This document shows, piece after piece, positions 1 through 64,000 of a stretch of DNA of 64,000 nucleotides. How positions within the stretch are numbered: the stretch's first letter is position 1; the number at the start of each line of letters is the position of its first letter. The stretch covers positions 9,607-73,606 of the forward strand of contig DIUO01000015.1 in assembly GCA_002422365.1 (NCBI GenBank), given 5' to 3'. This DNA comes from Proteobacteria bacterium UBA6156. GTDB taxonomy: Bacteria > Pseudomonadota > Alphaproteobacteria > UBA2136 > UBA6156. The notes beneath the pieces are model-generated. The model did not search any database, was not told the origin of the DNA, and saw nothing but the letters and a program-made list of their open reading frames with translations. Made by a program: the position numbers and the translations under genes.

Positions 1-154
1 TTGCCCAGCGGCGGGCCAGTTGGCGCGGGCCCCACGTGCCTTCACGTTCGGCGGGTGCCAGCACGCGGTGTAAAAATTTATCCCCGAAACGTTTCAGCCC
101 AGCCTCTATCCGGCTAATGGCACAAATGTCGGTTCCAATTCCCAATATAGTCAT
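1..154 (-). CDS. acpS: holo-[acyl-carrier-protein] synthase (4'-phosphopantetheinyl transferase); 3-prime part cut by window edge
   Basis: My own translation of the minus strand from the ATG at 154-152 gives MTILGIGTDICAISRIEAGLKRFGDKFLHRVLAPAEREG..., a canonical AcpS N-terminus. It is absent from the ORF track because it runs off the window. Confidence 0.75.
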   Translation of the reverse strand, partial: MTILGIGTDICAISRIEAGLKRFGDKFLHRVLAPAEREGTWGPRQLARRWA

Positions 155-198
155 AGGTGTGGCTTAGCATGGTTTGCGCTCAGCGCCAAGATAACCCC

Positions 199-834
199 TT
201 ACCCCGAAGCCTTCGCCTGCCGCTTCTCAGCTATCCTGCGGCGTCGATACGCCCAGAAACGCTTCACTTCCCAGTGCGTCAACCAGTAGGTTACCAACGC
301 CAGCGGTATGCCCAACATTTGCCCGCCCGCCGCGAGGGGGAGGAGGACACCGCGTGCGAGGGGGCGCCAATTTTCGATAATAAATGACAAATTCGCATTT
401 TCCATCAATACCTTAAAGCCTACCGCGTGTTCGTTGAGCGGAAAAAGCACAAGGCCCGTTTTATAGCAGGCAAGCCATATTACCGGCATGGTCCAGGCAT
501 TTCCAACCAGCTGAGCTAAAAACGCAGTAACCATGCTGGCGCGCATCAGCCAGGCAAATGTGACAGATAACAGCCCGCCCAGGCCCGGTAGCGGTAAAAA
601 ATTAGCCCACATACCTATGGCCATACCCAGTGCAACGTGGTGGGGGTCGGCGGCGCTGCGGCGCACTTTTAACAAAAAATACCGCAACATGGCGCGCCAG
701 CCCATGCTGGGCCATAACGTATCGCGCCCCCACTCGGCCACATTCAGCGGTATGGCATACCACCGTGCCCGCCCCATGCGGCGCAGGGTATGCACACCCC
801 GTTTTCGTGTTTTTGTTACCTGCAACCAATCCAA
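199..834 (-). CDS. DUF2062-family integral membrane protein
   Basis: 211-aa ORF. It is multi-TM, with the HHVALGMAIGMWANFLPLPGLGGLL pattern typical of DUF2062 and a basic C-terminus. The start codon is uncertain. Confidence 0.6.
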   Translation of the reverse strand: MDWLQVTKTRKRGVHTLRRMGRARWYAIPLNVAEWGRDTLWPSMGWRAMLRYFLLKVRRSAADPHHVALGMAIGMWANFLPLPGLGGLLSVTFAWLMRASMVTAFLAQLVGNAWTMPVIWLACYKTGLVLFPLNEHAVGFKVLMENANLSFIIENWRPLARGVLLPLAAGGQMLGIPLALVTYWLTHWEVKRFWAYRRRRIAEKRQAKASG

Positions 835-954
835 AAAAAATGCCTTATGTTTTTATCCGTTTTCAGTAACGGCCTCGATTGCCTTTGGTTCTATCATCAT
901 GCACTTCAAATGACACCCCTTGCCGTGAGGTTTTTTAACTCGGTAAGGCAGGCG

Positions 955-3210
955 TCAACTCCAGCCATAGATCTTCTCTACCCGCAGCATCACCTTCAGG
1001 GCGGAGAGGTGTTGGATGAGCTTGTTCAGGTGCTCTTTACCCTTAATCTCAATTTCGCAGCGGATGCTGGTGCTGTCGGCCGTACGGTTCTCGGTCGCAA
1101 TTTCGATAATATTGGCATCGGCGTTGGCGATGGTGCTGGTGATGGTGGCCAGGGCGCCGGGGTCGGTTTTGACATGAAAGCGAAGGCGGCACACGAACTG
1201 CCGCAAATCGCCCTGTTCGGCCTGCTTGCTCCAGCGCACGGGCAGCCAGCGGTCGGGCTGGTCGGCAAATTGCTCCAGGTTTTTGCAGGTGCGCATATGA
1301 ATGTTAATGCCTTTGCCCGTGGCGATAATCCCCACGATATCTTCGCCCGGTAAGGGGCTACAGCACTTGGCAAAGTGAACCGACATACCGGTGGTAATGC
1401 CTTCCAGCCCCACGGCTTCGTCGACCACCTTGCCCACCTGCTCTTCCGCCTTGCGCCTTGCCATGCGCTCGGCGGCTTTCTCGGCGGCCTTGTCGGCAGC
1501 TTTGGCGGGGGTCATCGGCTGGGCGAGATCCGGGGCCATCACTTCCATAATCTGGCGGGGGAATAAGCGCCCCTGCCCCAGGGCGGCGTAGGCGTCTTCC
1601 ACGCTTTCCACCTGCTGCACCGGCAGCTTGGGCACCACCTTGGCCAATTCTTTTTCGCTCCAGCTCCAGCCATCGCGCCGGGCGGCTTTTTCTAGAATTT
1701 CGCGCCCGATGCGCACCTGCTCCACCCGCTCCTGCTGGCGCAAAAAGCGGTTGATGGCCGAGCGCGCGCGCGAGCTCACCACAAACTCGCGCCAACCAGG
1801 GTTGGGCTGCTGGTGCGGGCTGGTTACAATTTCCACCATGTCGCCGTTTTCCAGCACGCGGCGCAGGGGCACCACACTGCCGTTCACCTTGGCGGAGACA
1901 GTTTTATTACCTAAGTTGCTGTGCACCGCATAGGCAAAATCCAGCGGGGTGGCACCGCGCGGCAGCTGGATGACATCGCCCTTGGGCGTAAAACAAAACA
2001 CGTTGTCACTGAACAATTCCAGCTTGGCGTTTTCGTAAAATTCGGCCGGGTCTTCCACGCCCTGTAACTGTTCCACCAGGCTTTTCAGCCAGCGGTAGGG
2101 GCTGCTGCGGGCGTCCTTCGGCGGGGCCATTTGCCCTGCGGCCAGCTGGGTTTCTTCGGCTTTCACGTCGGTACCCTGCCCCGGTTTATACAGCCAGTGG
2201 GCGGCTACGCCGTTTTCGGCCACGTCGTGCATTTCGCGCGTGCGTATCTGCACCTCCATGCGGTTGCCGAACGGCCCCACCACACTGGTGTGCAGGCTTT
2301 GGTAACCGTTGGGTTTGGGGGCGGATATATAATCCTTAAACCGCCCCGGTATGGCCTTAAAACGGTCGTGCATCATGCCCAGCACTTCGTAGCATTCGCG
2401 CTTGGTGTCGGTGACAATGCGGTAGGCGACAATGTCGGTCAGCTGGTCGAAGGCCAGGCTTTTGCGCACCATCTTCTGGTAAATGCTGTAGACGGCTTTT
2501 TCTCGGCCGCTCACTTCGGCCTTTAGGTTGGCGCGGGTCAGTTCTTCTTTCAGCACGGCGGTGACGCGGCCTACCAGGTCGTCTTGCTCGCGCCATTCGC
2601 CCATGCGGCGGCTTATGGCGGCGTATTCGTCGGGCTCCAGTATCTGAAAGCTCATATCCTCCAGCTCGGCCTTAATGGCGTGCAGGCCAATGCGGTCGGC
2701 CAACTGGGCGTAAATATCCATGGTTTCGCGTGCAATGCGGCGCTTCTTCTGCTCGTTGCTGAAGGCCCCCAGCGTGCGCATGTTGTGCAGGCGGTCGGCC
2801 AGCTTGATCAGCAGTACCCGAATGTCCTTGCTCATCGCCAGCAGCAACTTGCGGAAGTTCTCGGCTTGCTCCACCGCCTTGTCTTCAAACGATATTTTCG
2901 AAAGTTTGGTGACCCCTTCGGTCAGCTCGGCAACTTCCGGCCCAAACAGGCTGCGAATCTCGTCATAGGTGCTTAATGTATCTTCCAACGTATCGTGCAG
3001 CAACCCCACGGCAATACTGGCATCGTCCAGCTGCAGGTCGGCCAGTATGCCCGCCACCGCCAAGGGGTGCACAAGGTACGGCTGGCCGCTGGCGCGCTTC
3101 TGGTTGCCGTGAGCCTTCATGCTGTACACATAGGCGCGGTTAATCAGGCCCACGTCGGCCTTCGGGTTATAGGCCCGCACCTTTTCTATCAGCTCGTATT
3201 GGCGAATCAT
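955..3210 (-). CDS. spoT: bifunctional (p)ppGpp synthetase/hydrolase (RelA/SpoT family)
   Basis: HD hydrolase motif (HPLAVAGILADL...LLHDTLEDT), followed by RelA/SpoT synthetase, TGS and ACT regions. The ORF opens at 3246, but MIRQYELIEKV at 3210 matches the usual N-terminus. Confidence 0.93.
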   Translation of the reverse strand: MIRQYELIEKVRAYNPKADVGLINRAYVYSMKAHGNQKRASGQPYLVHPLAVAGILADLQLDDASIAVGLLHDTLEDTLSTYDEIRSLFGPEVAELTEGVTKLSKISFEDKAVEQAENFRKLLLAMSKDIRVLLIKLADRLHNMRTLGAFSNEQKKRRIARETMDIYAQLADRIGLHAIKAELEDMSFQILEPDEYAAISRRMGEWREQDDLVGRVTAVLKEELTRANLKAEVSGREKAVYSIYQKMVRKSLAFDQLTDIVAYRIVTDTKRECYEVLGMMHDRFKAIPGRFKDYISAPKPNGYQSLHTSVVGPFGNRMEVQIRTREMHDVAENGVAAHWLYKPGQGTDVKAEETQLAAGQMAPPKDARSSPYRWLKSLVEQLQGVEDPAEFYENAKLELFSDNVFCFTPKGDVIQLPRGATPLDFAYAVHSNLGNKTVSAKVNGSVVPLRRVLENGDMVEIVTSPHQQPNPGWREFVVSSRARSAINRFLRQQERVEQVRIGREILEKAARRDGWSWSEKELAKVVPKLPVQQVESVEDAYAALGQGRLFPRQIMEVMAPDLAQPMTPAKAADKAAEKAAERMARRKAEEQVGKVVDEAVGLEGITTGMSVHFAKCCSPLPGEDIVGIIATGKGINIHMRTCKNLEQFADQPDRWLPVRWSKQAEQGDLRQFVCRLRFHVKTDPGALATITSTIANADANIIEIATENRTADSTSIRCEIEIKGKEHLNKLIQHLSALKVMLRVEKIYGWS

Positions 3211-3292
3211 ATGTTCCAGTGTGGCATTGCAAGCGCCGAAAAACAACTGCCCCGCTTACATAAGCCCACCCCCTGTAACCGAAAAGAAAGGG

Positions 3293-3324
3293 AAAAAAGG
3301 CGGCCCGACCGAAGTCGGGCCGCC
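3293..3324 (-). terminator. Rho-independent terminator downstream of the 3352-3843 gene
   Basis: 11-bp stem ggcggcccgac/gtcgggccgcc with a 4-nt loop, followed by a T-run on the minus strand. Confidence 0.7.
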
Positions 3325-3351
3325 AAAGCGCGGTGCAGCAGGTGCGCGGGT

Positions 3352-3843
3352 TCAGTTGCCAGCGCTGCTGAGGGATAGGCGAGGGTTTCCGTCCCCCCTT
3401 CCTCCATAGAGGATGACATACTTTCCCTGGCTGAGCCGGACGCAGCCCACGCCGATCTCGCATTCGCTGAATTCGATCGGCGGGCCTACCGCCCGGCCCT
3501 GCTCGTCGAGCTGGAAGAGCAAGGGAACGAGACTCCCCTGACCCGTCAGGTTCAGCTCTGCAGCGTTGTCAACGAGAATGGTCAAGGTATAATAGACCGT
3601 TTCGTCCGTGCATGTCAGAGGTGAAGAGATATAGCCAAGCACCGACATAGGGATGAGCCGCATGTTCCATTCCAGCGGCAAGCAGCCCATAACCGGCGCG
3701 GAAACTTGCTGCCTTTTCTTGAAGTCAGGCGGCAGACTCTCGTAAGCCTTGATCGCTTCAATATGACGAAACTCTAAAGCTGTCGAGGCATTGGCAGGCA
3801 CTGCGAGAACGGCCAGAAAGGCCGCAAAGAACAAACGGAACAT
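3352..3843 (-). CDS. secreted hypothetical protein (signal peptide, 163 aa)
   Basis: N-terminus MFRLFFAAFLAVLAVPANA looks like a Sec signal. It has several Cys, I recognise no family, and it is followed by its own terminator. Confidence 0.6.
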   Translation of the reverse strand: MFRLFFAAFLAVLAVPANASTALEFRHIEAIKAYESLPPDFKKRQQVSAPVMGCLPLEWNMRLIPMSVLGYISSPLTCTDETVYYTLTILVDNAAELNLTGQGSLVPLLFQLDEQGRAVGPPIEFSECEIGVGCVRLSQGKYVILYGGRGDGNPRLSLSSAGN

Positions 3844-3927
3844 TTCATGGTTCTCCGTGAATCGTACCCCACCTTACCACAAACCTACTAAATAACAAGT
3901 ACGTCATCTGCCTCCATAAGTATTGCC

Positions 3928-3959
3928 AAAAGGGCCCAACCTACTGGTCGGGCCCTTTT
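3928..3959 (-). terminator. Rho-independent terminator downstream of the 3984-4403 gene
   Basis: Inverted repeat aaaagggccc ... gggccctttt, with a T-run on both strands. Confidence 0.65.
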
Positions 3960-3983
3960 CTCTGGCATACTATGCTGTGCTTA

Positions 3984-4403
3984 TTATCCGCCCGCAACTT
4001 TTTCAGGTCCCGGGAATCCCTTTGAGCGGCTGATGCAGATCCGCACGTCGCCGGGAGTTTCGAACTGAAAGTTATAGAAACCCGGTTCCCATATCTTGTC
4101 CATCACCACATCCTCCCTGTTCGGGTAATCTCTGAAGTTGGGAACTTGGGACGGGCCGCCCCAATCGATTGGCCCGTCCCACTTGAAGAAGATTGGGTCA
4201 GGAACCTCCTTCTGGATGTAAAGGAATGTGTTCGGGATGAAAGTCTCGACCGTATAGACGAATTCGGCGTTGACGTGATTTTCCCAGCAGCTTTCCTGGG
4301 GGTCTTCGAATTCGACTCCGACGACGTAATGGCCCTCCGCGGCCCAGACGACGCCCAAAAGCGCCAGCACAGTCATAAGTGATGCTGCAAAAACGTGTCG
4401 CAT
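3984..4403 (-). CDS. secreted hypothetical protein (signal peptide, about 139 aa)
   Basis: The ORF opens at 4445, but [21 protein letters not shown] (start at 4403) is a plausible signal peptide. I recognise no family. Confidence 0.55.
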
Positions 4404-4572
4404 GTTTCGCTCTTTCTGGGCCGCGCCCAATAGAGTTGAATTCACGCAAACACCTTACACCATATCCATCCTTTCGGCTATCCCTTCTTATTCCTTACCT
4501 TTTCAATCTTTTCTTTCGCATCCCGCAAAAATCCTCTTCCGCTACTTTGATTTATGTGCAACAAATAGCCCC

Positions 4573-7524
4573 ATGCCGAAATACACGCCCGCCGACAGCA
4601 TTACCCCGACCAGCCACCTGATCGTAAAAGGTGCGCGGGAACATAACCTGAAGAACGTGAGCCTGACGCTGCCGAAGCGCACGCTGAGCGTGATTACGGG
4701 GGTGAGCGGCAGCGGCAAAAGCAGCTTGGCGTTCGATACCATTTATGCCGAAGGTCAGCGCCGCTATGTGGAAAGCCTGAGCGCCTACGCCCGGCAGTTT
4801 TTGGAGCTGAACAACAAGCCGGACGTTGACCGGATTGACGGCCTGGCCCCAGCGATTGCTATAGAGCAGAAAACCACCAGCAAAAACCCGCGCAGCACGG
4901 TGGGTACCATTACCGAGATTTACGACTACCTGCGGCTATTGTACGCCAACGCGGGCACCGCGCACTGCCCCAACCACCCGGATATTGAAATTACCGCGCA
5001 GACGATTCAGCAAATGGTAGACCACGTGCTGGCCTGGCCCACCGGCACCAAACTGATGGTGATGGCGCCTGTGATACGCGGCCGCAAGGGCGAGTATATT
5101 AAGGAGCGCCAGCACTGGCAGGCGATGGGCTACACCCGCGCCGAAATTGACGGCGAACTGCTGGATTTGGCCGACAATGCCAAGCTGGTGAAGAACGAAA
5201 AGCACGATATTGCGCTGGTTATCGACCGGCTGGTGCTGAAAAGCGGCGACGAGAATGCGCCACTGGCTACCCGTTTGGCCGACAGCCTGGCCACGGCACT
5301 GAAGCTGGCGGAAGGGCTGGCGGAAGTGGTGCAAATGGATGTGCCGGGAGAGGCCGGGCGTAAATTGTTCAGTGAAAAACACAGTTGCCCTGTGTGCGGC
5401 CACGCCACCCAAATGGAGCCGCGCCTGTTTAGTTTTAACAGCCCTTTTGGGGCATGCCAGACGTGCGATGGTCTGGGCGAAGTGATCTTTTTCAGCCCGG
5501 ATTTGGTGGTGCCGGACGAAGACCTTACTATTAACCAGGGGTCCATTCATCCTTGGCGCGAAAAGGCCGGACGTGAAGGCTTTCAGCTCGGTAAAACCGG
5601 CAATTATTACATTAAGGCGCTGGCGCGGCACTATGGCTTTAGCCCGGATACCCCCTGGAAAAAGCTGCCCAGCACGGTGAGAGATATGCTGCTGTATGGG
5701 AGTGGTACAGAGAAAATTGAGTTTAAATTTGAGGGGGGGAAATCGACGTTTTCGACTAAAAAAGCATTCGATGGCGTGCTGGATATTCTTAAACGGCGGT
5801 GGGAGGGAAGCACGAACCCGTATTCCCGCGAAGACCTGAACCGTTACCGCGCGGCCAAACCTTGCGAGGCCTGCGGCGGTGCGCGGCTGAACCCCTCGGC
5901 GTTGGCCGTAACCGTGGGCGGTAAAAATGTGCATGATTATACCCGCATGGCGATTAACACCGCGCTGGCGTTTACCGAGCACTTGCAAAGCAGCTTAAGC
6001 GGTGCGGCCGGGCAGATTGCCACGCCGATTTTGCGAGAAATAAATGCGCGGTTAGGGTTTTTGAACCATGTGGGCTTGAATTATTTGTCTCTCGACCGCA
6101 CGGCGGGAACGCTGAGCGGGGGGGAGGCGCAGCGGATTCGGCTGGCTTCGCAAATTGGCAGCGGCCTGACCGGCGTGCTTTATGTGCTGGATGAACCGAG
6201 CATTGGCCTGCACCAGCGCGACAACACGCGCCTGCTGGAAACCCTGACCAAACTGCGCGACCTGGACAACACCGTGCTGGTGGTGGAGCACGACGAAGAC
6301 GCCATACGCATGGCCGATTATGTGGTGGATATGGGCCCGCTGGCGGGTGTGCTTGGCGGAGAAGTGGTGGCCGCAGGCACCGTGGATGACCTGATTGCCG
6401 AGCCCCGCAGTATTACCGGGCAATTTTTAAGCGGCAAGCGCTGTATTGCCGTGCCCGCCACGCGCCGCCCAACCGACCCTGCCCGGCAGATTGCCGTGCA
6501 TGACGCCCAAGGCAACAATTTGCGCCATGTTACGGCGGCTTTTCCGGTGGGCGTGCTGACGTGTGTCACGGGTGTTTCCGGCAGCGGAAAATCGACTTTA
6601 GTGATGGACACGCTGCACCATGCGCTGGCGGCCCGCCTGAATGGCAGCAAGGAGCAGCCGGCTAAACATAGCAAAATCAAGGGTTTGGAACACATTGATA
6701 AGCTGGTGAACATTGATCAATCGCCCATTGGCCGCACGCCGCGCAGCAACCCGGCCACTTATACGGGCATTTATGGCCCGATACGCGATTGGTATGCCGC
6801 GTTGCCGGAAAGCAAGGCGCGCGGCTACGGCCCGGGGCGCTTCAGCTTTAACGTGAAAGGTGGCCGCTGCGAGGCGTGTGAAGGCGACGGCGTGATTAAA
6901 GTGGAAATGCACTTTTTGCCGGATGTGTATGTGCCCTGCGAAGTGTGCCGGGGGAAGCGCTTTAACCGCGAGACGCTGGAGGTGCTGTTTAAGGGGAAAT
7001 CGATCGCCGACGTGCTGGATATGACGGTTGCCGATGCGCACAGCTTTTTCTCCGGTGTGCCGCGCCTGGCCAAACAGCTGAAGACGCTTGAAGATGTGGG
7101 ACTTGGTTACATCAAGCTGGGGCAGAACGCCACCACCCTTTCCGGCGGGGAAGCCCAGCGCGTGAAGCTGGCGAAGGAGCTGACGAAAATTGCCACCGGC
7201 CGCACGTTGTATATTTTGGATGAACCAACGACAGGGCTGCACTTTGCGGACATTGACCAGCTGCTGAAAGTGCTGCACCGGCTAGTGGATGCGGGTAACA
7301 CCATGGTGATTATTGAGCATAACCTGGATGTGATTAAAACCGCCGACTGGGTTATCGACATCGGCCCGGAAGGCGGCAGCGGCGGCGGACAACTGATTGC
7401 CGAAGGCACGCCGGAGGATGTGGTGAACGTCAAAAGCAGCTTTACGGGTCAGTATCTAGCACCGCTGCTGAAGGCGGCCCCTGCCCCGCAGAGTACCAAA
7501 CCGAAAAAGAAGAAGGCCGCTTAA
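4573..7524 (+). CDS. uvrA: excinuclease ABC subunit A
   Basis: Two ABC ATPase modules ([14 protein letters not shown] and [11 protein letters not shown]; LSGGEAQR twice) plus the UvrA zinc modules (CPVCG...CQTCDG; CEACEGDG...CEVCRG). The true start is MPKYTPAD at 4573. The ORF-track extension from 4402 is spurious. Confidence 0.97.
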
Positions 7525-7537
7525 GCGGCCTTTTTTA
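7513..7537. terminator. bidirectional intrinsic terminator shared by uvrA and the convergent 7535-8029 gene
   Basis: aaggccgc-ttaa-gcggcctt flanked by an A-run and a T-run. The uvrA stop codon TAA lies in the loop. Confidence 0.7.
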
Positions 7538-8029
7538 TTCGGTGGCGGTGTAAATCTCGCTGCCTAGCAGCAGGGCTTTGCCGTCGAAGCAGAGGAAGCG
7601 GACGCTGCGGGAGCCGTCGGGCTTCAGGCTGACCTTGATTTGCTGGTGCTTGACGCTGAGTTCGTTGCAGTCGCGCTGGGCATTGCCCCAGGGGGTTTCT
7701 GAGGATATTTTGGCGAGCGATTCGCTCATCTGCTTGTTGGCGGCGGTGATGTTCTGAAGCTGCGTATTTTTCATCCGCTGCATTTCGTCGGAGACATTCT
7801 GGGCGCGGGCGCTGGCGGCTTGCACGTCTTTTGCCAGCATATCGTTCGCTTTTTGCAGGGCACGCACCTGGCTTTGCAGTTGTTCGTTCTGGTCTTGCAG
7901 CTTGCCGAACAAAAGCTCGAACCGGGAGGCTTGCAGGCTGGCTTCGCGCACCGCGCGGGCGTTGTCTTGTGCCCAGGCAGGCGCGAGTAACAAAGCGCAC
8001 GGCACTAAAAATAGGACAAATCGTTTCAT
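7535..8029 (-). CDS. secreted coiled-coil hypothetical protein
   Basis: MKRFVLFLVPCALLLAPAWA signal peptide (start at 8029), then a Gln/Ala-rich heptad-like region. I recognise no family. Confidence 0.55.
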   Translation of the reverse strand: MKRFVLFLVPCALLLAPAWAQDNARAVREASLQASRFELLFGKLQDQNEQLQSQVRALQKANDMLAKDVQAASARAQNVSDEMQRMKNTQLQNITAANKQMSESLAKISSETPWGNAQRDCNELSVKHQQIKVSLKPDGSRSVRFLCFDGKALLLGSEIYTATE

Positions 8030-8114
8030 GGCAGAACCTTCTTTTGCCAAAGATTAGCGTGTTGTAACCTGTTTGGGGCGCCCCTGCCCGCGTTATGGGC
8101 AAGAAACCTTTCGG

Positions 8115-8735
8115 TTAGAGCGCAAAGCGCGGGCTGGATTTGTGCTCGCGGGAGGCGATGGTGCGTTGCTCGACCATTTCCCAGTTCACGTTCTGCATGA
8201 AGGCGTCGATGTACTTCGGGCGCTCGGTGGTGCCGTAGTCTATCAGGAAGGCGTGCTCCCAGACATCGCAGCTGAGCAGCACATGGAAGCCGGGCATGTG
8301 GCCGTCGTTATGCAGCTCGATAAAGTGGTTGTTGACGTCGCCGGTCAGAGGGTCGGCGTAGCAAATGGCATGGCCCACGCCGCGTGTGCTGGCGGTGGCG
8401 ACGAAGTCGGCCTTCCAGGCCTCGAAGCTGCCGAACTTGGCGCTTACCAGCTTCTTGAATTCGGTGGCGACGCTGTCGGCAACACCCGCCTTCAGGTTGC
8501 CGAAGTAGTAGTCGTGCACCAGGATGCCGCACATTTCGAAGCCGAAGCGGCGTTTGCGGTCGAGGTAGAGCGGGGTAGTGCCTTCGCCTTTGGTGCGCAT
8601 GTCGGCCAGTTGGGTCATCAGGTTATTGGTTTGAGTGACGTAGCCTTCGTAGAGTTTCCAGTGGGCGTCGATTTGGGCGTCGGAGATGCCGACGAGGCCG
8701 GTGGGCTTGAATTCGGTGCGGGCGGTGTAGGTCAT
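8115..8735 (-). CDS. Fe/Mn-family superoxide dismutase (divergent)
   Basis: C-terminal DVWEHAFLIDY matches the DxWEHAYY signature. The candidate N-terminal His ligands (AHWKLYEGYV, LVHDYYFGNL) are retained. Confidence 0.8.
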   Translation of the reverse strand: MTYTARTEFKPTGLVGISDAQIDAHWKLYEGYVTQTNNLMTQLADMRTKGEGTTPLYLDRKRRFGFEMCGILVHDYYFGNLKAGVADSVATEFKKLVSAKFGSFEAWKADFVATASTRGVGHAICYADPLTGDVNNHFIELHNDGHMPGFHVLLSCDVWEHAFLIDYGTTERPKYIDAFMQNVNWEMVEQRTIASREHKSSPRFAL

Positions 8736-8771
8736 GGCGGGCTCTTTCTCTTGGGTTGGAATGGCGGCAGT

Positions 8772-9743
8772 TTAACGTTTTTTAGGGGGCTTTTGTTCGG
8801 TTTTTTCCGGCTTAGGGGGGGCAGCTTCGGCGGCGGCCATTTTTTTGTACCATTCCTCCAGCGCCAGTAGGGCGGAGCTGCTGACGAAAATGCTGGAGTA
8901 GGTGCCCAGTGCCACGCCGATGATGAGGATGCGGGCGAACTCGTGCACCGCCTCGCCGCCCCACAGGAACAGGCACCAGAGGACGAGGAAGACCGAGCCA
9001 CCTGTCATGATGGTGCGGCCGAGGGTTTGGTTGACGGAGAGGTTGATGACCTCGGACAGCGGGCGGTTGGGATATTTGCGGCGGTTGTCGCGCACGCGGT
9101 CAAAGATCACGATGGTTTCGTTCAGAGAATAGCCGATGAGGGTGAGGATGGCGGCCAGCACGGTGAGCGTGACCTCGGTTTTAAGAATGGCGGCGATGCC
9201 GATGGTGAGGATGACGTCGTGCGAGAGGGCGAGGATGGCGCCGAGGCCGTAGCGGAACTCGAACCGCGCCCAGACATAGATGAGGATGGCGAGGATGCTG
9301 ACGAGCATTGCCATGAGGCCTTTCATGCGCAGTTCTTCTCCGACCTGCGGGCCGACAAATTCGACACGGCGGAGTTCGGCCCCGCCTGCAGCTTGGCTGA
9401 GGCCTTGCATGATGCTGACTTCGGCGTCTCCGCTTTGGGTGGCGGGGTTGTTGCCCGGCAGGCGCACCAGGTAGGTATCGGCTGCGCCGTATTGCTGAAT
9501 GATGGAACCGGGGAAACCGGCTTCTTCGGTTACGGTGCGGACTTCGGCAACGCTGAGCGGGCGGGCGAGTTGGGCTTCTACCATTTTGCCGCCGACGAAG
9601 TCGATGCCGTAATTGAGCCCCTGCACACCCAGCAGAACGAAGGTGAGGAGCACCATGATGGCGCTGCTCCAGAGCCAGAAGCTGCGCAGGCGCATGAAGT
9701 TGAAGTGGGGGACTTTATCGAACGGGCGGATGGGGAAACGCAT
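8772..9743 (-). CDS. secF: protein translocase subunit SecF
   Basis: Typical SecF sequence (FMRLR..., LNYGIDFVGG, six TM segments). It lies directly downstream of secD. Confidence 0.93.
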   Translation of the reverse strand: MRFPIRPFDKVPHFNFMRLRSFWLWSSAIMVLLTFVLLGVQGLNYGIDFVGGKMVEAQLARPLSVAEVRTVTEEAGFPGSIIQQYGAADTYLVRLPGNNPATQSGDAEVSIMQGLSQAAGGAELRRVEFVGPQVGEELRMKGLMAMLVSILAILIYVWARFEFRYGLGAILALSHDVILTIGIAAILKTEVTLTVLAAILTLIGYSLNETIVIFDRVRDNRRKYPNRPLSEVINLSVNQTLGRTIMTGGSVFLVLWCLFLWGGEAVHEFARILIIGVALGTYSSIFVSSSALLALEEWYKKMAAAEAAPPKPEKTEQKPPKKR

Positions 9744-9753
9744 GGGGACCTGG

Positions 9754-9794
9754 TTTTTTCGTGTTTGGTGTTGAGTATTGAGTTAGGTGTTTGG
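9754..9794 (-). repeat. TG/CA-rich heptad spacer element (secD-secF intergenic)
   Basis: ttttttcgtgtttggtgttgagtattgagttaggtgtttgg. It shares the core TTTTCGTGTTTGGTGTT with 7 other loci and ends 10 nt upstream of the secF ATG. Confidence 0.7.
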
Positions 9795-9808
9795 CGGTAG
9801 CCATAAGT

Positions 9809-11401
9809 TTACAAGGGGATGCGGCTGGGGCGGGTGCGGCGCAGCCAGGCGAGGATCATCCAGCGCGTAAGCGTGATGCTGGTGAACATGCTGGCCAGCA
9901 GCCCGATGATAAGGGCCACCGCAAAGCCTTTAACCGGGCCGGTGCCGAACAGGAACAGGGCCAAACCCGCCACCAGCGAGGTGACGTGACCATCGAGAAT
10001 GGTACGGAAGGCACCGGTGAAGCCCGCCATAATGGCGGCCATGGGTTTTTGGCCGTGGTCGATTTCTTCGCGGATGCGCTCGAAAATCAGCACGTTGGCA
10101 TCGACCGCCATACCCATGGTGAGGACGATGCCTGCCATGCCGGGGAGTGTGAGGGTGAACCCGAGGAGGCTCATGGTGGCCACGAGAAGGATGAGATTGA
10201 CCACCACCGCGACGTTGGCAAACAAGCCGAACAGGCCATAGAACAAGCCCATAAACACCATCACCCCGGCCACACCTGTGGCCATGGCGATGGAGCCTGC
10301 GCGGATGCTGTCGGCCCCCAAAGAGGGGCCCACGGTGCGTTCTTCCACCACGTTCACGCGGGCTGGCAGTGCGCCTGCGTTGAGAATGGCCGCGAGGTCT
10401 TGTGCCTCGGCCGTTGTAAAGCTGCCGGAGATTTGGGCGCGGCCGCCGAGGATAGCCTCGCGGAACACGGGGGCGCTGTAGACTTTACCATCCAGCACAA
10501 TGGCAAAGCGCTTGCCGACGTTTTGGGTGGAAAGCTGGGCGAAGAGGCGGGTGCCGACGCTGTCGAAGGCGATATCGACCGCCGGGGCACCGTTTTGGTC
10601 GAAGGCGGCGGCGGAAGACGTGAGCATCTCGCCAGTCAGGCTGGGGCGTTTTTGCACAATGAGGGGGGATTCGTACGCATTTGGCCCCTGCCCGCGGGTT
10701 TCAGTCAGCTTGAGTTTGCTGGCGGGGATGACGACGGAAGTGGGATCGGTGGTTTCATCGACCAAGTGGAAAGTGAGCCGGGCGGTTTTGCCGATGGCGG
10801 CCTTGGCGCGGTTGACATCTTGCACACCCGGCAATTCGACAATCACCCGCGTGCTGCCCTGCTGCTGGATGAGCGGTTCGGCCACACCGAATTGGTCTAC
10901 CCGGCTGCGCAGCACTTGCAGGGTTTGCTGGAGGGCGCGCTTGCGGAATTCGTTCAGGGTACTTTCGGCATAATACAGGCGGGTTTCGCCATCGGCTGCG
11001 GTTTCAACCATGATGCCGTCGCGGACGAGCTCGGTGCGGAGTTTTTCGGCGTCGGCGGGGGTGCGCAGGTTGAGCTCTACCGCCGCGTGGAGGGCACCTT
11101 CGGCGTCTTGCATTTGGGCCAGGCGCAGGTTGGTGTAGCCGATGTTATTTTCGCGGGCGAAGGCGCGGATGCGGTCTTCCAGCGTCTCGTTGGCGCGGGT
11201 GGCGACGTCGTTCATGTCCACTTCCATCACCAAGTGGGCGCCGCCTTGAAGGTCTAGGCCCAGGTTCATGGGTTCGCTGGGCATCCAGGCGGGCAGGCTG
11301 CTGCGCAGCTGGGGCGGCAAAACATTGGGCAAAGCCAGCAAAGTAGCAGCGGCTAACACCACCACCACCAGCAGGCGCACATAACCGGGGATTTGACCCA
11401 T
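9809..11401 (-). CDS. secD: protein translocase subunit SecD
   Basis: 530 aa with a large periplasmic domain and a C-terminal 6-TM SecD/F core (LGLDLQGG..., GPSLGADSI). An AGGAGA Shine-Dalgarno lies upstream. Confidence 0.95.
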   Translation of the reverse strand: MGQIPGYVRLLVVVVLAAATLLALPNVLPPQLRSSLPAWMPSEPMNLGLDLQGGAHLVMEVDMNDVATRANETLEDRIRAFARENNIGYTNLRLAQMQDAEGALHAAVELNLRTPADAEKLRTELVRDGIMVETAADGETRLYYAESTLNEFRKRALQQTLQVLRSRVDQFGVAEPLIQQQGSTRVIVELPGVQDVNRAKAAIGKTARLTFHLVDETTDPTSVVIPASKLKLTETRGQGPNAYESPLIVQKRPSLTGEMLTSSAAAFDQNGAPAVDIAFDSVGTRLFAQLSTQNVGKRFAIVLDGKVYSAPVFREAILGGRAQISGSFTTAEAQDLAAILNAGALPARVNVVEERTVGPSLGADSIRAGSIAMATGVAGVMVFMGLFYGLFGLFANVAVVVNLILLVATMSLLGFTLTLPGMAGIVLTMGMAVDANVLIFERIREEIDHGQKPMAAIMAGFTGAFRTILDGHVTSLVAGLALFLFGTGPVKGFAVALIIGLLASMFTSITLTRWMILAWLRRTRPSRIPL

Positions 11402-11446
11402 GCGGTTCTCCTGACTGTATTTAATAACGATTCGCGTTTGTGGCTT

Positions 11447-11815
11447 TTAGCGTTTTTTGGCAATGGCCGGTTTGGCGGCGGCTTCCCAGCCCTTTGCGGC
11501 GTCGCCGGTCAGCACGTTGCGCACGGCCTCGCGCGCCACAGCCAGCACCACACCTTCGGCAGCGCGCACATGCACCACGGCATCTTTTAAAGCGGCAATT
11601 TCGCCAATCAGGCCGCCGTCGGTGACGACGACATCGCCTTTTTTAAGTGCGGATATCATTGCCGCATGCTTTTTGGCGGTTTGCATTTGCGGGCGCAGCA
11701 GCAAAAAGTAAAAGACGGCAAACACAAGGATAAACGGCAAAGCGCTGCCGATAATGGCGGGCAGGCCGCCGGTGGCGGCGGTAGCGGCATCTTGTGCGTG
11801 GGCGAGTGTCAACAT
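11447..11815 (-). CDS. yajC: preprotein translocase subunit YajC
   Basis: Single TM plus FYFLLLRPQMQTAKKH...GDVVVTDGGLIG, the YajC signature. It lies upstream of secD. Confidence 0.85.
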   Translation of the reverse strand: MLTLAHAQDAATAATGGLPAIIGSALPFILVFAVFYFLLLRPQMQTAKKHAAMISALKKGDVVVTDGGLIGEIAALKDAVVHVRAAEGVVLAVAREAVRNVLTGDAAKGWEAAAKPAIAKKR

Positions 11816-12027
11816 GGTGGGTTCCCCTTTTGTGATGGGGGAATGTAGCGAAAATGAGAGGGAGCGTCTAGGGGAATGCCTGAAAGTAGGTCGGTTTTTC
11901 GGCTAAAAACGCCCTGAATTGTTGCGTTTCTCGGGCGCATTTACATGGATTTGCGACGACCAGCCCGCCTTGCGGCTCTGTCGCGCCTTCTTGACGAAGG
12001 CGCGCAGGCCGTGACGGCGAGACGCCA

Positions 12028-12062
12028 AGATTCGTGACTAAAAATGGGATTTTTGGACGAAT

Positions 12063-12065
<3 letters not shown>
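12028..12065 (-). terminator. hairpin overlapping the icd stop codon (possible terminator)
   Basis: Inverted repeat agattcgt...acgaatct encloses the palindrome ccaaaaat-ccc-attttt. The same AAAAATGGGATTTTTGG core occurs in the family-B repeats. Confidence 0.4.
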
Positions 12066-13340
<1,275 letters not shown>

Positions 13341-13379
13341 ACTTTGTTCTCCCTTTTATGGGAGGGAGGATAGGCTTAT

Positions 13380-13412
13380 CAGTGAACAGTGAACAGTAGA
13401 CAGTGAACAGGG
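13380..13412 (-). repeat. tandem heptads (CAGTGAA x4-5) upstream of icd
   Basis: cagtgaa cagtgaa cagtaga cagtgaa caggg. It lies between the stop of the 13418 gene and the icd start. Confidence 0.8.
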
Positions 13413-13417
13413 ATGCC

Positions 13418-13858
13418 CTAGATGTGGGCGGGTTCTTCTTGTTGGTGGCCGTGGTGCAGGTGCAGCAGGTGTTCTTCTGTGGCGAACCAGGCGAGGTCGG
13501 CAACCAAAAGAGCCAGCGAGATATAGAAAATTTTGAGGCTGGTGCGTTTTTTGGGGGCGCAGTCTCCGTGGTGGCAGTGGCTTGCGGCGGTGTGGCAGTC
13601 TATCCGGTAGGCCACAAAGTTGAGGACGCCGCTGAGGACAACGCTGGTGATGGCGATGGCGAGGAGGAGGGTGTGGTAGTTATCGACAAAGCGGTACAAC
13701 GGGTTGGTGGCCAGCACCCCGGCTAGCCCCACGGTGGTGCCCAGGCTGATGAGCGCCATGGCCACGGGTATGCCGCAGCACAGGATGTGCGGCAGAATGG
13801 AGAGCGCGGAGACGATGCCTGTGGTGCGGCGGATGTGCTGGGGTATAGGTTTGGTCAT
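13418..13858 (-). CDS. four-TM membrane protein with a CC motif and a His/Cys-rich C-terminus (MerT-like metal transporter, putative)
   Basis: ILPHILCCGIPVAMALISLG resembles the MerT first-helix CC motif. It also has CHTAASHCHHGDC and a C-terminal HLLHLHHGHQQEE. The ORF opens with GTG at 13915; I prefer the ATG at 13858. Confidence 0.5.
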   Translation of the reverse strand: MTKPIPQHIRRTTGIVSALSILPHILCCGIPVAMALISLGTTVGLAGVLATNPLYRFVDNYHTLLLAIAITSVVLSGVLNFVAYRIDCHTAASHCHHGDCAPKKRTSLKIFYISLALLVADLAWFATEEHLLHLHHGHQQEEPAHI

Positions 13859-13864
13859 AAAAGT

Positions 13865-13893
13865 CAAATAGGCTCGGTGCGGGAGGGTGTCAA
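13865..13893 (-). promoter_or_regulatory. candidate sigma70-type promoter for the 13418-13858 gene
   Basis: Minus strand reads TTGACA, 17 nt, TATTTG, 6 nt, ATG. This would give a leaderless or nearly leaderless transcript. Confidence 0.3.
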
Positions 13894-13972
13894 GATGGAT
13901 GTTAATATCTAACACCCCTTTCCCTATGGGCTAAAACGGCCAAACCCCGCCGGAGCGGGGGTTGGCGGGCGG

Positions 13973-14158
13973 CTAGACCCGTTGGGTCTCGTCGCCTTTC
14001 GTTGCATAGCGGGTGACAGGTGCTTGACCTGCCAGAGTGGCGAGGTCGAAAAGGCTCATAAGAGCTTCCGGCACGAAACACGCTTCCTTGCGAGGTGTAT
14101 CGCTTTCCGGTATGCCAATGGCTTTGCAGGCTTTGGCATTGGCGCAGTCTTTACACAT
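13973..14158 (-). CDS. small Cys-rich hypothetical protein (61 aa)
   Basis: MCKDCANAKACKAIG... It has a GGGAGA Shine-Dalgarno 7 nt upstream and is tightly packed after the 44-aa ORF. Confidence 0.4.
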   Translation of the reverse strand: MCKDCANAKACKAIGIPESDTPRKEACFVPEALMSLFDLATLAGQAPVTRYATKGDETQRV

Positions 14159-14173
14159 GTTCGTCTCCCGTTT

Positions 14174-14308
14174 CTAGAGAAGATTCAGCCAGCGGCGGTA
14201 GGCCTTTGGCGGGATGAAGGGCGACCAGTCGACCTCGCGGAGGTCGTCGGGCCGGATGCTGAGGAGCATGCGCAGGAAAGTGCGCGGAAGGGCGAGGAGG
14301 TGCGTCAT
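14174..14308 (-). CDS. small hypothetical protein (44 aa), translationally coupled
   Basis: My own reading gives MTHLLALPRTFLRMLLSIRPDDLREVDWSPFIPPKAYRRWLNLL. Its ATG overlaps the TGA of the upstream 92-aa ORF (ATGA), and third-position GC is high. Confidence 0.3.
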   Translation of the reverse strand: MTHLLALPRTFLRMLLSIRPDDLREVDWSPFIPPKAYRRWLNLL

Positions 14309-14583
14309 AGACGCACCTCGCTGCCTTCGCAGTGACCTCCGGCCAGAATGGCGGCGACCTCGTTCCTCACCAGCGGCTGGCAGCCGCGGCAGGGCGCGTG
14401 GCCGGTTTCGGCCTTGTGGTTCTGATAGAACGTACCGACGGCCAGAGCCTGGTCGGCGGCGGTGTTGGCGAGCGGTGGCTTGCCCTTGGCCAGTCGATTG
14501 CGGTTTGCGGCATCGACGGCGTTTTGGACATCGCAAGGCCCGTTCTTGCTGCACACACGTTTGGTGCAGGAACAAATTCTCAT
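14305..14583 (-). CDS. Cys-rich hypothetical protein (92 aa, 7 Cys)
   Basis: MRICSCTKRVCSKNGPC...HAPCRGC...GGHCEG. It has a GGAGA Shine-Dalgarno and host-like codon usage. I recognise no family. Confidence 0.5.
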   Translation of the reverse strand: MRICSCTKRVCSKNGPCDVQNAVDAANRNRLAKGKPPLANTAADQALAVGTFYQNHKAETGHAPCRGCQPLVRNEVAAILAGGHCEGSEVRL

Positions 14584-14836
14584 GATGGTTCTCCGTCGAA
14601 GTATTCGGTAGGTGTAGATATACGCCGACTGATAGGCGCTTCAATGGCACAAATTTTAGGGGAATAAGGGCTTAATGGGTTTAGGGTAATTTCAAGTGAT
14701 TGGAAAACATTGCATTTTGCATTTCGGTTTTTCGGAATTACGGCGAGTGGGACACAGGGGATGCTTTTTTGGGCAGGTTTGGAATGAACAAATACTGATG
14801 CCGCCCGGAGGCGGCATGGAGAGATTCGTCATATCG

Positions 14837-15085
14837 TCAGGAGACATATGAATTGATGACGCCTGAAACGTCATTCGGTGTTAAGTGGCGAAACTCGCAG
14901 TCCTTGGCAACCTTCTTCAACATAGCGCGGCGCTCACGTTTGGCGGCGCAGCGTTTTTGTGTGCCAGAAGGCAACGGGCCGCAGGCTTTTAAATTATTGC
15001 GAAGCAGTGTTCGGAGTCGCCACAGTTCTTTCAGGGCTTCTGGGCTAGGGTTTGGCAGGCGATAAACAGGGCGCGCTTTGGCCAT
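14837..15085 (-). CDS. hypothetical basic protein (82 aa)
   Basis: ORF in a lower-GC stretch, MAKARPVYRLPNPSPEALKELWRLRTLLRNN... I recognise no family. Confidence 0.35.
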   Translation of the reverse strand: MAKARPVYRLPNPSPEALKELWRLRTLLRNNLKACGPLPSGTQKRCAAKRERRAMLKKVAKDCEFRHLTPNDVSGVINSYVS

Positions 15086-15235
15086 AATTTACCTTTTTCA
15101 AACGTTACGGGTTGGGCCGCATTTAGCGGCAGCTCTGCGCAGGCTTCAATGGCAAAAAAAGTGGGGGAATTGCTCTCACTTTTTTGAGGTTACTAGTTAA
15201 AAATACATTTCTAGACATATCTGATTTTAAGAAGC

Positions 15236-15385
15236 TGCCACCAGCGGGACTCCCGTTCCGGCCTCCGCCGGAATGGTGGGGGATGGATCCCGGATAGGTA
15301 GCGGGTCCCGGTAAAAATGGGGCCCCTACCCCATTTTTACCACCCACTAACCTTCCGGGATGACACCGCCCCACGACTTGGTGGC
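15236..15385. repeat. structured intergenic repeat, family A, copy 1 (MITE/REP-like)
   Basis: About 150 bp. Outer inverted repeat gccaccag/cttggtggc. Internal hairpins ttccggc-ctc-gccggaa and ggtaaaaatgggg-ccccta-ccccatttttacc. Near-identical blocks occur at 27501-27640 and 50318-50437. Confidence 0.8.
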
Positions 15386-15432
15386 TGATTATCTATATTT
15401 ATGTAGCAATGCCAACCTTTTTAGAGCTACGC

Positions 15433-16758
15433 CTAGCGCATGAGGGGTGACCAGGCGGGGTCGGACGCGTTGGTGGGGGTGGGGAGTTCGCGCAGGTTAT
15501 AGCCGGTGAGGTCGACCGTGAAGATACGGAATTTATCTGACCGGGTTTGCTGGCGGCTGAACACCAGCACGCGGCCATTGGGCGCCCAGGTGGGGTTATC
15601 GTCCATGTAGCTGTCGGTGAGGATGCGCTCTTCGTTCCCGTCGGGGTCTATCACCCCCACATTGAACTTGCCCTGGTATTGCTTGATGAAGGCGATGAGG
15701 TCGCCGCGCGGGCTCCAGGCCGGGCTGTAGTAGCGGCCTTCTCCATAGGTGAGACGCTTCACGCCGGAGCCGTCGGTGTTCATGATATAGAGCGCGGAGG
15801 CGCCGCCACGGTCGGAACTGAAGACGATTTTGGTGTCATCCGGGCTGTAGCTGGGCGAGGTGTCGGTCTCCCGTTGGTAGGTAAGGCGCTTGAGGCTGCG
15901 GGTGGCCATGTCCATTTCGTAGATTTCGGCGTTGCCTTCGTGCCCGGCGGTGAGGGTCATGGCCAGCTTATTGCCTTTGGTGTTGAAGCGAGGCGTGCTG
16001 TTGAGGCCTTCGAAGTCTCCGATGATGGTTTGCTGGCCGCTGTTGATATCCCACAAGTAAAGGCGCGGCATGCCGCTGGCGTAGGACATGTAGACCACCT
16101 TTTGCAGGTTGGGGTTGAAGCGGGGGGTGAGCACCAGCGAGGTGCCATCGGTAAGGCACTGATAGTTGGCGCCGTCTTGATCCATGATGCAGAGCTTTTT
16201 CAGCAGTTGGCCATCGAGGCCACGGGATTCTCCGATATGCACGATACGGGTGAAGAAGTAGCCGGGTTCTCCGGTGAGGGCTTTGTAAATATCGTCGGAA
16301 ATACGGTGGGCGATGTATCGCCAGTTGGCGGAGCTGTCGGTAAGGGCGGTGCCGTAGAGCTGTTGCTCGGTTTGGGTGTCGAACAGGCGGATTTCGACAC
16401 GGATTTTGCCATCGGCCTGGGGTTTGACTTCGGCGCTGACGACGGCATCGGCATTGATGCCGCGCCAGTCGGCAAACACAGGGCCGCCTGCGGCCATTTG
16501 GGCGGGAGTTTGGAGATAGGATTGGGTGTTAAGAACCTTAAACGGCGTGCTGTTTTCCAGATTGGAGCGCACGACGGCGGCGAGGTCGGTGCCGAAGCGG
16601 GCGGCTTCTGGCGTGGCGCCGAAGAAGTCGGGCACGGCAATGGGCAAGGGCGCGGTGCCGGGGGCAGAGAGGTCGATTCTCACCTTGGCATGGGCAGGCG
16701 ACAAGGCGGCCAAAGCCATGATGAACATTAGAAACGCGGCGCGGACTATCGACGACAT
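15433..16758 (-). CDS. tolB: Tol-Pal system periplasmic beta-propeller protein TolB
   Basis: Signal peptide, TolB N-domain and repeated WD-like blades (SPAWSPRGDLIAF, PTWAPNGRVLVF, DPAWSP). I prefer the start MSSIVRAAF at 16758, which has a GGGAGA Shine-Dalgarno. Confidence 0.93.
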   Translation of the reverse strand: MSSIVRAAFLMFIMALAALSPAHAKVRIDLSAPGTAPLPIAVPDFFGATPEAARFGTDLAAVVRSNLENSTPFKVLNTQSYLQTPAQMAAGGPVFADWRGINADAVVSAEVKPQADGKIRVEIRLFDTQTEQQLYGTALTDSSANWRYIAHRISDDIYKALTGEPGYFFTRIVHIGESRGLDGQLLKKLCIMDQDGANYQCLTDGTSLVLTPRFNPNLQKVVYMSYASGMPRLYLWDINSGQQTIIGDFEGLNSTPRFNTKGNKLAMTLTAGHEGNAEIYEMDMATRSLKRLTYQRETDTSPSYSPDDTKIVFSSDRGGASALYIMNTDGSGVKRLTYGEGRYYSPAWSPRGDLIAFIKQYQGKFNVGVIDPDGNEERILTDSYMDDNPTWAPNGRVLVFSRQQTRSDKFRIFTVDLTGYNLRELPTPTNASDPAWSPLMR

Positions 16759-16991
16759 GGAGTTCTCCCTTGTTATGGCACGGGAGGGTAACATGGGGTT
16801 TTGTGCCTTGGTAGGGTTTTGACGGGGCGAGGCGGAAAAAAGTCAGGAGGCGTTGGGCGTTGGTTTGGTGGGGGTAGGTTGGGGGTTTTGAGTTAGGGGG
16901 ATGGTGCGATTATTTTCCAGATCCCGGGTCTGGGCGTGGGCCCGCGATTTGTTACCAAATCGCACCCCGCCGTAGCCCGGGAAACGGTGGA

Positions 16992-17612
16992 TTATTCCGG
17001 CTTGAGGATTTGTTTGCTGGTGATTTCAGCCTGGGCGTTGAGTTCGTAGATGTAGATTTCTCCGGTGGCGAGCTCGACTTGCGGTACCTGCTCTTTGCTC
17101 ACCCCTTCTAGCGCCATGATGAGAGCGCGCAGGCTGTTACCGTGGGCGGCCACCAGTGTGGTTTGGTTTTTAAGCGTTTGCGGCAGAATGGTGTTGACGA
17201 AGTAGGGCAGCACGCGGGCGACGGTGTCGCGCAGGCTTTCTCCACCGGGGGGAGAAATATCGTAGGCGCGGCGCCAGGTGTGGACTTGGTCGTCTCCCCA
17301 CTTTTGGCGGGCTTCGTCTTTGTTCAGCCCGGCGAGGTCTCCGTAGTGGCGCTCGTTCAGGGCTTCGCTGCGGGTCATCGGCAGGGTGGACTGGCCGAGT
17401 TCGGCAAGGATGATTTGACAGGTTTCGTTGGCGCGTTTGAGGTTGGAGCTGAAGGCTGCCGATGGTGCCAGGCCTGCGGCTTTAAGGCGCTGGCCTGCGG
17501 ATTTGGCCTCGGCACGGCCTTGTTCGGTCAGGTCGACATCGACCCAGCCGGTGAAGCGGTTTTGCAGGTTCCATTCGCTTTGGCCATGGCGGGTGAGGAT
17601 GAGGGTGGGCAT
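16992..17612 (-). CDS. gpmA: 2,3-bisphosphoglycerate-dependent phosphoglycerate mutase
   Basis: [26 protein letters not shown] (catalytic RHG) and the C-terminal [10 protein letters not shown] motif. Confidence 0.93.
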
Positions 17613-17621
17613 GGGTTTCGT

Positions 17622-17656
17622 ATTTTCGTGTTTGGTGTTTAGTGTTTAGTGTTTGG
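17622..17656 (-). repeat. TG/CA-rich heptad spacer element (eno-gpmA intergenic)
   Basis: attttcgtgttt ggtgttt agtgttt agtgttt ggg. It fills the 48-nt eno-gpmA spacer. The mRNA strand reads (AAACACY)4. Confidence 0.8.
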
Positions 17657-17660
17657 GGGT

Positions 17661-19022
<1,362 letters not shown>

Positions 19023-19094
19023 TTACGGTTTAGGCAGCCATGATGCGCAACCCCGGCCCCCCTGCTATGCTGGGGCAACACAAGGAGACGACCT

Positions 19095-19574
19095 ATGCCG
19101 GAGCTGGATATGGTGCATGTTATTTATGGGGCTGGGCTTTCTTTATTAGGGGCCGCGCTGTGTGTGGGGATGCATTATGAAGGGCTGAACCTGCTGGAGC
19201 GTGTTGCGCGCTGGGAAAGCCGCTATATGCGCCACCCCCGCCCGCGCCTGCTGCTGGTGATGATGGGGGTTGTGCTGCTGCACACCCTGGAGATTTGGGC
19301 CATGGCCGGGATTTATGCGCTGATGGCGGAAGGCTTGGGCCTTGGCGGTTTGCAAGTGGCGCCGGGTGTGGCTGGTGGCTTTATGCTTTGGGATTATGTG
19401 TATTTTTCGGCGGTGATGTACACGTCTCTCGGCATTGGCGACATTATACCCCACGGCATGTTTAAGATGCTGGCGGCCACCGAAGCGCTTGTGGGGCTGA
19501 TATTGATTGCGTGGAGTGCGAGCTTTACCTACCTGCTGATGCAGCGGCTGTGGGGCAAGGACAGCCTGCGCTAA
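19095..19574 (+). CDS. two-TM ion-channel family protein (K+ channel-like pore)
   Basis: YFSAVMYTSLGIGDIIP resembles a pore helix and selectivity-filter region (TxGxGD-like). An AAGGAGA Shine-Dalgarno lies upstream. Confidence 0.65.
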   Translation: MPELDMVHVIYGAGLSLLGAALCVGMHYEGLNLLERVARWESRYMRHPRPRLLLVMMGVVLLHTLEIWAMAGIYALMAEGLGLGGLQVAPGVAGGFMLWDYVYFSAVMYTSLGIGDIIPHGMFKMLAATEALVGLILIAWSASFTYLLMQRLWGKDSLR

Positions 19575-20161
19575 AAGGTGCGGCGCACGCCCAGCAGCAG
19601 GTAGTTGGAGCCGCCCTTGACGCCATTGAAGGTGCCATAGCCGCCGGAGCGGTGGTGCCAGCGGAGGACGCCTTGCCAGTCTTCGGCCGATTTGGGTGCG
19701 GCGGTGGCCTCGAACCCCAGATAGCCGATGGTGCGGGCCTGTTTGGCATTGCGGGCTTGCTCAATTACAGAGATTTTGCTGACGTGGGACACGCCTGCGC
19801 CTGCGCCCAGTGTGCTGTTCAGGTGGGTGTTCCAGGGCAAATTGTGCCAGCGCACCATGCCGAGGGCGACGGCCTCCCACAGGCGTTGGTCTCCCCAGTG
19901 GCGCATGGCCATGGCTTCGGTTTCGAAGCCCAGGGAGCCGTCGGCGCTGCGGGCGAGTTCTCTGCTTATGCCTATGCCTGCCAGTTTGCTGTCGTAGGCG
20001 CGCCAGTCGAACGGCCAGGGCAGTTGCTCGATGCTGTTGTTAAGCGCGGTGCCGCCGTAAGCGGTGACATAAACCGGTGCCCCTTGCCCTGCCCAGGTTT
20101 GCGGAGCGGCCAGCAGAAATGCGACTAATGTGCTGAAAGCTGAGACTGTTGTGAGGCGCAT
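19571..20161 (-). CDS. outer-membrane beta-barrel protein, possibly a PagL-like lipid A deacylase
   Basis: Signal peptide, alternating amphipathic strands and a C-terminal ...LLLGVRRTF. RWHHRSGGYG is reminiscent of the PagL His/Ser region. The functional call is weak. Confidence 0.4.
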   Translation of the reverse strand: MRLTTVSAFSTLVAFLLAAPQTWAGQGAPVYVTAYGGTALNNSIEQLPWPFDWRAYDSKLAGIGISRELARSADGSLGFETEAMAMRHWGDQRLWEAVALGMVRWHNLPWNTHLNSTLGAGAGVSHVSKISVIEQARNAKQARTIGYLGFEATAAPKSAEDWQGVLRWHHRSGGYGTFNGVKGGSNYLLLGVRRTF

Positions 20162-20267
20162 TGCGATACTTTCTCTGACCTGATTCCCCTTTTTTATACA
20201 GGGGCGGATACCCTGTTACAAGCCAAACATGGCTGCGGGTAAGACGATTGATAGGTGGGGGAATAAA

Positions 20268-20343
20268 TGGTGGTCAGGGTCAGAATCGAACTGACGACAC
20301 AAGGATTTTCAATCCTTTGCTCTACCGACTGAGCTACCTAACC
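20268..20343 (-). tRNA. tRNA-Phe (GAA)
   Basis: Manual fold: acceptor GGTTAGG/CCTGACC, anticodon stem AAGGA/TCCTT with loop TTGAAAA, T-loop GTTCGATTC, encoded CCA. Confidence 0.95.
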
Positions 20344-20631
20344 ACTTTGCACTATGCTTGTTCGGCGGCGGCACCATAGCAAATTGGGGCAGATTGGCAA
20401 CTTTTTTTTGTGTTTGAATATTGGTTTGTTACGCTTCGCGTTATCGCGCCTTCGCTTACGGCCTTCGGCCTCGCTCTCGGCGGCCGGGTGTTCCCCCGGC
20501 GCCCCCATCTTAGTACTAGGGGGGGAGGGGCCAAGTTTAATATATTGGCCCTCCCCCTAAAACCCCCATCCCCCTGCCTTCGTAGAGAGACCACGAACTT
20601 TGCTACAGGAGCTTCGTAGTTAAATTTAATG

Positions 20632-21456
20632 CTACTGGCTGAAGGCCATTTCGAAGTCGCGGTAGGCGCTGACTTTGTCGGCGGGGATGGGCAGCGGGAT
20701 GGACTTGCGGATGGCGCGCACGAGAGAGTCGTCGAAGGATTTGTCTCCGCTGGATTTGACCACGCGCAGGCCTGAGAGGTCTCCGGCAGGGCTGAGTTGG
20801 ATTTGGACGGTGATGGAGAGGCCACGGAGGTCTTTGCCTGGCGGGATTGTCCAGTTGGCGTTGACGGCGTTGCCGATGGCGTCGTTCACGCCTTGGTCGG
20901 AGAGGTTGAGTTGCAGTTGCGGGCCTTCTCCGGCTTGTTTGGTGGGGTCGGCTTCGGCCTCCGGCTTGGGTGCCGGGGCGGTGGTGTCGGCCTCTAAGAA
21001 GTCGTCGAGCGATTGGAGGAAGTCTTCCGGGTTTTTGACCACCTTGGCGTTCAGGTCGTTCTTCACCACCTTTTTCTCGCGGGGGGTTTTATCGAGCACC
21101 GGCGGGCGTTTTTCGGCTTCCAGTTTCGATTCTTTAATTTCCACCGCCGGTTTGTTGGGGTCGGTCACGAAGCGGGAGGTGGCCTCGGAGGTGGGCAGGT
21201 TCTTCATGTTTTTGGGGGGTTCTTTTGGCGCGGCGCTGTCTTGGGTGCGCACTTGCTGGGGCTCTACCTTTTTCGTGGCGGCCTTGGGCTGCGGCACGCC
21301 CACCAATTTTACCTGCACCGAAGGTGTGGACACCCGCACCTTGTGCGTGAGTGACACCGACAAGCCCAACAACACCAGAATGTGCAACACCAGCGAAGCC
21401 ACAACCATGCGGACAAGGTTGGGCTGGGCGGTGGTGCGGTGGTGCAGGCTGGGCAT
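20632..21456 (-). CDS. tolA: TolA-like protein (N-terminal TM, Pro/Lys-rich linker, TonB/TolA C-terminal domain)
   Basis: The architecture fits, and it lies directly after tolQ-tolR. The C-terminus reads ...VVKSSGDKSFDDSLVRAIRKSIPLPIP. Confidence 0.7.
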   Translation of the reverse strand: MPSLHHRTTAQPNLVRMVVASLVLHILVLLGLSVSLTHKVRVSTPSVQVKLVGVPQPKAATKKVEPQQVRTQDSAAPKEPPKNMKNLPTSEATSRFVTDPNKPAVEIKESKLEAEKRPPVLDKTPREKKVVKNDLNAKVVKNPEDFLQSLDDFLEADTTAPAPKPEAEADPTKQAGEGPQLQLNLSDQGVNDAIGNAVNANWTIPPGKDLRGLSITVQIQLSPAGDLSGLRVVKSSGDKSFDDSLVRAIRKSIPLPIPADKVSAYRDFEMAFSQ

Positions 21457-21467
21457 GGGGGCCGTGC

Positions 21468-21893
21468 TTACTCGGTGGGTTCGGTGACCAGGCCGACATC
21501 GACCATGCCAGCCACTTGCAGGGCGGCCATGACCTGCATGACGGAGCCGTAGCTGATGTCTTTATCGGCACGCAGCAGGATGGCGGCGCTGTCGCGGCCT
21601 TCTTGGATGGCTTGCAGGCGGGCGACGAGGTCTTCTTGCGGCACAACTGCGCTGCCGACCTGGACGGTGCCGTCTCTCCGCAGGATGATTTCGATCGGTT
21701 TATCTTGCTCGATGGATTTGGCGTCGGCCTTGGGGAGAGCCACTTGCACGCCTTGGGTCATCATGGGGGCGGCCACCATGAAGATGATCATCAGCACCAG
21801 CATGACGTCGACCATCGGGGTGATGTTGATTTCGGCAACCGGGCGGTAGACGCGGTGGCCTTTGTGCCCCGAGGGGCCTAAATTCATACCCAT
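21468..21893 (-). CDS. tolR: biopolymer transport protein TolR (ExbD/TolR family)
   Basis: AEINITPMVDVMLVLMIIFMV signature, 141 aa, directly after tolQ. Confidence 0.88.
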   Translation of the reverse strand: MGMNLGPSGHKGHRVYRPVAEINITPMVDVMLVLMIIFMVAAPMMTQGVQVALPKADAKSIEQDKPIEIILRRDGTVQVGSAVVPQEDLVARLQAIQEGRDSAAILLRADKDISYGSVMQVMAALQVAGMVDVGLVTEPTE

Positions 21894-21908
21894 AATAAGC
21901 CCCCTGCC

Positions 21909-22622
21909 CTAGCGTTTGTTGGGGCTGGTTTTGCGGGTGCTTTGGCGCTCCAGCACGGTGAGGAATTCGTCGATGAACGTTTCTACCCGGGCGGCATAGC
22001 GGCCCATGCTGCCGGTGAGGCGGTTGTAGGCCACCACGGCGGGGATGGCGGCGAAGAGGCCGATGGCGGTGGCGAAGAGAGCCTCGGCAATACCCGGTGC
22101 CACCACGGCCAGGCTGGTGTTTTTGGAGGCGCCGATGTGCTGGAAGGACGTCATGATACCCCACACCGTGCCCAAAAGCCCCACGAACGGTGCGACTGAG
22201 CCGGTGGTGGCGAGCATGGGCAGCCAGGCTTCGATGGATTCCAGTTCGCGGCGGGCGGTGGCGTCCATCATGCGGCGCACGCGCTGGAGGGCGGTGCCGT
22301 CGCGGCGTTCGTCGTCGGAGGCGGCGTTCCATTCCTCTTGCCCCACAACAAACACGCTGGCGAGGGGGTGGTCTCCCTGCTGGGGGTTGACCTGGCGGGT
22401 GAAGCTTTCCAGCGTGTGGGAGCCGGACCAGAAGATGTCTTCGAAGTCATCCGCCTTGCGGTGCAGCGCCTTGAACTGGCGGGACTTGGCCACCCACACG
22501 GCCCACACCGTGACCGAAGCCGCAAACAGCCCGAACATGATGAGTTTGACGAAAAGGCCTGCCTGTAAAAACAGGCCCCAGAATGACATATCGACTGTGG
22601 CGGCGACGGCGGTTGGTTCCAT
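21909..22622 (-). CDS. tolQ: Tol-Pal system protein TolQ (MotA/TolQ/ExbB family)
   Basis: FEDIFWSG motif and [21 protein letters not shown]...[22 protein letters not shown]. Confidence 0.9.
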
Positions 22623-22892
22623 ATGAGGTATCCCTGCTTGGTGAGGTTGATGCCGAACCCTACCAGCGCTGCGCCCGCACGCGCAAGCGTAACCGCTACC
22701 GTTGCCTTACGGGTTTGGTTAATTTGCGGGCGGAGACGGGTGATGGGTGTTGGATGTTGGGCGGTGAGGAGATGAGATTAAGATTGACTTTGAGCGCAAC
22801 TTAGGGTAGTGTTTTGACAGGCTCGCCGGATGTGCGGGTTTTTTTGTGCCTTCCGTTTTTGGGAGGCATTTTTTGTGGGGAGGGAATGAGAC

Positions 22893-23342
22893 ATGACGAC
22901 TTATGTGAAGGCGGCGGCGGGGCGTGGCACGAGTGTGATTTATGAGACTGACGACGGGCGGCGCGAGGAATGGAGCGGCGGCGACCGCAACTGGCGCAAC
23001 CAGAACCCGGGGAATATTCGGAGTAACCCCATTGCCTGGCGCGGCAAGATTGGCGAAGCAGGAGGCTTTGTGGTGTTTGCCGCGCCGGAATGGGGCCTGC
23101 GCGCGATGCGAATGATATTGGCCAACCGTGCGAAGGAGGGCAAAACGCTGGCGCAGGCGATTGCGCACTATGCGCCGAGTGTTGAGAACAACACGGAGGC
23201 GTATATTAAGCATGTGGTACGGCGGAGCGGAGTGGCGGCGGATGCTGTGTTGGCGGGTTTAAGGCCAGAGGAAATGGAGCGGGTGATGGCGGCGATGTGT
23301 GTGCATGAGGGGAGCCGGGTGGGCAAAGTTATTTTTAAATAG
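22893..23342 (+). CDS. hypothetical protein carrying only the GGDRNWRNQNPGN-motif domain (paralog 1)
   Basis: 149 aa, GGGAGGG Shine-Dalgarno, host-like GC. It is about 50% identical to the N-terminal 145 aa of the 23951-24619 product. Confidence 0.7.
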   Translation: MTTYVKAAAGRGTSVIYETDDGRREEWSGGDRNWRNQNPGNIRSNPIAWRGKIGEAGGFVVFAAPEWGLRAMRMILANRAKEGKTLAQAIAHYAPSVENNTEAYIKHVVRRSGVAADAVLAGLRPEEMERVMAAMCVHEGSRVGKVIFK

Positions 23343-23380
23343 GCGATTGTAGAGCCTATAGGTAACGGCTAGCATACAGC

Positions 23381-23884
23381 ATGTATGCGTTCATCCTCAT
23401 TTTCATAGCTATTTCGTTTACCGCATGGAGCGAAATACTTGAACTTACCTATGGCGTAAATCGTTTGGATGTTAACGCTGACGGGATACCGGATATGATA
23501 TTGCGTACACGTCGGGATAACTTCACAGCGCACAGTTTTGACCGTTATACAATACTTGTAACATTACCTAATCGTGATCACCCTGCTAGCATTTACGATG
23601 TTCCCATAGGCACGGGACCTAAATCTGATTTCCATACCACTGAAGGTGCTGACTGCCTACGTACTGGATATACATTTGAACGCGACAGCAATGGTATATT
23701 GGTGGTTACTCGCTACATGCTGGAAGAAGGAGATCGTTTTTACTGCGAACCCACCCCACTAACTGTGACAACCTATAAACTTACATCAGGGACTGACGAA
23801 CTGATTGCGCCTTATTATATGAAGCAAACCGGCGAGAGAATAGTAAGAAAAACTTATGAAGATGTGAGTGGATTGGTGGAATAA
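23381..23884 (+). CDS. small secreted/periplasmic hypothetical protein (167 aa) in a low-GC insert
   Basis: Signal peptide MYAFILIFIAISFTAWS, an FG-GAP-like LDVNADGIPDMIL, and 2 Cys. The coding sequence is AT-richer than its surroundings. Confidence 0.6.
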   Translation: MYAFILIFIAISFTAWSEILELTYGVNRLDVNADGIPDMILRTRRDNFTAHSFDRYTILVTLPNRDHPASIYDVPIGTGPKSDFHTTEGADCLRTGYTFERDSNGILVVTRYMLEEGDRFYCEPTPLTVTTYKLTSGTDELIAPYYMKQTGERIVRKTYEDVSGLVE

Positions 23885-23950
23885 TTTAATTTACGACTAG
23901 GTAGCCCCCAATGGGGCAATTTTTATATTGAATGAGGGAGAAATTATGCA

Positions 23951-24619
23951 GTGAGCAACTATGTCAGTGCTTCAGCCGGAGCTGATAACACGGTGTTATA
24001 TACTGATGCGGATGAGCGCGTATTTCAGTATACGGGGGGAGATCGCAACTGGCGCAACCAGAACCCCGGAAATGTAAGGAGCAACTCAATTCAATGGGAC
24101 GGCAAAATTGGATCTGCTGGAGGGTTTTGCATATTTAGCAATCCCGAATTCGGGCGCCGCGCTGTGCGAAAAATTCTTTCAAATCGTAGGAAAGAAAATA
24201 AAACGTTATCAGAAGCCATTTCTAGCTATGCACCTCAGAGTGAGAATAATACAAATGCTTATTTAAAAGATGTAGAGAGGCGTACGGGCATTTCTGGAAA
24301 AACCAGACTTTCCGACCTTAATGATTCTCAAATGGAAAGTATTGCTCAGGCTATTTTTATACATGAGGGAACACGTGAAGGTACTGTTCATCAGTTAAAA
24401 CCTAAGAAAAACCCGCCCACTGGCTTTTATATTTGGCATACATCACATGATGAAAAAGTAAGAGATAGTCACGCCGAACGCGATGGAAAACTTTTTGATT
24501 TTGGAAATCCACCTGCTGGAGGCAATCCCGGAGATGATTATAATTGTCGTTGTTGGGCAGAACCTCTTTCTTCTTTGCCAAACACCCCAAAGACCCTAAA
24601 TAGTATTTTTAAGAAATAA
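23951..24619 (+). CDS. GGDRNWRNQNPGN-motif domain fused to a phage Mu F / SPP1 gp7-like core (paralog 2)
   Basis: GTG start with a GAGGGAG Shine-Dalgarno. The C-terminal FYIWHTSHDEKVRDSHAERDGKLFDFGNPPAGGNPGDDYNCRCWAEP fits the Phage_Mu_F core pattern (D.rVR.sH..l.G...PG...NCRC). Confidence 0.75.
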   Translation: MSNYVSASAGADNTVLYTDADERVFQYTGGDRNWRNQNPGNVRSNSIQWDGKIGSAGGFCIFSNPEFGRRAVRKILSNRRKENKTLSEAISSYAPQSENNTNAYLKDVERRTGISGKTRLSDLNDSQMESIAQAIFIHEGTREGTVHQLKPKKNPPTGFYIWHTSHDEKVRDSHAERDGKLFDFGNPPAGGNPGDDYNCRCWAEPLSSLPNTPKTLNSIFKK

Positions 24620-24650
24620 ATGGGTGGCCATAACCACCCATTTATTTTTG
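24614..24650. terminator. bidirectional terminator between paralog 2 and the convergent hydrolase gene
   Basis: Perfect 14-bp stem aaataaatgggtgg / ccacccatttattt. The stop codon of the 222-aa ORF lies inside the stem. Confidence 0.7.
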
Positions 24651-24662
24651 TAATGAGCCTGA

Positions 24663-25313
24663 TTACCGGCCGGGTTTGCCCATTTCTCGCTGCACATAGG
24701 CGGCGATGGTGGCGCCGAGTTCATCTTGCTGGTTGGTGAAGAAGTGGTCGGCACCGTTGATTTTGGCGGCGCTGATGGTGATGCCCTTTTGGCGGGTGGA
24801 TTTTTTCAGCATGTTTTCGGTGTCTTCGGCGGTAGTGATTTCGTCGTTGTTACCATAAATAACCAGGCCGGAAGTGGGGCAAGGGCTGAGGAAGGTGAAG
24901 TCGTACAGACCCGCTGGTGGGGCGACGGCGATAAAGCGCTTGAGGTCGGGGCGGCGCATGAGCATTTGCAGTGTTATCCAGCTGCCGAAGGAGAAGCCTG
25001 CGAGCCAGATTTCTGGCGCGTGGGGGTGGTTGGCGTGCAGCCAGTCGAGGGCGGCGGCAGCGTCGGAGAGTTCTCCCACACCGTTGTCGAACACGCCCTC
25101 GGAATTGCCGACACCGCGGAAGTTGAAGCGGAGGACGGAAAAGCCCATGCGCACGAAGGTTTCGAACAGTTTGTACGTTACCTTGTTGTTCATGGTGCCG
25201 CCGTGCAGCGGGTGCGGGTGGAGAATGACCACGATGGGCGTTTCGGGGTTCTTTTGGGCAAAATACTTGCCTTCCAGGCGGCCGGCGGGGCCTTGGAAGT
25301 TGACGTCGGGCAT
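24663..25313 (-). CDS. alpha/beta-fold hydrolase (COG2945-like)
   Basis: Nucleophile elbow GFSFGSW and a C-terminal GADHFF His motif. 216 aa. Confidence 0.8.
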   Translation of the reverse strand: MPDVNFQGPAGRLEGKYFAQKNPETPIVVILHPHPLHGGTMNNKVTYKLFETFVRMGFSVLRFNFRGVGNSEGVFDNGVGELSDAAAALDWLHANHPHAPEIWLAGFSFGSWITLQMLMRRPDLKRFIAVAPPAGLYDFTFLSPCPTSGLVIYGNNDEITTAEDTENMLKKSTRQKGITISAAKINGADHFFTNQQDELGATIAAYVQREMGKPGR

Positions 25314-25325
25314 GGGGCGGTGCCT

Positions 25326-25357
25326 TTGTGTTTAATTTTTAGTGTTTGGTGTTTGTG
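25326..25357 (-). repeat. TG/CA-rich heptad spacer element upstream of the hydrolase gene
   Basis: ttgtgtttaatttttagtgtttggtgtttgtg, 12 nt upstream of the ATG at 25313. Confidence 0.6.
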
Positions 25358-25507
25358 ATGGGTGCTTATGGCATAGGCGGGGCTTGAATTTCAAGGAAAA
25401 TCGGCAATGCTTTGATAATCATCAATTATTTTAATGCATTTTTAATAACCCTAACGCTGGCTCAGGTATTGACGCCCCTGCTCTTTGGGCTTATTTCTGG
25501 CTTAGAG

Positions 25508-25527
25508 AGCCATGCAGGCGCATGGCT
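25508..25527 (+). promoter_or_regulatory. perfect 8-bp inverted repeat 20 nt upstream of the Rrf2 regulator start (possible operator or leader hairpin)
   Basis: agccatgc-aggc-gcatggct. The position fits autoregulation, but no known IscR box is recognisable. Confidence 0.25.
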
Positions 25528-25546
25528 GGAGTGAAGGGCCGAGCCT

Positions 25547-26050
25547 ATGCATCTTTCTACACGCGGGCGCTATGCGATTATGGCGATGCTGGATTTGGCG
25601 GCGCTTTCGGCCGCGGCAAGCCCCCTGGGCGGCAAGCCGGTGACGCTGGCGCAAATTGCCGAGCGGCAGCACATAAGCCTGAGCTATTTGGAGCAACTGT
25701 TTGCCAAGCTGCGCAAAGCCGGTGTGGTGGACAGCCTGCGCGGGCCCGGCGGCGGTTATACCATACCTAAACCCCTGAACCTGATTATGCTGGCCGATAT
25801 TGTGAGCGCAGTGGACGAGATTGTGGACGTGACCCGCTGCGGCATGGGCGACGACCCCCACGGCCCCAGCACCGGCAACGGCTGTGTGATGGGCCGCAAA
25901 TGCAACGCCCACGACCTGTGGAGCGCGTTGGGCACCCACATTGAGAGCTTTTTGCGCCGTGTGAGCCTGAAGATGGTGATGGACAATGATTTTGAGCTGG
26001 AACAGCAGGCGATTGTGCCGGTAACGTTCCAGAGTATTCGGATTATTTAA
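25547..26050 (+). CDS. Rrf2-family transcriptional regulator (IscR-like, three candidate cluster-ligand Cys)
   Basis: MHLSTRGRYAIMAMLDLA... winged-helix N-terminus, plus Cys in TRCG...NGCVMGRKCNAHDLW. It lies directly upstream of the cysteine desulfurase. Confidence 0.85.
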   Translation: MHLSTRGRYAIMAMLDLAALSAAASPLGGKPVTLAQIAERQHISLSYLEQLFAKLRKAGVVDSLRGPGGGYTIPKPLNLIMLADIVSAVDEIVDVTRCGMGDDPHGPSTGNGCVMGRKCNAHDLWSALGTHIESFLRRVSLKMVMDNDFELEQQAIVPVTFQSIRII

Positions 26051-26055
26051 GCCGT

Positions 26056-27168
26056 ATGGCGACGAAGGCCCCTGCCCGTGTGTATTTGGACTATGCCGCC
26101 AGTGCTCCGCTGCGGCCTGCGGCGCGTGCGCGGATGATGGAACTGCTGGACATTTTTGGCAACCCCAGCAGCCTGCACGCCGAAGGCCAAGCCGCACGCA
26201 TGGCGCTGGATGACAGCCGCCGCACGCTGGCCGGAGCGCTGGGTGTGCGGGCGGAGAGGATTGTGTTCACCAGCGGTGGGACGGAGGCAAATAACCTTGC
26301 TTTGCGGGGTGTTATGGCGGTTTCTTCTGGTAAAAGATTACTTGTATCTGGCATAGAGCACGACTGCGTGCGGGCGACCGGGAAAGCGCTGGGTGCGGAG
26401 GAGATTCCGGTTGATAAAGATGGGCTGGTGCGGTTGGACTGGCTGCGTGATGAGCTGGCCAAGGCCGATGTGGCCATGGTGAGTGTAATGCATGCCAACA
26501 ACGAAAACGGCGTGTTGCAACCCGTGGTGGAGATTGCGCGGATGTGCCGCGAGTTTGGGGTGGTGTGCCACAGCGATGCGGTGCAAACGGTTGGGCATAT
26601 ACCTGTGGATGTGGATAAGGTGGGGGCGGATTTGGTGAGTTTTTCGGCCCACAAATACGGTGGGCCGCGCGGAGTGGGTGTGCTTGTGCTGAAGCCGGAG
26701 CTGGAGATGGTGGCAACAATGACGGGTGGTGCGCAGGAGCGCAACCGCCGCGCGGGCACCGAAAACGTGGCCGCCATTGGCGGGGCCGCCGTAGCGCTGC
26801 AAGAGGCGATGTTGAACATGGAGACGGAACGCAGCCGGGCGCGGCAGTTTGGCGAGCAGGTGTGCGCCGCGGCGGAGGCCCTGGGACTGGACGTGGTGGG
26901 CAAGGCCAGCCCGTGCGTGGAGCATGTGGTGCAGGTGCTGACGCCCAAGCGCGGCGACGATGTGGTGATTGGTATGGATTTGAAAGGTGTGGCCATTAGC
27001 CAAGGCAGCGCCTGCGGCAGCGGCAAAGTGAAAGAAAGCCATGTGCTGCGGGCGATGGGGTATAGCCCCGATGAGGCCGGGCGGGCGGTGCGGTTGAGCT
27101 GGGGGTGGGCGACGACGGAGGCGGAGATTGCGGCTGGGGTGGCGGCTTTGGGGGCGGTGGTGAGTTAG
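26056..27168 (+). CDS. cysteine desulfurase (NifS/IscS class V aminotransferase)
   Basis: PLP lysine in SFSAHKYGGPRGVG, active-site loop SQGSACGSG, N-terminal YLDYAASAP. Confidence 0.9.
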   Translation: MATKAPARVYLDYAASAPLRPAARARMMELLDIFGNPSSLHAEGQAARMALDDSRRTLAGALGVRAERIVFTSGGTEANNLALRGVMAVSSGKRLLVSGIEHDCVRATGKALGAEEIPVDKDGLVRLDWLRDELAKADVAMVSVMHANNENGVLQPVVEIARMCREFGVVCHSDAVQTVGHIPVDVDKVGADLVSFSAHKYGGPRGVGVLVLKPELEMVATMTGGAQERNRRAGTENVAAIGGAAVALQEAMLNMETERSRARQFGEQVCAAAEALGLDVVGKASPCVEHVVQVLTPKRGDDVVIGMDLKGVAISQGSACGSGKVKESHVLRAMGYSPDEAGRAVRLSWGWATTEAEIAAGVAALGAVVS

Positions 27169-27206
27169 TGGTTTAGTGTTTTCGTGGTTAGTGTTTTAGT
27201 ATTTTT
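27166..27206. repeat. TG-rich heptad element, downstream of a plus-strand gene
   Basis: tagtggtttagtgttttcgtggttagtgttttagtattttt. It is the same family and the same strand as the other copies, but here it is 3-prime of the desulfurase gene. Confidence 0.6.
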
Positions 27207-27222
27207 AGAGTTGATTACTTAA

Positions 27223-27276
27223 GATTTATTTACAGGATGTGCCTTGGCACGGTAGGGGTTGCGCCGGCGCGGTGCT
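27223..27276. repeat. intergenic repeat family B, copy 1 (5-prime part, interrupted by a MITE)
   Basis: gatttatttacaggatgtgccttggcacggtaggggttgcgccggcgcggtgcttt matches the starts of the copies at 56406 and 58968. Confidence 0.65.
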
Positions 27277-27454
27277 TTAAAGCTGTTTAAATAATAAATT
27301 GCAGTGCCTGCAAGCCTGCGGGCGGGCTAAAAAGGCATCTGGATTGCGTCGGCAAAACTGGAAAAGAGGGCCACTCTTACCCTGTTTTCCCACCACAACC
27401 AGCTGCCTTTTTATCTCCGCCATGCACCGCAATTTATTATTTAAACAGCTTTAA
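27277..27454. mobile_element. 178-bp non-autonomous element (MITE) with perfect 26-bp terminal inverted repeats
   Basis: Left end ttaaagctgtttaaataataaattgc (27277-27302) is the exact reverse complement of the right end (27429-27454). There is no coding capacity. It is inserted in a family-B repeat, at a TTAA-containing site. Confidence 0.75.
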
Positions 27455-27500
27455 TTGGTGAAGTCGCTTAAAGTCCGCTTTGCTATTGAATTAGGAAGAA

Positions 27501-27640
27501 TGCCTCCGGCGGGCCTCCTGTTCCGGCCTCCGCCGGAATGATGGGGGATGGATCCCGGATAGGTAGCGGGTCCCGGCAAAAATGAGATTTTTTACCACCC
27601 TCTAACCTTCCGGGATGACACCCTCCCGCCGCTTGGTGGC
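27501..27640. repeat. structured intergenic repeat, family A, copy 2
   Basis: Shares ttccggcctccgccggaatg.tgggggatggatcccggataggtagcgggtcccgg...ctaaccttccgggatgacacc with copy 1. Confidence 0.8.
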
Positions 27641-27652
27641 TTTTTCTTACCT

Positions 27653-27677
27653 AAAACCGGCCAGGGGCCGGTTTTTT
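27653..27677. terminator. bidirectional intrinsic terminator, probably the ancestral gltA terminator
   Basis: aaaa-aaccggcc-agg-ggccggtt-tttt. It sits 13 nt downstream (minus strand) of the relic gltA 3-prime end. Confidence 0.65.
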
Positions 27678-27689
27678 AGTACGTAGCGG

Positions 27690-27758
27690 TTAGCGTTTGC
27701 CGAGGGGGGCTACGTCCCGCCGGGTGGGGCCGGTGTAGAGCTGGCGGGGGCGGCCGAT
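27690..27758 (-). pseudogene. relic duplicate of the last 22 codons plus stop of gltA
   Basis: 69 nt aligns without gaps to 27807-27875 with 4 mismatches, all synonymous. It translates to [22 protein letters not shown]. Confidence 0.8.
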
Positions 27759-27806
27759 GTTTTGCCGAAGGCAAACTCATATAAAGAGAAAATCGGCCGA
27801 CCTATC

Positions 27807-29135
27807 TTACCGTTTGCCGAGGGGGGCAACGTCGCGGCGGGTGGGGCCGGTGTAGAGCTGGCGGGGGCGGCCGATTTTCTGGTCGGGTTCGCCGATCATT
27901 TCCATCCAGTGGCTTATCCAGCCGACCGTGCGGGCCAGCGCGAATAGGCAGGTGAACATGGGGGTGGGGATGCCGATGGCGCGGAGGATGATGCCGCTGT
28001 AGAAGTCGACGTTCGGGTAGAGTTTGCGCTCGATGAAGTAGGGATCTTTCAGGGCCATTTCTTCCAGCTTCATGGCGACTTCCAGCATGGGGTCGTTGAT
28101 GTTCAGTTCTTTCAGCACCTCGTGGCAGGTTTCGCGCATGATTTTGGCACGGGGGTCGAAGTTCTTGTAAACACGGTGGCCAAAGCCCATCAGCTTGGTG
28201 TCGGAGAGTTTGTCCTTCACCTTAGCGATAAACGGCTCGACGTTGTCGACGGTGCCGATTTCGGCCAGCATTTTCAGCACGGCCTCGTTAGCCCCACCAT
28301 GCAGCGGGCCCCAGAGGGTGGCCACACCGGCTGCCACGCAGGCAAAGGGGTTGGCGCCGCTGCTGCCCGCCAGGCGCACGGTGCTGGTGCTGGCGTTCTG
28401 TTCGTGGTCGGCATGCAGGGTGAAGATGCGGTCCATGGCTTGCTCGACCACCGGGTTGACTTCGTAATCCTTCGTGGGGACGGCGAACATCATGCGCAGG
28501 AAGTTGCCGGCGTAGGACAGGTTGTTATCCGGGTACATGAACGGTTGGCCGACGCTGTATTTGTAGGCCATGGCCACCAGGGTGGGCATTTTGGCGATGA
28601 GGCGGTAGGCTGTGACCTCGCGGTGGCGGGGGTTATGGATGTCGAGGCTGTCGTGGTAGAAGCTGGCCAGCGCGCCGGTGACGCCGCAGAGGATGGACAT
28701 AGGGTGGGCATCTGGCCGGAAGCCGTGGAAGAAGGTGGCGACTTGCTCGTGCACCATGGTGTGATCCATCACCATATCTTCGAACGCTTCGAGCTCGGCG
28801 CGGGCGGGGAGTTCTCCGAACAGCAGCAGGTAGCAGACTTCCAGATAGCTGGCTTTTTCCGCCAGTTGCTCGATGGGGTAGCCACGGTAGAGGAGTTCGC
28901 CTTTGTCGCCATCGATATACGTGATTCCGCTTTGGCAGGCGGCGGTGGACATGAAGCCGGGGTCGTAGGTGAACATGCCTTCGTTTTTATAAAGCGCGCG
29001 GACATCGGCCACGTTGGGGCCGACTGTGCCTTTCAGCACCGGCAAGGTGACGGTGACGGTGTTGCCGCCGCCGGAATTGGCGGTGGTGCCGTTGCCTTGA
29101 GAGCCGGATTTGTTGAGCTTGACGACGTTGGCCAT
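27807..29135 (-). CDS. gltA: citrate synthase (type II, Gram-negative hexameric type)
   Basis: 442 aa with [24 protein letters not shown] and [15 protein letters not shown] signatures. Confidence 0.96.
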
Positions 29136-29224
29136 GGGGCTTGATCCTTTTTATTGTGCGCTTGGCGCTTCTTGTATGGATAAGACTTTACGCTGCGGCG
29201 CAACATGGCGTCAAGGCTTGGCGT

Positions 29225-29259
29225 TTAGAAGTTAGAGGTTAGAGGTTAGAAGTTAGACG
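29225..29259 (-). repeat. tandem heptads (TTAGARG x5) upstream of gltA
   Basis: ttagaag ttagagg ttagagg ttagaag ttagacg. It lies between the stop of the pilin-like gene (29306) and the gltA start (29135). Confidence 0.8.
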
Positions 29260-29305
29260 GGTTATGCGGCATTTCGGTTGTAATGCACGCGGTCGAAGTT
29301 CGGAA

Positions 29306-30277
29306 TCAGTTACGTTCCAGACAGTTTTCTCCGCCGGAGAAGCAGAGGCTGGCGGAAAAGGGCGGGTCGGTTCTTTGTGTGATGTTCGGGCTGAACATGA
29401 GGATGCGGCCCCAGGGGTCTTGGGCGTAGGCGGCAGGCAGGCCGAGGTCGATCATCATTTGCTGCATCTCGGACAAGTTGCCGCTGGCGTAGGCGCGTTT
29501 GCCGAGGACTTTGTCGGCGTAGTAGACGGTACCGGGGGTCATGTCGGCATCGGACATGGGGTAGTAATTGAACAGCGTGTAGTTTTTACCGTCTATGCTG
29601 GTGCACCAGCTGGGGGCGCCTTCTACCACCGCGCAGGTGTTTTGGGCTTCGAGGAATGAGGCGGATTCCACCGCTTCCAGTTTATCGATAATGAGTTGGG
29701 CGCGGGCGCGGTATTCGGCCAGGCGCTGCATTTCGACATCGCGCGAGACATACTTGATGCCGATGTCGTCGCCACGGGTTTGCCAGGCGTTGTAGTCGTT
29801 TTCGGAGCTGATGCCGCCGGATTCGGCCACGCCGTCTTTGCCTCGGCTGGAGATGACGGCCATTTGCATGGTGATGGGGGTATCTTCTATGCGCACGGTG
29901 GCGTTGGTTTGGCTGTACTCCCAGGCGTTGCCCCAGGGGTCGCGGCGCAGGGAGATATCGACCAGGTTGCCTTCGCGGAAGAGGTCGTCCAGCGTGGCAG
30001 GCAGGCGGTTGATGCCGACCTGCGTGTAATAACGGCCTAAGCTGTCGCGCAGCATTTCTAATTGCGCTTCGGCGGCTTGCACCTTGCTGCTTTCTAACCG
30101 CGACATGATGGTGACGCCGCCTGCGGCGGTGAGAATGGCGGCGACGATCAGCGCGATGCGGGCATCCATGCCGAACATGGCGCCGCGCTGGTTGGCCAAG
30201 CCCGCAGTGTGCGACAGGGAGGTGATGAGACGCTTCAACATAATCATGATGGCCCTATTCTGCCGTATTCTGTTCAT
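29306..30277 (-). CDS. large atypical pseudopilin-like protein (323 aa)
   Basis: LANQRGAMFGMDARIALIVAAILTAAGGVTIM is a pilin-like N-terminal helix after a long leader. It carries two GspG-like motifs (RRDPWGNAWEY, AQDPWGRILMF). The start codon is uncertain (30277, 30247 or 30241). Confidence 0.6.
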   Translation of the reverse strand: MNRIRQNRAIMIMLKRLITSLSHTAGLANQRGAMFGMDARIALIVAAILTAAGGVTIMSRLESSKVQAAEAQLEMLRDSLGRYYTQVGINRLPATLDDLFREGNLVDISLRRDPWGNAWEYSQTNATVRIEDTPITMQMAVISSRGKDGVAESGGISSENDYNAWQTRGDDIGIKYVSRDVEMQRLAEYRARAQLIIDKLEAVESASFLEAQNTCAVVEGAPSWCTSIDGKNYTLFNYYPMSDADMTPGTVYYADKVLGKRAYASGNLSEMQQMMIDLGLPAAYAQDPWGRILMFSPNITQRTDPPFSASLCFSGGENCLERN

Positions 30278-31031
30278 CTTTCAAGCTCAGATTCATGGTT
30301 TGGGTGTAATCCCACGGAGTTGTGAAGGTTAATGTGGCCTTCTGGCCGCTCGCATCCGGCATGTAGCTGAAGTCCCTCCCCCAGGCATCGCGGAGGTCGA
30401 ACTTGCCTTTCAGGGTCTGGAATTCGCTGTCGGTGGGGAAGCGGAAGGCCCCGGCGTAAAAGGTGTAGAGCTGTTCGGCCATTTGCTCCATCCGCCGGGT
30501 GCTGGTGCGCACCTGCTGGTTGCGGGCGAGAGAGGTATCGTATAACGCCACCGCCTGGTTGCCGGTTTTGGTTTCCAGCACGTTGCGCTCCGACTCGGTA
30601 CGGTAGATCTGGCTGCGTACCAGGGTGTCGTCTGTCCCCGCGATGGCAACGGTGGTGGCGTTCTGGCCGTAGAATTCACGGTTGGATTCTCGCGCGGCGA
30701 GCATGAAGTCTTGTCCGCCGCGTGTGCGGGCCTGAGACTGGGAGTAGGTGCGGGCACGTTCGAGGTCGTAAGTGGTGCTGTAGGTTTGCCCGGTTTCGGT
30801 CAGAATGGCGAATTCCATACCCTTGGCGATATCTTCGGCTTGGGTTTGGGCGCGTTGGGTTTGGGTTTTCTGGTAGGCTTCGAGCTCTTGCCGGGCCCAT
30901 TGGACGGAGAGGGCGGAAAAAATGCTCATGCCCATGACCAGCCCGAACATGAACGGCGAAAACCCGCCCTGCTGGTTGGCGATTACCCCGAGCTGAGTGG
31001 GCCGGGTTGGGGTAGCGGGAGTGGCGTGCAT
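30255..31031 (-). CDS. atypical pseudopilin-like protein (258 aa)
   Basis: IANQQGGFSPFMFGLVMGMSIFSAL (G-F-S then a hydrophobic helix, Met rather than Glu at +5). The C-terminal LRDAWGRDFSY is GspG-like. Confidence 0.55.
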   Translation of the reverse strand: MHATPATPTRPTQLGVIANQQGGFSPFMFGLVMGMSIFSALSVQWARQELEAYQKTQTQRAQTQAEDIAKGMEFAILTETGQTYSTTYDLERARTYSQSQARTRGGQDFMLAARESNREFYGQNATTVAIAGTDDTLVRSQIYRTESERNVLETKTGNQAVALYDTSLARNQQVRTSTRRMEQMAEQLYTFYAGAFRFPTDSEFQTLKGKFDLRDAWGRDFSYMPDASGQKATLTFTTPWDYTQTMNLSLKDEQNTAE

Positions 31032-31046
31032 GTGCCCCCTGCCCGC

Positions 31047-31949
31047 CTAATAGGCGTACCTTATGGTGAGAACGTAAGGCGCGCCGTTGAGGTCGAGCAT
31101 GACCTCTCTGCGCGAGATGGACGTGACCTGCACCGGCAGCACCAAGGTTTTGTAGCCGATTTCCGGCTTTTGGGCACGTTCGGTTGCAAATTGCTGGAGG
31201 GCTTCGTCGTAGGCTTTGCTGTAGTTGGCCTCCAGCGCCGGAGAAAGGGTGCCAGGTGCGGGCATTTGGGCGTTAAGCGCCTGGGCCAGCACGGCCTCTG
31301 GCACGCGCATGGGGATGCTGATGCGGAAGGTATCGCCGACCTCATAGCGTTGCTGATTGATGACCGCGTAGCTGACCGGAGAGGTGACAATGGCCTGCAA
31401 CACCAATGTGCTGAGCGCGCTGCCGAAGCTGTAGCGTGCGGCGTCGGGTTCCCATTTTTCTACGGCGCGCGTAAGGGTGGCGCCGAGTTGGTTGCGGAAC
31501 TGGGTGAGGTCGGGCTCGGCACTGGCGGCCACCACGGGGAGGTCGATCGCCTGGGCCATGAGTTTATCCATCAGGCTTTGGCGGCCGGAGGTGAGGACGT
31601 CGGTAACTTGGCCGGTGCCGCTGACAAGCTCGGTTTGCGAAACCGCCGTTTTGACCGGGACCAGAATACGCAAGGGGTCGAGCTGGCTGTCATCTTCTAT
31701 GAGAACACCCAGGCTGGGCACCAATGGCAGGGGCACGCCGTTGCGGGCGGCATCGGCTCGGGCCTGCGAGATGGCTTCGTCGCGCGCGAAGATGAAATCC
31801 GGCGTGCCGCTGAAGGTGCGCGGCCATTCCAGACGCTCGGCCCGCGAGCCGCCTGTGGCCTGCGCATGGGCACCGCCCGCCAGCAGCACAGCCGCCAGCA
31901 GCAGGAGGGCGCCGCGCGCGCTAGTAGAAGGTATCTTTATCGTACGCAT
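31047..31949 (-). CDS. periplasmic protein, putative GspC/PilP-like component (300 aa)
   Basis: Signal peptide ...LLAGGAHA. The C-terminal strands AVINQQRYEVGDTF and VTSISRREVMLDLNGAPYVLTI resemble the GspC HR / PilP fold pattern. The assignment is tentative. Confidence 0.5.
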   Translation of the reverse strand: MRTIKIPSTSARGALLLLAAVLLAGGAHAQATGGSRAERLEWPRTFSGTPDFIFARDEAISQARADAARNGVPLPLVPSLGVLIEDDSQLDPLRILVPVKTAVSQTELVSGTGQVTDVLTSGRQSLMDKLMAQAIDLPVVAASAEPDLTQFRNQLGATLTRAVEKWEPDAARYSFGSALSTLVLQAIVTSPVSYAVINQQRYEVGDTFRISIPMRVPEAVLAQALNAQMPAPGTLSPALEANYSKAYDEALQQFATERAQKPEIGYKTLVLPVQVTSISRREVMLDLNGAPYVLTIRYAY

Positions 31950-32421
31950 AAATATATCCTTCGATTTGAACCATGCTGAGCTCTGGCGGGGCGCCGCGCG
32001 GGGTTGCGGTGCACCCGAAGCAGAAACTGTAGGGCACGTAACCGGGCAGGCGCGTCATGCGCTCGAGCACCGCTTGAGCCTCGGGGTAGGTGCTGGGGCC
32101 GGAAATACGGTAGGTGTAGCGCGCCAAGGCCTTGTTGTTGCCGCGGATGAGCGGCTGGCCGATGATGCGGAGGTCGAGCCGGGGGGCGCCGATATCGAGC
32201 GCGCGCTCGAGTTCGTTTTTTTGCACGAAGCGGATGTCTTGGCTGATGCGGCGGATTTCGGCAATGCGCACCTGGAGGTTTTTGCCGGCGTCGCGTTTCT
32301 CCAGCGCGTCTTCCAGTGCATAGGTGCGGCTGTCGATCATCGCGACGTTATCGAAGTATTTATAGAGCCCCAAAATGGCCGTGAAAATGATGATGGCCAG
32401 GCCTGCGGAAAAGCGGATCAT
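31921..32421 (-). CDS. N-terminally anchored bitopic protein, putative GspM/PilO-like component (166 aa)
   Basis: TM MIRFSAGLAIIIFTAILGLY, then a coiled coil, then an alpha/beta domain. Its ATG overlaps the upstream stop (ATGA). Confidence 0.5.
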   Translation of the reverse strand: MIRFSAGLAIIIFTAILGLYKYFDNVAMIDSRTYALEDALEKRDAGKNLQVRIAEIRRISQDIRFVQKNELERALDIGAPRLDLRIIGQPLIRGNNKALARYTYRISGPSTYPEAQAVLERMTRLPGYVPYSFCFGCTATPRGAPPELSMVQIEGYIYAYDKDTFY

Positions 32422-33881
32422 TCAGTGTCCTCCTGCGGCTGGATGGCCTGCGGCCGGTTACCCCGGGGCTGGGTGGGCGAGCTTTGCAGCGAAGCCTTGT
32501 TGAGGCGCGAGGCAAAGGGTTTGTATTCCCGCTCCAGCTCGGTGGCATCGACCAACCCTTCCAGCTTGAAGCCGCTGGTGGTGTTGGGTTTGCGCACGGC
32601 TTCCAGGAGCGCGGAATTGAGAATGAGGCTACGGGCGACGGGCTCTTGTTGCAGCCAGCCCTGGTAGATGTCGTTCTGGGCATCTATGCTGATAATATAC
32701 TGCTTGGGCGGTTGCTCGGGCTCGGGCGAGCGGACCTCGAACTGCTTGACCTGGAAGCCGGAGCGCTCGATGGCGCGGGCGGTGTCCTTCGTGACCAGGG
32801 GGAAGAGTTCGCGCTTGCGCCACATGCGCTCTTGCTCGGCGATGGCGCGCTCGAGGTCGGAGAATTGGCCGCCGCGCGGGATTTGCTGTTCGATCATGGC
32901 CAGTTGGTCTGACAGGGCCTGGATTTGGCCGCCCTGATACCAGAGCCCGGCATAGGTGGCTAAGGCGACAAGGATGCCGGTAAACAGGGCGTGGCTGCCG
33001 TAGCGTTCTTGGAACGTCGGCTTGTTCAGCCAGGTTGCGTCGTCGAGCGGCAGGTCTCGTAACGAGTGCACGGTGACGCGGTCGGAGGGGGGGAGGATGT
33101 CGGTATCCCACTGCGTATAAAGGTGGGCGCGGGTGGTGCGGGGGTAGCTTTTCAGCACCTGGTCGAGGTCGCGCGTCCAGCTGATGGCAGTGGTGGGGAG
33201 GACGTAGTTATCTTTCGTATCCCAATGAAAGAGGGTATCGGCAACCAGCAGAATATTAATGGTGTTGGGCTCGCTGCGCGAGATGCGGCAGAGGTCTATC
33301 AGCGCCATGGGGCCCACCAGCTGCTGGGCCAGGGCCACGGCGTTGGGGTCGGCCAGGTCGTCGTCGGAGATGCCTTCTCCGGACAGGAACAGGTAGGGAT
33401 TGGCAGGTTTGCCATCGAGCCCGCGCGGCGCAAAGAAGAACAGTGCGGTGTTGCGCTTGAGGCTTTCGCCCACCAGATCGGTCCAGTTGTCGTTAAACGC
33501 GGGTTGGTTGTCGCCAGCCATGAGGAGCTCGGACTTGTTCAGCCCCACAAAGCAGAGGTGGCGGAACGTACCGCCGACCGAATTAATGACGGTGGAGGCA
33601 GCCAGTTTGTATGTAAAACTGCGCAGCAGGGTGCGGGCTTCGGCCCAGAGCGGGCCCATAAACTCGGCGGTGCCGTGCCAGAATTCCCGTGCCATTTGCT
33701 GCACCATGGGCAGGTTTTCTTCCAGCCGGCTTTGCAGGCGGGGGGGCATGCGTTCTACCAGCTGCTTGTGCAGCTTGCTGCGCACGGCCTGAACCACCGC
33801 GTCGTCGGTGCTGTGCACGCCCTCGGGGCCCGCTTCCGGCGGGGTGGGTGAGGTGCGGTTCGGGTTCGTATCTTCGCTCAT
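32418..33881 (-). CDS. bitopic protein with a large cytoplasmic domain, putative GspL or PilM-PilN-like component (487 aa)
   Basis: About 330 cytoplasmic aa, one TM (ALFTGILVALATYAGLWY), a coiled coil (QIQALSDQLAMIEQQ) and a periplasmic domain. The ORF opens at 33953; the start MSEDTNP at 33881 avoids overlap with the GspF-like gene. Confidence 0.55.
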   Translation of the reverse strand: MSEDTNPNRTSPTPPEAGPEGVHSTDDAVVQAVRSKLHKQLVERMPPRLQSRLEENLPMVQQMAREFWHGTAEFMGPLWAEARTLLRSFTYKLAASTVINSVGGTFRHLCFVGLNKSELLMAGDNQPAFNDNWTDLVGESLKRNTALFFFAPRGLDGKPANPYLFLSGEGISDDDLADPNAVALAQQLVGPMALIDLCRISRSEPNTINILLVADTLFHWDTKDNYVLPTTAISWTRDLDQVLKSYPRTTRAHLYTQWDTDILPPSDRVTVHSLRDLPLDDATWLNKPTFQERYGSHALFTGILVALATYAGLWYQGGQIQALSDQLAMIEQQIPRGGQFSDLERAIAEQERMWRKRELFPLVTKDTARAIERSGFQVKQFEVRSPEPEQPPKQYIISIDAQNDIYQGWLQQEPVARSLILNSALLEAVRKPNTTSGFKLEGLVDATELEREYKPFASRLNKASLQSSPTQPRGNRPQAIQPQEDTE

Positions 33882-33889
33882 GCTCTGCC

Positions 33890-35029
33890 TTATGCCTGCG
33901 ATAATACGATTGATAACATATCCAACATCATTACGGCACCGCCCATGATCCATAATAGCGCGCTGGTGATGCCGATAAACTGCTTGTGGGTGTCGTTCAG
34001 GATACGCTCGAGCAGTGTGTGGGCGTGCGACATACCTTCGATCAGCACGTCGTTCACGTTGCCTTCGGTGGGGGCGTAGTTTTCGGCAACGCTAACGGGA
34101 GTTACAATCAGCTCGGGGAAGCCTGCGCGGCTCATGGCCTCGGCCATGGTGCCGCCGGTGGTGATGACGTGGTTGAATTGGTCGATACGCCGCCGGATGA
34201 CGATGTTGGTGGCCAGGCCCTCCATAATGGGAATGAGCTGCTTGGGCTTGACGCCACTGGCGATAAGATAAGGGAAATACAGCAACATTTGGGTGTAGGT
34301 TTGGTAAATGAGGTAACGCCCGTAAATGGGGATTTTAAGCTGCATGTTGTGCAGCGTAGTGCGCCCGGCGGGGTTGGAATTGAGCGACCAGATGACGACA
34401 ATGGCCACCAGAATGACACCGGCAAACAGATACCAGTACTCGGCACAGGCCTGGGTGGCGGACATGATGCCGTTGGGGATCATCCCCATGGGTTTGCCCT
34501 GGGCTTCTCTTAACTTTGCCATGACCGGCAGGGTGTTGAGGCCGGTGTTGAACACCGACACCAGCGAGAGCACCAGCATGAGCAGCGGCGTGAGGAGCTC
34601 GGCCAACCCGGCGCGGCGGGAATTGATGGCTTTGTCTTCGAGGATACGCAGAATCTCGAACGATTTTTGCATGTTGTTGGAGGCTTCTCCGGCCAGGATG
34701 GCGGCACGGTGGAGCTCGGTGAACATACGGCGCTCTGTCTGCATGGCCTGGCTGAGCGACTTACCCTGCGCCACCTTTTGCGACAGGCCGGTGATGGCGT
34801 TGGCGACGGCCTCGTTTTTTTCCGCCCGGAAGGCACGGGCCACGGCGCGCAGGGCGTCGGAAGTGGTTTGGCCGGTTTTCATCATCATGGCCATGAAGAA
34901 GAAGAAGCGTTCGCGGTCGCGGGGGTCTATCGCCGCGCTGCCCACGGTGCCGCCGCCAAACAGCGCCTGCAGCCCGGTGGGCCGGTAACTAGCGGAGGGC
35001 TTCGAGATCGGCACTGAAGTATCTTTCAA
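33890..35029 (-). CDS. type II secretion / type IV pilus platform protein (GspF/PilC family)
   Basis: Two T2SSF-type repeats (FFFFMAMMMKTGQTTSDALRAV...; YFPYLIASGVKPKQLIPIMEGLA...) and three TM segments. It overlaps the ATPase gene by 41 nt. Confidence 0.8.
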   Translation of the reverse strand: MKDTSVPISKPSASYRPTGLQALFGGGTVGSAAIDPRDRERFFFFMAMMMKTGQTTSDALRAVARAFRAEKNEAVANAITGLSQKVAQGKSLSQAMQTERRMFTELHRAAILAGEASNNMQKSFEILRILEDKAINSRRAGLAELLTPLLMLVLSLVSVFNTGLNTLPVMAKLREAQGKPMGMIPNGIMSATQACAEYWYLFAGVILVAIVVIWSLNSNPAGRTTLHNMQLKIPIYGRYLIYQTYTQMLLYFPYLIASGVKPKQLIPIMEGLATNIVIRRRIDQFNHVITTGGTMAEAMSRAGFPELIVTPVSVAENYAPTEGNVNDVLIEGMSHAHTLLERILNDTHKQFIGITSALLWIMGGAVMMLDMLSIVLSQA

Positions 35030-36683
35030 GTTCTTCCAGGCTGCTTATGCCGTTTTTCATGTGCCGCAGGCCTTGGGCCAGCATGTCGTTCATGCCCGCA
35101 GCCTTGGCTTGCTCGCGCACCACTTCAATCCAGTCCGGGCGCAGGCGGTTGCTGCTCCAGACATTGCGGGAGATTTCGCGGCGCCACATTTCCAGCACTT
35201 CTTCCATGGCGATACGCCCGGAATAGCCACGGTAGTGGCAGAGCTCGCACCCGTTGCGGTTGGGGCGGCAGATGGTGTCTCCGCGCTTGAAGCCCAGGGG
35301 CCGCAGGGTGTTGAGGCTGTCGGCGAGTTGCTGATCGATTTCGTACGGCACCTTGCACTTGGGGCAAAGGCGCCGCAGCAGCCGCTGCGAGACGATGCCG
35401 CGCACATTGCTGAAAATGAGTTCCGGCGGGACGCCGCGTTGCAGCAGGCGGTCGAGCGTCATGAAGGAATCGTTTGCGTGCATGGTGGTGATGACCAGGT
35501 GACCGGTGTTCCCGGCATCGATAACGCGGCGGGTGTCTTCGGGGCTACGCACTTCTCCGATGAACATCACGTCGGGGTCGAGACCCAAAGCGGCATAGAG
35601 GAAGGTTTCGAGATTCACGCCCGCAGCCAGGTCTTCTTCGGTCTGGATGACGTTATCCATCCGCTCTTCGATTTGCTTTTCGTAACTGATGACGTTCTGG
35701 CCGGGGCGCTGGCCACGGCGGATCATCAGCCGGCAGGCCGTTGATTTACCCGAACCCGTGGGCCCGGCAAAAATGATTACGCCTTCTTCAAACCGCATCA
35801 GGGTATCGATTTTATCAATCGTTTCGTCGGCATAGCCGAAGGTTTCCATATGCCCCTCGAACGGGCGCAGGAAACGCATGGCGATTTTGGCAGTGTTCTC
35901 CAGCGTGATGGGCTGGGTGGTGTAGCGGATATCGACCGATTGGCGGTTGGTGAGGTCAAAGGTCATCCGTCCGTAGAGCGGTTTTTTGAAGTTTTCGGCA
36001 CTCACGCCCGCCATGTGCCGCAGGCGGCCGACAACGCGGTCGTAGACTTCCATGGGCAGGGCGACCAGCTCTTCCAGCTCGTTATCTATCCGCGCCATGA
36101 CGGTAGGTTTGCGGTTGAGGATTTCGATGTGGAGGTCGGACGCGCCGTTTTTGTAGGCGGTGCGGATGATTTCATCCACCAGGTTCACAATCGCGTCGTC
36201 GTTGCCGACGTTGAGCTGGGCGTAGGCGTTTTCCACCAAAAACTTCAGGCTGTGGCCTTCGCGCTTACTCATCCGCTCGATGGCGGACTCGATACTTTTG
36301 GCCGAAGCCCAGACGAACGAGTGGCTGTTTTTGCGGTTGCGGAGGAGAATTTCGGAATGCAGGCGCTTGTTAGGGAGGTCGGCGGCCGCCCAGGTGACGT
36401 TGTTACGGCCAAGTTCTATGGGGCATGCGGTGTAGAAGGTGAGGAAGGCGCGGTCGATGCCTTCTACCTGGTGGGGGGTGACTTTGGCCATTTCTTCGTC
36501 GTTCTTGACCGGGAAGTCGTACGCCACAGCCCGGTAGCGCGCTTGCTGGTTGGGCGTGAGCTTACCGGCCTTACCGAGGGCTTCGATCAGTGCGTCGGGG
36601 TCCTTCTGCACCGTGACGGGCAGGTTGTGGAGATCGGCCATTGAAATGACGTGATCGGCGATCATAAGGTCGACGATATCCAT
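34989..36683 (-). CDS. type II secretion / type IV pilus assembly ATPase (GspE/PilB family)
   Basis: Walker A GPTGSGKST, Walker B DPDVMFIGEVRSPED, His box TGHLVITTMHAND, tetracysteine CPKC...CELCHYRGYSGR. Confidence 0.92.
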   Translation of the reverse strand: MDIVDLMIADHVISMADLHNLPVTVQKDPDALIEALGKAGKLTPNQQARYRAVAYDFPVKNDEEMAKVTPHQVEGIDRAFLTFYTACPIELGRNNVTWAAADLPNKRLHSEILLRNRKNSHSFVWASAKSIESAIERMSKREGHSLKFLVENAYAQLNVGNDDAIVNLVDEIIRTAYKNGASDLHIEILNRKPTVMARIDNELEELVALPMEVYDRVVGRLRHMAGVSAENFKKPLYGRMTFDLTNRQSVDIRYTTQPITLENTAKIAMRFLRPFEGHMETFGYADETIDKIDTLMRFEEGVIIFAGPTGSGKSTACRLMIRRGQRPGQNVISYEKQIEERMDNVIQTEEDLAAGVNLETFLYAALGLDPDVMFIGEVRSPEDTRRVIDAGNTGHLVITTMHANDSFMTLDRLLQRGVPPELIFSNVRGIVSQRLLRRLCPKCKVPYEIDQQLADSLNTLRPLGFKRGDTICRPNRNGCELCHYRGYSGRIAMEEVLEMWRREISRNVWSSNRLRPDWIEVVREQAKAAGMNDMLAQGLRHMKNGISSLEELERYFSADLEALR

Positions 36684-36918
36684 TACAGCCCCCTTCCCGC
36701 TTCTGTGGAAGCCAAAAGACTATGCGCCGCGTACGCCCTTGCGGCGCACGGCAGTGGTGCAGGCCCGAAACAGATGTTCATTGGCCTTAAAGTAGCGGGT
36801 TTTGGCGGGTTTTGGGAGTGCTTGCGCGGCTTTTGCGGCATGGGGGTGTGCAAGTTTGCCACCGCATGCTGCGGGCACACCTAAGGCGAACCGATGAGGG
36901 GGAAGAGGATGGGAAATA

Positions 36919-36994
36919 TGGTGGGCGATGACGGACTCGAACCGCCGACATCCTCCGTGTAAAGGAGGCGCTCTACCAACTGAGCTAATCGCCC
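36919..36994 (-). tRNA. tRNA-Val (TAC)
   Basis: Manual fold: acceptor GGGCGAT/ATCGCCC, anticodon stem CCTCC/GGAGG with loop TTTACAC, T-loop GTTCGAGTC, encoded CCA. Confidence 0.95.
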
Positions 36995-37044
36995 GGAAGA
37001 CCGGATATCTGGAGGACCTGACTTTTCTTCGGTGGGGAAAAATC

Positions 37045-37138
37045 TGGCGGAAGCGACGGGACTTGAGCCCGCACCCCTCGGTGTGTTGCACCGAAGGTGC
37101 ACTACTCCAAGCCCGCCGATACTCTAACCCTTCGGAGG
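37045..37138 (-). pseudogene. tRNA-Asp-derived remnant (3-prime half plus D-arm, disrupted anticodon region, no 5-prime acceptor strand)
   Basis: Shares GGTTAGAGTATCGGC and ...CCGAGGGGTGCGGGCTCAAGTCCCGTCGCTTCCGCCA with tRNA-Asp. About 26 nt is inserted in place of the anticodon loop and forms a TTCG-looped hairpin. The T-loop is mutated (CTCAAGT). Confidence 0.6.
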
Positions 37139-37145
37139 AAAAATC

Positions 37146-37222
37146 TGGCGGAAGCGACGGGACTCGAACCCGCGACCCTCGGCGTGACAAGCCGATACTC
37201 TAACCAACTGAGCTACGCCTCC
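37146..37222 (-). tRNA. tRNA-Asp (GTC)
   Basis: Manual fold: acceptor GGAGGCG/CGCTTCC, anticodon stem TCGGC/GCCGA with loop TTGTCAC, T-arm GCGGGTTCGAGTCCCGT, G73, encoded CCA. Confidence 0.95.
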
Positions 37223-37294
37223 GCTGCCAGACGGGGGGGTTATAGGGGGCCGGGCGGGTGGCGTCAAGCCCTATGTGGGCACCAGAGGCTGAAT

Positions 37295-37717
37295 TTATGT
37301 GAGTAAGGTGTTGACGATTTCGGCAGCTTGCGCCCGCGTGGGCACAATAAACGGGGTTAGGCTGCGCGACATATTGAAACTGTGGGGATTGCCTTCTTCG
37401 GCAATGATAACAAAAGGCTTTTGCAGGGCGCTGGCCCAGCCCATTTCGATTACACTGCCCCGGCTGATGCTGGTGGCATTCAGGCAGTCGAGAATCAGGA
37501 CGTTCGCCGCCCGCACCATGAGGAGGTCTCGGGTGGTGAGCGTAGCCTCCAACGCCGCACCCAAGCTAGGACTGTAACCGCCCTGGTGGCGTGGTTTGAG
37601 CACTTTGATAGACGTATGGAGTAAGGCTTCAACTTCGTGCTGGCGCGCCTCGACTTGCTCCGGCGAAAACTGGGCAAAGGCGCCCCCAAGATAGACGGTT
37701 TGATTCATTATCCGCAT
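37295..37717 (-). CDS. nucleoside 2-deoxyribosyltransferase-like protein (140 aa)
   Basis: VYLGGAF at the N-terminus and ANVLILDCLNATSISRGSVIEMGWASALQKPFVII fit the family pattern (glycine-rich N-terminus, D/S.G...E.G.A...KP). Confidence 0.6.
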   Translation of the reverse strand: MRIMNQTVYLGGAFAQFSPEQVEARQHEVEALLHTSIKVLKPRHQGGYSPSLGAALEATLTTRDLLMVRAANVLILDCLNATSISRGSVIEMGWASALQKPFVIIAEEGNPHSFNMSRSLTPFIVPTRAQAAEIVNTLLT

Positions 37718-37724
37718 TGTACAG

Positions 37725-37748
37725 AAAAAGGGCCGCTTGGCGGCCCTT
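37725..37748 (-). terminator. Rho-independent terminator of hupB
   Basis: agggccg-cttgg-cggccct followed by TTTTT on the minus strand. Confidence 0.7.
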
Positions 37749-37767
37749 GTGCTTACGCAACCGGCAA

Positions 37768-38040
37768 CTAGTTGACGGCGTCGCGGAGGCTTTTACCAGC
37801 GCGGAACTTAGGCTGGGTGCTGGCCGGGATTTTGATGCTTTGGCCAGTGCGCGGGTTGCGGCCAGTGGTGGCCTTGCGCTTGGTGGTGGCAAAGGTACCG
37901 AAACCGGTCAGACGGACTTCTTGGCCCTTCTTCAGGCTCTTGGTGATGATGTCGACAAAGCTGTCCAGCATGGAGGCAGCTTCGGTTTTGGTGCACTTGG
38001 CGGAATCAGCGATTTTGCTGACGAGCTCTTGCTTGTTCAT
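37768..38040 (-). CDS. hupB: DNA-binding protein HU
   Basis: 90 aa, MNKQELVSKIA...GFGTFATTKRKATTGRNPRTGQSIKIPA...FRAGK, the canonical HU sequence. It lies downstream of lon, as in many proteobacteria. Confidence 0.95.
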   Translation of the reverse strand: MNKQELVSKIADSAKCTKTEAASMLDSFVDIITKSLKKGQEVRLTGFGTFATTKRKATTGRNPRTGQSIKIPASTQPKFRAGKSLRDAVN

Positions 38041-38332
38041 AGGGTGATCCTACTCTTTGGGTTACCATTGTTTGCATACCGAAGGGGAGCCTTCGGACCC
38101 CGCAGCCAGCTTGGCGTGCCACGTGATGGTCAAATTAAAATGCTGGATTTCCGGGGTGTCAAGCGTTTGTTGATTTTTTTGAAACTGTTTTTTGAAGCTG
38201 AGCAAGGCTTTGGGTGGGGATAACCTGGGCTTGAAAGTCAGGTGTAAGGTGAGGTGTTTTTATTAACTTATTGATTTTATGCGCATGATTTAAGTGGTTC
38301 TTATCGTTTAATTTATAATACCTTACCCACCG

Positions 38333-38359
38333 AAACGCCCTGCCGAGGCAGGGCGTTTT
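38333..38359 (-). terminator. hairpin terminator downstream of lon
   Basis: 11-bp stem aacgccctgcc / ggcagggcgtt with loop gag. The T-run is stronger on the plus strand than the minus, so it may act bidirectionally. Confidence 0.55.
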
Positions 38360-38379
38360 GAGCTCGTAAAAGTGATTAT

Positions 38380-40983
38380 TTAGCGAGCATAGGCCCCGCT
38401 GGAACGGTTACCCGGCGCCTTGCGGGCAGGTGTTTTGCTGCGGGTGGGCGCTTTAACCGGCACTTTTTTGGTGGGTTTGGCAGGCTTGGCAGGGGCTTTT
38501 TTGGCCGCCGACTTCACCACTTTGCCCTGCAACGCCGGTTTGGGTTTGGCCCCTTTGCCGCCCTTACCGCCGAAGGGATTGCGCACCAGCGCTTGTTTGA
38601 GCACTTCGTCGACGTTGTCGACCACGATGACCTTGATGCCTTTTTTGATGACTTCCGGCATGTCGGCCATATCCTTCTCGTTCTCGCGCGGGATGAACAC
38701 GGTGGTGATGCCGCTGCGGAGTGCAGCGAGCAGTTTCTCCTTTAGCCCGCCGATAGGCAGGGCGCGGCCACGGAGGGAGACTTCGCCGGTCATGGCGATG
38801 TCGTTCCGCACCGCGATGCCGGTGAGCACGCTGACCAGTGCGGTGACCATGGCCAGGCCTGCCGAGGGGCCGTCCTTCGGCGTGGCGCCGTCGGGCACGT
38901 GGATGTGGATGTCTTTCTTTTCGTAGAAGTTTTGCTGGATTTTGAGGTCTCCGGCACGGCGGCGCACGTAGGATGCGGCGGCCTGGATGCTCTCCTGCAT
39001 CACTTCTCCTAATTTACCCGTGCTGAGCATTTTGCCTTTACCATCGAGCACTGTGGCTTCGATCGGCAGAATGTCGCCGCCGACTTCGGTCCAGGCGAGG
39101 CCGGTGACCACGCCGATTTGGTCTTCGGTATCCTTGACGCCATAGGCGTATTGGCGCACGCCGAGGTAGTCGGACAAGTTGGCGGGGGTGACGGAAATGG
39201 TGAAGACTTTTTCCTTCTGGGCCGTTTTGGAGGCTTTACCCTTGGCGCCTTTGGCGGTTTTGGCTTTGGCGCTGCGCACGTCTTTGGTTTGGTGCATCAG
39301 AATCTCCTTCACGGCCTTGCGGCACAGGGCGTCGATCATCCGCTTAAGGTTACGCACACCGGCTTCGCGTGTGTAGTAGCGCACTACGTCGCGCAGCACG
39401 TTCTCTTCCACTTTCAGTTCGCCGGGGCGCAAGCCGTTGTCTTCCATGGCCTTGGGCAGCAGGTGGCGCTTGGCGATTTCCAGCTTCTCTTCCTCGGTAT
39501 AGCCGGACAAGCGAATGATTTCCATACGATCGCGCAGGGCGGGCGGGATGTTGAAGCTGTTGGAGGTGCAGATGAAAAGCACGTCGGACAGGTCGTAATC
39601 CACCTCTAAGTAATGGTCTTGGAAGGTATGGTTCTGGGCGGGGTCGAGCACTTCTAATAAGGCGCTGGAGGGATCGCCACGGAAGTCTTGGCCGAGTTTG
39701 TCGATTTCATCCAGCAAATACAGCGGGTTGGAGGTACCGGTTTTCTTGATATTCTGGATAATTTTACCCGGCAGCGCGCCAATATAGGTGCGGCGGTGGC
39801 CACGGATTTCGGCTTCGTCTCTCACGCCGCCCAGCGCCATGCGGACGTACTCGCGCCCGGTGGCTTTGGCAATGCTTTCGGCCAGGCTGGTTTTACCCAC
39901 ACCCGGAGGGCCGACGAGGCAGAGAATGGGCCCCTTGAGCTTGTTGACGCGCTGTTGCACGGCCAGATATTCGACAATGCGTTCTTTGACTTTTTCCAGC
40001 CCGAAGTGGTCTTCGTTCAGCACCTTTTCGGCAAAGGCGAGGTCCTTTTTCAGTTTGGAAGACTTACCCCAGGGCAGACCCAGCAGAACATCGAGATAAT
40101 TGCGCACCACGGTGGCTTCTGCCGACATCGGCGACATCATGCGCAGTTTTTTCAGTTCGGCTTCGGCTTTTTCCTTCGCTTCCTTGCTCAGCTTCAGGTC
40201 TTTGATCTTCTTCTCGTAGTCCGGGAAGTCGCCTTCTTCGCCTTCGCCCAGTTCCTTCTGGATCGCCTTCATTTGCTCGTTCAGGTAATATTCGCGCTGG
40301 CTTTTTTCCATCTGCTTTTTCACGCGGTTGCGGATTTTACGCTCGACGTGCAGCAGGCCGATTTCGCCTTCCATAAACTGGTAAAGCTTCTCCAGGCGGT
40401 CATCGACCAGGTCGAGCTCCAGCAGCTCTTGCTTCTGTTCGATTTTCAGGTTGAGGTGGCTGGCGATGGTGTCGGCAAGGCGGGCGGGTTCGTCTATTGC
40501 CGCAAGGCTTACAAGCACTTCCGGCGGAATCTTCTTATTCAGCTTCACGTATTCTTCAAACTCGGCCACCACGGTGCGCACCAGGGCTTCCAGCTCGGCT
40601 TCCTCCCCTTCCCGCTCCAGGAAGGTTTCGGCCTTGGCGGTGAACATGATGCCGGCGTCCTTCATGTCGGTCAGGCGGACGCGGGTTTGGCCTTCTACCA
40701 GCACTTTGACGGTGCCGTCGGGCAGCTTCAGCATTTGCAGCACGTTGCCCAGGCAGCCTACGCGGTAGACGTCGTCGACGGTCGGCTCGTCCAGTTCATC
40801 ATCCCGCTGGGTGACCAGGATGATTTGCTTGCTGGCGTTCATGACTTCTTCCAGCGCTTTTACGCTTTTTTCGCGCCCCACAAACAGCGGGACTATCATG
40901 TGCGGGAACACGACGATATTGCGCAGCGGCAGAACGGGCAGCACCGGCGCGGCCTCGGGCGATGGGGTGGTGACTCGTGACAT
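38380..40983 (-). CDS. lon: ATP-dependent Lon protease with a Lys-rich internal insertion and a C-terminal tail
   Basis: LON N-domain, AAA+ (GPPGVGKTS) and protease domain (DGPSAGLAMVTAL with catalytic Ser). At 867 aa it is longer than typical Lon because of RSAKAKTAKGAKGKASKTAQKEK and a 65-aa KPAK-rich tail. Confidence 0.96.
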   Translation of the reverse strand: MSRVTTPSPEAAPVLPVLPLRNIVVFPHMIVPLFVGREKSVKALEEVMNASKQIILVTQRDDELDEPTVDDVYRVGCLGNVLQMLKLPDGTVKVLVEGQTRVRLTDMKDAGIMFTAKAETFLEREGEEAELEALVRTVVAEFEEYVKLNKKIPPEVLVSLAAIDEPARLADTIASHLNLKIEQKQELLELDLVDDRLEKLYQFMEGEIGLLHVERKIRNRVKKQMEKSQREYYLNEQMKAIQKELGEGEEGDFPDYEKKIKDLKLSKEAKEKAEAELKKLRMMSPMSAEATVVRNYLDVLLGLPWGKSSKLKKDLAFAEKVLNEDHFGLEKVKERIVEYLAVQQRVNKLKGPILCLVGPPGVGKTSLAESIAKATGREYVRMALGGVRDEAEIRGHRRTYIGALPGKIIQNIKKTGTSNPLYLLDEIDKLGQDFRGDPSSALLEVLDPAQNHTFQDHYLEVDYDLSDVLFICTSNSFNIPPALRDRMEIIRLSGYTEEEKLEIAKRHLLPKAMEDNGLRPGELKVEENVLRDVVRYYTREAGVRNLKRMIDALCRKAVKEILMHQTKDVRSAKAKTAKGAKGKASKTAQKEKVFTISVTPANLSDYLGVRQYAYGVKDTEDQIGVVTGLAWTEVGGDILPIEATVLDGKGKMLSTGKLGEVMQESIQAAASYVRRRAGDLKIQQNFYEKKDIHIHVPDGATPKDGPSAGLAMVTALVSVLTGIAVRNDIAMTGEVSLRGRALPIGGLKEKLLAALRSGITTVFIPRENEKDMADMPEVIKKGIKVIVVDNVDEVLKQALVRNPFGGKGGKGAKPKPALQGKVVKSAAKKAPAKPAKPTKKVPVKAPTRSKTPARKAPGNRSSGAYAR

Positions 40984-41001
40984 TTGCGGCTCCCTGATTC
41001 T

Positions 41002-41029
41002 CTGGTTCTTATTGGCTGGTTCTTATTGG
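41002..41029 (-). repeat. perfect tandem 14-mer (CTGGTTCTTATTGG x2) in the lon leader
   Basis: The minus strand reads CCAATAAGAACCAG twice, ending 18 nt upstream of the lon ATG and just before the AGGGAG Shine-Dalgarno. Confidence 0.8.
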
Positions 41030-41261
41030 CGCACCTTAGCACTCTTTATTGGAGAGTGACAAGATGGTATTTCGAAAATCTGGAAGGAATGCGATTCTCG
41101 AACGGCCTGCCTTGTTGGCTATCCTATAATGCCCATGGTGCGCAGCCCAAAATGTATATGCAAGCGTGTTGGCGCTTTTTGGGGCAAGTGTGGGTGCCCG
41201 GCTGCTTGCGGGGCAAGCAATCGACAAAGCGCTGCGCTTTTAGGGCAACAGAAACAGCTAA

Positions 41262-41289
41262 CCCCGGAGAGGTTACGACCTCTCCGGGG
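41262..41289 (-). terminator. strong hairpin downstream of clpX
   Basis: Perfect 12-bp stem ccccggagaggt-tacg-acctctccgggg. The trailing minus-strand sequence is only moderately T-rich. Confidence 0.55.
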
Positions 41290-41319
41290 TAATGTTCCGG
41301 GCCTTTGCTCAAGCTGCCG

Positions 41320-42669
41320 CTAGCTGGCTTTTTTGGCCTGCTTTTCGGTTTTTTCGGATTTGGCCGAGGCGCTGTCGGTATAGATTTTCAGCGGTTCGGC
41401 TTCTCCGCGCACGGTGTTGGCGTTGATGACCACTTCTTCCAGGCTCTTCTGGCTTGGCACGTCGAACATGGTGTCGAGCAGGATGTTTTCCATGATCGCG
41501 CGCAAGCCACGGGCGCCGGTTTTGCGCTTGATGGCTTGCTTGGCGATTTCGGTCAGGGCCTCTTGCGCGAAGGTGAGGCGCACGTTTTCCATATTAAAGA
41601 GCTGCTGGTATTGCTTGGTGAGGGCGTTCTTCGGCTCGGTGAGGATTTGCAGCAGGGCGGACTCGTCGAGGTCGTTCAGCATGGCCAGCACCGGCAGGCG
41701 GCCTACAAATTCGGGTATCAGGCCGAATTTGACGAGGTCTTCGGGTTCGGCCATCTGGAAGAGTTCGCCGACACCCCGGTTTTCTTCTCCGGCAACCTCG
41801 GCATTGAAGCCGATGCTGCGCTTTTTGAGGCGTTGGCCGATGACTTTATCGAGCCCCGCAAACGCGCCGCCGCAGATGAAGAGGATGTTGGAGGTGTCGA
41901 CTTGCAGGAACTCTTGCTGCGGGTGTTTGCGGCCGCCCTGAGGGGGCACGCTGGCCACGGTGCCTTCGATCAGCTTGAGCAGGGCTTGTTGCACGCCTTC
42001 GCCGGAGACATCGCGCGTGATGCTGGGGTTGTCGCCTTTGCGGGAGATTTTGTCGATTTCGTCAATATACACAATCCCGCGTTGGGCACGCTCGACGTTG
42101 TAGTCGGACGCTTGCAGCAATTTCAGAATGATGTTTTCGACGTCTTCTCCGACATAGCCAGCCTCGGTGAGGGTGGTGGCGTCGGACATGGTGAAGGGGA
42201 CGTCGAGAATACGGGCAAGTGTTTGAGCTAAAAGTGTTTTACCCGTGCCGGTGGGGCCGATGAGCAGGATGTTGGACTTGGCGATTTCGACCGGGGAATT
42301 GTTGCCGGCGGCCGCGGCGGCTGTTACGTGCTCCAACCGCTTGTAGTGGTTGTAAACGGCGACAGAGAGGATGCGCTTGGCGCGGCTTTGGCCGATGACG
42401 TAGTCGTCGAGGATGCCCATGATCTCGGACGGGGTTGGCAGCCCGTGAGCCCCCTGCCCGCCGCCTTGGGCCTTCAGTGCCTTGGCGGCTGTGGCGGGTT
42501 GGGCTTCTTCTTCGCGGATGATATCCATGCAGAGGCGTACGCATTCGTCGCAGATGAACACCGTGGGCCCGGCGATGAGTTTGCGAACCTCGTGCTGGCT
42601 TTTGCCGCAGAAGCTGCAGTAAAGGGTGCCGCCTGCGGTGGTGGAAGAGGAATCGGTTTTTTTGGCCAT
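41320..42669 (-). CDS. clpX: ATP-dependent Clp protease ATP-binding subunit ClpX
   Basis: Zinc-binding [29 protein letters not shown], Walker A GPTGTGKT, and an IGF-type ClpP-docking loop (here IGFNA). The true start is MAKKTD at 42669. Confidence 0.97.
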
Positions 42670-42780
42670 GGAAAACAGTTCGCTTTGTTGTGAATGCCGC
42701 AGTTTTGGGCATGGGCGGAGGTGTGTCAAGCAAATTGGCGGCAGGCGCGCGGAACGGTGCGGATGGGGGTGTGGCTAATG

Positions 42781-42822
42781 GGTGTTTTCGTGTTTAGTGT
42801 TATTGTGTTTAGTGTTTGGTGG
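42781..42822 (-). repeat. TG/CA-rich heptad spacer element (clpP-clpX intergenic)
   Basis: ggtgttttcgtgtttagtgttattgtgtttagtgtttggtgg, about 110 nt upstream of the clpX start. Confidence 0.7.
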
Positions 42823-42838
42823 TAAGTTTTAAGCGAAT

Positions 42839-42860
42839 AAGGCGGCCCTTAGGCCGCCTT
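42839..42860 (-). promoter_or_regulatory. hairpin in the clpP-clpX spacer (attenuator or partial terminator candidate)
   Basis: aaggcggcc-ctta-ggccgcctt. Its ggcggcc arm (RNA sense) could instead pair with two further ggccgcc copies at the clpP stop codon. Confidence 0.35.
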
Positions 42861-42878
42861 AGACGATGAACGGCGGCC

Positions 42879-43490
42879 TTAGGCGGCCTTTTTCTTTTTC
42901 GGTTCTTCCCGGTTGGTGAGGACGTGGTCGACCAGGCCGTATTTTTTGGCTTGTTCGGCGGTCATGAAGTTGTCGCGCTCGGTGTCCTTCGCGATAGTTT
43001 CCATTTTCTGGCCGGTGTGGTCAGCGAGAATCTGGTTGATCATCTCGCGCGTGCGCTTGATTTCGTCGGCCTGGATGAGGATATCCGACGCTTGGCCTTG
43101 GGCACCGCCCAGGGGTTGGTGGATCATCACCCGGCTGTTGGCCAGCGCATAGCGCTTGCCGGGGGCGCCGCCCGCCAGCAACAGCGCGCCCATGCTGGCT
43201 GCCTGCCCCACCACAATGGTGGATACGGGGCACTTGATGTATTGCATGGTGTCGTAAATGGCCATACCTGCCGTTACCACGCCGCCAGGGCTGTTGATGT
43301 AGAAGTTGATTTCGGCCTCGGGGTTTTCAGCCTCGAGAAACAGCAACTGCGCGACGATGAGGTTGGCGACGTTGTCTTCTACCTGCCCGGTGAGGAAGAG
43401 GACGCGCTCCTTCAGCAGGCGGCTGTAGATATCGAAGGAGCGTTCGCCGCGGGCGGTTTGCTCGATCACCATGGGGACGAGGAAGGACAT
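42879..43490 (-). CDS. clpP: ATP-dependent Clp protease proteolytic subunit ClpP
   Basis: Catalytic [11 protein letters not shown] (Ser) and [10 protein letters not shown] (His). It has an extra C-terminal EEPKKKKAA tail. Confidence 0.97.
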
Positions 43491-43503
43491 GTGGGTTCCA
43501 GTG

Positions 43504-43532
43504 CTTAGTTTTTAGTGTTTGGTGTTGAGTAG
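43504..43532 (-). repeat. TG/CA-rich heptad spacer element upstream of clpP
   Basis: cttagtttttagtgtttggtgttgagtag, 13 nt upstream of the clpP ATG. Confidence 0.65.
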
Positions 43533-43649
43533 TTCGTTTTTTTGCTGGCTATATGGGGATGATACGGGCATGCGCGCTTGCCGCCAAGGGGTTTTTGGCG
43601 TTTTATGGCCTCCGCCGAATTATTACTTATAAGATGTAGGAGAGAAGTG

Positions 43650-44696
43650 ATGCGCACACGCCGCCTTGGAACCACCGACCTGATGGTAACCGAAATTTGC
43701 CTGGGCACCATGACCTGGGGCACCCAGAACACCGAAGCCGAAGCCCATGACCAGATGAACTATGCGCTGGAGCAAGGCGTAACCTTTTGGGACACCGCCG
43801 AGCTTTACCCCGTGAACCCGCCCACCGCCGAAACCTATGGCTTTACCGAGACCTATATTGGCAACTGGCTGAAGCAGAGTGGCAAGCGCGACCAACTGGT
43901 GCTGGCCAGCAAGGTGGCGGGCCCGGGGCGGCCATATATTCGGGGTGGCAGCGGCTTCAGTAAGGCAGGAATTAACGATGCGCTGGATGGCAGCCTGAAG
44001 CGCCTGCAAACCGATTATGTAGACCTTTACCAGCTGCACTGGCCCAACCGGGGCAGCTACCACTTTGGCCAAACCTGGAGCTACCAACCCAGCCGCCAGC
44101 CCACCGCCCAGATTGAAGACGACATGCTGGAAACCTTGCGCACGCTGGCTGATGCGCAGAAGGCGGGGAAGATTCGGCACCTGGGCCTCTCAAATGAAAC
44201 CGCGTGGGGCGTATTGGAGTATGCCCGGCTGGCCGAGGCGCATGATTTGCCGAAGATGGTGAGTATTCAGAATGAATACAGCCTGATGTACCGCACGCAC
44301 GACCTGGATTTGGCCGAAGTGAGTGCGCGTGACGGCATAAGCCTGTTGCCCTACAGCCCGCTGGGTGCGGGGTGGCTGACCGGGAAATATTATGGTGGTG
44401 CCCGGCCGGAAAAAAGCCGTTTTAGCCTGCCCTATTACACCACCAGCCAGCGGCTGACGCCGCAGGCCCAAAAAGCGGCCGATGCCTATGTAGACGTGGC
44501 GCGCAAGCACGGGCTGGACCCCGCCCAAATGGCGCTGGCCTGGACGCTGACCAAACCGTTTGTGGCCAGCACAATTATTGGTGCCACCAGCATGGAGCAG
44601 CTGAAAACCAACATTGGCGCTGCCGATGTGGTGCTGAGTGAGGCAGTGCTGGCCGACCTGCAGGCTGTGCGGCGGGATTGGCCGATGCCTTATTAA
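43650..44696 (+). CDS. tas: NADP(H)-dependent aldo-keto reductase (Tas-like)
   Basis: MRTRRLGTTDLMVTEICLGTMTWG...YGFTETYIGNWL...LKRLQTDYVDLYQLHWPNR closely parallels E. coli Tas. The ATG at 43650 is preferred over the TTG at 43578. Confidence 0.85.
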   Translation: MRTRRLGTTDLMVTEICLGTMTWGTQNTEAEAHDQMNYALEQGVTFWDTAELYPVNPPTAETYGFTETYIGNWLKQSGKRDQLVLASKVAGPGRPYIRGGSGFSKAGINDALDGSLKRLQTDYVDLYQLHWPNRGSYHFGQTWSYQPSRQPTAQIEDDMLETLRTLADAQKAGKIRHLGLSNETAWGVLEYARLAEAHDLPKMVSIQNEYSLMYRTHDLDLAEVSARDGISLLPYSPLGAGWLTGKYYGGARPEKSRFSLPYYTTSQRLTPQAQKAADAYVDVARKHGLDPAQMALAWTLTKPFVASTIIGATSMEQLKTNIGAADVVLSEAVLADLQAVRRDWPMPY

Positions 44697-44703
44697 GTGA
44701 ACA

Positions 44704-44725
44704 GGGGGCCTTTGGCCCTCTTTTT
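44704..44725 (+). terminator. Rho-independent terminator of the tas-like gene
   Basis: gggcc-ttt-ggccc extended by wobble pairs, followed by TTTTT. Confidence 0.6.
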
Positions 44726-44728
44726 GAT

Positions 44729-44757
44729 AAAAAAGGCCCCGTCATTTACGACGGGGC
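44729..44757 (-). terminator. Rho-independent terminator of tig
   Basis: gccccgtc-atttac-gacggggc with TTTTTT following on the minus strand. Confidence 0.65.
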
Positions 44758-44793
44758 TTTCGACTATCGCCGCTTCTTATTTGTTGCATCAAC

Positions 44794-46143
44794 TTACTGA
44801 AGTTCGGCGAGGAGTTCGGAGGCGGGGATCTCTTTGGTGGTCACCTCGGCCTTTTCGATCAGCCAGCCGGTGACTTTGTCTTCCAGCACCGGGCCAGCCA
44901 GTTGCTGGCGGTTTTGGGGGTTGGCAAAGTATTGGCGGGCTTGCTCGGCCTGCGGGCCTGCGGCAGCGATTTGAGCCTGCACGGCGGCTTCGATATCCGC
45001 TTGGCTCACCTCAATTTTCTCTTGCTTGGCAATGGCGGCCAGAACCAGACCTAAGCGCACGCGGCGCTCAGCCAGGGGTTTGAGGCTGGCGATAGCTTCT
45101 TCTACGCTGTTGCCGAGGGCTTCGATCGGCATACGGCGTTGCTGGAGCTCTTGCAGTTGAGCGCGCCAGAGGGACTGGTGCTCGCTGCTGACCAGGCCTT
45201 GGGGCAGGTCGAAGTCTTTGTTGGCTTCTTCCAAAGCATCCAGCAGTTGGCGCTTGACGCGTTGCTCGGTGGCGGTGGTGAGGTCGCGCACGGCGCCCTG
45301 CTTGAGGATGTCTTTGAGTGCGGCGAGGTTATCGAAACCCAGTTGCTTCACGCTGTCGTCGGTCAGGGGCTCGTCTTTCGGGGCGGCAATGGCGTCCACC
45401 TTCAGTTTGAAGACGGAGGGCTGGCCTGCGAGTTCCTTCGCGTGGTAGTCGGCAGGGAAGGTGACCTTGACGTCGACTTCGTCGCCAGCCATGGCGCCGA
45501 CCAGGGCGTCTTCAAAGCCGGGTATCAGTTGGCCGGAGCCGAGGATGATGCGGAAATCCTTCAGGTTGCCGCCGGGGAAGGCTTCTTCTTTGCCCTCTTG
45601 GGTAACATAGCCCTGGCCGGTGACGGTCAGTTGGTCTCCCATGGCGGCTTTGGCGCCCTTGTCCTTCGGCTCGAAGCTGGCCATCTGGCCTTCCAGGCGC
45701 TTGAGGGCGCTTTGGATGAGTTCGTCGGCGGGTTCGGCGGTTTCGCGCGTCAGCTTCAGGCCGGTGTAGCCTTTGGCGGTGACGTCTGGGTAAATCTCAA
45801 ATTCGGCGGTGAAGGTGAAGTCCTTCCCTTCGGCGGCGGCGAAGCCTTCGCCTTCGTTACCCGAATGCACGCGGGGCTGGTCTGCGATGCTCAGCTTGTT
45901 TTCGGCCAGGGCCTTGGGCAGGAATTGCTGGACGAGGTTTTGCGCGACATCGGCGGCGATTTGGCTGCCCATGCGCTCCTTCACCACCTTGGCGGGCACC
46001 TTGCCGGGGCGGAAACCGGCGATTTTGACCGTTTTGGTCATGGCGTTGATGCGGTTTTCCATGTGCTGAGAAACCTCGGCCGCAGGCACCGTAACGCTGA
46101 TGCTGCGGTTAAGGCCCTGGCCGTTGGTGACTTCGGTTTGCAT
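44794..46143 (-). CDS. tig: trigger factor
   Basis: N-terminal ribosome-binding GFRPGKVP motif, a central FKBP-like domain and a C-terminal arm domain. 449 aa. Confidence 0.95.
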   Translation of the reverse strand: MQTEVTNGQGLNRSISVTVPAAEVSQHMENRINAMTKTVKIAGFRPGKVPAKVVKERMGSQIAADVAQNLVQQFLPKALAENKLSIADQPRVHSGNEGEGFAAAEGKDFTFTAEFEIYPDVTAKGYTGLKLTRETAEPADELIQSALKRLEGQMASFEPKDKGAKAAMGDQLTVTGQGYVTQEGKEEAFPGGNLKDFRIILGSGQLIPGFEDALVGAMAGDEVDVKVTFPADYHAKELAGQPSVFKLKVDAIAAPKDEPLTDDSVKQLGFDNLAALKDILKQGAVRDLTTATEQRVKRQLLDALEEANKDFDLPQGLVSSEHQSLWRAQLQELQQRRMPIEALGNSVEEAIASLKPLAERRVRLGLVLAAIAKQEKIEVSQADIEAAVQAQIAAAGPQAEQARQYFANPQNRQQLAGPVLEDKVTGWLIEKAEVTTKEIPASELLAELQ

Positions 46144-46235
46144 GTATGTCCCTTCCCCTACTTTTGAACTGAAACTTGGAAACTTTAGAATATTTTTAAA
46201 TTAATGCAATACTTAATACATTTTGTATAAACATA

Positions 46236-46312
46236 TGGGGCGAGCGACGGGGATTGAACCCGCGACACCAGGATCCACAATCCTGTGCTCTACCAACTGA
46301 GCTACGCCCGCC
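46236..46312 (-). tRNA. tRNA-His (GTG) with genome-encoded G-1
   Basis: Manual fold: G-1 plus acceptor GCGGGCG/CGCTCGC, C73, anticodon stem CAGGA/TCCTG with loop TTGTGGA, encoded CCA. Confidence 0.95.
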
Positions 46313-46433
46313 ACCGGTATGCAGGGGGTATTTGCCGCATGTTGGGCGTTTTGGCAAGACTTTGTTACCCAACATACCGAATTTTGGGCAACAGGATTGG
46401 CAGGCAACGCCTTTTGGCTTACAAACCCCCGGT

Positions 46434-46518
46434 GCGGATGTGGCGGAATTGGTAGACGCGCTGGGTTTAGGTCCCAGTATCTCACGATGTGTAGGTTCGA
46501 GTCCTATCATCCGCACCA
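46434..46518 (+). tRNA. tRNA-Leu (TAG)
   Basis: Manual fold: acceptor GCGGATG/CATCCGC, anticodon stem CTGGG/CCCAG with loop TTTAGGT, a long variable arm, T-arm GTAGGTTCGAGTCCTAT, encoded CCA. Confidence 0.95.
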
Positions 46519-46543
46519 ACATTATTATATTATAAGGCTTGGC

Positions 46544-47191
46544 ATGAGCGAACACCACCACCACGGCTGCGGGTGCGGCAGCAACCCGGCTTTTGACGGT
46601 ATGGACCCGGCTTACATGCGTGTGCTGTGGGTGGTGATTGCCCTGAACGGCATTATGTTTGTGGCCGAGACGGCGGCGGGGCACCTTGCGGGGTCTCTGG
46701 CGCTGCAAGCCGACGCGCTGGACTTTCTGGGCGACACGCTGACCTATGGCCTGAGCTTGTATGTAATTGGCATGCCGCTGCGTACGCGGGCGAAAGCCGC
46801 TCTGTTGAAAGGTGTGAGCTTGGGGCTGATGGGCCTGTGGGTGCTGGGGAGCACGCTGTACCAGACCCTGGTGCTGAACACCCCCGCCGCCGAAGTGATG
46901 AGCGTAATGGCGGTGCTGGCCTTTGGTGCCAACCTGGCCAGTGTGCTGCTGCTGCGGCGGTATAAGGATGGGGATGCGAATGTGAGGTCGGTGTGGTTAT
47001 GCTCGCGTAACGACATGCTGGGCAACGTGGGCGTGATGCTGGCGGCGCTGGGCGTGTGGGCGCTGGGTAATGCCTGGCCGGACTTGATTGTGGCGGCGAT
47101 TATGGCGGGGCTGTTTTTAAGTTCTTCGGTAAGCATACTTAAGCAGGCATGGCGAGAGTACCGGACACAGGAGCAGATGACTGCAAAATAG
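46544..47191 (+). CDS. cation diffusion facilitator-like transporter, transmembrane domain only (215 aa)
   Basis: N-terminus MSEHHHHGCGCG. TM2/TM5 motifs (SLALQADALDFLGD; NVRSVWLCSRNDMLGNVGV) are typical of CDF. The protein ends shortly after TM6 with no cytoplasmic C-terminal domain. Confidence 0.7.
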   Translation: MSEHHHHGCGCGSNPAFDGMDPAYMRVLWVVIALNGIMFVAETAAGHLAGSLALQADALDFLGDTLTYGLSLYVIGMPLRTRAKAALLKGVSLGLMGLWVLGSTLYQTLVLNTPAAEVMSVMAVLAFGANLASVLLLRRYKDGDANVRSVWLCSRNDMLGNVGVMLAALGVWALGNAWPDLIVAAIMAGLFLSSSVSILKQAWREYRTQEQMTAK

Positions 47192-47251
47192 GCGCAATGC
47201 CTTGTTGCTGAGGCTGTTTTACGCTTTTAATGGGTTAAGGGAGGAATTTTT

Positions 47252-47764
47252 ATGAAGATTGTTGTGGGGAGTTTGAACACTGCCAAAGTGAAGGCTGCCG
47301 AGCTGGGATGTGCAGCTTATTGGCCTGATGCCGAAGTGAGTGGAGCCGATGTGCCCAGCGGCGTGCCCGCTCAGCCGATTGGGCTTGAACAAACCCGCGA
47401 AGGTGCCATAAACCGTGCCCGCGCTGCACACGCCCTGGGCGCCGACCTGGGGATTGGTTTGGAAGGCGGCGTGATGAAGATGAGCGGGGCTTGGATCATG
47501 TTCGGGTTTGTGGCGATTACAGATGGCGAGAGTGAAGTGGCCGTGATGACCGCAGGCACCCCCCTGCCCCACGCCTGGGGCGAGGCCATGGCAAATGGCG
47601 GCGAACTGCGCCCCCATGTGCTGGCCGCAGGGCTGCCCTATGACTATGCCAAAGGTGTGGTGGGGCTACTGACAAATAACAAAGTGACGCGCGATGAAGG
47701 TTTTGGCAGTGCCATACGCACGGCGCTGGCGCCGTGGGTGAACCCTGCGGCTTTCGCAGCTTGA
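47252..47764 (+). CDS. yjjX: inosine/xanthosine triphosphatase (YjjX family)
   Basis: MKIVVGSLNTAKVKA...VPSGVPAQPIGLEQTREGAINRA parallels YjjX (NPAK...SGVPEQPFG.EET..GA.NR). Confidence 0.75.
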   Translation: MKIVVGSLNTAKVKAAELGCAAYWPDAEVSGADVPSGVPAQPIGLEQTREGAINRARAAHALGADLGIGLEGGVMKMSGAWIMFGFVAITDGESEVAVMTAGTPLPHAWGEAMANGGELRPHVLAAGLPYDYAKGVVGLLTNNKVTRDEGFGSAIRTALAPWVNPAAFAA

Positions 47765-47824
47765 TTGATAGGATGATTGCCATGGCGCTATAGCCACAGG
47801 TGCTAGGCTAAAGCATGTAAGAGA

Positions 47825-47843
47825 GGCCCCGGTGGGGGCTTTT
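47825..47843 (+). terminator. small GC hairpin plus T-run downstream of yjjX
   Basis: gcccc-ggtg-ggggc-tttt. Confidence 0.45.
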
Positions 47844-48041
47844 CGCTTGCCTCCGCTTGCGGGCTGCACCTAGCATGAGGGCGCTGGAAGAAGAAAATTC
47901 CGCAAGGAAAAAACCTTTGAAAAAGGGAAACCACAAAGGAAATACGACCAGCACACACGACTGACCGGAGAATAACATAAACGAATAAACCACCGGTGAT
48001 GAGGTTTTGCTCTGCAAGAGGGAAACCGGAATATACGTAAA

Positions 48042-48077
48042 CCCCCAAGAGCAAATAAAAAGGCTCTGGGGGTTTTT
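48042..48077 (+). terminator. plus-strand intrinsic terminator with no annotated gene upstream (possible sRNA 3-prime end)
   Basis: cccccaagagc-aaataaaaag-gctctggggg-ttttt. It lies within a 457-bp non-coding, lower-GC gap. Confidence 0.5.
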
Positions 48078-48221
48078 CTGGATTGCGCTCCGAATATCCG
48101 CAGGGGTTAAAACCGCCCCCTGTGGCGTCGCCTCCTCCTCGTGTACTTTATATGTACACGTCGTCGTCAGCGCCATCCACACGATGACGGTTTTACCCTC
48201 CTGCCCTGCCTCCCCTTACCC

Positions 48222-50297
<2,076 letters not shown>

Positions 50298-50317
50298 TCA
50301 TCGCATTCTTTTGAAAG

Positions 50318-50437
50318 TGCCTCCCGGCGGGGGTGGGCCCCGGATAGGAAGCGGGGCCCGGCAAGAATGGGGCCCCTACCCCATTTTTGCCACCCACTAA
50401 CCTTCCGGGGTGACACCAACCCAACCCTTGGGAGGCA
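50318..50437. repeat. structured intergenic repeat, family A, copy 3 (shorter)
   Basis: Outer inverted repeat tgcctccc/gggaggca. It shares ccggatagg.agcgggg.cccgg...aatggggcccctaccccattttt.ccacccactaaccttccggg with copies 1 and 2, and lies between recN and ligA. Confidence 0.75.
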
Positions 50438-50453
50438 GAAGCTAAAGCATTCA

Positions 50454-52136
50454 TCAGGCTGCTTGCTGTTGGTGGGTGGCGGCTTCGGCCAGCAGGGCGC
50501 GGGCGGCTTCCCTCGCTTGGGGGGTGATGGCGTTGCCGGAGAGGAGGCGCGCGAGTTCTTCCTGCCGCTCGGCACTGCCCAGTGGGGTGAGCTGAGTAGT
50601 GGTGTGCCCGGCTTCGACCTGCTTGGCAATGCGATAGTGGGCATGGGCGGCGGCGGCCACCTGCGGGTGGTGCGTGATGGCCAGCGTTTGGTGGCGCAGG
50701 CCAATGCCGGCCATGGCGTGGCCCACGGCAGCGGCGGCGGCACCGGAGAGGCCGGTGTCGATTTCATCGAACACCACCGTTTGCGGGGCGAGGCCTTGGT
50801 AGAGCACCGATTTGATGGCGAGCATGAGGCGCGAGAGTTCGCCTCCCGAGGCCACCTTGGCGATGGGCTGGGCTGGGCTGCCGGGGTTGGCGGCAAGGTG
50901 GAGTTCGACCGCTTCTGCCCCCTGCCCGCTCCAGTTTTCTGGCGGCAGCGGCATAAGGGTAACGTGCAGGCGGGCGTTGGGCAGGTGCAGGGCTTTAAGC
51001 GCAACCTCCAGCTTGGGTTGCAGGTTGGTGGCAGCGGTTTGGCGGGCGGCGGTGAGGGCTTGGCAAGCGGATTCGAAACTGCTGCGGGTGGTGGCGGAGG
51101 CTTGGCGGAGAACTTCGACCTGTGCCTCGGTTTCGGCCAAATTAGTGGTTTGGGCGGCGAGGTGGGTGAGGACGGAAGGCAGCTCGGCGATGCTCACGTT
51201 ATGCTTGCGGGCGGCGGCTTTGAGGGCGTGGAGGCGGTCGTCGATTGTTTCCAGGTTACCTTCTGCCTCTAGGCTACCTGCGGCGCGGGCGGTGTCGTGG
51301 GCGGCGTCGGTAAGCTCGGTTAAAGTGGCTTCCAGCCGCTCGGCCAGGGGGAGAAGGGAGGAGTCGAGCTGCGAAGCGTTGTGCAGGGCACGGCTGGCGC
51401 TGCGCAGGTGGCTGAGAGTGGCGCCTTCGGAGTTTAAGGCGTCGTCGGCCACGGTAAGGTGCTGCTGAAGCTGGGTGAAGTTGACCAGGCGCGCGCGCTG
51501 GGCTTGGAGGGTGTCTTCTTCTCCTGGCTGGTAGGCGAGCTTTTCCAGCTCGGTGTGCCAGGTGGCGAGGCGTTCGGCATCGGCGCGGGCTTGCTCGCAC
51601 TGGGCTGCCAGAGTGGCGTGCTGCTTGTGGGCTTGCCGCCAGTTGTAGTGGGTTTGCTGAACGTTTTGAAGGGTGGAGACGTGGCCGCCGAGGTTGTCGA
51701 GCAACGTGCGCTGTGCGGCGGGGCTGAGCAGGGCTTGGGTGCCGTGTTGGGCGTGGATATCGACCAGCAAAGCGCCCACTTGCGCGAGCACGCTGGCGGG
51801 CACGGGCGTGCCGTTCAGCCAGGCTTTGGAGGACTCGGCCTTCAGCTGACGTCGGAGGATAAGCTCGTTATTTTCGAGCGTTACGCCTTGCTCTTCCAGC
51901 AATGCTTCCAGTTGCGGTGTGGGGCTGGGGCTGAAGGTTGCGGTGACTTCGGCCTGGGTTTCTCCGTGCCGGATGAGCGACATATCGGCCCGGTTGCCGA
52001 GGGCCAGACCGAGGGCGTCCATCAGCAGGCTTTTGCCTGCGCCGGTTTCTCCGGTAAGGGCGGTGAAGCCGGGGCCGAACTCGAGGTTCAGGCTGGAGAT
52101 GAGCGCGATGTTGGCGATGGCGAGATGGGTGAGCAC
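50454..52136 (-). CDS. recN: DNA repair protein RecN
   Basis: N-terminus MLTHLAIANIALISSLNLEFGPGFTALTGETGAGKS, a long coiled coil, and a C-terminal SGGELSRLMLA...FDEIDTG. Confidence 0.96.
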   Translation of the reverse strand: MLTHLAIANIALISSLNLEFGPGFTALTGETGAGKSLLMDALGLALGNRADMSLIRHGETQAEVTATFSPSPTPQLEALLEEQGVTLENNELILRRQLKAESSKAWLNGTPVPASVLAQVGALLVDIHAQHGTQALLSPAAQRTLLDNLGGHVSTLQNVQQTHYNWRQAHKQHATLAAQCEQARADAERLATWHTELEKLAYQPGEEDTLQAQRARLVNFTQLQQHLTVADDALNSEGATLSHLRSASRALHNASQLDSSLLPLAERLEATLTELTDAAHDTARAAGSLEAEGNLETIDDRLHALKAAARKHNVSIAELPSVLTHLAAQTTNLAETEAQVEVLRQASATTRSSFESACQALTAARQTAATNLQPKLEVALKALHLPNARLHVTLMPLPPENWSGQGAEAVELHLAANPGSPAQPIAKVASGGELSRLMLAIKSVLYQGLAPQTVVFDEIDTGLSGAAAAAVGHAMAGIGLRHQTLAITHHPQVAAAAHAHYRIAKQVEAGHTTTQLTPLGSAERQEELARLLSGNAITPQAREAARALLAEAATHQQQAA

Positions 52137-52192
52137 GGCCCCACCTTAGCAAAGTGTGTACGTGCCGCAAGGCGTTTGATGGGCGGATGAGC

Positions 52193-52217
52193 AAAAAAGG
52201 GCCCGGTGAGGGCCCTT
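52193..52217 (-). terminator. Rho-independent terminator of bamD
   Basis: agggccc-ggtga-gggccct with TTTTTT on the minus strand. Confidence 0.65.
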
Positions 52218-52231
52218 GGAGGAGCGGTTTG

Positions 52232-53059
52232 TTAGAAGAGGTCTCCGAAGCCTTTGGAGAGGCGCTTGGCCCAGCTTTCTTTCTGCCCGGCGGGGGCGAG
52301 CTTGCGGGCGGTGAGGAGGTCGTAGGCGCGGGCGTACCACTCGGACCCCGGGTAGTTGTAACCGAGAATGGCGGCGGCGCGCACGGCTTCGTCATCGACC
52401 CCCAGGGCCAGATAGCTTTCGGTCAGGCGGTACAAAGCCTCCGGCGTTTGGCTGGTGGTTTGGTATTGCTGCACCACGGTGCGGAAGCGGTTGATGGCGG
52501 GCAGCCACATTTTTTGGGCCTGGTAGTAGCGGCCTACGGTCATTTCTTTGCCTGCCAAATGGTCGTAGCAGAGCGTGATTTTGAGGCGGGCATCGCGCGC
52601 GTAGGGGCTTTGCGGGAAGCGGTTGACCACTTCGTTAAAGGCATCCAGCGCCTTTTGGGTGGAGGACTGGTCGCGGTTGACGTCGGTCATCTGGTAATAA
52701 TAATTCAGCCCCGCAAGGTAGTACATGTAGGCGAGGTCTTTATGGCCCGGGTGCATGCGGATAAAGCGCTCGATGGTGACGATGGACTCGGCGTGGTCGT
52801 CGTTCAGCATCTGGGCGTAGGCTGTCATTATTTGTCCGCGCGTGGCCCAGCCGCTGTAGGGGTATTGGCGCTCCAGTTCCTCAAACGCGTGCACGGCCTG
52901 GGGGTAACGCTTTTGCTCCAGGGCTTCCATGCCGTTGTTGTAGAGTTCTCCTACCGTGCCGGTGAGTTCTCCCTGCGGTTTGGAGGTGGCACAGCCGGAC
53001 AGAAGCACGACGGCGAGAAGGGCGGGAAATAATAGACTGGCGAGGACGTTCTTTTTCAT
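52232..53059 (-). CDS. bamD: outer membrane protein assembly factor BamD (TPR lipoprotein)
   Basis: Lipobox LLSGC, TPR-like repeats, YfiO-type sequence. The bamD-recN-ligA order is common in Alphaproteobacteria. Confidence 0.88.
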   Translation of the reverse strand: MKKNVLASLLFPALLAVVLLSGCATSKPQGELTGTVGELYNNGMEALEQKRYPQAVHAFEELERQYPYSGWATRGQIMTAYAQMLNDDHAESIVTIERFIRMHPGHKDLAYMYYLAGLNYYYQMTDVNRDQSSTQKALDAFNEVVNRFPQSPYARDARLKITLCYDHLAGKEMTVGRYYQAQKMWLPAINRFRTVVQQYQTTSQTPEALYRLTESYLALGVDDEAVRAAAILGYNYPGSEWYARAYDLLTARKLAPAGQKESWAKRLSKGFGDLF

Positions 53060-53141
53060 GCCGCTAGAGTGCCGCAGCGGGCCCCTGCTGACAAGGAGAT
53101 TTTAAGGGCCTGCGGATTTGCCGCCAAGGCCCGGATAAGGC

Positions 53142-53921
53142 CTAGGAATAAAAGCGGTAACCGTTGCGGCCTGCTTTTTTGACGGCGTACATGGTTTCAT
53201 CTGCCGCTTGGAGCAGGGCTTCGACCGTGGTGCCGTCTGTTGGGGCCATGGTGATGCCGATGCTGGCGCCCAGCTTGATGCGGAGGTCGTTCAGCCAGAT
53301 GGGTTCGTTGATGAGGTCGATGATCTTTTTGGTGCGTTCTTCCACGTTCGCTTTGTCGGTGGCGCCGTAGAGCACGATGATGAATTCGTCTCCGCCCAGG
53401 CGGGCCACGGTGTCTTCGTCGCGCACGCAGGCTTTGAACAATTCGGCGACTTTTTTCAGCACGGCGTCGCCGGCTTCGTGGCCGTAGGTATCGTTCACGG
53501 GTTTAAACTTGTCGAGGTCGATATACAGCAGGGCCAGCGGTTGCTGGCGCTTGAAGGCGGTATCCAGCTTTTGCAGCACGCCACGGCGGTTGGCCAGGCC
53601 GGTCAGGGGGTCGGTATTGGCTTGCTGGGTGGCTTTGTCGGCCTTGGAAAGGCGGCCGATGGCGGCGGCAAGGTTGCCGAGTTCGTCGACGCGCTTGAGG
53701 TGCAGGCTGTCGGGGACGACGCCGCTTTCGATTTTCTCTACTGCGCGGCGAAGTTGGTCGATTGCGGCGGCATCTTGCCGCGAAAGCAGCGCCACAAACC
53801 CCAGCACCCCCACCAGCATAATGAACGTACCCAGCAACGGGCCAATGGCAAAGGTAAGACCGGCACCCACCAGCAGGCTGGCGGTGACAGGAATGATGTA
53901 GCGTTGCGAGAGAGTCTTCAT
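53142..53921 (-). CDS. membrane-anchored diguanylate cyclase (2 TM, HAMP-like linker, GGDEF)
   Basis: Intact GGDEF with an RxxD I-site (RDEDTVARLGGDEF), preceded by DPLTGLANRR. Confidence 0.9.
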   Translation of the reverse strand: MKTLSQRYIIPVTASLLVGAGLTFAIGPLLGTFIMLVGVLGFVALLSRQDAAAIDQLRRAVEKIESGVVPDSLHLKRVDELGNLAAAIGRLSKADKATQQANTDPLTGLANRRGVLQKLDTAFKRQQPLALLYIDLDKFKPVNDTYGHEAGDAVLKKVAELFKACVRDEDTVARLGGDEFIIVLYGATDKANVEERTKKIIDLINEPIWLNDLRIKLGASIGITMAPTDGTTVEALLQAADETMYAVKKAGRNGYRFYS

Positions 53922-53980
53922 GGCAGGCAGTGTTGGGGTTTTCGCAGGGTGTGTCTAGTGTTTTTGCAACCGCAGGCAGC

Positions 53981-54006
53981 AAAAAAACCGGCCCAGAGGC
54001 CGGTTT
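53981..54006 (-). terminator. Rho-independent terminator of the ParA-like gene
   Basis: aaccggcc-caga-ggccggtt with seven T on the minus strand. Confidence 0.75.
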
Positions 54007-54022
54007 AACAAGGAGCAGGTGC

Positions 54023-54970
54023 TTACGCAGCCTTCTTCTTGCTGGTGGTGCCGGAGCCGGTCACAACCGTGAGCTGAGCAGCAGGAGAGCTGCGGTGCGC
54101 GGTTTTGGGAGCGGACTTGGAAGCTACCTTTTTGGCCGGGGCTTTTTTGGGAGCAGCCTTTTTAGCCGGGGCCTTCTTCACTGCCTTTTTAGGGGCAGCC
54201 TTTTTCACGGTCGCCTTTTTGGCGGCCGTTTTTTTCTTCACAGCTGTAGCCATGTCTTTGTTTCCTGTTTCGTTGGAGGAGGAGGAGGTTGAACTCACCG
54301 CTGCGGCGCCCTTTTTAGAGCTGGCCGAGCTGGCCGGCTTGCCTTTGAAAGCAAGACCGATTTTTGCCGCGATATCGCGAACGAGATTCATGATCTCATT
54401 CTGCGACGGGTTGGCAAATCCATCCAGCACGGTGAGCCCGTTTTCCATGCTGGCGGCAAAGAGGACGCGGTTACCGATTTCTGTCTCGGCGACCGGAATG
54501 TCGAGTTGCTGAAGCTTCTGCTTCGTCTCAATAGTAATGTTGGCGCGGTGAACCACACGGTTGAGGACAACCATGCATTGGCGCGATTCGGCACTGATCG
54601 AATTGAAGGTTTCCTTCACAGCCCATACGTCGGCAGGCGAAGGCTGCATCGGCACCACGACGAGGTCGGCAGCGCGGACGCTGACCTTAATGTCCATTTC
54701 GGCGTGCGGGGGGCAGTCGATGATGATGACGTCGTTGCTTTCGCGGGCCATGGAAAGGTCGCGCGTCAGGCGCCAGCCGGAAGTAGCGATGAGACCGATG
54801 TCGGTTTTCTTCCGCTGAGCGTGCCAGTGGGTGCAGGTACCTTGGGGATCGGTATCGAACAGCATGGTGGAATACCCTTGCTGAGCAAATGCGACGGCGA
54901 GATGGGCAGCCAACGTGGACTTGCCGGAACCGCCTTTTTGTGTTGCTACTGTGATGACGTAGGCCGACAT
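54023..54970 (-). CDS. orphan ParA/MinD-family ATPase with a Ser-rich linker and a histone H1-like Lys/Ala-rich C-terminal tail
   Basis: Deviant Walker A TQKGGSGKST and DTDPQG, followed by about 110 aa of low complexity (SSASSKK...KKTAAKKATVKKAAPKKAVKKAPAKKAAPKKAPAKK...SKKKAA). No parB is adjacent. Confidence 0.85.
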   Translation of the reverse strand: MSAYVITVATQKGGSGKSTLAAHLAVAFAQQGYSTMLFDTDPQGTCTHWHAQRKKTDIGLIATSGWRLTRDLSMARESNDVIIIDCPPHAEMDIKVSVRAADLVVVPMQPSPADVWAVKETFNSISAESRQCMVVLNRVVHRANITIETKQKLQQLDIPVAETEIGNRVLFAASMENGLTVLDGFANPSQNEIMNLVRDIAAKIGLAFKGKPASSASSKKGAAAVSSTSSSSNETGNKDMATAVKKKTAAKKATVKKAAPKKAVKKAPAKKAAPKKAPAKKVASKSAPKTAHRSSPAAQLTVVTGSGTTSKKKAA

Positions 54971-55174
54971 GACGTGTGTGTGCTCCTTGTTATTTATCTA
55001 ACGCGGATGTTACGCACGACTTGCGTTTGCGGTGAAGTGGTAATGGTGAAAACGCGTGCATTGCCAATGTGATGGTGTGACATATTTACGATAAAATCTG
55101 TTGCGTAAACCCGCGTTTTATGGCGGAATTGCTGGAGAAATTGCGATACGCTGCACAGCTTGTGCGCACACCGC

Positions 55175-56356
55175 ATGAGCGATTTAACAGCAGCGAAACA
55201 GAATGATTTTTACACCATGAACACGACAACGAGCACGATGCATAGCCCCGAATGGCTAGCGAAACTGCGGCTTGCGCGCACTGCGGGTGTGGGGCCTGTG
55301 TCATTCCGTAAACTTATGCGGTTGCGTGCAAATGCGTGTGACGTGATTGCTGACTGGGACAACCTGGGGCCTAAATTACCCAAGCTGGCGGCGGAAGACA
55401 GCATAATGCGCGAGCTTGAAACCTTGCACCGCCATGGTGGAAAACTTGTGCTGCAAAGCGATGAAAACTACCCGGATTTTTTGCGCGAACTGCCGGACGC
55501 GCCGCTGGTGCTAAGTGTGCTGGGCGACATAACAACCCTGCATGCGCGGCAGGTGGCGATAGTGGGCAACCGCAATGCCAGTGCGGCAGGCATTGCCTGG
55601 AGCAAAAACCTGGCAAGCGAACTTGTGCGTGCCGGTGTGGTGATAACCAGCGGCCTGGCGCGCGGGATTGACACCGCCGCCCACGAAGGTGCGCTGGCGG
55701 GCGGCGGCCGCACCGTGGCCGTAGTGGCGGGTGGAGTGGACAACATTTACCCGCCCGAAAACAGCAAACTGCGCGAAGCGATTATGGCCCAAGGCTGCGT
55801 GGTGAGCGAACAGCCGTGGGGAATGAAGCCGACGGCAAGTTTATTCCCCCGCCGCAACCGCATTAATGCGGGCCTGAGCATAGGCATTGTGGTGAGCGAG
55901 GCCACCCGCCACAGCGGCAGCCTGATAACCGCCGAATGTGCGCTGGATTATAACCGCGAAGTGTGGGCCGTGCCCGGCAGCCCCAGCGACCCCCGCAGCG
56001 GCGGCCCCAACTGGCTGCTGAAAAACGGTGCGACGCTGATTGAGAACGCGGGAGATATTCTGAAGGATTTGCCCGCCACCCCTGCCCCGTATGCGCCGCG
56101 TGTGGTGCAAGCGGATTTGTTCGGTGCCATTGAGGCTCCGGATATTGAGTTTACAGCCAACGCTGAGGAAAGCGACGACGCGCCGGTGACGACGACGCAG
56201 AAGATTTTCGGGCTGCTGGGCAGTGTGGGCGTGAGCTTTGACGACCTGGTGCGTCAGAGTGGCTTGGATGAAGCCGGGCTGAGTGGTGTGCTGGTGGAAA
56301 TGGAGCTGGAGGGCCATGCCGCGCGGGAGGCGGATGGGCGGTGGAGGCGGACGTAG
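55175..56356 (+). CDS. dprA: DNA processing protein DprA
   Basis: Rossmann-like core with VVITSGLARGIDTAAHEGAL and a C-terminal winged-helix-like region. The start is uncertain (TTG 55160, ATG 55175 or ATG 55217). Confidence 0.88.
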   Translation: MSDLTAAKQNDFYTMNTTTSTMHSPEWLAKLRLARTAGVGPVSFRKLMRLRANACDVIADWDNLGPKLPKLAAEDSIMRELETLHRHGGKLVLQSDENYPDFLRELPDAPLVLSVLGDITTLHARQVAIVGNRNASAAGIAWSKNLASELVRAGVVITSGLARGIDTAAHEGALAGGGRTVAVVAGGVDNIYPPENSKLREAIMAQGCVVSEQPWGMKPTASLFPRRNRINAGLSIGIVVSEATRHSGSLITAECALDYNREVWAVPGSPSDPRSGGPNWLLKNGATLIENAGDILKDLPATPAPYAPRVVQADLFGAIEAPDIEFTANAEESDDAPVTTTQKIFGLLGSVGVSFDDLVRQSGLDEAGLSGVLVEMELEGHAAREADGRWRRT

Positions 56357-56405
56357 AGCTTGTTTTATAGTATTTCAGGATGTCTCTCTCGAGTGGATAT
56401 CCTTC

Positions 56406-56532
56406 GATTTACAGGAAGTGCGTTGGCGCGGTAGGGGTTGCGCCGGCTCGGTGCTTTTCTCAAAAAATGGGATTTTTTGGAAAAACATCCGGCTGGCGCG
56501 GTGGTGCAATAACCTCTCTGGCATTCCGTAGC
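56406..56532. repeat. intergenic repeat family B, copy 2
   Basis: gatttacaggaagtgc...ggtaggggttgcgccgg...aaaaaatgggattttttgg...ctctggcattccgtagc. It lies between the convergent dprA and sufE. Confidence 0.75.
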
Positions 56533-56563
56533 AAAGCCACAGTTTATTGAAAGATTAGTTGAG

Positions 56564-56959
56564 TCAAAGTGCAAGGGTTTGGAGGCGGGTGACGACGCTG
56601 GTGAAGCCGTTGCGGCGGTTGGGGGAGAGGTGTTGCAGCAGGTGCGTGGGTTGGAGGAGTTCCGGCAGGTTGAGGGCTGCAATTTCGGGCTTGGTTTTGC
56701 CGTTGTAGGCCATGTACACTAGTGCCATGAGGCCCTTTACGATGAGGGCATCGGACTCTAACTGAATGGCGGTTTTGTCACCGTTCCAGCCCACCACCAG
56801 CCACACGCGGGAGGTGCAGCCGGGGACGAGGTTGGCATCGGTTTTATGCTCCGGCTGCATGGGCGGCAGGCTGCGCGCGAGTTCGATGACATAGGTATAG
56901 CGTTGCTCCCAGTCCGGCAGCAGGCTGAGGGTTTCGAGGGCTTCGTTCAGGGTTGTCAT
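56564..56959 (-). CDS. sufE: cysteine desulfuration protein SufE
   Basis: 131 aa with LVPGCTSRVWLV (acceptor Cys) and the C-terminal LSPNRRNGF motif. Confidence 0.9.
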   Translation of the reverse strand: MTTLNEALETLSLLPDWEQRYTYVIELARSLPPMQPEHKTDANLVPGCTSRVWLVVGWNGDKTAIQLESDALIVKGLMALVYMAYNGKTKPEIAALNLPELLQPTHLLQHLSPNRRNGFTSVVTRLQTLAL

Positions 56960-56968
56960 GGGGGTTAC

Positions 56969-57547
56969 CTAGCGTTTGGTGCGGCGGCGGTCGCGCAGGC
57001 CAAGGCCGCTGTGGGCGACCATGGGCACGCTGTGCGCGGTGATGGGTTTGCGGCCCTTGCGGCTGTGGAAGGCGGCGGCGATGGTGTAGATGTTGATGGC
57101 GGAATAGAACGCCTCTTGCGAGATGCCGACCAGTGAGCCGTGGGAGACATTGTAGGTTATCCAGCAGGCCGAAACCAGCAGCATGACCGCGCGCAATTGC
57201 ACGCCGCGCAGCTGGAACACCGCGTAGGTGGCCATGATGTTGGCCAGCACCGGCAAAGTACTTTGTGGGCCCAGGTAGGTGAAGTGCCCGCAGAGCATAC
57301 CCAGCACCATGAAGAAGGTCATCCACCACGTGCTTTGGGTTTTGTTGGCCACCCAGTAGCGCCCCGCCGCCACAAAGCAGATGGCCACGCCCACCCACGC
57401 GCCCAGCAGCGCATAGTGCGCCGCCATGAGCACGGAGGAGATGGCGAAGGCGGTGCGGAAGTTTCTATCCGCCGGATGCAAAAACCCGTAGATGCCGTAG
57501 GCGAAGCTGGCGGCGCCGAAAAGTTGGGACAATAAGTAAAGTGTCAT
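56969..57547 (-). CDS. YgjV-like inner membrane protein (192 aa)
   Basis: Five to six TM helices with internal duplication and a basic tail. The resemblance to the YgjV family is impressionistic. Confidence 0.45.
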   Translation of the reverse strand: MTLYLLSQLFGAASFAYGIYGFLHPADRNFRTAFAISSVLMAAHYALLGAWVGVAICFVAAGRYWVANKTQSTWWMTFFMVLGMLCGHFTYLGPQSTLPVLANIMATYAVFQLRGVQLRAVMLLVSACWITYNVSHGSLVGISQEAFYSAINIYTIAAAFHSRKGRKPITAHSVPMVAHSGLGLRDRRRTKR

Positions 57548-57566
57548 CGTGTTTGGTGTTTTGGTG
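57548..57566 (-). repeat. TG/CA-rich heptad spacer element (fills the cysS to membrane-protein spacer)
   Basis: cgtgtttggtgttttggtg. The entire 19-nt intergenic spacer consists of the motif. Confidence 0.65.
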
Positions 57567-58919
57567 TTAGGCGCGGCGCCAGGTTTGGCCGTTGGGGCCG
57601 TCTTCGACGATGATACCGTGTTCTTCTTTCAGGAGGTCGCGGAGGCGGTCGGATTCGGGGAAGTTTTTTTCAATACGAGCCTTTTTACGATCAAGTAATA
57701 ATTGAATTTCTTCAGGCGATTCTTCCATAGATTGGGCCCTCACAAGCAAACCTAAAAACTGCATCATTCTTACTTTTCCAATTTTATCTGGCCAAGATTC
57801 AAGAATGGCCATTGCTTCGGAGGTATTCAGATCGTCAGCCAATGCTTCAATAAATTCTTTCGGTAAAGGCACATTCAATAAATGATCTGGCATAATTTCT
57901 TCTGAAATACGTTGCCAACGATTTGCACGTTGTTGTGCGGCCTTCAAAGCCTCGTCGGAGTAGTCGACGGGTTTGCGGTAGTGGGTTTGGAGGAGCCAGA
58001 GGCGGATGGCTTCCGGGCTGTACTTTTGCAGGGCGTCTTTGATGGTGGTGAAGTTGCCGAGGCTTTTGGACATTTTGGTGCCGCCCACGGTGATGAAGCC
58101 GTTGTGCAGCCAGTAGTTGGCCATGGGCTGGCCAGCGGGGAGCAGGGCTTCACTCTGCGCGATTTCGCAGCAGTGGTGCGGGAACTGGAGGTCTTCCCCT
58201 CCCCCGTGGATGTCGAACGTGGGGCCGAGGTGCTGGCGCGACATGGCCGAGCATTCGATATGCCAGCCGGGGCGGCCAGGGGCGCTAAAGTGCTGCGCGC
58301 CGTAATCTTTCGGGTTGAACGCCTGCTCCATTTTGGTGGCGGATTTGGCGTTGGCTTTCCAGAGGACGAAGTCGTTGGGAGACTCCTTTTCGGTATCTTC
58401 GGCTACGCGGCTGCCGTGCTGCTGTTCATCCAGCTTGCGGCGGGCGAGTTGGCCGAAGCGCGGGAATTTTTGGGTGCGGTAGATGACGTCTCCCGATGGG
58501 GTGACGTAGGCGTAGCCTTTGGCGAGGAGTTCGTCGGTCATTTCCACCATGCTGCCGATGTGGGTGCTGACGCGGGGTTCTATATTGGGGCGCAGCACGT
58601 TGAGTGCATCCATGTCGGCATAGAACGACTGGATGTGATGTTCGGCCAGTGCGGTGGGTTCTTCGTTGCGTTCTGCGGCGCGCTTGATAATTTCGTCGGC
58701 GATATCGGTGAAGTTGCGGACGTAGGTGACGTGGTTTTCTCCGTAGATGTGGCGCAGCAGGCGGTAGAGGACATCGAACACCACATAGGCGCGGGCGTGG
58801 CCGATGTGGGAGTTGTCATACGGCGTCACTCCGCAGACGTAGAGGCCGACGTTGTTAGGGTCTATCGGCGTGAAGGTCTGTTTTTCTCGGGTGAGGGTGT
58901 TGGTGAGGCGGAATTGCAT
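57567..58919 (-). CDS. cysS: cysteinyl-tRNA synthetase
   Basis: HIGHARAY (HIGH) and KMSKSLGN (KMSKS) motifs. 450 aa. Confidence 0.96.
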
Positions 58920-58967
58920 GGGGTTAAATTAGCAGATTTATTGGGTTTGGGTTATGTGGTGGTGCAA

Positions 58968-59096
58968 ATATTTACAGGAAGTGCTTGGGAGGGGTGAAGG
59001 TGGTGCCTGGTGGGAGGTTTGCACCAAAAATGGGATTTTTGGGCAAACCTGACCCCAAGGCACGGTGCTTCCCTGTTCGCTCTGGCATTCCGTAGC
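58968..59096. repeat. intergenic repeat family B, copy 3
   Basis: atatttacaggaagtgc...caccaaaaatgggatttttggg...ctctggcattccgtagc. It folds into a long imperfect hairpin (cttggg/cccaag, aggtttgc/gcaaacct, ccaaaaat/atttttgg). Confidence 0.75.
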
Positions 59097-59128
59097 GATT
59101 GTTTGGGGGCCGCCAATGGCGTGAAATT

Positions 59129-60526
59129 TTACGAGCCGCGACAACAGGATTGGAGGCGGGTTTTCACTTCCTCCGGGCCCCAGATGGGGAGGAGGTTGGC
59201 GAGTTCCGGGCCGTGGTCTTGCCCCGTGAGGGCGCGGCGGAGGGGCATGAAAAGCTCCTTCCCCTTGCGGTTGGTGAGGGCTTTGAGTTCGGTGGTCCAG
59301 TCGGTATAGGTGCTGGGGCCGAAAGTGGCGGGTAGCGCGCTGAGCGCGGTTTGGAGGAAGGTTTGGTCTTCTGGGGTGAATGCTTGCGGGGTTGGGGCTT
59401 TGAGGATGGGTTCCAGCGCGCTGGGGATGTCCGCCAGGGTTTTGAGGCCCTCGCGTACCATCGGCCACAGGGTTTCCATCTGGCTGGAGGTTGCGTAGCT
59501 GGGCAGGAAGGGCATGGCGTAGGGCGCGATATCATCCCACACACTATGGTGCAGGTTGGTGGTGTTGGTGTGGGCGAGTTGGTCTTCGTCGAACCGCACG
59601 GGGGCTTTGCCGACGCGGGCAAAGTCGAAGTTCTGGGCAAGTTCTTCTAACGTGGCGTTGGCGTGCGGCATCTCGGCAAAGCCCAGGCTGGCAATGTAGC
59701 CGTTGAGGGCGGAGGGCAGGTAGCCTTGCTCGCGCAAGGTTTTAATGCTGAGGGCGCCGAAGCGCTTGGACATTTTGTGGCCTTCTTTATCGAGCATGAG
59801 CGCGACGTGGGCGAATTGGGGCGGGGTGGCGCCGAGAGCTTCGTAAATTTGCATCTGCACGGCGGCGTTGACGATGTGGTCTTCTCCGCGAATGACGTGG
59901 GTGATGCCCATGGCGAGGTCGTCGACTGCGCCCGCAAAGGTGAACAGTGGCACGCCGGAGCTGCGGACGATGACGGGGTCGCCGCCGATGTTTTCGGTTT
60001 TAAAGCGTTGCTCGCCACGGATGAGGTCGTTAAACACGATCTCGCCGTCGTTCATGCGGAAGCGGATGACGGGCTCGCGGCCTTCGGCGCGGTATTTGGC
60101 TTTTTGCTCTTCGGTGAGGTCGCGGTGGCGGTTGTCGTAGCGCGGGGGCTCGTTTTTGCTGGTTTGGATTTTGCGGAGGAGATCGAGTTCTTCCGGGCTG
60201 GTGAAGCATTCGTAAGCGCGGCCCATGGCGAGCAGTTTTTGCGCGGCGGCGGTGTAGTCGCCGCGTGTCGCCCGTTCCATGGTGCGGTAGGGGCCATAGT
60301 CTCCGCCTGCGTGGGGGCCTTCGGTGAAGGTGAAGCCCAGCCAGGCGAGGTCTTGGTAGAAGCCGTCTTCTGACCCGATTTTGTTGCGGTCGAAGTCGGT
60401 GTCTTCGATGCGCAGCACCAGGGTGCCTTGCTCTTTGAGCGCCAGCAAGACGTTGGGCAGGGCGGCACGCAGGTGGCCAACGTGCATGAGGCCGGTGGGG
60501 GATGGGGCGTAGCGGACGCGGAGCAT
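59129..60526 (-). CDS. gltX: glutamyl-tRNA synthetase
   Basis: MLRVRYAPSPTGLMHVGHLRAAL (HIGH-type) and HKMSKRFG (KMSKS-type). The ORF-track N-terminal extension to 60709 overlaps secA and is rejected. Confidence 0.95.
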   Translation of the reverse strand: MLRVRYAPSPTGLMHVGHLRAALPNVLLALKEQGTLVLRIEDTDFDRNKIGSEDGFYQDLAWLGFTFTEGPHAGGDYGPYRTMERATRGDYTAAAQKLLAMGRAYECFTSPEELDLLRKIQTSKNEPPRYDNRHRDLTEEQKAKYRAEGREPVIRFRMNDGEIVFNDLIRGEQRFKTENIGGDPVIVRSSGVPLFTFAGAVDDLAMGITHVIRGEDHIVNAAVQMQIYEALGATPPQFAHVALMLDKEGHKMSKRFGALSIKTLREQGYLPSALNGYIASLGFAEMPHANATLEELAQNFDFARVGKAPVRFDEDQLAHTNTTNLHHSVWDDIAPYAMPFLPSYATSSQMETLWPMVREGLKTLADIPSALEPILKAPTPQAFTPEDQTFLQTALSALPATFGPSTYTDWTTELKALTNRKGKELFMPLRRALTGQDHGPELANLLPIWGPEEVKTRLQSCCRGS

Positions 60527-60568
60527 GGTTTGAGTGTTTTCGTGTTTGGTGTTGAGTGTTTTGGTGCG
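60527..60568 (-). repeat. TG/CA-rich heptad spacer element (fills the secA-gltX spacer)
   Basis: ggtttgagtgttttcgtgtttggtgttgagtgttttggtgcg. It abuts the gltX ATG. Confidence 0.75.
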
Positions 60569-60569
60569 T

Positions 60570-63287
60570 TTAGGCGGCGCGGGAGGCTTTTTTGATGCGG
60601 GCGAGCGAGCCGTGACAGTTTTTGAAGCGTTCGCCGGAGCCGCAGGGGCATGGGGCGTTGCGGGGAATGTGGCCGTCGAGGGGGTTGAGATCATCCCACG
60701 TGGCGACACCGAACTGCTGCGGCGTGAAGGCGGAAGCCTGCTGCGACTGCGGTACGGATTGTGTGACGGGGCCTTGCTCCGACGGGTGCGAGAACTCGGT
60801 CGGTTGGGCGGTGAGGCCTTGGGGCTCCGGTGCGTCTTCTACCAGCTGCACGCGGCTGAGCATGGCGACGGTTTCGGACTTGGTGGCATTGAGCATATCT
60901 TCGAACAGCATGAAGCTTTCGCGGGCGTACTCGTTGAGAGGGTCCTTCTGCGCATAGCCACGCAGGCCGATGCCTTTGCGGAGGACATCGAGGGCTTGAA
61001 GATGCTGGCGCCAGAGCCTATCCAGCGTTTGCAGCAGCACCGAGCGGGCAATGCTGTTGAGCACCGGCGGCTGGAACGCGGCGGTGCGTTGCTGCCAGTT
61101 GGATTCTACCGCCTTGTGGCAGTGGGCAGCGACGGATTCGGCGCCGACGTCGGCGTCTTTCAGCCATTCTTCTATCGGCAAAGAGAGGTTGAAAATGCGG
61201 GCGAGACCTTCGGTGAGGATCTCCGGCTGCCATTGCTCCGGCAGTGTGCCTTGGGGGAAGGCTTGCTGGAGGAGGGTTTCGAGGATTTCTTCCCGGAAGG
61301 CGGTGATGGTTTCGCTAAGATCGTCGCTGAACAGAATGGTGCTGCGTTGGTCGTAGACCACTTTACGTTGGTCGTTCAGCACTTCGTCGTACTTCAGGAT
61401 ATTCTTGCGGAGGTCGAAGTTGAGGGCTTCGATTTTGTTTTGCGCGTTTTCGATGCTTTTGCTGACGATGCCCATTTGCACGGCGTCGTCTTCCGGCACG
61501 TTCAGGCGGGCCAGCAGGCCTTCGATATTCGGCACAAAGCGCTTGATGAGGTCGTCTTGCATGGAGAGATAAAAGACACTGGCGCCGACGTCTCCCTGGC
61601 GGCCACTGCGGCCACGGAGCTGGTTGTCGATGCGGCGGGACTCGTGGCGCTCGGTGCCCAGCACCTTGAGGCCGCCTGCGGCCATTACCTCGGCGTGCTC
61701 GGCCGCCTGGGCTTTGCGGATGCGCTCGGCGTCTTTTTCGTCTTTAGCGTTTTCCAGCAGCAGTTCTAAGTTGCCGCCCAGCTTAATATCGGTGCCCCGG
61801 CCCGCCATGTTGGTGGCGATGGTGACGGCGCCTTTGCGGCCTGCCTGGGCGATGATGGCGGCCTCTTGCTCGTGATACCGGGCATTCAGCACATTGTGTT
61901 TGATGCCGGCGGCGGTGAGCGAGGCGGCGAGTTCTTCCGACCTCTCGATAGTGGTGGTGCCGACCAGCACGGGCTGGCCGCGTTGCTGGCTGTCTTTGAT
62001 ATCCGCCACAATCGCCTTCATTTTACCTTTGCGGCTGGGGTAGATGATGTCGGCGTAATCTTTCCGCGCCACCGGCTTGTTGGTGGGGATGACGATGACG
62101 GCGAGGCGATAGATGTTCTCGAACTCTTCGGCCTCGGTGGCGGCGGTGCCTGTCATGCCCGCCAGTTTGCCATACAGGCGGAAGTAGTTCTGGAAGGTGA
62201 TGCTGGCAAGGGTTTGGTTTTCTTGCTTGATATCCACACCTTCCTTGGCTTCGATTGCCTGGTGGAGGCCGTCGGAGAGGCGGCGGCCGGACATCATGCG
62301 GCCGGTAAATTCGTCGATGAGGACGACTTCGTTGTCTTTCACGATGTATTCGGCATCTTTATGAAACAGCGTGTGGGCACGGAGCGCCTGGTTGACGTGG
62401 TGGACGAGGGTGATGTTGTGGACGTCGTAGAGGTTGCCTTCGGCCTCTAACAGCCCTTTTTGGCGGAGGAATGCTTCGGCTTTGTCTGTCCCCTGCTCGG
62501 TTAAGTGGGCGCTGCGCTGCTTTTCGTCGATCTCGAAGTCGTCTCCGTGCGTGAGGCTGGGGATGAGGTCGTTGATGGCGACGTAGAGATCGGTTTTGTC
62601 GTCGGACGGGCCGGAAATGATGAGCGGCGTGCGGGCTTCGTCGATCAGGATGCTGTCGACTTCGTCGACAATGGCAAAATGCAGCGGGCGTTGCACCAGT
62701 TGCAGCGGGCTGAGGACCATGTGGTCGCGCAAATAATCGAATCCGAGCTCGTTGTTGGTGGCGTAGGTGACGTCGGCACTGTAGGCGGCTTTGCGTTCCT
62801 CTGGGCTTTGGCCGTGGTAAATGGCCGAGGTTGTCATGCCCAGTTGCGCGAAGACCTGGCCCATCCAGGCGGCATCGCGACGGGCGAGATAGTCGTTGAC
62901 CGTAACCACGTGCACGCCTTTGCCGGAAAGGGCGTTGAGGTAGGCGGCAAAGGTGGCCACCAGGGTTTTACCTTCGCCGGTTTTCATCTCGGCAATTTTA
63001 CCGAAGTGCAGGGCGAGGCCGCCCAAAAGCTGGACATCGAACGCGCGCAGGCCGAGGGCACGGCGGGCCCCTTCCCGCACGGCGGCAAAGGCTTCGGGTA
63101 TCAGGGTGTTGAGTTTTTCCCCTTTTTCCAGGCGCGCACGCAATTCGGCCGTGACGGCGGCCAGTTGTTCGTCGGTTTTGGCCTGCATGGCGGCCTCTTG
63201 CCCGTTGATTTTGGGCAGGTAGGGCTGCATGTCTTTCAGGAAACGCGCCGAGGAGTTTCCGAACAAGGAACGGATTAAGCTGAACAT
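60570..63287 (-). CDS. secA: preprotein translocase ATPase SecA
   Basis: DEAD-like motor (MKTGEGKTLV, DEVDSILIDEARTPLIISG) and a C-terminal zinc motif CPCGSGERFKNCHG. I prefer the start MFSLIRSLFG at 63287. Confidence 0.97.
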   Translation of the reverse strand: MFSLIRSLFGNSSARFLKDMQPYLPKINGQEAAMQAKTDEQLAAVTAELRARLEKGEKLNTLIPEAFAAVREGARRALGLRAFDVQLLGGLALHFGKIAEMKTGEGKTLVATFAAYLNALSGKGVHVVTVNDYLARRDAAWMGQVFAQLGMTTSAIYHGQSPEERKAAYSADVTYATNNELGFDYLRDHMVLSPLQLVQRPLHFAIVDEVDSILIDEARTPLIISGPSDDKTDLYVAINDLIPSLTHGDDFEIDEKQRSAHLTEQGTDKAEAFLRQKGLLEAEGNLYDVHNITLVHHVNQALRAHTLFHKDAEYIVKDNEVVLIDEFTGRMMSGRRLSDGLHQAIEAKEGVDIKQENQTLASITFQNYFRLYGKLAGMTGTAATEAEEFENIYRLAVIVIPTNKPVARKDYADIIYPSRKGKMKAIVADIKDSQQRGQPVLVGTTTIERSEELAASLTAAGIKHNVLNARYHEQEAAIIAQAGRKGAVTIATNMAGRGTDIKLGGNLELLLENAKDEKDAERIRKAQAAEHAEVMAAGGLKVLGTERHESRRIDNQLRGRSGRQGDVGASVFYLSMQDDLIKRFVPNIEGLLARLNVPEDDAVQMGIVSKSIENAQNKIEALNFDLRKNILKYDEVLNDQRKVVYDQRSTILFSDDLSETITAFREEILETLLQQAFPQGTLPEQWQPEILTEGLARIFNLSLPIEEWLKDADVGAESVAAHCHKAVESNWQQRTAAFQPPVLNSIARSVLLQTLDRLWRQHLQALDVLRKGIGLRGYAQKDPLNEYARESFMLFEDMLNATKSETVAMLSRVQLVEDAPEPQGLTAQPTEFSHPSEQGPVTQSVPQSQQASAFTPQQFGVATWDDLNPLDGHIPRNAPCPCGSGERFKNCHGSLARIKKASRAA

Positions 63288-63403
63288 GGCCGCACCATAG
63301 TCTGACTTTGCCATTTGGCCAAGGGGATATGTTCAGGAATGCGGAAACTGGTTATGCGAAACTGGATGTTTCTGCCGATTTTGGCGGCAAAACGCAGGCC
63401 GCG

Positions 63404-64000
63404 TTATTTTTTGGCGGCTTTGTTCTGTTTCTTGAATTCCGAGAGCAGCTCGTTCCCCCGGCCGGAGCGGGCCTGCTGGCGCACTTGCTCGCGGGTATCT
63501 TTAATAAATGCCAGGGGGTTGAGGACGTTGCCGTCCTTCCTGACCTCGAAGTGCAGGTGGGGGCCGGTGCTGCGCCCGGTGCTGCCCATAAGGGCTACCA
63601 GGTCTCCGGCATTCACGCGGTCGCCTTCCTTCACGGTGCCACGGGTTAAGTGGCCGTAGCGTGTGCTGAAGCCGTTTTCGTGCTTGATTTCCACCAGGTT
63701 GCCGTAACCCATGCGCCAGCCGACAAAGGTGACGACGCCATCGGCTGCTGCAATGATGGGCGAGCCGGTTCTGTCGGCAAAGTCCATTCCGCCATGCCAT
63801 TTGCGGGTTTTACGGAAGGGGTCTGACCTCCAGCCAAAGGGCGAGCTGAGGCGGTAGGTATCGGTAATAACCGGCCAGAGATAGGGGATACCGCCGCCCG
63901 GCCCGGCGCCCAAGCTGCTGCGGATGGCGAGCGCGAGGGAGGTTTCCAGGGCGATTTCGGCAAAGTCGGCTTCTTCCGTCAGGCTGACGACCTGAAGGCG
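63404..64000 (-). CDS. M23-family peptidoglycan endopeptidase; 5-prime part beyond window edge
   Basis: HGGMDFA...GYGNLVEIKHENGFSTRYGHL...GSTGRSTGPHLHFEV. The reading frame stays open to position 64000. Confidence 0.88.
   Translation of the reverse strand, partial: RLQVVSLTEEADFAEIALETSLALAIRSSLGAGPGGGIPYLWPVITDTYRLSSPFGWRSDPFRKTRKWHGGMDFADRTGSPIIAAADGVVTFVGWRMGYGNLVEIKHENGFSTRYGHLTRGTVKEGDRVNAGDLVALMGSTGRSTGPHLHFEVRKDGNVLNPLAFIKDTREQVRQQARSGRGNELLSEFKKQNKAAKK

Follow-up and report, generated by a model that had tools for sequence, protein, structure and literature searches.

The genome of an uncultured alphaproteobacterium harbors a family of tandem heptad arrays whose orientation is set by the DNA strand and which, in the CA sense, lie close to start codons. 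These leader arrays are depleted of Shine-Dalgarno (SD) sequences and are almost without predicted structure, and comparison with congeners shows that they are recent and have displaced the SD sequences often found in orthologous leaders. We propose that the family represents a young, strand-polar minisatellite filtered by selection, the surviving majority of which serve, or at least suffice, as SD-independent, unstructured initiation regions; to this account we would give an even chance of being correct.

The window analysed here is a stretch of 64,000 nucleotides (C1:9607-73606) from a fragmented 1.27-Mb assembly of 47 contigs with 59.7% GC. The metagenome-assembled genome has a completeness of 87%, and its GpmA shows a best identity of 66%, to Hyphomicrobiales. 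In the mRNA sense the repeat unit is AAACAC[T/C/G/A], so that one DNA strand reads (YAAACAC)n and its complement (GTGTTTR)n. A search with a two-unit pattern, in which up to one mismatch was allowed, recovered 75 arrays from the whole genome, as dispersed sets of 2 to about 7 units each. For the exact two-unit pattern the chance expectation, estimated from base composition, is about 0.5. A three-unit pattern, GTGTTTNGTGTTTNGTGTT, again with at most one mismatch, gave 75 matches in the genome against 3 for its reversed control. The existence of the family and its excess are thereby established. Repeats of period 7 account for 56 of the 132 strong tandem repeats that TRF detects in this genome. 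Those arrays that occupy leaders have a mean length of 29 nt and a G fraction of 0.11. In an Rfam scan of the window only 5 tRNAs reached gathering scores, and the arrays matched no covariance model.

The first-pass annotation of the window had described eight loci built from (RGTGTTT)n heptads, all with the TG-rich strand on the plus strand. We recovered the heptads at all eight (Table 1), in that orientation in every case. A degenerate relative had also been proposed at 16849-16900; this stretch proved to be a twofold GGCGTTG duplication accompanied by G-runs and falls outside the family. The view that the listed copies precede starts is borne out for six leaders, those of secF, gpmA, gltX, clpP and the hydrolase and membrane-protein genes, for which the reported distance of 0-13 nt to the ATG and the lack of a GGAG-type SD were likewise confirmed. 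It does not extend to the copy between clpP and clpX, which lies behind the clpP terminator hairpins and is not start-proximal. A promoter element was considered for the intercistronic copies and rejected, since these arrays fill stop-to-start spacers of 19-65 nt. The weak two-unit copy in the last line of the table, which the first-pass annotation did not list, is a marginal member of the family.

Table 1. Heptad arrays of the AAACACN family in the window, with positions counted from its first nucleotide.
Array	Position	Strand	Sense and placement	Flanks and leader features
secD/secF	9754..9794	-	CA sense; in the 65-nt secD-secF spacer, ending 10 nt before the secF ATG (9741-9743)	secF leader with an AGG patch only, without SD
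eno/gpmA	17622..17656	-	CA sense; most of the 48-nt eno-gpmA spacer	Without SD
Hydrolase	25326..25357	-	CA sense; 12 nt 5' of the ATG of the alpha/beta-hydrolase gene (24663-25313)	In a divergent intergenic region
Desulfurase stop	27166..27206	+	TG sense; begins in the TAG stop of the NifS/IscS-like cysteine desulfurase gene (26056-27168, plus)	Stop-abutting class; without a CA-sense gene downstream
clpP/clpX	42781..42822	-	CA sense; preceded by the clpP terminator hairpins and followed by a TTGACA-type promoter-like site	About 115 nt 5' of the true clpX ATG (MAKKTD...), upstream of the TTGACA -35-like hexamer
clpP	43504..43532	-	CA sense; 13 nt upstream of the clpP ATG (43488-43490)	clpP leader with a weak GGA patch only
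cysS/membrane protein	57548..57566	-	CA sense; whole 19-nt spacer	Joins the cysS stop (57567-57569) to the ATG (57545-57547) of a 192-aa membrane-protein gene
secA/gltX	60527..60568	-	CA sense; nearly the whole 43-nt spacer	Without SD; flanked by the secA stop (60570-60572) and the gltX ATG (60524-60526)
Weak two-unit copy AACACTAGACAC	53951..53962	-	29 nt upstream of the ATG at 53921, just past a terminator	

Position classes were counted genome-wide on the 40 arrays that reach 19 nt or more. Genes and starts were called with a simple, rather crude codon-usage ORF caller, a handful of the starts being compared with homologues. We additionally applied a test independent of the gene calls, asking whether an ATG no more than 27 nt from the array end opens an ORF of 80 codons or longer. 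By this test 25 of the 40 long arrays end, in the CA sense, 0-27 nt (median 9) before such an ATG, compared with 3 of the 40 in the TG sense (Fisher p = 2.9e-7), and no array is start-proximal in the TG sense alone. Furthermore, within each of the six long divergent intergenic regions (130-760 nt) a distance of 2-28 nt separates the array from the CA-sense ATG. The positional bias toward start codons that the first-pass annotation had proposed to look for is thus present throughout the genome. Neither are copies equally common inside genes: just 7 of the 40 lie within ORFs, and 33 outside, despite about 81% of the genome being called as coding. Another 6 long arrays, in the TG sense, adjoin a gene stop or the end of a tRNA, and 2 lie elsewhere, the clpP/clpX copy included. 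TG-sense arrays carry TAG and supply stop codons. Those at C26:43038 and C46:26741 are followed directly by intrinsic terminators, and the one at C7:38027 begins at the stop codon of hfq. The consensus preceding the ATG in this genome is A-rich and then CC, and the array-bearing genes reveal no obvious functional or expression theme.

The 7 long arrays within ORFs are all read in frame, in PheS, NuoG, NuoL, PdhC and others, where they encode loops rich in K, T, N, H and Q (NuoG, NuoL, the PdhC linker and PheS) or short N-terminal tails. Alignment with solved PheS structures placed a 13-residue insertion exactly at the array. T-units, which create TAA, make up 2 of the 22 units of in-frame arrays compared with 24 of the 70 units of leader arrays. 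The in-frame insertions in PheS, NuoG and NuoL, in combination with strict polarity, offer a way into the question of how such repeats arise.

The orientation of the arrays follows local base composition. In 72 of 73 unambiguous arrays it is the TG strand that is locally G-rich, the long arrays conforming without exception (40/40). Isolated GTGTTT hexamers outside arrays fall on the G-rich strand in 79% of cases (p = 8e-5), and a part of the array polarity, about 4:1, is expected from base composition alone. AAACAC occurs within 40 nt upstream of 38 of 386 C-strand genes and of 2 of 348 G-strand genes. Taken together with the polarity, this shows that orientation belongs to the DNA strand and not to the gene, and the association with leaders is limited to genes lying on the C/A-rich strand. 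In the sister species G002, one of four congener genomes compared (G001 to G004), the TG strand is again the G-rich one at 4 of 4 loci.

The underlying GC skew is extreme, with a median absolute value of 0.18 over 10-kb neighbourhoods, uniform across contigs and unaffected by the direction of the genes. Coding-sense GC3 skew is +0.21 for G-rich-strand genes and -0.41 for C-rich-strand genes (classes of 407 and 461, respectively). The C-rich strand carries rpoBC, the ribosomal-protein genes, atpD, dnaA and 23 of 32 tRNAs, and the G-rich strand the rRNA operon and ftsZ. A dif-like site, TTCGCATAATATATATTATGTTAAAT, lies at C7:147320; it is conserved at 26/26 positions between this genome, G001 and G004 and occurs once in each. 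Neither the sign nor the size of the skew changes across this site in our genome or in G001, and the arrays at C7:150604 and C7:155234, to its right, retain the plus orientation. The sign of the skew is constant within each of the two contigs of G001, over 1.02 Mb and 0.50 Mb, with a graded magnitude; the exceptions are a block of about 25 kb with opposite skew and skew-free islands of low GC. The skew switch in our window, at about 3.2-4.4 kb, corresponds by synteny to the edge of this block, and no cluster of DnaA boxes was detected at the switch. We rejected an identification of the G-rich with the leading strand, as dif lies in uniform skew and the switch in the window is neither origin nor terminus. 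The first-pass annotation had kept in view a strand-specific DNA motif, oriented for example by replication. Strand does set the orientation; replication does not appear to, given that the asymmetry followed by the arrays does not switch at the conserved dif.

These observations also bear on whether the arrays act as a polar DNA motif of the KOPS or Chi type, or as another replication or segregation signal oriented with replication. KOPS, the FtsK-orienting sequences, and Chi are single 8-mers that are spread through genes, are conserved across species and flip at dif. The arrays resemble them as G/T-rich oligomers of strong strand polarity, and the near-perfect bias, repeated at four of four loci in G002, is what such a signal would produce. 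They depart from them as tandem arrays nearly confined to gene boundaries, which number only about 75, are species-specific to the point of being missing from three of the four congeners, and keep their orientation, as the GC skew does, across the conserved dif. To our knowledge, tandem 7-bp units are unlike any FtsK or RecBCD signal, and we hold an explanation of this type to be very improbable.

The translational context of the leader arrays is equally distinctive. The 3' end of the 16S rRNA, GGATCACCTCCTT, contains the canonical CCTCC. We surveyed 734 genes with reasonably constrained starts for an SD core at positions -20 to -4, and recovered one for 30% of C-rich-strand genes (background 3%) and 39% of G-rich-strand genes (background 12%); about 70% of all genes in the genome are without an SD core. 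Among array leaders the core is rarer still, being found in 2 of 26 as against 112 of 360 (31%) other C-strand genes (p = 0.013). The predicted fold of the region from -30 to +30 has a mean minimum free energy of -2.9 kcal/mol in array leaders compared with about -8.4 kcal/mol in other C-strand genes (p = 5e-8), and with about -11 kcal/mol in G-strand genes. An unstructured C/A-rich leader acting as a translation enhancer or standby site, as suggested at the outset, is consistent with arrays that are start-proximal, poor in SD and weakly folded by prediction. As the whole story this falls short, one third of the long arrays being non-leaders, which are in frame, abut stops or lie in 3' UTRs. 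Two more specific identities were considered and rejected. Stops in all three frames occur in 1 of 25 leader arrays, which disposes of a three-frame stop module such as TAACTGA, and the 7-nt unit would be incompatible with the 3-nt phase of an Hfq (ARN)n site or a Crc 'CA-motif'.

Comparison with the congeners suggests how the leaders came to be as they are. In these genomes the eno-gpmA spacer measures 20-25 nt and contains no array, G001 and G004 having GAGGA there and G003 AAGGA, and the hydrolase orthologue of G001 has CGGAG in place of the array. Among eight orthologue pairs formed with G001, 4 or 5 have an SD in G001 but not here; gpmA, the hydrolase, C46:11088 and C46:6007 are cases of such loss, and one of the eight pairs keeps AGGGAG downstream of the array. 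In another of the pairs, at C4:15194, G001 has a TAA-ccc-ATG coupling junction, at the very point of which the array is inserted here. Such short and often SD-bearing orthologous spacers argue that the arrays are recent and that they displaced the SD. Indeed, the same pattern scan found no TG arrays in three of the four congeners, and G002 alone has a few (11 matches against 2 for the control). A heptad phenomenon common to the genus was rejected, as an 800-kb sample of G001 holds 2 strong period-7 repeats against 56 in the present genome. Young repeats absent from syntenic congeners constitute a clean natural experiment, in which SD sites have been physically replaced in housekeeping operons (eno-gpmA, secA-gltX, secD-secF and cysS).

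Once in place, the arrays appear to be stable. The eno-gpmA array is identical base for base in 3 independent assemblies from different samples, and the secD-secF array in 6, which suggests that the arrays are not hypervariable; at these two loci no copy-number polymorphism was found, in what may be a clonal population. Short tandem units beside start codons recall simple-sequence contingency loci, and it could be envisaged that changes of copy number through slippage switch the downstream genes. Beyond this resemblance, such phase variation is at odds with the identity of both arrays across assemblies, with the housekeeping nature of the genes affected (gpmA, gltX, secF and clpP) and with the imperfection of the units, which is expected to suppress slippage. 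We consider it scarcely credible.

The arrays are a strand-polar version of a known class of start-proximal heptamer repeats, in which the AAACACN unit is new. Repeats of this class were described from giant sulfur bacteria in 2015 and from cyanobacteria before that, and the STRR nomenclature for cyanobacterial heptamer repeats is said to originate with Mazel et al. in 1990. The closest parallel is provided by the TAACTGA repeats of marine Beggiatoaceae and some Cyanobacteria and Bacteroidetes, which comprise 169 sets of 2-6 units, lie mostly between genes in the forward direction and stop a few nt short of the start codon, and for which a translational role was proposed (MacGregor 2015, PMC4679880). 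About 10% of their spacers have a canonical SD despite a normal anti-SD, some sets overlap upstream stops, a few lie in ORFs, at tolerant positions, and the downstream genes lack a theme (PMC4679880). Our arrays share the organization into dispersed tandem 7-nt sets (about 75 here), the mostly start-proximal location, the rarity of the SD (8% here) alongside a normal anti-SD, the minority of copies at stops and in ORFs, and the absence of a theme among downstream genes. They differ in their unit, composed of A, C and one variable base, and in that three-frame stops, invariable in TAACTGA, are the exception. The host, too, is different, being a small-genome alphaproteobacterium of 60% GC, and its genome contains several further heptad families, in contrast to the rarity of related heptamers in BOGUAY. 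In our arrays it is the chromosome strand, not the gene, that fixes the orientation, and SD displacement is demonstrated here through orthologue comparison.

Heptamer repeats near start codons, for example (TTCAAAA)3 and (GACYAAT)8, have also been described in Nostoc PCC 7120, where deletion constructs mainly affected promoter regulation (10.1101/2022.06.06.494920). There, as here, several 7-nt tandem families share one genome, many of the Nostoc copies lying within 30-100 nt of starts or promoters. The units are different, as is the phylum, and the Nostoc repeats occur on either strand with an orientation relative to the gene, in contrast to the one absolute strand used here. With respect to sequence type, the nearest precedent is found in E. 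coli, in which CA-repeat tails act as translation or standby enhancers, maximally at 16-18 nt (Sterk, Romilly and Wagner 2018, PMC5934652), and raise initiation strongly and independently of SD strength (PMC5934652). Like these CA-rich standby leaders, the arrays present a C/A-rich and predicted unstructured tract of at least 16 nt directly 5' of the start. Unlike the enhancers of E. coli and Salmonella, which are dinucleotide or irregular repeats that act together with an SD, they are heptads without an SD, for which activity is presumed. The C/A unit is the type of tract known to promote initiation in E. coli, an effect whose cause is still described as puzzling, and the system allows it to be tested whether a G-free repeat can substitute for the SD and whether the repeat class as a whole is translational.

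According to the account that we favor, the arrays would arise by a process at the DNA level, such as slippage or template switching, and survive in only one orientation relative to the strong skew, with TG on the G/T-rich strand. As their distribution shows, copies persist where no gene is destroyed. Those internal to proteins keep the frame and avoid the TAA-creating T-units, and TG-sense copies, carrying TAG, are found at or just past stop codons. The largest class, about 60%, takes up the last 0-27 nt before an ATG on the C/A-rich strand, often the entire intercistronic spacer, and has there replaced the SD by a G-free initiation region, unstructured by prediction, with putative enhancer activity. 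With an array in place of the SD, translation of about 25-40 genes must start without one. This probably proceeds by loading of the 30S subunit on a single-stranded CA-rich standby or S1 site or, within operons, by re-initiation of ribosomes that have terminated a few nt upstream. Some observations sit uneasily with this account. CA arrays are essentially missing before G-rich-strand genes, which is odd for a selected translational element, and the sizeable fraction of non-leader arrays has already been mentioned. The array genes share no theme, and most genes in the genome are SD-less anyway.

It is possible to envisage that the arrays are instead a shared site for a trans-acting regulator, either an RNA-binding protein resembling S1, Csp or Hfq or an RNA rich in GU that pairs with the leaders, such as the (GUGUUUR)n transcript of a TG-sense copy located between a stop codon and an intrinsic terminator. 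An identical motif before some 25-40 unrelated genes would suit such a role, as would the TG-sense arrays that stand before terminators and at the hfq stop. Binding of S1, Csp or CsrA was proposed by MacGregor for the TAACTGA repeats (PMC4679880), and a further precedent is the GU-rich sRNA GcvB, which targets CA-rich enhancers according to the summary in 10.1101/808485. However, the polarity and the in-frame and stop copies are more simply explained by DNA-level insertion followed by selection. Absence from three of four congeners makes the arrays too young for a conserved regulon, the target genes have no common theme, and no candidate regulator was identified. We therefore regard a regulator of this kind as distinctly unlikely.

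It is tempting to speculate further that a strand-specific process and the resulting polar arrays could have created a GcvB-like antisense network, in which (GUGUUUR)n 3' UTRs titrate SD-less (YAAACAC)n leaders. The asymmetry of the G/T-rich strand would here be independent of replichores, uninterrupted by dif and extending, in a congener, for 1 Mb or more. Polar arrays would then divide the transcriptome into two complementary sets, C-rich-strand genes carrying (YAAACAC)n leaders and G-rich-strand genes carrying (GUGUUUR)n 3' UTRs, the GU tracts of which would include the copy at the hfq stop and the two that adjoin terminators. We offer this idea as a long shot.

A simpler alternative to our preferred account of a selection-filtered minisatellite is a neutral or selfish heptad expansion, in which placement reflects CA-rich seeds and tolerated insertion sites and the arrays give no help to translation. 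Several unrelated heptad or octad families have expanded in this genome (AACAGTG at 14 loci, AAGTTAG at 5, ACCAGGC/AACCAGG at 7 and AGGATATG at 3), all of them polar with the skew and most less tightly start-proximal. The occurrence of arrays in frame in essential proteins and in 3' UTRs, and their absence from congeners with the same gene order, would also be expected of neutral elements. Moreover, as about 70% of genes are without an SD, initiation without one does not require an array. Against this, the arrays lie tight against the ATG even within the 130-760-nt intergenic regions, the SD has been lost exactly at array-bearing sites, and the sharing of one AAACACN unit by about 75 loci is hard to derive from slippage at local seeds. 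On balance we judge a purely neutral origin unlikely, and sequences from elsewhere point the same way. A metagenome scan revealed four AAACAC cores in succession (about 3.5 units) on at least 120 contigs, which varied widely in GC. In a rough examination of position among these unrelated contigs, an ATG-opened ORF was found within 40 nt of the array in 17, and in 13 of those 17 the array ended 0-11 nt before it.

GC skew in the source genome (G000) is extreme, with a median magnitude of 0.18 and a maximum of 0.35, and its pattern does not look like ordinary two-replichore skew. In the two-contig congener genome G001, each contig carries a single skew sign, over 1.02 Mb and 0.50 Mb respectively, with a graded magnitude, and in neither the source genome nor G001 does the skew switch at the single-copy, perfectly conserved dif-like site. 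The C-rich strand holds core genes, among them rpoBC, those for ribosomal proteins, atpD, dnaA and 23 of the 32 tRNAs. On contig C7 of the source genome, where the skew is +0.2 to +0.3, a ~48-kb block at ~84-132 kb has a lower GC content (0.42-0.57) and a skew near zero. This block is presumably a recently acquired element, and it indicates that the skew is a mutational signature that is slowly acquired.

The skew also changes sign inside the window, between spoT/relA and uvrA. Its syntenic position in G001 is the boundary of a ~25-kb block whose skew is opposite (contig C2, ~10-35 kb), and neither a DnaA-box cluster nor a dif site was found at the switch. Hence, the switch probably marks where an old inversion ended, and is neither an origin nor a terminus.

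Locations of the arrays, skew switch and other sequence features
Feature	Location	Strand	Context
TG-sense array, 40 nt	G000:C7:38027-38066		starts right at hfq stop codon
Arrays	G000:C26:43038; G000:C46:26741		each flanked by stop codon and canonical intrinsic terminator
In-frame heptad arrays	G000:C28:17234-17266; C39:33351-33376; C39:41953-41986; C15:19747-19772		within coding sequence
GC-skew sign change, - to +	window 3246-4402		between spoT/relA (955-3246) and uvrA (4402-7524)
CAGTGAA x4.4	window 13380-13412		~40 nt upstream of icd
TTAGAAG x4.7	window 29225-29257		~90 nt upstream of gltA
Promoter-like TTGACA-N17-AAAACT	within window 42600-42780	minus	~60 nt upstream of clpX ATG
dif-like site	G000:C7:147320-147345; G001:C1:226632; G004:C1:295256 (G004, another congener)		single-copy, perfectly conserved

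A period of 7 is found in 56 of the 132 strong tandem repeats of the source genome. The CAGTGAA and TTAGAAG repeats in the window belong to heptad families other than AAACACN. Across the genome there are 14 AACAGTG loci and five AAGTTAG loci, throughout in a single orientation relative to skew. One TG-sense array starts at the stop codon of a gene identified as hfq (Pfam Hfq, 64.5 bits), so (GUGUUUR)n would be present in the 3' region of hfq and could be matched base for base by the complementary CA leaders that precede start codons. In-frame arrays are inserted in the essential proteins PheS, NuoG, NuoL and the PdhC linker, where they encode loops rich in K/T/N/H/Q; compared with solved structures of PheS, the insertion makes this protein 13 residues longer at that point.

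In the clpP/clpX spacer, two GC-rich hairpins lie 3' of clpP and the promoter-like sequence precedes clpX, so clpX may be transcribed from a separate promoter rather than together with clpP.

Defining an array as at least four consecutive AAACAC cores (~3.5 units), a metagenome scan revealed at least 120 contigs with AAACACN arrays (loci L161-L240 among them), spanning 31-72% GC. Metagenome Ga0307489 contributes many short array contigs (15 of them among these loci) whose CA strand is strongly C-rich, possibly from a relative sharing the trait. An ORF starting with ATG begins 0-11 nt downstream of the array in 13 metagenome contigs.

Follow-up and report, generated by a model that had tools for sequence, protein, structure and literature searches.

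A CarG-like secreted protein paired with a glycosidase-MuF fusion: a candidate mobile effector-immunity cassette beside tolQRA in an alphaproteobacterium

What is a gene that ends in a phage-head module doing beside tolQRA in an alphaproteobacterial chromosome, and what is the small secreted protein encoded directly upstream of it? The locus lies in a 64,000-nucleotide stretch of DNA, hereafter the window, in which an ORF check recovered the three genes A, B and C exactly where an earlier note, written from the letters alone, had placed them. We found no public database names for A, B or C, and NCBIfam had no match for A or B. The note had described A and C as paralogs sharing an unknown domain. 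The features that bear on this are the following, the whole ORF of C spanning 23951-24619.

22893..23342, + strand: gene A, 149 aa, a stand-alone Enc34/PHA02564-type glycosidase domain (PDB, PHROG, synteny, tree)
23951..24388, + strand: residues 1-146 of C, a three-strand N-terminal beta element followed by an Enc34/PHA02564-type glycosidase domain (AF2, Foldseek, BFVD)

The paralogy is sound, with 79 of 146 aa identical between A and C (54%, E=8e-60), but the domain turns out to have known relatives. By sequence, A finds the PDB entries 9vvp (Gp29, E=1.2e-14) and 7q47 (E=6.6e-4) as well as PHROG 873 (E=1e-29), 2276 and 7182. The AF2 model of C (pLDDT 84.5) matches 7q47 in Foldseek (E=1.1e-6, prob 1.00, rmsd 2.3 A over 132 columns) and presents an all-helical, lysozyme alpha-lobe-like fold, with BFVD matches to virion protein and internal virion protein D at E down to 7.5e-9. 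Trp79, Tyr95 and Glu131 of Enc34 correspond to Y93, Y104 and E139 in the A/C family, where all three are invariant in 17 of 17 A-type and C-type sequences; the codon of the catalytic Glu139 lies at 23307-23309 in A and at 24365-24367 in C. Furthermore, a tblastn search placed the Enc34/PHA02564 endolysin domain in 511 sequenced phages, mostly in gp16-type internal virion proteins. On sequence and model, the domain common to A and C is thus the Enc34/PHA02564 peptidoglycan glycosidase domain, predicted to be muralytic. Neither protein has a signal peptide.

Only C continues beyond this domain, into two further elements.

24422..24565, + strand: residues ~158-205 of C, a MuF/SPP1-gp7 core, a phage-head (portal-associated) module (Pfam, TIGR, PHROG, BFVD)
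24593..24619, + strand: the octapeptide TLNSIFKK and stop codon of C, with the tail motif [ST]-L-x-x-[IV]-F-x-[KR]-COOH

SPP1 gp7 is a portal-associated head component, and the earlier reading of the end of C as a core of this type holds, the letters YIWHT..DEKVR..H..RDGK.F..PP.GGNPG.DYNCRCWAEP scoring above cutoff with both Pfam Phage_Mu_F (PF04233, 47.4 bits, cutoff 29.6) and TIGR01641 (43.9 bits, cutoff 39.65). The PF04233 match covers only positions 34-110 of the 112 in the profile, the C-terminal two-thirds, and the autonomous MuF part of C is a core of ~50 aa. This core matches PHROG 324, head morphogenesis, at E=2e-22 and, in BFVD, a minor capsid component and a head morphogenesis domain at E about 1e-3; Foldseek returned no significant match for it among PDB structures. 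In the proteins P0018, P0021, P0028 and P0034 this core is linked to other cell-wall domains, and in P0017 the N-domain is swapped for DUF6973, a domain for which sequence searches found no PDB relative.

The tail is common to all fusions of the C clade and to ORFs in the scaffold position of L016, L054/56/58 and L055, which belong to phages with PF13252 capsids. In its strict form it occurs in 15 of 4190 background ORFs, comprising 10 fusions, four scaffold-position ORFs and one unrelated ORF, and a divergent clade of 201-aa fusions is without it. With this distribution, we propose the octapeptide as a candidate procapsid-targeting signal. The end of A, KVIFK, was considered as a relic of the same tail and rejected, since similar endings (GRVIF, GKVVAL) occur in other A-type proteins and their counterpart in the alignment is the C-type linker.

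The protein encoded between the paralogs has a hydrophobic N-terminus, two Cys and a DVNADGIPD loop.

23381..23884, + strand: gene B, 167 aa, a CarG-fold beta-sandwich protein (Pfam, PDB, AF2/Foldseek)
23381..23431, + strand: predicted signal peptide of B, residues 1-17, cleavage between A-W-S and E (sequence and the conserved (A/G)-W-A motif of homologs)

The loop had been taken for a stand-alone FG-GAP repeat; it is part of a CarG-like domain (PF21955, 43.5 bits, cutoff 28). B finds CarG (4o7j) by sequence at E=1.4e-4, and its AF2 model (pLDDT 89, pTM 0.83) does so in Foldseek at E=1.5e-8 with a TM-score of 0.73-0.77. Sequence and model together make B a predicted secreted CarG-fold protein. 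A likeness of CarG to the lysozyme inhibitor PliI, tried with the fold of B, found no significant support, Foldseek showing no significant similarity to known lysozyme inhibitors (PliI, 4pj2, at rank 41 with E=1.6, prob 0.20 and TM 0.30-0.36).

How B and C came to this site can be read from composition and from syntenic relatives.

23343..24650, no strand: acquired AT-rich segment (GC 0.42 vs ~0.60 in the flanks)

GC drops from ~0.60 to 0.40-0.46 between ~23320 and 24650, in agreement with the AT-rich segment that had been noticed by eye, and this segment contains B, a spacer hairpin, C and its own terminator. It is not the pure insertion that had been supposed: alignment with L001 and L002 indicates that it replaced ~200 bp of ancestral DNA holding a small membrane protein gene and its terminator. 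The syntenic genomes L001, L002 and L066 are missing both B and C. L061 shares A and B with the window (78% nt identity) and has the ancestral small ORF and terminator where C would be, and its alignment places an internal breakpoint at ~23890, directly 3' of B. Gene A, which has host-like GC, is kept at the same syntenic position in L001, L002, L061 and L066/67. These comparisons support horizontal acquisition of B and C, later than A, and A is a vertically inherited copy linked to tolQRA. The idea of a resident gene joined by a later module therefore stands for B and C, but A is not the ancestral form: in the tree, A-type genes nest within the MuF-fused clade, which suggests that A itself is an old cassette effector whose MuF module has been lost.

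The site is a variable chromosomal one, with tolQRA on one side and a hydrolase gene on the other. The window proteins tested are housekeeping throughout, and neither the 20 large window ORFs examined nor the genes called near the locus yielded any phage or T6SS gene, which bears out the view that no ordinary phage module lies nearby and leaves the window copy possibly without a vehicle. Since A lies divergent from tolQRA in at least five related genomes and its catalytic residues are invariant, the locus might be one of housekeeping wall remodelling, with A and C as autolysins working with the adjacent Tol-Pal system and B as their periplasmic regulator. However, A and C carry neither signal peptide nor membrane anchor, the AT-rich B and C are missing from syntenic relatives, and B-C elsewhere adjoins ferrochelatase, groESL, flagellar genes, FtsH/M23 and others, not tol genes. 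Moreover, the MuF fusion, like a PAAR-like fusion described below, is a delivery module and not a housekeeping one, and we consider this explanation highly improbable.

Several RNA elements accompany the three genes.

22819..22869, + strand: two tandem hairpin and T-run elements in the A 5' leader, at 22819-22841 and 22846-22869 (terminator scan, fold, alignment)
23904..23927, + strand: short GC hairpin (GCCCCC-AAT-GGGGC) and T-run in the B-C spacer (terminator scan)
24612..24649, + strand: strong intrinsic terminator of the cassette (RNAfold, alignment)

In relatives, the leader hairpins of A lie downstream of a conserved TTGACA...TAATAT pair. Across the alignment with L001, L002, L066 and L061 the first is conserved in sequence, and the second differs in sequence with its pairing kept; no Rfam family matches the leader, and we infer an attenuator or small RNA. 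Between B and C, the loci L013, L015, L064 and L068 also have a hairpin and T-run equivalent to that of the window, though the stem sequences differ. With a fold z-score of only -1.7 for the window copy alone, the spacer hairpin is a candidate partial terminator that would hold expression of C below that of B. The perfect 14-bp stem reported 3' of C is confirmed as 14 Watson-Crick pairs, which RNAfold extends to a 16-pair stem (dG -21.6 kcal/mol, z -5.5; 0 of 200 shuffles fold as well). This terminator differs in sequence from that of relatives at the same position, and the L001/L002 alignment resumes just 3' of it. An upstream motif, TTCTTGACTTTTGCCAC, was found in L012, L013 and L015 only, three of 150 loci, and is missing from the window, so it was rejected as a general cassette feature; the window B-C is probably read through from A, its own upstream promoter motif having been lost.

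It is therefore worth asking whether the window copy is an inert remnant, a decaying piece of a lost prophage with no present function. The absence of phage genes among the window proteins tested and of the motif found in L012, L013 and L015 would fit such a remnant, as would the inactivation of C in three other lineages. Against it, neither ORF is damaged, a plausible ribosome-binding site is present, the spacer hairpin is conserved and the terminator is strong. The sequence recurs in a second sample at 99.98% identity, B persists in a related species at 83% amino-acid identity, and all cassettes found share one compact two-gene layout. An inert remnant is, in our judgement, decidedly unlikely.

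The secreted protein and the MuF-fused N-domain, whose co-occurrence the note had proposed to survey, do occur together elsewhere: in eight independent loci with unrelated housekeeping contexts, B immediately precedes the fusion gene. L012, L013, L015, L072 and L077 are likewise chromosomal. The cassette is AT-richer than its flanks in the window, L012, L015, L062, L070 and L072, slightly so in L013, and not in L064. A metagenome scan brought the N-domain loci to a total of at least 393, and CarG-like representatives numbered 308 at E<=1e-10, about 100 of them full-length among the best 150 hits. Among 80 further metagenomic loci, 13 have a CarG-like gene flanking the N-domain protein, in both gene orders, upstream in the window's clade and downstream only in the divergent 201-aa clade. 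The N-domain carries a MuF core in some of these, a T6SS PAAR-like domain in others, and in others again neither of the two; thus, L112 has a CarG-like neighbour and an N-domain protein without MuF core, and L080 has the N-domain fused to a T6SS Tox-PAAR-like domain (97.6 bits). The CarG-like gene is missing from the other 67 of the 80 loci, where the N-domain sits in proteins of 125-2484 aa that we take to be endolysins and virion proteins, and likewise from 34 viral loci with N-domain proteins of 214-669 aa. Pfam gave no match for the unknown proteins in L095, L100, L122 and L134.

Decay of the pair is one-sided. L061 has lost C by deletion, in L068/69 it is truncated and in L072 a stop codon interrupts it, while B remains intact in all of them; the reverse, loss of B beside an intact C, was seen in none of the loci examined, an asymmetry of 3 to 0. 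For L072, a sequencing error might account for the stop. A truncated C in L017 was discounted as biology: it comes from the same organism, at 99.975% identity with three indels, so that an assembly frameshift is the probable cause. The adjacency of the two genes in many loci and this asymmetric decay support the earlier suggestion that the middle gene encodes an immunity or partner protein, and the pair has the marks of a generic periplasm-acting effector-immunity system as far as these can be read from sequence, namely a signal peptide on B only, tight linkage, and B outlasting C. Most likely, B is a periplasmic immunity protein or inhibitor for C.

A physical link between the module and a phage capsid was seen on one contig only, L016, and its duplicate from other samples, where a module variant stands immediately after a PF13252 capsid gene and carries DUF6973, not the glycosidase domain; phage contigs related to L016 are missing the module. 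L016 and L070 both retain B, have DUF6973 as the effector N-domain and possess an extra membrane protein of 210-227 aa, from which it follows that B could serve the MuF-core module and not the glycosidase.

Retention of B with a different effector domain in L016 and L070, its survival of C in three lineages and the position of the L016 module within a phage head region would also suit selection for superinfection exclusion or anti-phage protection, the more so as the N-domain is in phages mainly a virion or ejection-protein domain. B would then resemble Spackle, the periplasmic inhibitor of the virion-borne gp5 lysozyme of phage T4, in blocking incoming virion glycosidases, and C would be a phage penetration enzyme, carried along or decaying. 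However, six of nine loci of the tail-bearing clade, across 40-59% identity, preserve an undamaged C whose catalytic signature is invariant, which argues for selection on C too, and the L080 fusion points to interbacterial delivery. Likewise, no PADLOC defence model matches A, B or C, and neither a CarG-like protein nor the full fusion was found in 50,697 sequenced phage genomes, a result that also weighs against the cassette model set out next. We regard protection as the selected function as unlikely.

We think it probable that B and C form a mobile, moron-like effector-immunity cassette of phage origin whose effector is packaged in phage heads, and of which the window copy is an orphan. In this model, the cytoplasmic C combines an Enc34/PHA02564-type glycosidase with two head-targeting elements, the MuF core and a C-terminal octapeptide that would copy the scaffold-protein C-terminus of one phage group. 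C would be loaded into procapsids while a compatible phage assembles, enter the envelope of the next cell when the DNA is ejected, and there cut the glycan strands of the wall. B, exported through its signal peptide, would bind or block the glycosidase of C in the periplasm and so shield carrier cells from lysis-from-without or superinfection by enzyme-carrying particles. The order B, weak terminator, C may keep immunity in excess over effector, and A may be an earlier offshoot of the effector family to which C belongs, one that shed its MuF module and turned into a resident gene.

A bolder version is conceivable, although we hold it to be doubtful. CarG-fold proteins at large could be unrecognised periplasmic inhibitors of Enc34-type glycosidases across delivery routes, which would also explain how CarG itself works, carbapenem tolerance then coming from the blocking of a lytic glycosidase, and C could mimic a scaffold C-terminus such that a chromosomal product loads into foreign phage capsids. 

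Should the cassette reading hold, the CarG-like family (PF21955) would gain a molecular partner, and the protection that CarG gives to carbapenem producers would have an explanation open to testing. The concept of the MuF toxin would widen to an inverted, minimal architecture that is found in Alphaproteobacteria and acts on the wall, not in the cytoplasm, and one glycosidase and immunity cartridge would serve phage-head, T6SS (PAAR-like) and other delivery modules. The eight-residue tail would become a candidate tag for loading cargo into phage heads, with a hint that chromosomal genes hitch-hike in phage particles.

Among known systems, MuF polymorphic toxins combine an N-terminal MuF domain, a C-terminal toxin and a downstream immunity gene (Jamet et al. 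2017, PMC5576092; Zhang et al. 2012; Iyer et al. 2017, PMC5512222), and their genes lie immediately after the portal gene, mostly in Firmicutes, and encode cytoplasm-acting toxins (Jamet et al. 2017, PMC5576092). Like them, C joins a PF04233 module to a variable, enzymatic effector domain beside a small immunity-type gene, with proposed phage-head delivery and N-domain swapping. Unlike them, C has a C-terminal MuF core of only ~50 aa and an N-terminal effector predicted to act on peptidoglycan, B is secreted and encoded upstream, and the genes are orphans in alphaproteobacterial chromosomes. Measured against the definition of Jamet et al. 2017, C has the MuF-superfamily domain (positions 34-110 only) in inverted order (glycosidase 1-146, MuF 158-205), the only phage gene adjoining any copy is the L016 capsid gene, not a portal or terminase gene, and in the window's clade B stands upstream, not downstream. 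C is therefore not a MuF-type polymorphic toxin in the published sense, the family with which it had been associated.

Among T6SS pairs of peptidoglycan glycosidase and immunity protein, the nearest is encoded in the vgrG5-tai5a-tae5 operon of S. rhizophila, where the N-terminus of Tae5 is Enc34-like and its 18.5-kDa immunity protein, which has a signal peptide, is encoded directly upstream (PMC13340143). C without a signal peptide, B with one, the order of the genes and the Enc34-like N-domain all recall Tai5a-Tae5, but C carries a phage-head module in place of PAAR or VgrG, and the window ORFs tested include no T6SS gene. The pair in L080, a CarG-like protein with an N-domain fused to a Tox-PAAR-like domain, is a further point in common with T6SS systems. 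Tse3/Tsi3 and Tge/Tgi are T6SS effector-immunity pairs in which the effector is a peptidoglycan glycosidase.

Enc34 (PDB 7Q47) and gp16-type proteins (EcoDS1 gp16; 9vvp Gp29) share the catalytic domain, fold and signature of C. Enc34, however, has a C-terminal transmembrane domain and acts in lysis, the gp16-type 'internal virion protein D with endolysin domain' of T7-like phages is about 1300 aa long, and both lack the MuF core, the N-terminal beta element and a CarG-like neighbour. With CarG, the carbapenem intrinsic-resistance protein of Pectobacterium (4O7J, PF21955), B has in common its fold, the DxNxDGxxD loop and secretion, but is only about 18% identical to it. CarG, whose structure dates from 2014, belongs to a carbapenem biosynthesis cluster that also contains CarF, and its neighbour is not a glycosidase; around B, neither the window nor any other cassette locus showed carbapenem biosynthesis (car/cpm) genes.

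Short terminal peptides also load HK97-fold shells, as in the C-termini of scaffold proteins and HK97 prohead proteases and the cargo-loading peptides of encapsulins; with these capsid-targeting peptides, as with Spackle and gp5, B and C share a functional analogy only, and no sequence or fold relationship. The effector-immunity theme itself is already known. On our best reading, what is new here is a glycosidase fused to a phage-head module and accompanied by a CarG-like partner.

A, B and C, three adjacent ORFs of the window, lie where an earlier note made from sequence alone had placed them, and A and C are indeed paralogs (79/146 identities, E=8e-60).

22893-23342, + strand: A, 149 aa, glycosidase domain alone
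23381-23884, + strand: B, 167 aa, CarG-like protein
23951-24619, + strand: C, 222 aa, glycosidase domain fused to a MuF core; GTG start with GAGGGAG ahead of it

The AT-rich segment and terminator described in that note are likewise borne out, with GC falling from ~0.60 to 0.40-0.46 between ~23320 and ~24650 and a hairpin 3' of C (fold -21.6 kcal/mol, z -5.5). Profile searches also recovered the MuF core proposed for the C-terminus of C, through Pfam Phage_Mu_F (47.4 bits, cutoff 29.6; profile positions 34-110 of 112), TIGR01641 (43.9 bits, cutoff 39.65) and PHROG 324 'head morphogenesis' (E=2e-22). B and C together are a horizontally acquired effector-immunity cassette, real and well delimited, and represent a new architectural variant.

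Judged by sequence matches and structural models, the N-domain shared by A and C, previously called unknown, is a peptidoglycan glycosidase domain of known, Enc34 type. It has no match in Pfam or NCBIfam, and in PHROGs it sits within large phage proteins labelled endolysin, tape measure or tail injection transglycosylase. By sequence it matches the structures of Gp29 (9vvp, E=1.2e-14) and of the Enc34 phage endolysin's catalytic domain (7q47, E=6.6e-4). The Enc34 paper demonstrates muralytic activity for this enzyme and describes a fold like the lysozyme alpha-lobe, with kinship to GH73/GH23, as well as the catalytic signature Glu131, Tyr95 and Trp79. These residues align to E139, Y104 and Y93 of the N-domain, which are invariant in all 17 aligned A-type and C-type sequences. 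When modelled with AlphaFold (pLDDT 84.5), C can be superposed on 7q47 (Foldseek E=1e-6, rmsd 2.3 Å), and BFVD matches of the model include entries named 'virion protein' and 'internal virion protein D'. By tblastn, 511 sequenced phages carry the N-domain, in most cases as the 'endolysin domain' at the N-terminus of gp16-type internal virion proteins, and none of these matches covers the full fusion. The enzymatic identity of effector C as a peptidoglycan glycosidase is well supported.

B is, on sequence and model evidence, a secreted CarG-fold protein with a predicted signal peptide. It matches Pfam CarG-like (43.5 bits, cutoff 28) and, by sequence, the CarG crystal structure 4o7j, with which its model (pLDDT 89, pTM 0.83) also agrees (E=1.5e-8, TM 0.73-0.77). 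Its N-terminal hydrophobic stretch ends A-W-S|E, and homologs keep a W-A motif at the same point, as is typical of a cleaved signal peptide. The DVNADGIPD motif of B is present as first described; its FG-GAP-like reading gives way to the DxNxDGxxD loop of the CarG-like family, a loop that by itself also matches long Ca-type repeat proteins in an exhaustive profile search. A likeness of CarG to the lysozyme inhibitor PliI is not established, as PliI ranks only 41st (E=1.6) among Foldseek matches of the B model. No CarG-like gene was found among 50,697 phage genomes; the only matches were four weak ones on plasmids or chromosomes, one to a Pantoea gene with the annotation 'CpmJ protein', one to a hypothetical protein of Cronobacter and two to Proteus stretches that carry no annotation.

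The genetic coupling of the effector to a CarG-fold partner is well supported. A co-occurrence check showed that, in the tail-bearing clade (fusions sharing a C-terminal octapeptide), the gene immediately 5' of the fusion is CarG-like in the window and in L012, L013, L015, L062/63, L064/65, L072 and L068/69. These cassettes occupy varied settings, between ferrochelatase and peptide deformylase (L012), 3' of flagellar genes on a 1.26-Mb contig (L013) and beside groESL (L015). Most are AT-richer than their flanks, the difference being small in L013 and absent in L064, and five B-C spacers hold a short GC hairpin and T-run, the stem sequence differing in each. A metagenome scan gave at least 393 relatives of the fusion, and among the best 80 loci, analysed with purpose-built HMMs, 13 have a CarG-like gene beside an N-domain protein. 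The arrangement is as in the window at L072; in the divergent clade L073-L078 (fusions ~201 aa) the CarG-like gene is downstream; at L112 the N-domain protein lacks a MuF core; at L095, L100, L122 and L134 the N-domain is C-terminal in 320-342-aa proteins; and at L080 it is fused to a Tox-PAAR-like T6SS domain (97.6 bits). There is no CarG-like gene at the other 67 of the best 80 loci (N-domain proteins 125-2484 aa) or at any of 34 viral loci (214-669 aa), which indicates that it accompanies the glycosidase domain in small effector-type proteins, whatever the delivery module.

A conserved cluster at L095:3872-9203, L100:2676-7904, L122:6451-11940 and L134:8426-11097 encodes two different N-domain proteins (224-342 aa, the domain being C-terminal in the longer), two 320-450-aa proteins without Pfam match and a downstream CarG-like gene, and may be a third delivery context for the same effector-immunity cartridge.

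Comparison with alphaproteobacterial relatives shows that B and C are acquired and A is older. In L001, L002 and L066/67, tolA, tolR and tolQ are divergent from A, which is followed by a 216-aa alpha/beta hydrolase (opposite strand), IscR and cysteine desulfurase, with neither B nor C at the syntenic site. A conserved small membrane protein (~52-59 aa) lies 3' of A at L001:8470-8628, L002:8470-8649 and L061:1324-1497, with an N-terminal TM helix, the ending CLDRGGRVxGDMCExxDGRxIPL-COOH and, in L001 and L002, a terminator next. It is absent from the window, where it would fall at ~23890-24650 and C stands in its place. The succession of A-type glycosidase and small membrane protein recalls a minimal endolysin and holin pair or the Enc34 enzyme-plus-TM architecture. 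L061, a closer relative, aligns unbroken with the window across both A and B (nucleotide identity 78%; B 83% identical as protein) and then carries this small ORF and the ancestral terminator at the place of C. B is therefore common to two lineages, and C with its own terminator occupies 23891-24650. A 147-aa multi-pass membrane protein on the opposite strand fills the A-to-hydrolase gap in L066/67 (L066:2375-2818, - strand; L067:845-1288), which makes the site a hot spot for variable small genes. Since contents differ among the window, L001/L002, L066/67 and L061, this gap is a variable site.

In a neighbour-joining N-domain tree, ten A-type genes cluster at 100% bootstrap inside the fusion clade; A and one C subclade together have 100% support, and the window C and the A clade form sister groups at 71%. 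By this nesting, resident gene A derives from a MuF-fused ancestor. Of the earlier scenario of a resident gene plus a later-acquired paralog module, the later arrival of B and C stands and A as the ancestral form does not.

The absence of phage head genes nearby is also borne out: housekeeping functions account for the 20 large ORFs of the window that were tested and for the genes called near the locus, with no phage or T6SS genes among them. One cluster alone stands out, a type II secretion/type IV pilus-like one ~5 kb downstream of the cassette (29306-36683), with a T2SSE ATPase (34989-36683), T2SSF (33890-35029), a faint pseudopilin match and several ORFs without Pfam match. A ~73-bp direct repeat (93% identity; ~27690-27762 and ~27810-27881), seen as secondary BLAST matches in the L017 comparison, lies at and just downstream of the citrate synthase 3' end. 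Upstream of B, three other loci carry a TTCTTGACTTTTGCCAC motif that is missing from the window cassette; as this cassette starts 38 nt past the A stop codon, it is probably co-transcribed with A. The tolQ-A intergenic region (22700-22892) holds a promoter-like TTGACA...TAATAT pair conserved in relatives and, behind it, just before the A start codon, two intrinsic-terminator-like hairpins with T-run, the second varying in sequence between genomes with its pairing kept. These could form a small RNA gene or a transcription attenuator; the A leader matches no Rfam family.

Inhibition of the glycosidase by B, which we infer, is consistent with how cassettes decay. C is missing in L061, survives as only 92 aa in L068/69 and is broken by an in-frame stop codon in L072, with B intact every time, and no damaged B was seen beside an intact fusion among the loci examined. 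This is the pattern expected of immunity genes still useful after toxin loss. The intact CarG-like gene and 92-aa remnant at L068:1100-4128 and L069:913-2961 adjoin an AIPR abortive-infection protein and a DUF4420 protein, placing this decayed cassette in defence-island-like surroundings.

C is proposed to be packaged into phage heads and delivered through them. In L016 the module lies 3' of a PF13252 major capsid gene and terminator; related phage contigs carry portal, scaffold, capsid and connector genes in this order and without an insertion, so that in L016 the module acts like a moron. The ORF immediately ahead of the capsid gene terminates in SLQDVFRK (L016), DLAALFGR (L053), SLEEVFSR (L055), LDSLFNRR (L059) or SLGDIFSR (L054, L056, L058), and fusions end in SLKDIFKK, TLKEVFKK, SLKQVFGK or YLEEVFGR, and in TLNSIFKK in the window. 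Of 4190 ORFs (>=100 codons, all sequence retrieved), 15 end in the strict motif L-x-x-[IV]-F-x-[KR]-COOH, namely 10 fusions, four scaffold-position ORFs and one unrelated ORF. The tail is probably a signal for procapsid targeting that was copied from the scaffold protein, and it would act together with the MuF core.

The ~50-aa MuF core is joined in relatives to other cell-wall modules, these being VgrG3-C/GH46-like, pesticin-type lysozyme, phage lysozyme and PG_binding_1 domains. In L018:10001-11536, the chromosomal protein P0021 carries the MuF core at its N-terminus and a pesticin-type lysozyme at its C-terminus; a lipoprotein-like ORF of 149 aa in convergent orientation adjoins it as a possible immunity gene, and there are no phage genes within 10 kb. 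In L016:1917-3286 and L070:5563-6910, DUF6973 replaces the N-domain, giving a three-gene order of CarG-like gene, membrane protein and DUF6973-MuF fusion. The fusions are 45% identical, and the 210-227-aa membrane protein inserted just upstream (36% identical between loci) has no Pfam match. DUF6973, with its motif HDDLDAFRHAFCHA, may be a new toxin domain, and the membrane protein is the candidate for its immunity protein. The B retained here could be an orphan immunity gene left after an immunity-plus-toxin unit was swapped, or it could serve the MuF module.

The full model of a glycosidase effector, inhibition by B and phage-head delivery seems to us somewhat favoured. The nearest named family of C is the MuF polymorphic toxins, from which it departs in three of four defining features, these being domain order, portal adjacency and a downstream immunity gene. 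In function, the T6SS pair Tai5a/Tae5 from S. rhizophila comes closest: the N-terminus of Tae5 is Enc34-like, and upstream of its gene lies one for an 18.5-kDa immunity protein with a signal peptide (PMC13340143).

What the first reader, a model, noticed from the sequence alone, without database searches (positions are those of the whole stretch)
29306..36683. Compact secretin-less type II secretion / type IV filament-like operon with atypical large pseudopilins and three unassignable platform proteins
Seven co-directional genes are packed with overlaps or gaps of 15 nt or less: 41-nt, ATGA, 29-nt and 23-nt overlaps, plus 8-nt and 15-nt gaps.

Only two gene products are recognisable:
- A GspE/PilB ATPase, with Walker A GPTGSGKST, the His box and the tetracysteine motif.
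- A GspF/PilC platform protein.

The next three have the topologies of assembly-platform parts, but I can name no family for any of them:
- A 487-aa bitopic protein with about 330 cytoplasmic residues, one TM segment and a coiled coil. This is GspL-like or PilM-PilN-fusion-like.
- A 166-aa N-anchored protein, GspM/PilO-like.
- A 300-aa signal-peptide protein with GspC-HR/PilP-like C-terminal strands.

The last two genes encode unusually large pilin-like proteins (258 and 323 aa).
- They carry D[PA]WG..[FWY].[YF] motifs typical of the GspG pseudopilin fold (RRDPWGNAWEY, AQDPWGRILMF, LRDAWGRDFSY).
- They have long leaders of 22-33 aa.
- They share an A-N-Q-[QR]-G motif immediately before the hydrophobic helix.
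- They have no Glu at +5 (Met in one; in the other Met or Asp, depending on the cleavage point).

The 64 kb contains no secretin, no prepilin peptidase and no GspH-K minor pseudopilins. The operon starts right after a tRNA-Asp / remnant / tRNA-Val cluster. Together this looks like a minimal, divergent type IV filament machine of unknown output (secretion, adhesion or uptake).
Basis: partly seen in the sequence, partly recalled or inferred. Interest (0 to 1): 0.8.

Follow-up and report, generated by a model that had tools for sequence, protein, structure and literature searches.

The report
Divergent type II secretion-like pilus operon
This is a real, conserved seven-gene operon for a very divergent type II-secretion-like (type IV filament) machine found only in a group of uncultured Alphaproteobacteria; its pilin-like subunits have an unusual N-terminus, but calling it "secretin-less and peptidase-less" goes further than the evidence allows.

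Summary
Seven co-directional, tightly packed genes lie on the minus strand at 29306-36683.

**What the genes encode**
- A GspE/PilB-type ATPase and a GspF-type platform protein.
- Two pilin-like proteins.
Two are now placed:
  - The 487-aa protein has a GspL-like fold.
  - The 300-aa protein carries a GspB/GspC-HR-type domain, the kind that binds secretins.
  - The 166-aa protein is GspM-like only by position, size and topology.

**Distribution**
- The operon keeps its gene order in about 25 species-level genomes assembled from metagenomes, all uncultured Alphaproteobacteria.
- In most of them it continues into an eighth gene, a short A24 prepilin peptidase with no methyltransferase-associated N-terminal domain.
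- In a close relative of the window organism, that peptidase sits about 120 kb away on the same contig. It was relocated, not lost.

**Pilins**
- The pilins share a conserved Q-x-G | A-M-F-G-M-D-A-R-I-A type N-terminus with no Glu5.
- Marine relatives carry extra small pilins of the same class, just upstream of the ATPase gene or, in at least one genome, at a second locus.

**Secretin**
No secretin was found in the window or in any ±10 kb flank. Whole genomes could not be searched, and the HR domain argues that a secretin partner exists.

**Verdict**
This is a new, sequence-orphan variant of a known kind of machine. Interest is moderate.

The parts
34989..36683 (-). E: GspE/PilB-type assembly ATPase (564 aa) with an N-terminal N1E/MshEN-like region, Walker A motif and a tetracysteine Zn motif
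   Evidence: Pfam T2SSE 9.4e-69, and a weak MshEN hit below the cutoff. NCBIfam PilB scores 248 bits and GspE 241 bits, both far below the equivalog cutoffs. PDB best hits are PilB at 181 bits and EpsE at 178 bits. Identity across relatives is 71-94%.
33890..35029 (-). F: GspF/PilC-type polytopic inner-membrane platform protein (379 aa, TTG start, 41-nt overlap with E)
   Evidence: Pfam T2SSF 6.8e-17 with two stretches. NCBIfam GspF scores 99.9 bits, ahead of PilC at 70 bits. Three hydrophobic segments.
32418..33881 (-). p3: GspL-like bitopic protein (487 aa) with a cytoplasmic alpha/beta domain, one TM helix, a coiled coil and a periplasmic ferredoxin-like domain
   Evidence: AF2 mean pLDDT 83. 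The top Foldseek PDB hits are PulL, EpsL and GspL cytoplasmic domains (E 2.6e-3 to 3e-2) and PilO. No Pfam, NCBIfam or PDB sequence hit. It is an orphan family: only 27 hits among 1.84 billion representative proteins.
31921..32421 (-). p4: N-anchored 166-aa periplasmic protein in the GspM/PilO position, with an invariant CxxC (ATGA overlap with p3)
   Evidence: TM segment at residues 1-23. Conserved in all loci, with invariant C134 and C137. No hit in Pfam, PDB or hhalign. The assignment rests on position, size and topology only.
31047..31949 (-). p5: secreted 300-aa protein with a C-terminal GspB/GspC-HR/PilP-type beta domain interrupted by a helical insert
   Evidence: Signal peptide with a conserved AxA|Q site and no lipobox. 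Pfam T2SSB matches 18 of 25 family members, best E 2.4e-6, but the window copy itself does not match. AF2 C-terminal half has pLDDT above 90. The Foldseek top hit is GspB 4wfw (prob 0.96) and GspC-HR 3oss_C has TMt 0.70; the E-values are not significant.
30255..31031 (-). p6: 258-aa pilin-like protein with a class-III-type N-terminus Q-x-G|[AG]-F-S-P-F-M-F-G-L and a C-terminal D-x-W-G-x-x-F-x-Y module
   Evidence: N-terminus and D.WG motif conserved in 24 relatives. hhalign to the p7 N-terminus gives E 2.4e-4, and its C-terminal module against the p7 GspG-like module gives E 1.3e-3. No Pfam or PDB hit.
29306..30277 (-). p7: 313/323-aa GspG-like pseudopilin with two DPWG modules and the N-terminus Q-R-G|A-M-F-G-M-D-A-R-I-A-L-I-V (no Glu5; invariant Asp and Arg)
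   Evidence: Pfam T2SSG above the cutoff in the window copy and in 24 of 24 relatives. hhalign against E. coli GspG gives prob 64%, E 6e-5, over 110 columns. Invariant G11, D13 and R15, plus conserved Cys pairs.

Best explanation
This is the core operon of a functional, highly divergent type II-secretion-like member of the type IV filament superfamily. It is vertically inherited in a clade of uncultured, diderm Alphaproteobacteria.

**Proposed mechanism**
1. The GspE/PilB-type hexameric ATPase (E) docks on the cytoplasmic domain of the GspL-like protein (p3) and drives the GspF-type platform (F).
2. p3 pairs in the periplasm with the small anchored protein p4, which takes the GspM role.
3. The secreted protein p5 uses its GspB/GspC-HR-type domain to couple the platform to an outer-membrane secretin encoded elsewhere.
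4. A dedicated short A24 aspartic peptidase cleaves the leaders of p6 and p7 after the conserved Q-x-G, without N-methylation. This peptidase is the eighth gene of the operon in most relatives and lies elsewhere in this genome.
5. The mature subunits have Ala or Gly at +1 and no Glu5. In p7 an invariant Asp/Arg pair follows. They are polymerised into a short pseudopilus. In some relatives, extra small pilins of the same N-terminal class probably join it.
6. The most likely output is piston-like secretion or surface display of folded proteins.

**Shown**
- Gene content, gene order and conservation.
- Family or fold assignments for E, F, p3, p5, p7 and the peptidase.
- The N-terminal pilin signature.

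**Inferred**
- All protein-protein contacts.
- The cleavage site.
- The absence of methylation.
- The existence of a secretin.
- Secretion as the output.
For: - **Gene identity.** E and F are assigned. The p3 fold matches GspL cytoplasmic domains and PilO. The p5 family hits Pfam T2SSB in 18 of 25 members, and its model's top hit is GspB. The p7 family hits T2SSG in 24 of 24 members and aligns to E. coli GspG.
- **T2SS leaning.** F scores higher with GspF than with PilC. GspL, GspB/C-HR and GspG are all T2SS-type parts.
- **Conservation.** Synteny E-F-p3-p4-p5-p6-p7 holds in about 25 species-level genomes and in further metagenome contigs, with three different flanking contexts. E is 71-94% identical across them, which implies strong purifying selection.
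- **Peptidase.** It follows p7 directly in 15 or more loci. It keeps both catalytic Asp motifs. It aligns to GspO with 97% probability. It has only PF01478 and lacks the PF06750 N-terminal domain. In the relative carrying locus L015 it is retained 120 kb from the operon.
- **HR domains bind the secretin N0 domain** in GspB, GspC and PilP (PMC9239104).
- **Diderm host.** BamD, TolB and the Sec machinery are encoded in the window.
- **Single transcription unit.** No internal terminators or promoters exceed the shuffled expectation.
Against: - No secretin gene was found in the window, in about 45 related loci with up to ±10 kb of flank (motif scan), or among the precomputed Pfam annotations of neighbours.
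- No GspH-K homologues were found.
- The Foldseek E-values for p3 (2.6e-3 and weaker) and for p5 (0.37) are marginal. The window's own p5 does not reach Pfam T2SSB.
- p4 and p6 have no detectable homology to GspM or to named pseudopilins.
- E is equidistant from PilB and GspE, so the T2SS-versus-pilus call rests on the accessory proteins.
- Glu5, which is essential for recruiting the pseudopilin PulG to the T2SS platform, is absent. The assembly chemistry must therefore differ.
- No substrate is known.
Confidence: 0.5

Rival explanations
1. It builds a true surface pilus for adhesion, for contact with other cells or prey, or for motility, rather than a secretion pseudopilus. The small pilins of the same N-terminal class would be the major subunit. 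They lie upstream of E in several marine relatives, and in tandem arrays at a second locus in at least one of those genomes. The large proteins p6 and p7 would be minor or tip subunits.
For: - E scores at least as well with PilB as with GspE.
- Extra small pilins (about 165-180 aa mature) carry the same G|AMFG(M/L)DAR(I/V)A N-terminus. They occur next to E in L031, L032, L052 and L055, and in tandem arrays elsewhere. One such array is on the same 1.78-Mb contig as an operon (L055 and L063).
- Large E5-less subunits resemble tip pilins such as GspK or PilX-type proteins (established knowledge).
- The contigs recovered are 0.8-1.8 Mb long, which may point to small genomes and possibly a host- or prey-associated lifestyle. 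This is inference.
Against: - No PilT-type retraction ATPase was found. The nearby 348-aa ATPase in relatives is VirB11-like.
- No PilM, PilN or PilQ.
- p7 is the protein that matches the major pseudopilin family GspG.
- Small pilins were not seen in the window or in the flanks of its closest relatives.
- A surface pilus in a diderm also needs a secretin, which was not found.
Confidence: 0.25
2. It is a machine that truly works without a secretin. It would build a filament confined to the periplasm, or one that uses a non-secretin outer-membrane conduit. In that case the HR-like domain of p5 binds something else, such as peptidoglycan or another outer-membrane protein.
For: - No secretin lies in any of about 45 loci or in the 64-kb window.
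- p5 is a soluble secreted protein, not membrane-anchored like GspC or GspB and not a lipoprotein like PilP. Its HR domain carries a helical insert.
Against: - The absence is shown only for ±10 kb flanks.
- gspD is often a 'loner' gene in T2SS (PMC6668835).
- All characterised HR domains bind secretin N0 (PMC9239104).
Confidence: 0.12
3. It is a DNA-uptake (competence) pseudopilus of the Com/T4P type.
For: - The E-F-accessory-pilin-peptidase layout is compact and resembles com operons.
- dprA is present in the window.
Against: - dprA is nearly universal and is not linked to the operon.
- No comEA or comEC lies nearby.
- The accessory proteins are GspL- and GspB/C-like, not Com-like.
- The ComGA and ComGB models score far lower than the GspE and GspF models.
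Confidence: 0.08
4. It is a decaying remnant of a T2SS with no current function.
For: - The window's sublineage has lost the linkage to the peptidase.
- No secretin or minor pseudopilins are nearby.
Against: - All seven ORFs are intact in every locus examined.
- E is 71-94% identical across the clade, and the pilin N-termini are nearly invariant.
- The peptidase is retained elsewhere in a close relative.
Confidence: 0.02

Closest known systems
Type II secretion system (Gsp/Pul/Eps/Xcp) of Proteobacteria
   Same: - A GspE-type ATPase with a Zn tetracysteine motif and an N1E-like N-terminus.
- A GspF platform protein.
- A GspL-like bitopic protein followed by a small anchored protein in the GspM position.
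- A protein with a GspB/GspC-HR domain.
- A GspG-family pseudopilin with Q-x-G before the cleavage point.
- An A24 peptidase in the ancestral operon.
   Different: - No secretin or GspH-K in the locus.
- p3, p4, p5 and p6 are undetectable by sequence against Gsp proteins.
- The pseudopilins are 2-3 times larger. They have Ala or Gly at +1 and no Glu5.
- The peptidase lacks the N-terminal (methyltransferase-associated) domain.
- The HR protein is soluble rather than membrane-anchored.
- E and F score far below the GspE and GspF equivalog cutoffs.
'Generic' type IV filament systems of Denise, Abby & Rocha 2019 (for example the Chlamydiae T2SS that lacks GspLM and minor pilins)
   Same: - An ATPase, an IM platform and a pilin clustered together without meeting a specific model.
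- The secretin and peptidase may be encoded elsewhere (PMC6668835).
   Different: This one keeps GspL-like and HR-domain parts. It also has its own pilin N-terminal signature and its own peptidase subtype. It is restricted to one alphaproteobacterial clade.
Type IVa pilus (PilBCD, PilMNOPQ)
   Same: - E matches PilB over its full length.
- The periplasmic domain of p3 resembles PilO/PilN.
- The HR domain of p5 is the PilP fold.
   Different: - No separate PilM.
- No PilQ or PilT in the locus.
- The pilins are GspG-like and lack Phe1 and Glu5.
Tad/Flp pili and archaeal type IV pili
   Same: - A short A24 peptidase without the methylation domain.
- Pilins that are not N-methylated; archaeal ones commonly lack Glu5 (established knowledge).
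   Different: - The ATPase is GspE/PilB-type, not TadA/CpaF or FlaI.
- The platform is a single GspF, not TadB/C.
- The pilins are large and GspG-like, not Flp.
Mitochondrial T2SS-derived system (miT2SS)
   Same: A reduced Gsp set (E, F, G) of alphaproteobacteria-related context, with no recognisable GspO.
   Different: miT2SS has GspD, lacks GspL, keeps Glu5 in GspG, and its GspE lacks N1E (PMC8134430). No specific link was found.

Membership tests
Type IV filament superfamily (generic definition: ATPase + IM platform + type IV pilin) | PilB/GspE-family ATPase, GspF/PilC platform and at least one pilin with a class III signal, clustered together | tested here: met
   T2SSE, T2SSF and T2SSG Pfam hits, all above their cutoffs. 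The genes are contiguous.
Type II secretion system | GspE and GspF orthologues (equivalog level) | tested here: inconclusive
   TIGR02533 GspE scores 240 bits against a cutoff of 630, and TIGR02120 GspF scores 100 against 424. This shows family membership but not equivalog status. E scores equally with PilB.
Type II secretion system | Major pseudopilin GspG with G|F-T-L-x-E (Glu5) and N-methylation | tested here: not met
   The GspG domain is present. The N-terminus, however, is G|AMFGMDAR with no Glu5. The cognate peptidase lacks PF06750.
Type II secretion system | GspL (cytoplasmic actin-like domain binding GspE N1E, a TM helix, a periplasmic ferredoxin-like domain) | tested here: met
   Met at fold and architecture level only. 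The AF2 model (pLDDT 83) has GspL cytoplasmic domains and PilO as its top Foldseek hits, with E 2.6e-3 to 3e-2. There is no sequence-level signal.
Type II secretion system | GspM | tested here: inconclusive
   p4 has the right position, size and N-terminal anchor. It has no profile or PDB hit.
Type II secretion system | GspC (TM anchor + HR domain + PDZ/coiled coil) linking the platform to the secretin | tested here: inconclusive
   An HR-type domain is supported by T2SSB hits in 18 of 25 relatives and by GspB and GspC-HR Foldseek hits. p5 has a cleavable signal peptide, no TM anchor and no PDZ.
Type II secretion system | Secretin GspD | not testable with these tools
   Absent from the window and from all ±10 kb flanks. 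Whole genomes of the clade could not be searched.
Type II secretion system | Minor pseudopilins GspH, I, J, K | tested here: not met
   The operon holds only two pilin-like genes. hhalign of p6 and p7 against E. coli GspH-K gives probabilities of 6% or less. Extra small pilins in marine relatives were not compared with the E. coli Gsp pseudopilins; by eye they carry a W-x-G-P-Y motif reminiscent of the DPWG motif of GspG.
Type IVa pilus | PilM/PilN/PilO/PilP/PilQ set and a PilT retraction ATPase | tested here: not met
   There is no PilM, PilQ or PilT in the locus. pilT_fam scores 96 bits for E only, against a cutoff of 319. The nearby small ATPase in relatives is VirB11-like.
MSH pilus | MshE ATPase with a c-di-GMP-binding MshEN domain | tested here: inconclusive
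   MshEN scores 20.6 bits, below the 23.1 cutoff. No other Msh component was identified.
Tad (type IVc) pilus | TadA/CpaF ATPase, TadB/TadC, Flp pilin with G|xxxxEY | tested here: not met
   The TadA-type model scores 27.7 bits against a cutoff of 373. The platform is a single GspF-type protein. The pilins are not Flp-like. Only the short peptidase resembles Tad systems.

The most novel reading that the evidence does not exclude
The clade carries a distinct, so far unnamed class of type IV filament machine. Its pilins are assembled without Glu5 and without N-methylation. An invariant Asp/Arg pair at +6/+8 would replace the Glu5-to-N-terminus salt bridge. The machine would work in a diderm without a secretin, either as a periplasm-confined filament or through a different outer-membrane conduit.
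Probability: 0.12. Interest if true: 0.75.

Novelty: new variant of a known kind. Interest (0 to 1): 0.45.

Why it matters
- **A test of the Glu5 rule.** Glu5 and the N-methylated Phe1 are regarded as near-universal requirements for recruiting and packing bacterial type IV pilins and pseudopilins. Here a GspG-related subunit family has replaced them with a strictly conserved A-M-F-G-M-D-A-R motif and is served by a non-methylating peptidase. That makes it a natural experiment on how filament assembly can work without them.
- **Limits of annotation.** Four of the seven proteins (p3, p4, p5, p6) are invisible to standard annotation. The p3 family has only 27 relatives among 1.84 billion representative proteins. 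Systems like this one are therefore called 'generic' or missed in surveys of secretion systems.
- **A handle on an uncultured lineage.** The operon is almost the only recognisable envelope-spanning machine seen here for this uncultured alphaproteobacterial group, so its output bears on their lifestyle.
- **Scope.** The practical impact is modest. It is a variant of a well-understood machine in organisms that cannot yet be grown.

Tried and rejected
- **PDB sequence searches.** Profile searches with the p3, p4, p6 and p7 families found nothing meaningful.
- **Pfam and NCBIfam** gave nothing for p3, p4 or p6, neither on the window copies nor on all family members.
- **hhalign against E. coli K-12 GspB, C, G-M and O.** Only p7-GspG and peptidase-GspO were detectable.
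- **hhalign of p4 against p3**, to look for PilN/PilO-like paralogy, found none.
- **Secretin search.** I scanned all six-frame translations of the window and the loci fetched by then (L001-L039) for the C-terminal secretin motif and found none. A variant of the motif found none in L046-L064 either. L040-L045 were not scanned. This is a heuristic.
- **A PilT candidate.** The 348-aa T2SSE-family ATPase near the peptidase in relatives is VirB11-like and was rejected as part of the system.
- **A link to the mitochondrial T2SS** was rejected. Those GspG proteins keep Glu5, and the system lacks GspL.
- **Micavibrio as the host lineage or a described homologue.** The genome-collection scan returned only metagenome-assembled genomes, no isolates. 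The Micavibrio paper describes ordinary Gsp and Pil genes.
- **Riboswitch or RNA element upstream of E.** Rfam found only the two tRNAs.
- **Promoter and terminator scan.** Nothing exceeded the shuffled expectation.
- **Horizontal transfer.** The operon's GC (0.59-0.64) matches its surroundings, and its position after lon-hupB-tRNA is shared with relatives. It is not a recent island.
- **Literature.** Three searches found no description of this cluster.

Full report
**1. Observation**

The minus strand of the window carries seven contiguous ORFs.
- E 34989-36683
- F 33890-35029
- p3 32418-33881 (487-aa start)
- p4 31921-32421
- p5 31047-31949
- p6 30255-31031
- p7 29306-30277

The junctions are a 41-nt overlap, an 8-nt gap, an ATGA overlap, a 29-nt overlap, a 15-nt gap and a 23-nt overlap, exactly as reported.

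tRNA-Val (36919-36994) and tRNA-Asp (37146-37222) precede the operon. A degenerate partial copy of tRNA-Asp lies between them. Citrate synthase follows the operon.

The operon's GC content (0.59-0.64) matches its surroundings. No internal promoter-like or terminator-like sites exceed the shuffled expectation. Rfam finds only the two tRNAs.

**2. The recognisable parts**

*ATPase (E).* E matches Pfam T2SSE (9.4e-69) and contains GPTGSGKST and the CPKC...CELC tetracysteine motif. It scores almost equally with the PilB and GspE NCBIfam models (248 and 241 bits), far below both equivalog cutoffs. It also scores almost equally with PilB and EpsE structures in the PDB (181 and 178 bits). A weak MshEN/N1E-type match covers residues 68-143.

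*Platform (F).* F matches T2SSF. It scores higher with GspF (100 bits) than with PilC (70 bits).

*Pseudopilin (p7).* p7 matches Pfam T2SSG above the curated cutoff. So do all 24 family members tested. The family profile aligns to E. coli K-12 GspG over 110 columns (prob 64%, E 6e-5).

**3. The three 'unassignable' proteins**

*p3.* It has no sequence-level relative outside its own family.
- No hit in Pfam, NCBIfam or the PDB.
- A profile search of 1.84 billion representative proteins returned only 27 hits, all from the same family.
- An AlphaFold2 model built on 33 homologues (mean pLDDT 83) shows N-terminal helices, a cytoplasmic alpha/beta domain, one long TM helix, a coiled coil and a ferredoxin-like periplasmic domain.
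- The seven best Foldseek matches in the PDB are GspL cytoplasmic domains (PulL 5tkw, EpsL 1w97 and 1yf5, GspL in complex with GspE 4pht) and PilO (3jc8, 2rjz). E-values run from 2.6e-3 to 3e-2.
- The scores are marginal, but the hits are consistent and match the architecture. I therefore accept p3 as GspL-like.

*p5.* It has a signal peptide with a conserved AxA|Q site and no lipobox.
- 18 of 25 family members hit Pfam T2SSB (best E 2.4e-6). The window copy itself does not.
- The confident C-terminal half of its model has GspB (4wfw, prob 0.96) as top hit and GspC-HR (3oss_C, TMt 0.70) further down. The E-values are not significant.
- HR domains of GspB, GspC and PilP all bind the N0 domain of their secretin (PMC9239104).

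*p4.* It has an N-terminal anchor, a predicted helical stretch and a conserved C-terminal domain with an invariant CxxC. It has no detectable homology to anything. It is GspM-like by position, size and topology only.

**4. The pilin-like proteins**

*Shared N-terminal signature.* Both families have a variable basic leader that ends in Q-x-G, followed by a hydrophobic helix.
- p7: Q-[RSG]-G-A-M-F-G-M-D-A-R-I-A-L-I-V, nearly invariant across the clade.
- p6: Q-x-G-[AG]-F-S-P-F-M-F-G-L.
- The two N-termini align with each other (E 2.4e-4).
- Whether cleavage follows Q-x-G or the second conserved Gly (M-F-G), there is no Glu at +5. p7 instead has an invariant Asp and Arg two residues apart.

*Body of the proteins.*
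- p7 contains two DPWG-type modules. The first is the GspG match. The second resembles the first only weakly (E 3.8e-3).
- The C-terminal D-x-W-G-x-x-F-x-Y module of p6 aligns weakly with p7's first module (E 1.3e-3).

**5. Comparative genomics changes the picture**

*Distribution.* The p3 family was found in 25 species-level genomes, all metagenome-assembled. They are labelled Alphaproteobacteria, or mislabelled. No isolate genome was returned. In every locus the order E-F-p3-p4-p5-p6-p7 is kept.
- E is 71-94% identical to the window copy.
- p5 is only 23-62% identical.

*The peptidase.* In 15 or more loci, in at least three different flanking contexts, p7 is followed directly by a 190-205-aa Peptidase_A24 gene. 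A DnaJ-domain gene usually comes next.
- The peptidase family keeps both catalytic Asp motifs.
- It aligns to E. coli GspO at 97% probability.
- It has only PF01478, whereas more distant homologues also carry the PF06750 N-terminal domain.

*The window's sublineage.* In the window and its closest relatives the operon is instead followed by gltA. The window has no A24 homologue. In the close relative VAFM01000001.1 the orthologous peptidase-DnaJ pair sits about 120 kb from the operon on the same 1.02-Mb contig. Its neighbours there are the same prmC/prfA genes that flank the intact nine-gene arrangement in other genomes. A rearrangement therefore separated the operon from its peptidase. The peptidase was kept.

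**6. More pilins exist in relatives**

A metagenome scan with the p7 profile found two further kinds of gene.
- Small pilins (about 165-180 aa after the Gly) with the same G|A-[ML]-F-G-[MLV]-D-A-R-[IV]-A N-terminus lie immediately upstream of E in several marine relatives.
- Tandem arrays of two to four such pilins lie at a separate conserved locus, near fabH and a BamE-like lipoprotein gene. One array is on the same 1.78-Mb contig as an operon (L055 and L063).
- One contig carries three tandem full-length p7 paralogues (L056).

No such genes lie in the window or in the ±10 kb flanks of its nearest relatives, and those genomes could not be searched in full. The two operon-encoded pilins therefore need not be the whole filament. 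They need not include the major subunit either.

**7. Secretin**

- Every ORF of 400 aa or more in the window is a housekeeping gene: SpoT, UvrA, SecD, Icd, TolB, enolase, GltA, Lon, ClpX, trigger factor, LigA, RecN, CysS, GltX and SecA.
- Neighbour annotations in relatives show no secretin.
- A scan for the conserved C-terminal secretin motif found none in the window or in almost all of the fetched loci.
- The host is a diderm: BamD and TolB are encoded in the window.
- Whole-genome absence could not be tested. In T2SS the secretin gene is known to occur away from the other genes, and peptidases can be shared between systems. 884 'generic' type IV filament systems remain unclassified in the reference survey (PMC6668835).

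**8. Interpretation**

The best-supported reading is a functional, strongly diverged T2SS-like type IV filament machine. It consists of:
- an ATPase,
- a platform protein,
- a GspL-like protein,
- a protein in the GspM position,
- an HR-domain coupler,
- GspG-related subunits with a clade-specific class III signal, and
- a dedicated non-methylating peptidase.

The HR domain and the T2SS flavour of the accessory proteins make a secretin-coupled pseudopilus the most likely output (confidence about 0.5). Rivals and their confidences:
- a surface pilus built mainly from the small pilins (about 0.25);
- a truly secretin-independent machine (about 0.12);
- DNA uptake (about 0.08);
- decay, which is effectively excluded by the conservation.

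**9. Novelty**

Three literature searches found no description of this cluster. It is not a new kind of machine. It is a new variant with several unusual, conserved features:
- pilins without Glu5 that carry an invariant Asp/Arg pair;
- Ala or Gly at +1;
- a short peptidase;
- a two-module GspG-like subunit;
- a soluble HR protein;
- four protein families that are orphan at sequence level.

Its interpretation is partly supported. The claims of 'secretin-less', 'peptidase-less' and 'minimal' go beyond the evidence, and for the peptidase they are contradicted by relatives.

Noticed in passing
window 37040-37140 (minus strand): A degenerate partial duplicate of tRNA-Asp, covering D-arm-like and 3'-half sequence and ending in the same ...gtcccgtcgcttccgccagatttttcc. 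It lies between tRNA-Asp and tRNA-Val. Neither ARAGORN nor Rfam calls it.
   Followed up: partly
window 23000-25000: GC drops to 0.47-0.48, against about 0.59 around it. The two ORFs here are a CarG-like protein (23381-23884) and a protein with a Phage_Mu_F domain (23951-24619). This may be a small foreign insertion or a toxin/immunity-type module among housekeeping genes.
   Followed up: partly
L001 15035-15592; L041 10586-11176; most related loci: A protein of about 185-196 aa, with an N-terminal Cys/His-rich motif and a C-terminal J domain, follows the A24 peptidase in nearly all relatives. It stays with the peptidase when the operon is separated from it. Its role is unknown. The window has no homologue.
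   Followed up: partly
L041 17453-18499; L037 18300-19238: A VirB11-like ATPase of 312-348 aa (T2SSE Pfam family) recurs a few kb from the peptidase or operon in relatives. It is not PilT-like. What it works with is unknown.
   Followed up: partly
L060 4667-6568; L061 32-2517; L063 9983-11151: Tandem arrays of two to four small pilin genes share the G|AMFG(M/L)DAR(I/V)A N-terminus. They sit at a conserved locus beside a BamE-like lipoprotein gene and fabH, away from the assembly operon.
   Followed up: partly
L056 178-4849: One metagenome contig carries a p6-like gene followed by three tandem full-length p7 paralogues (27-29% identical to the window's p7). This shows expansion of the large pseudopilin in some lineages.
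   Followed up: no
(record titles): Several genomes carrying the operon are deposited under clearly wrong organism names (Pseudomonas fluorescens, Blastochloris viridis, Pseudomonadaceae, Magnetococcales). The gene context is alphaproteobacterial (clpX-lon-hupB-tRNA). The clade has no cultured or properly named representative.
   Followed up: no
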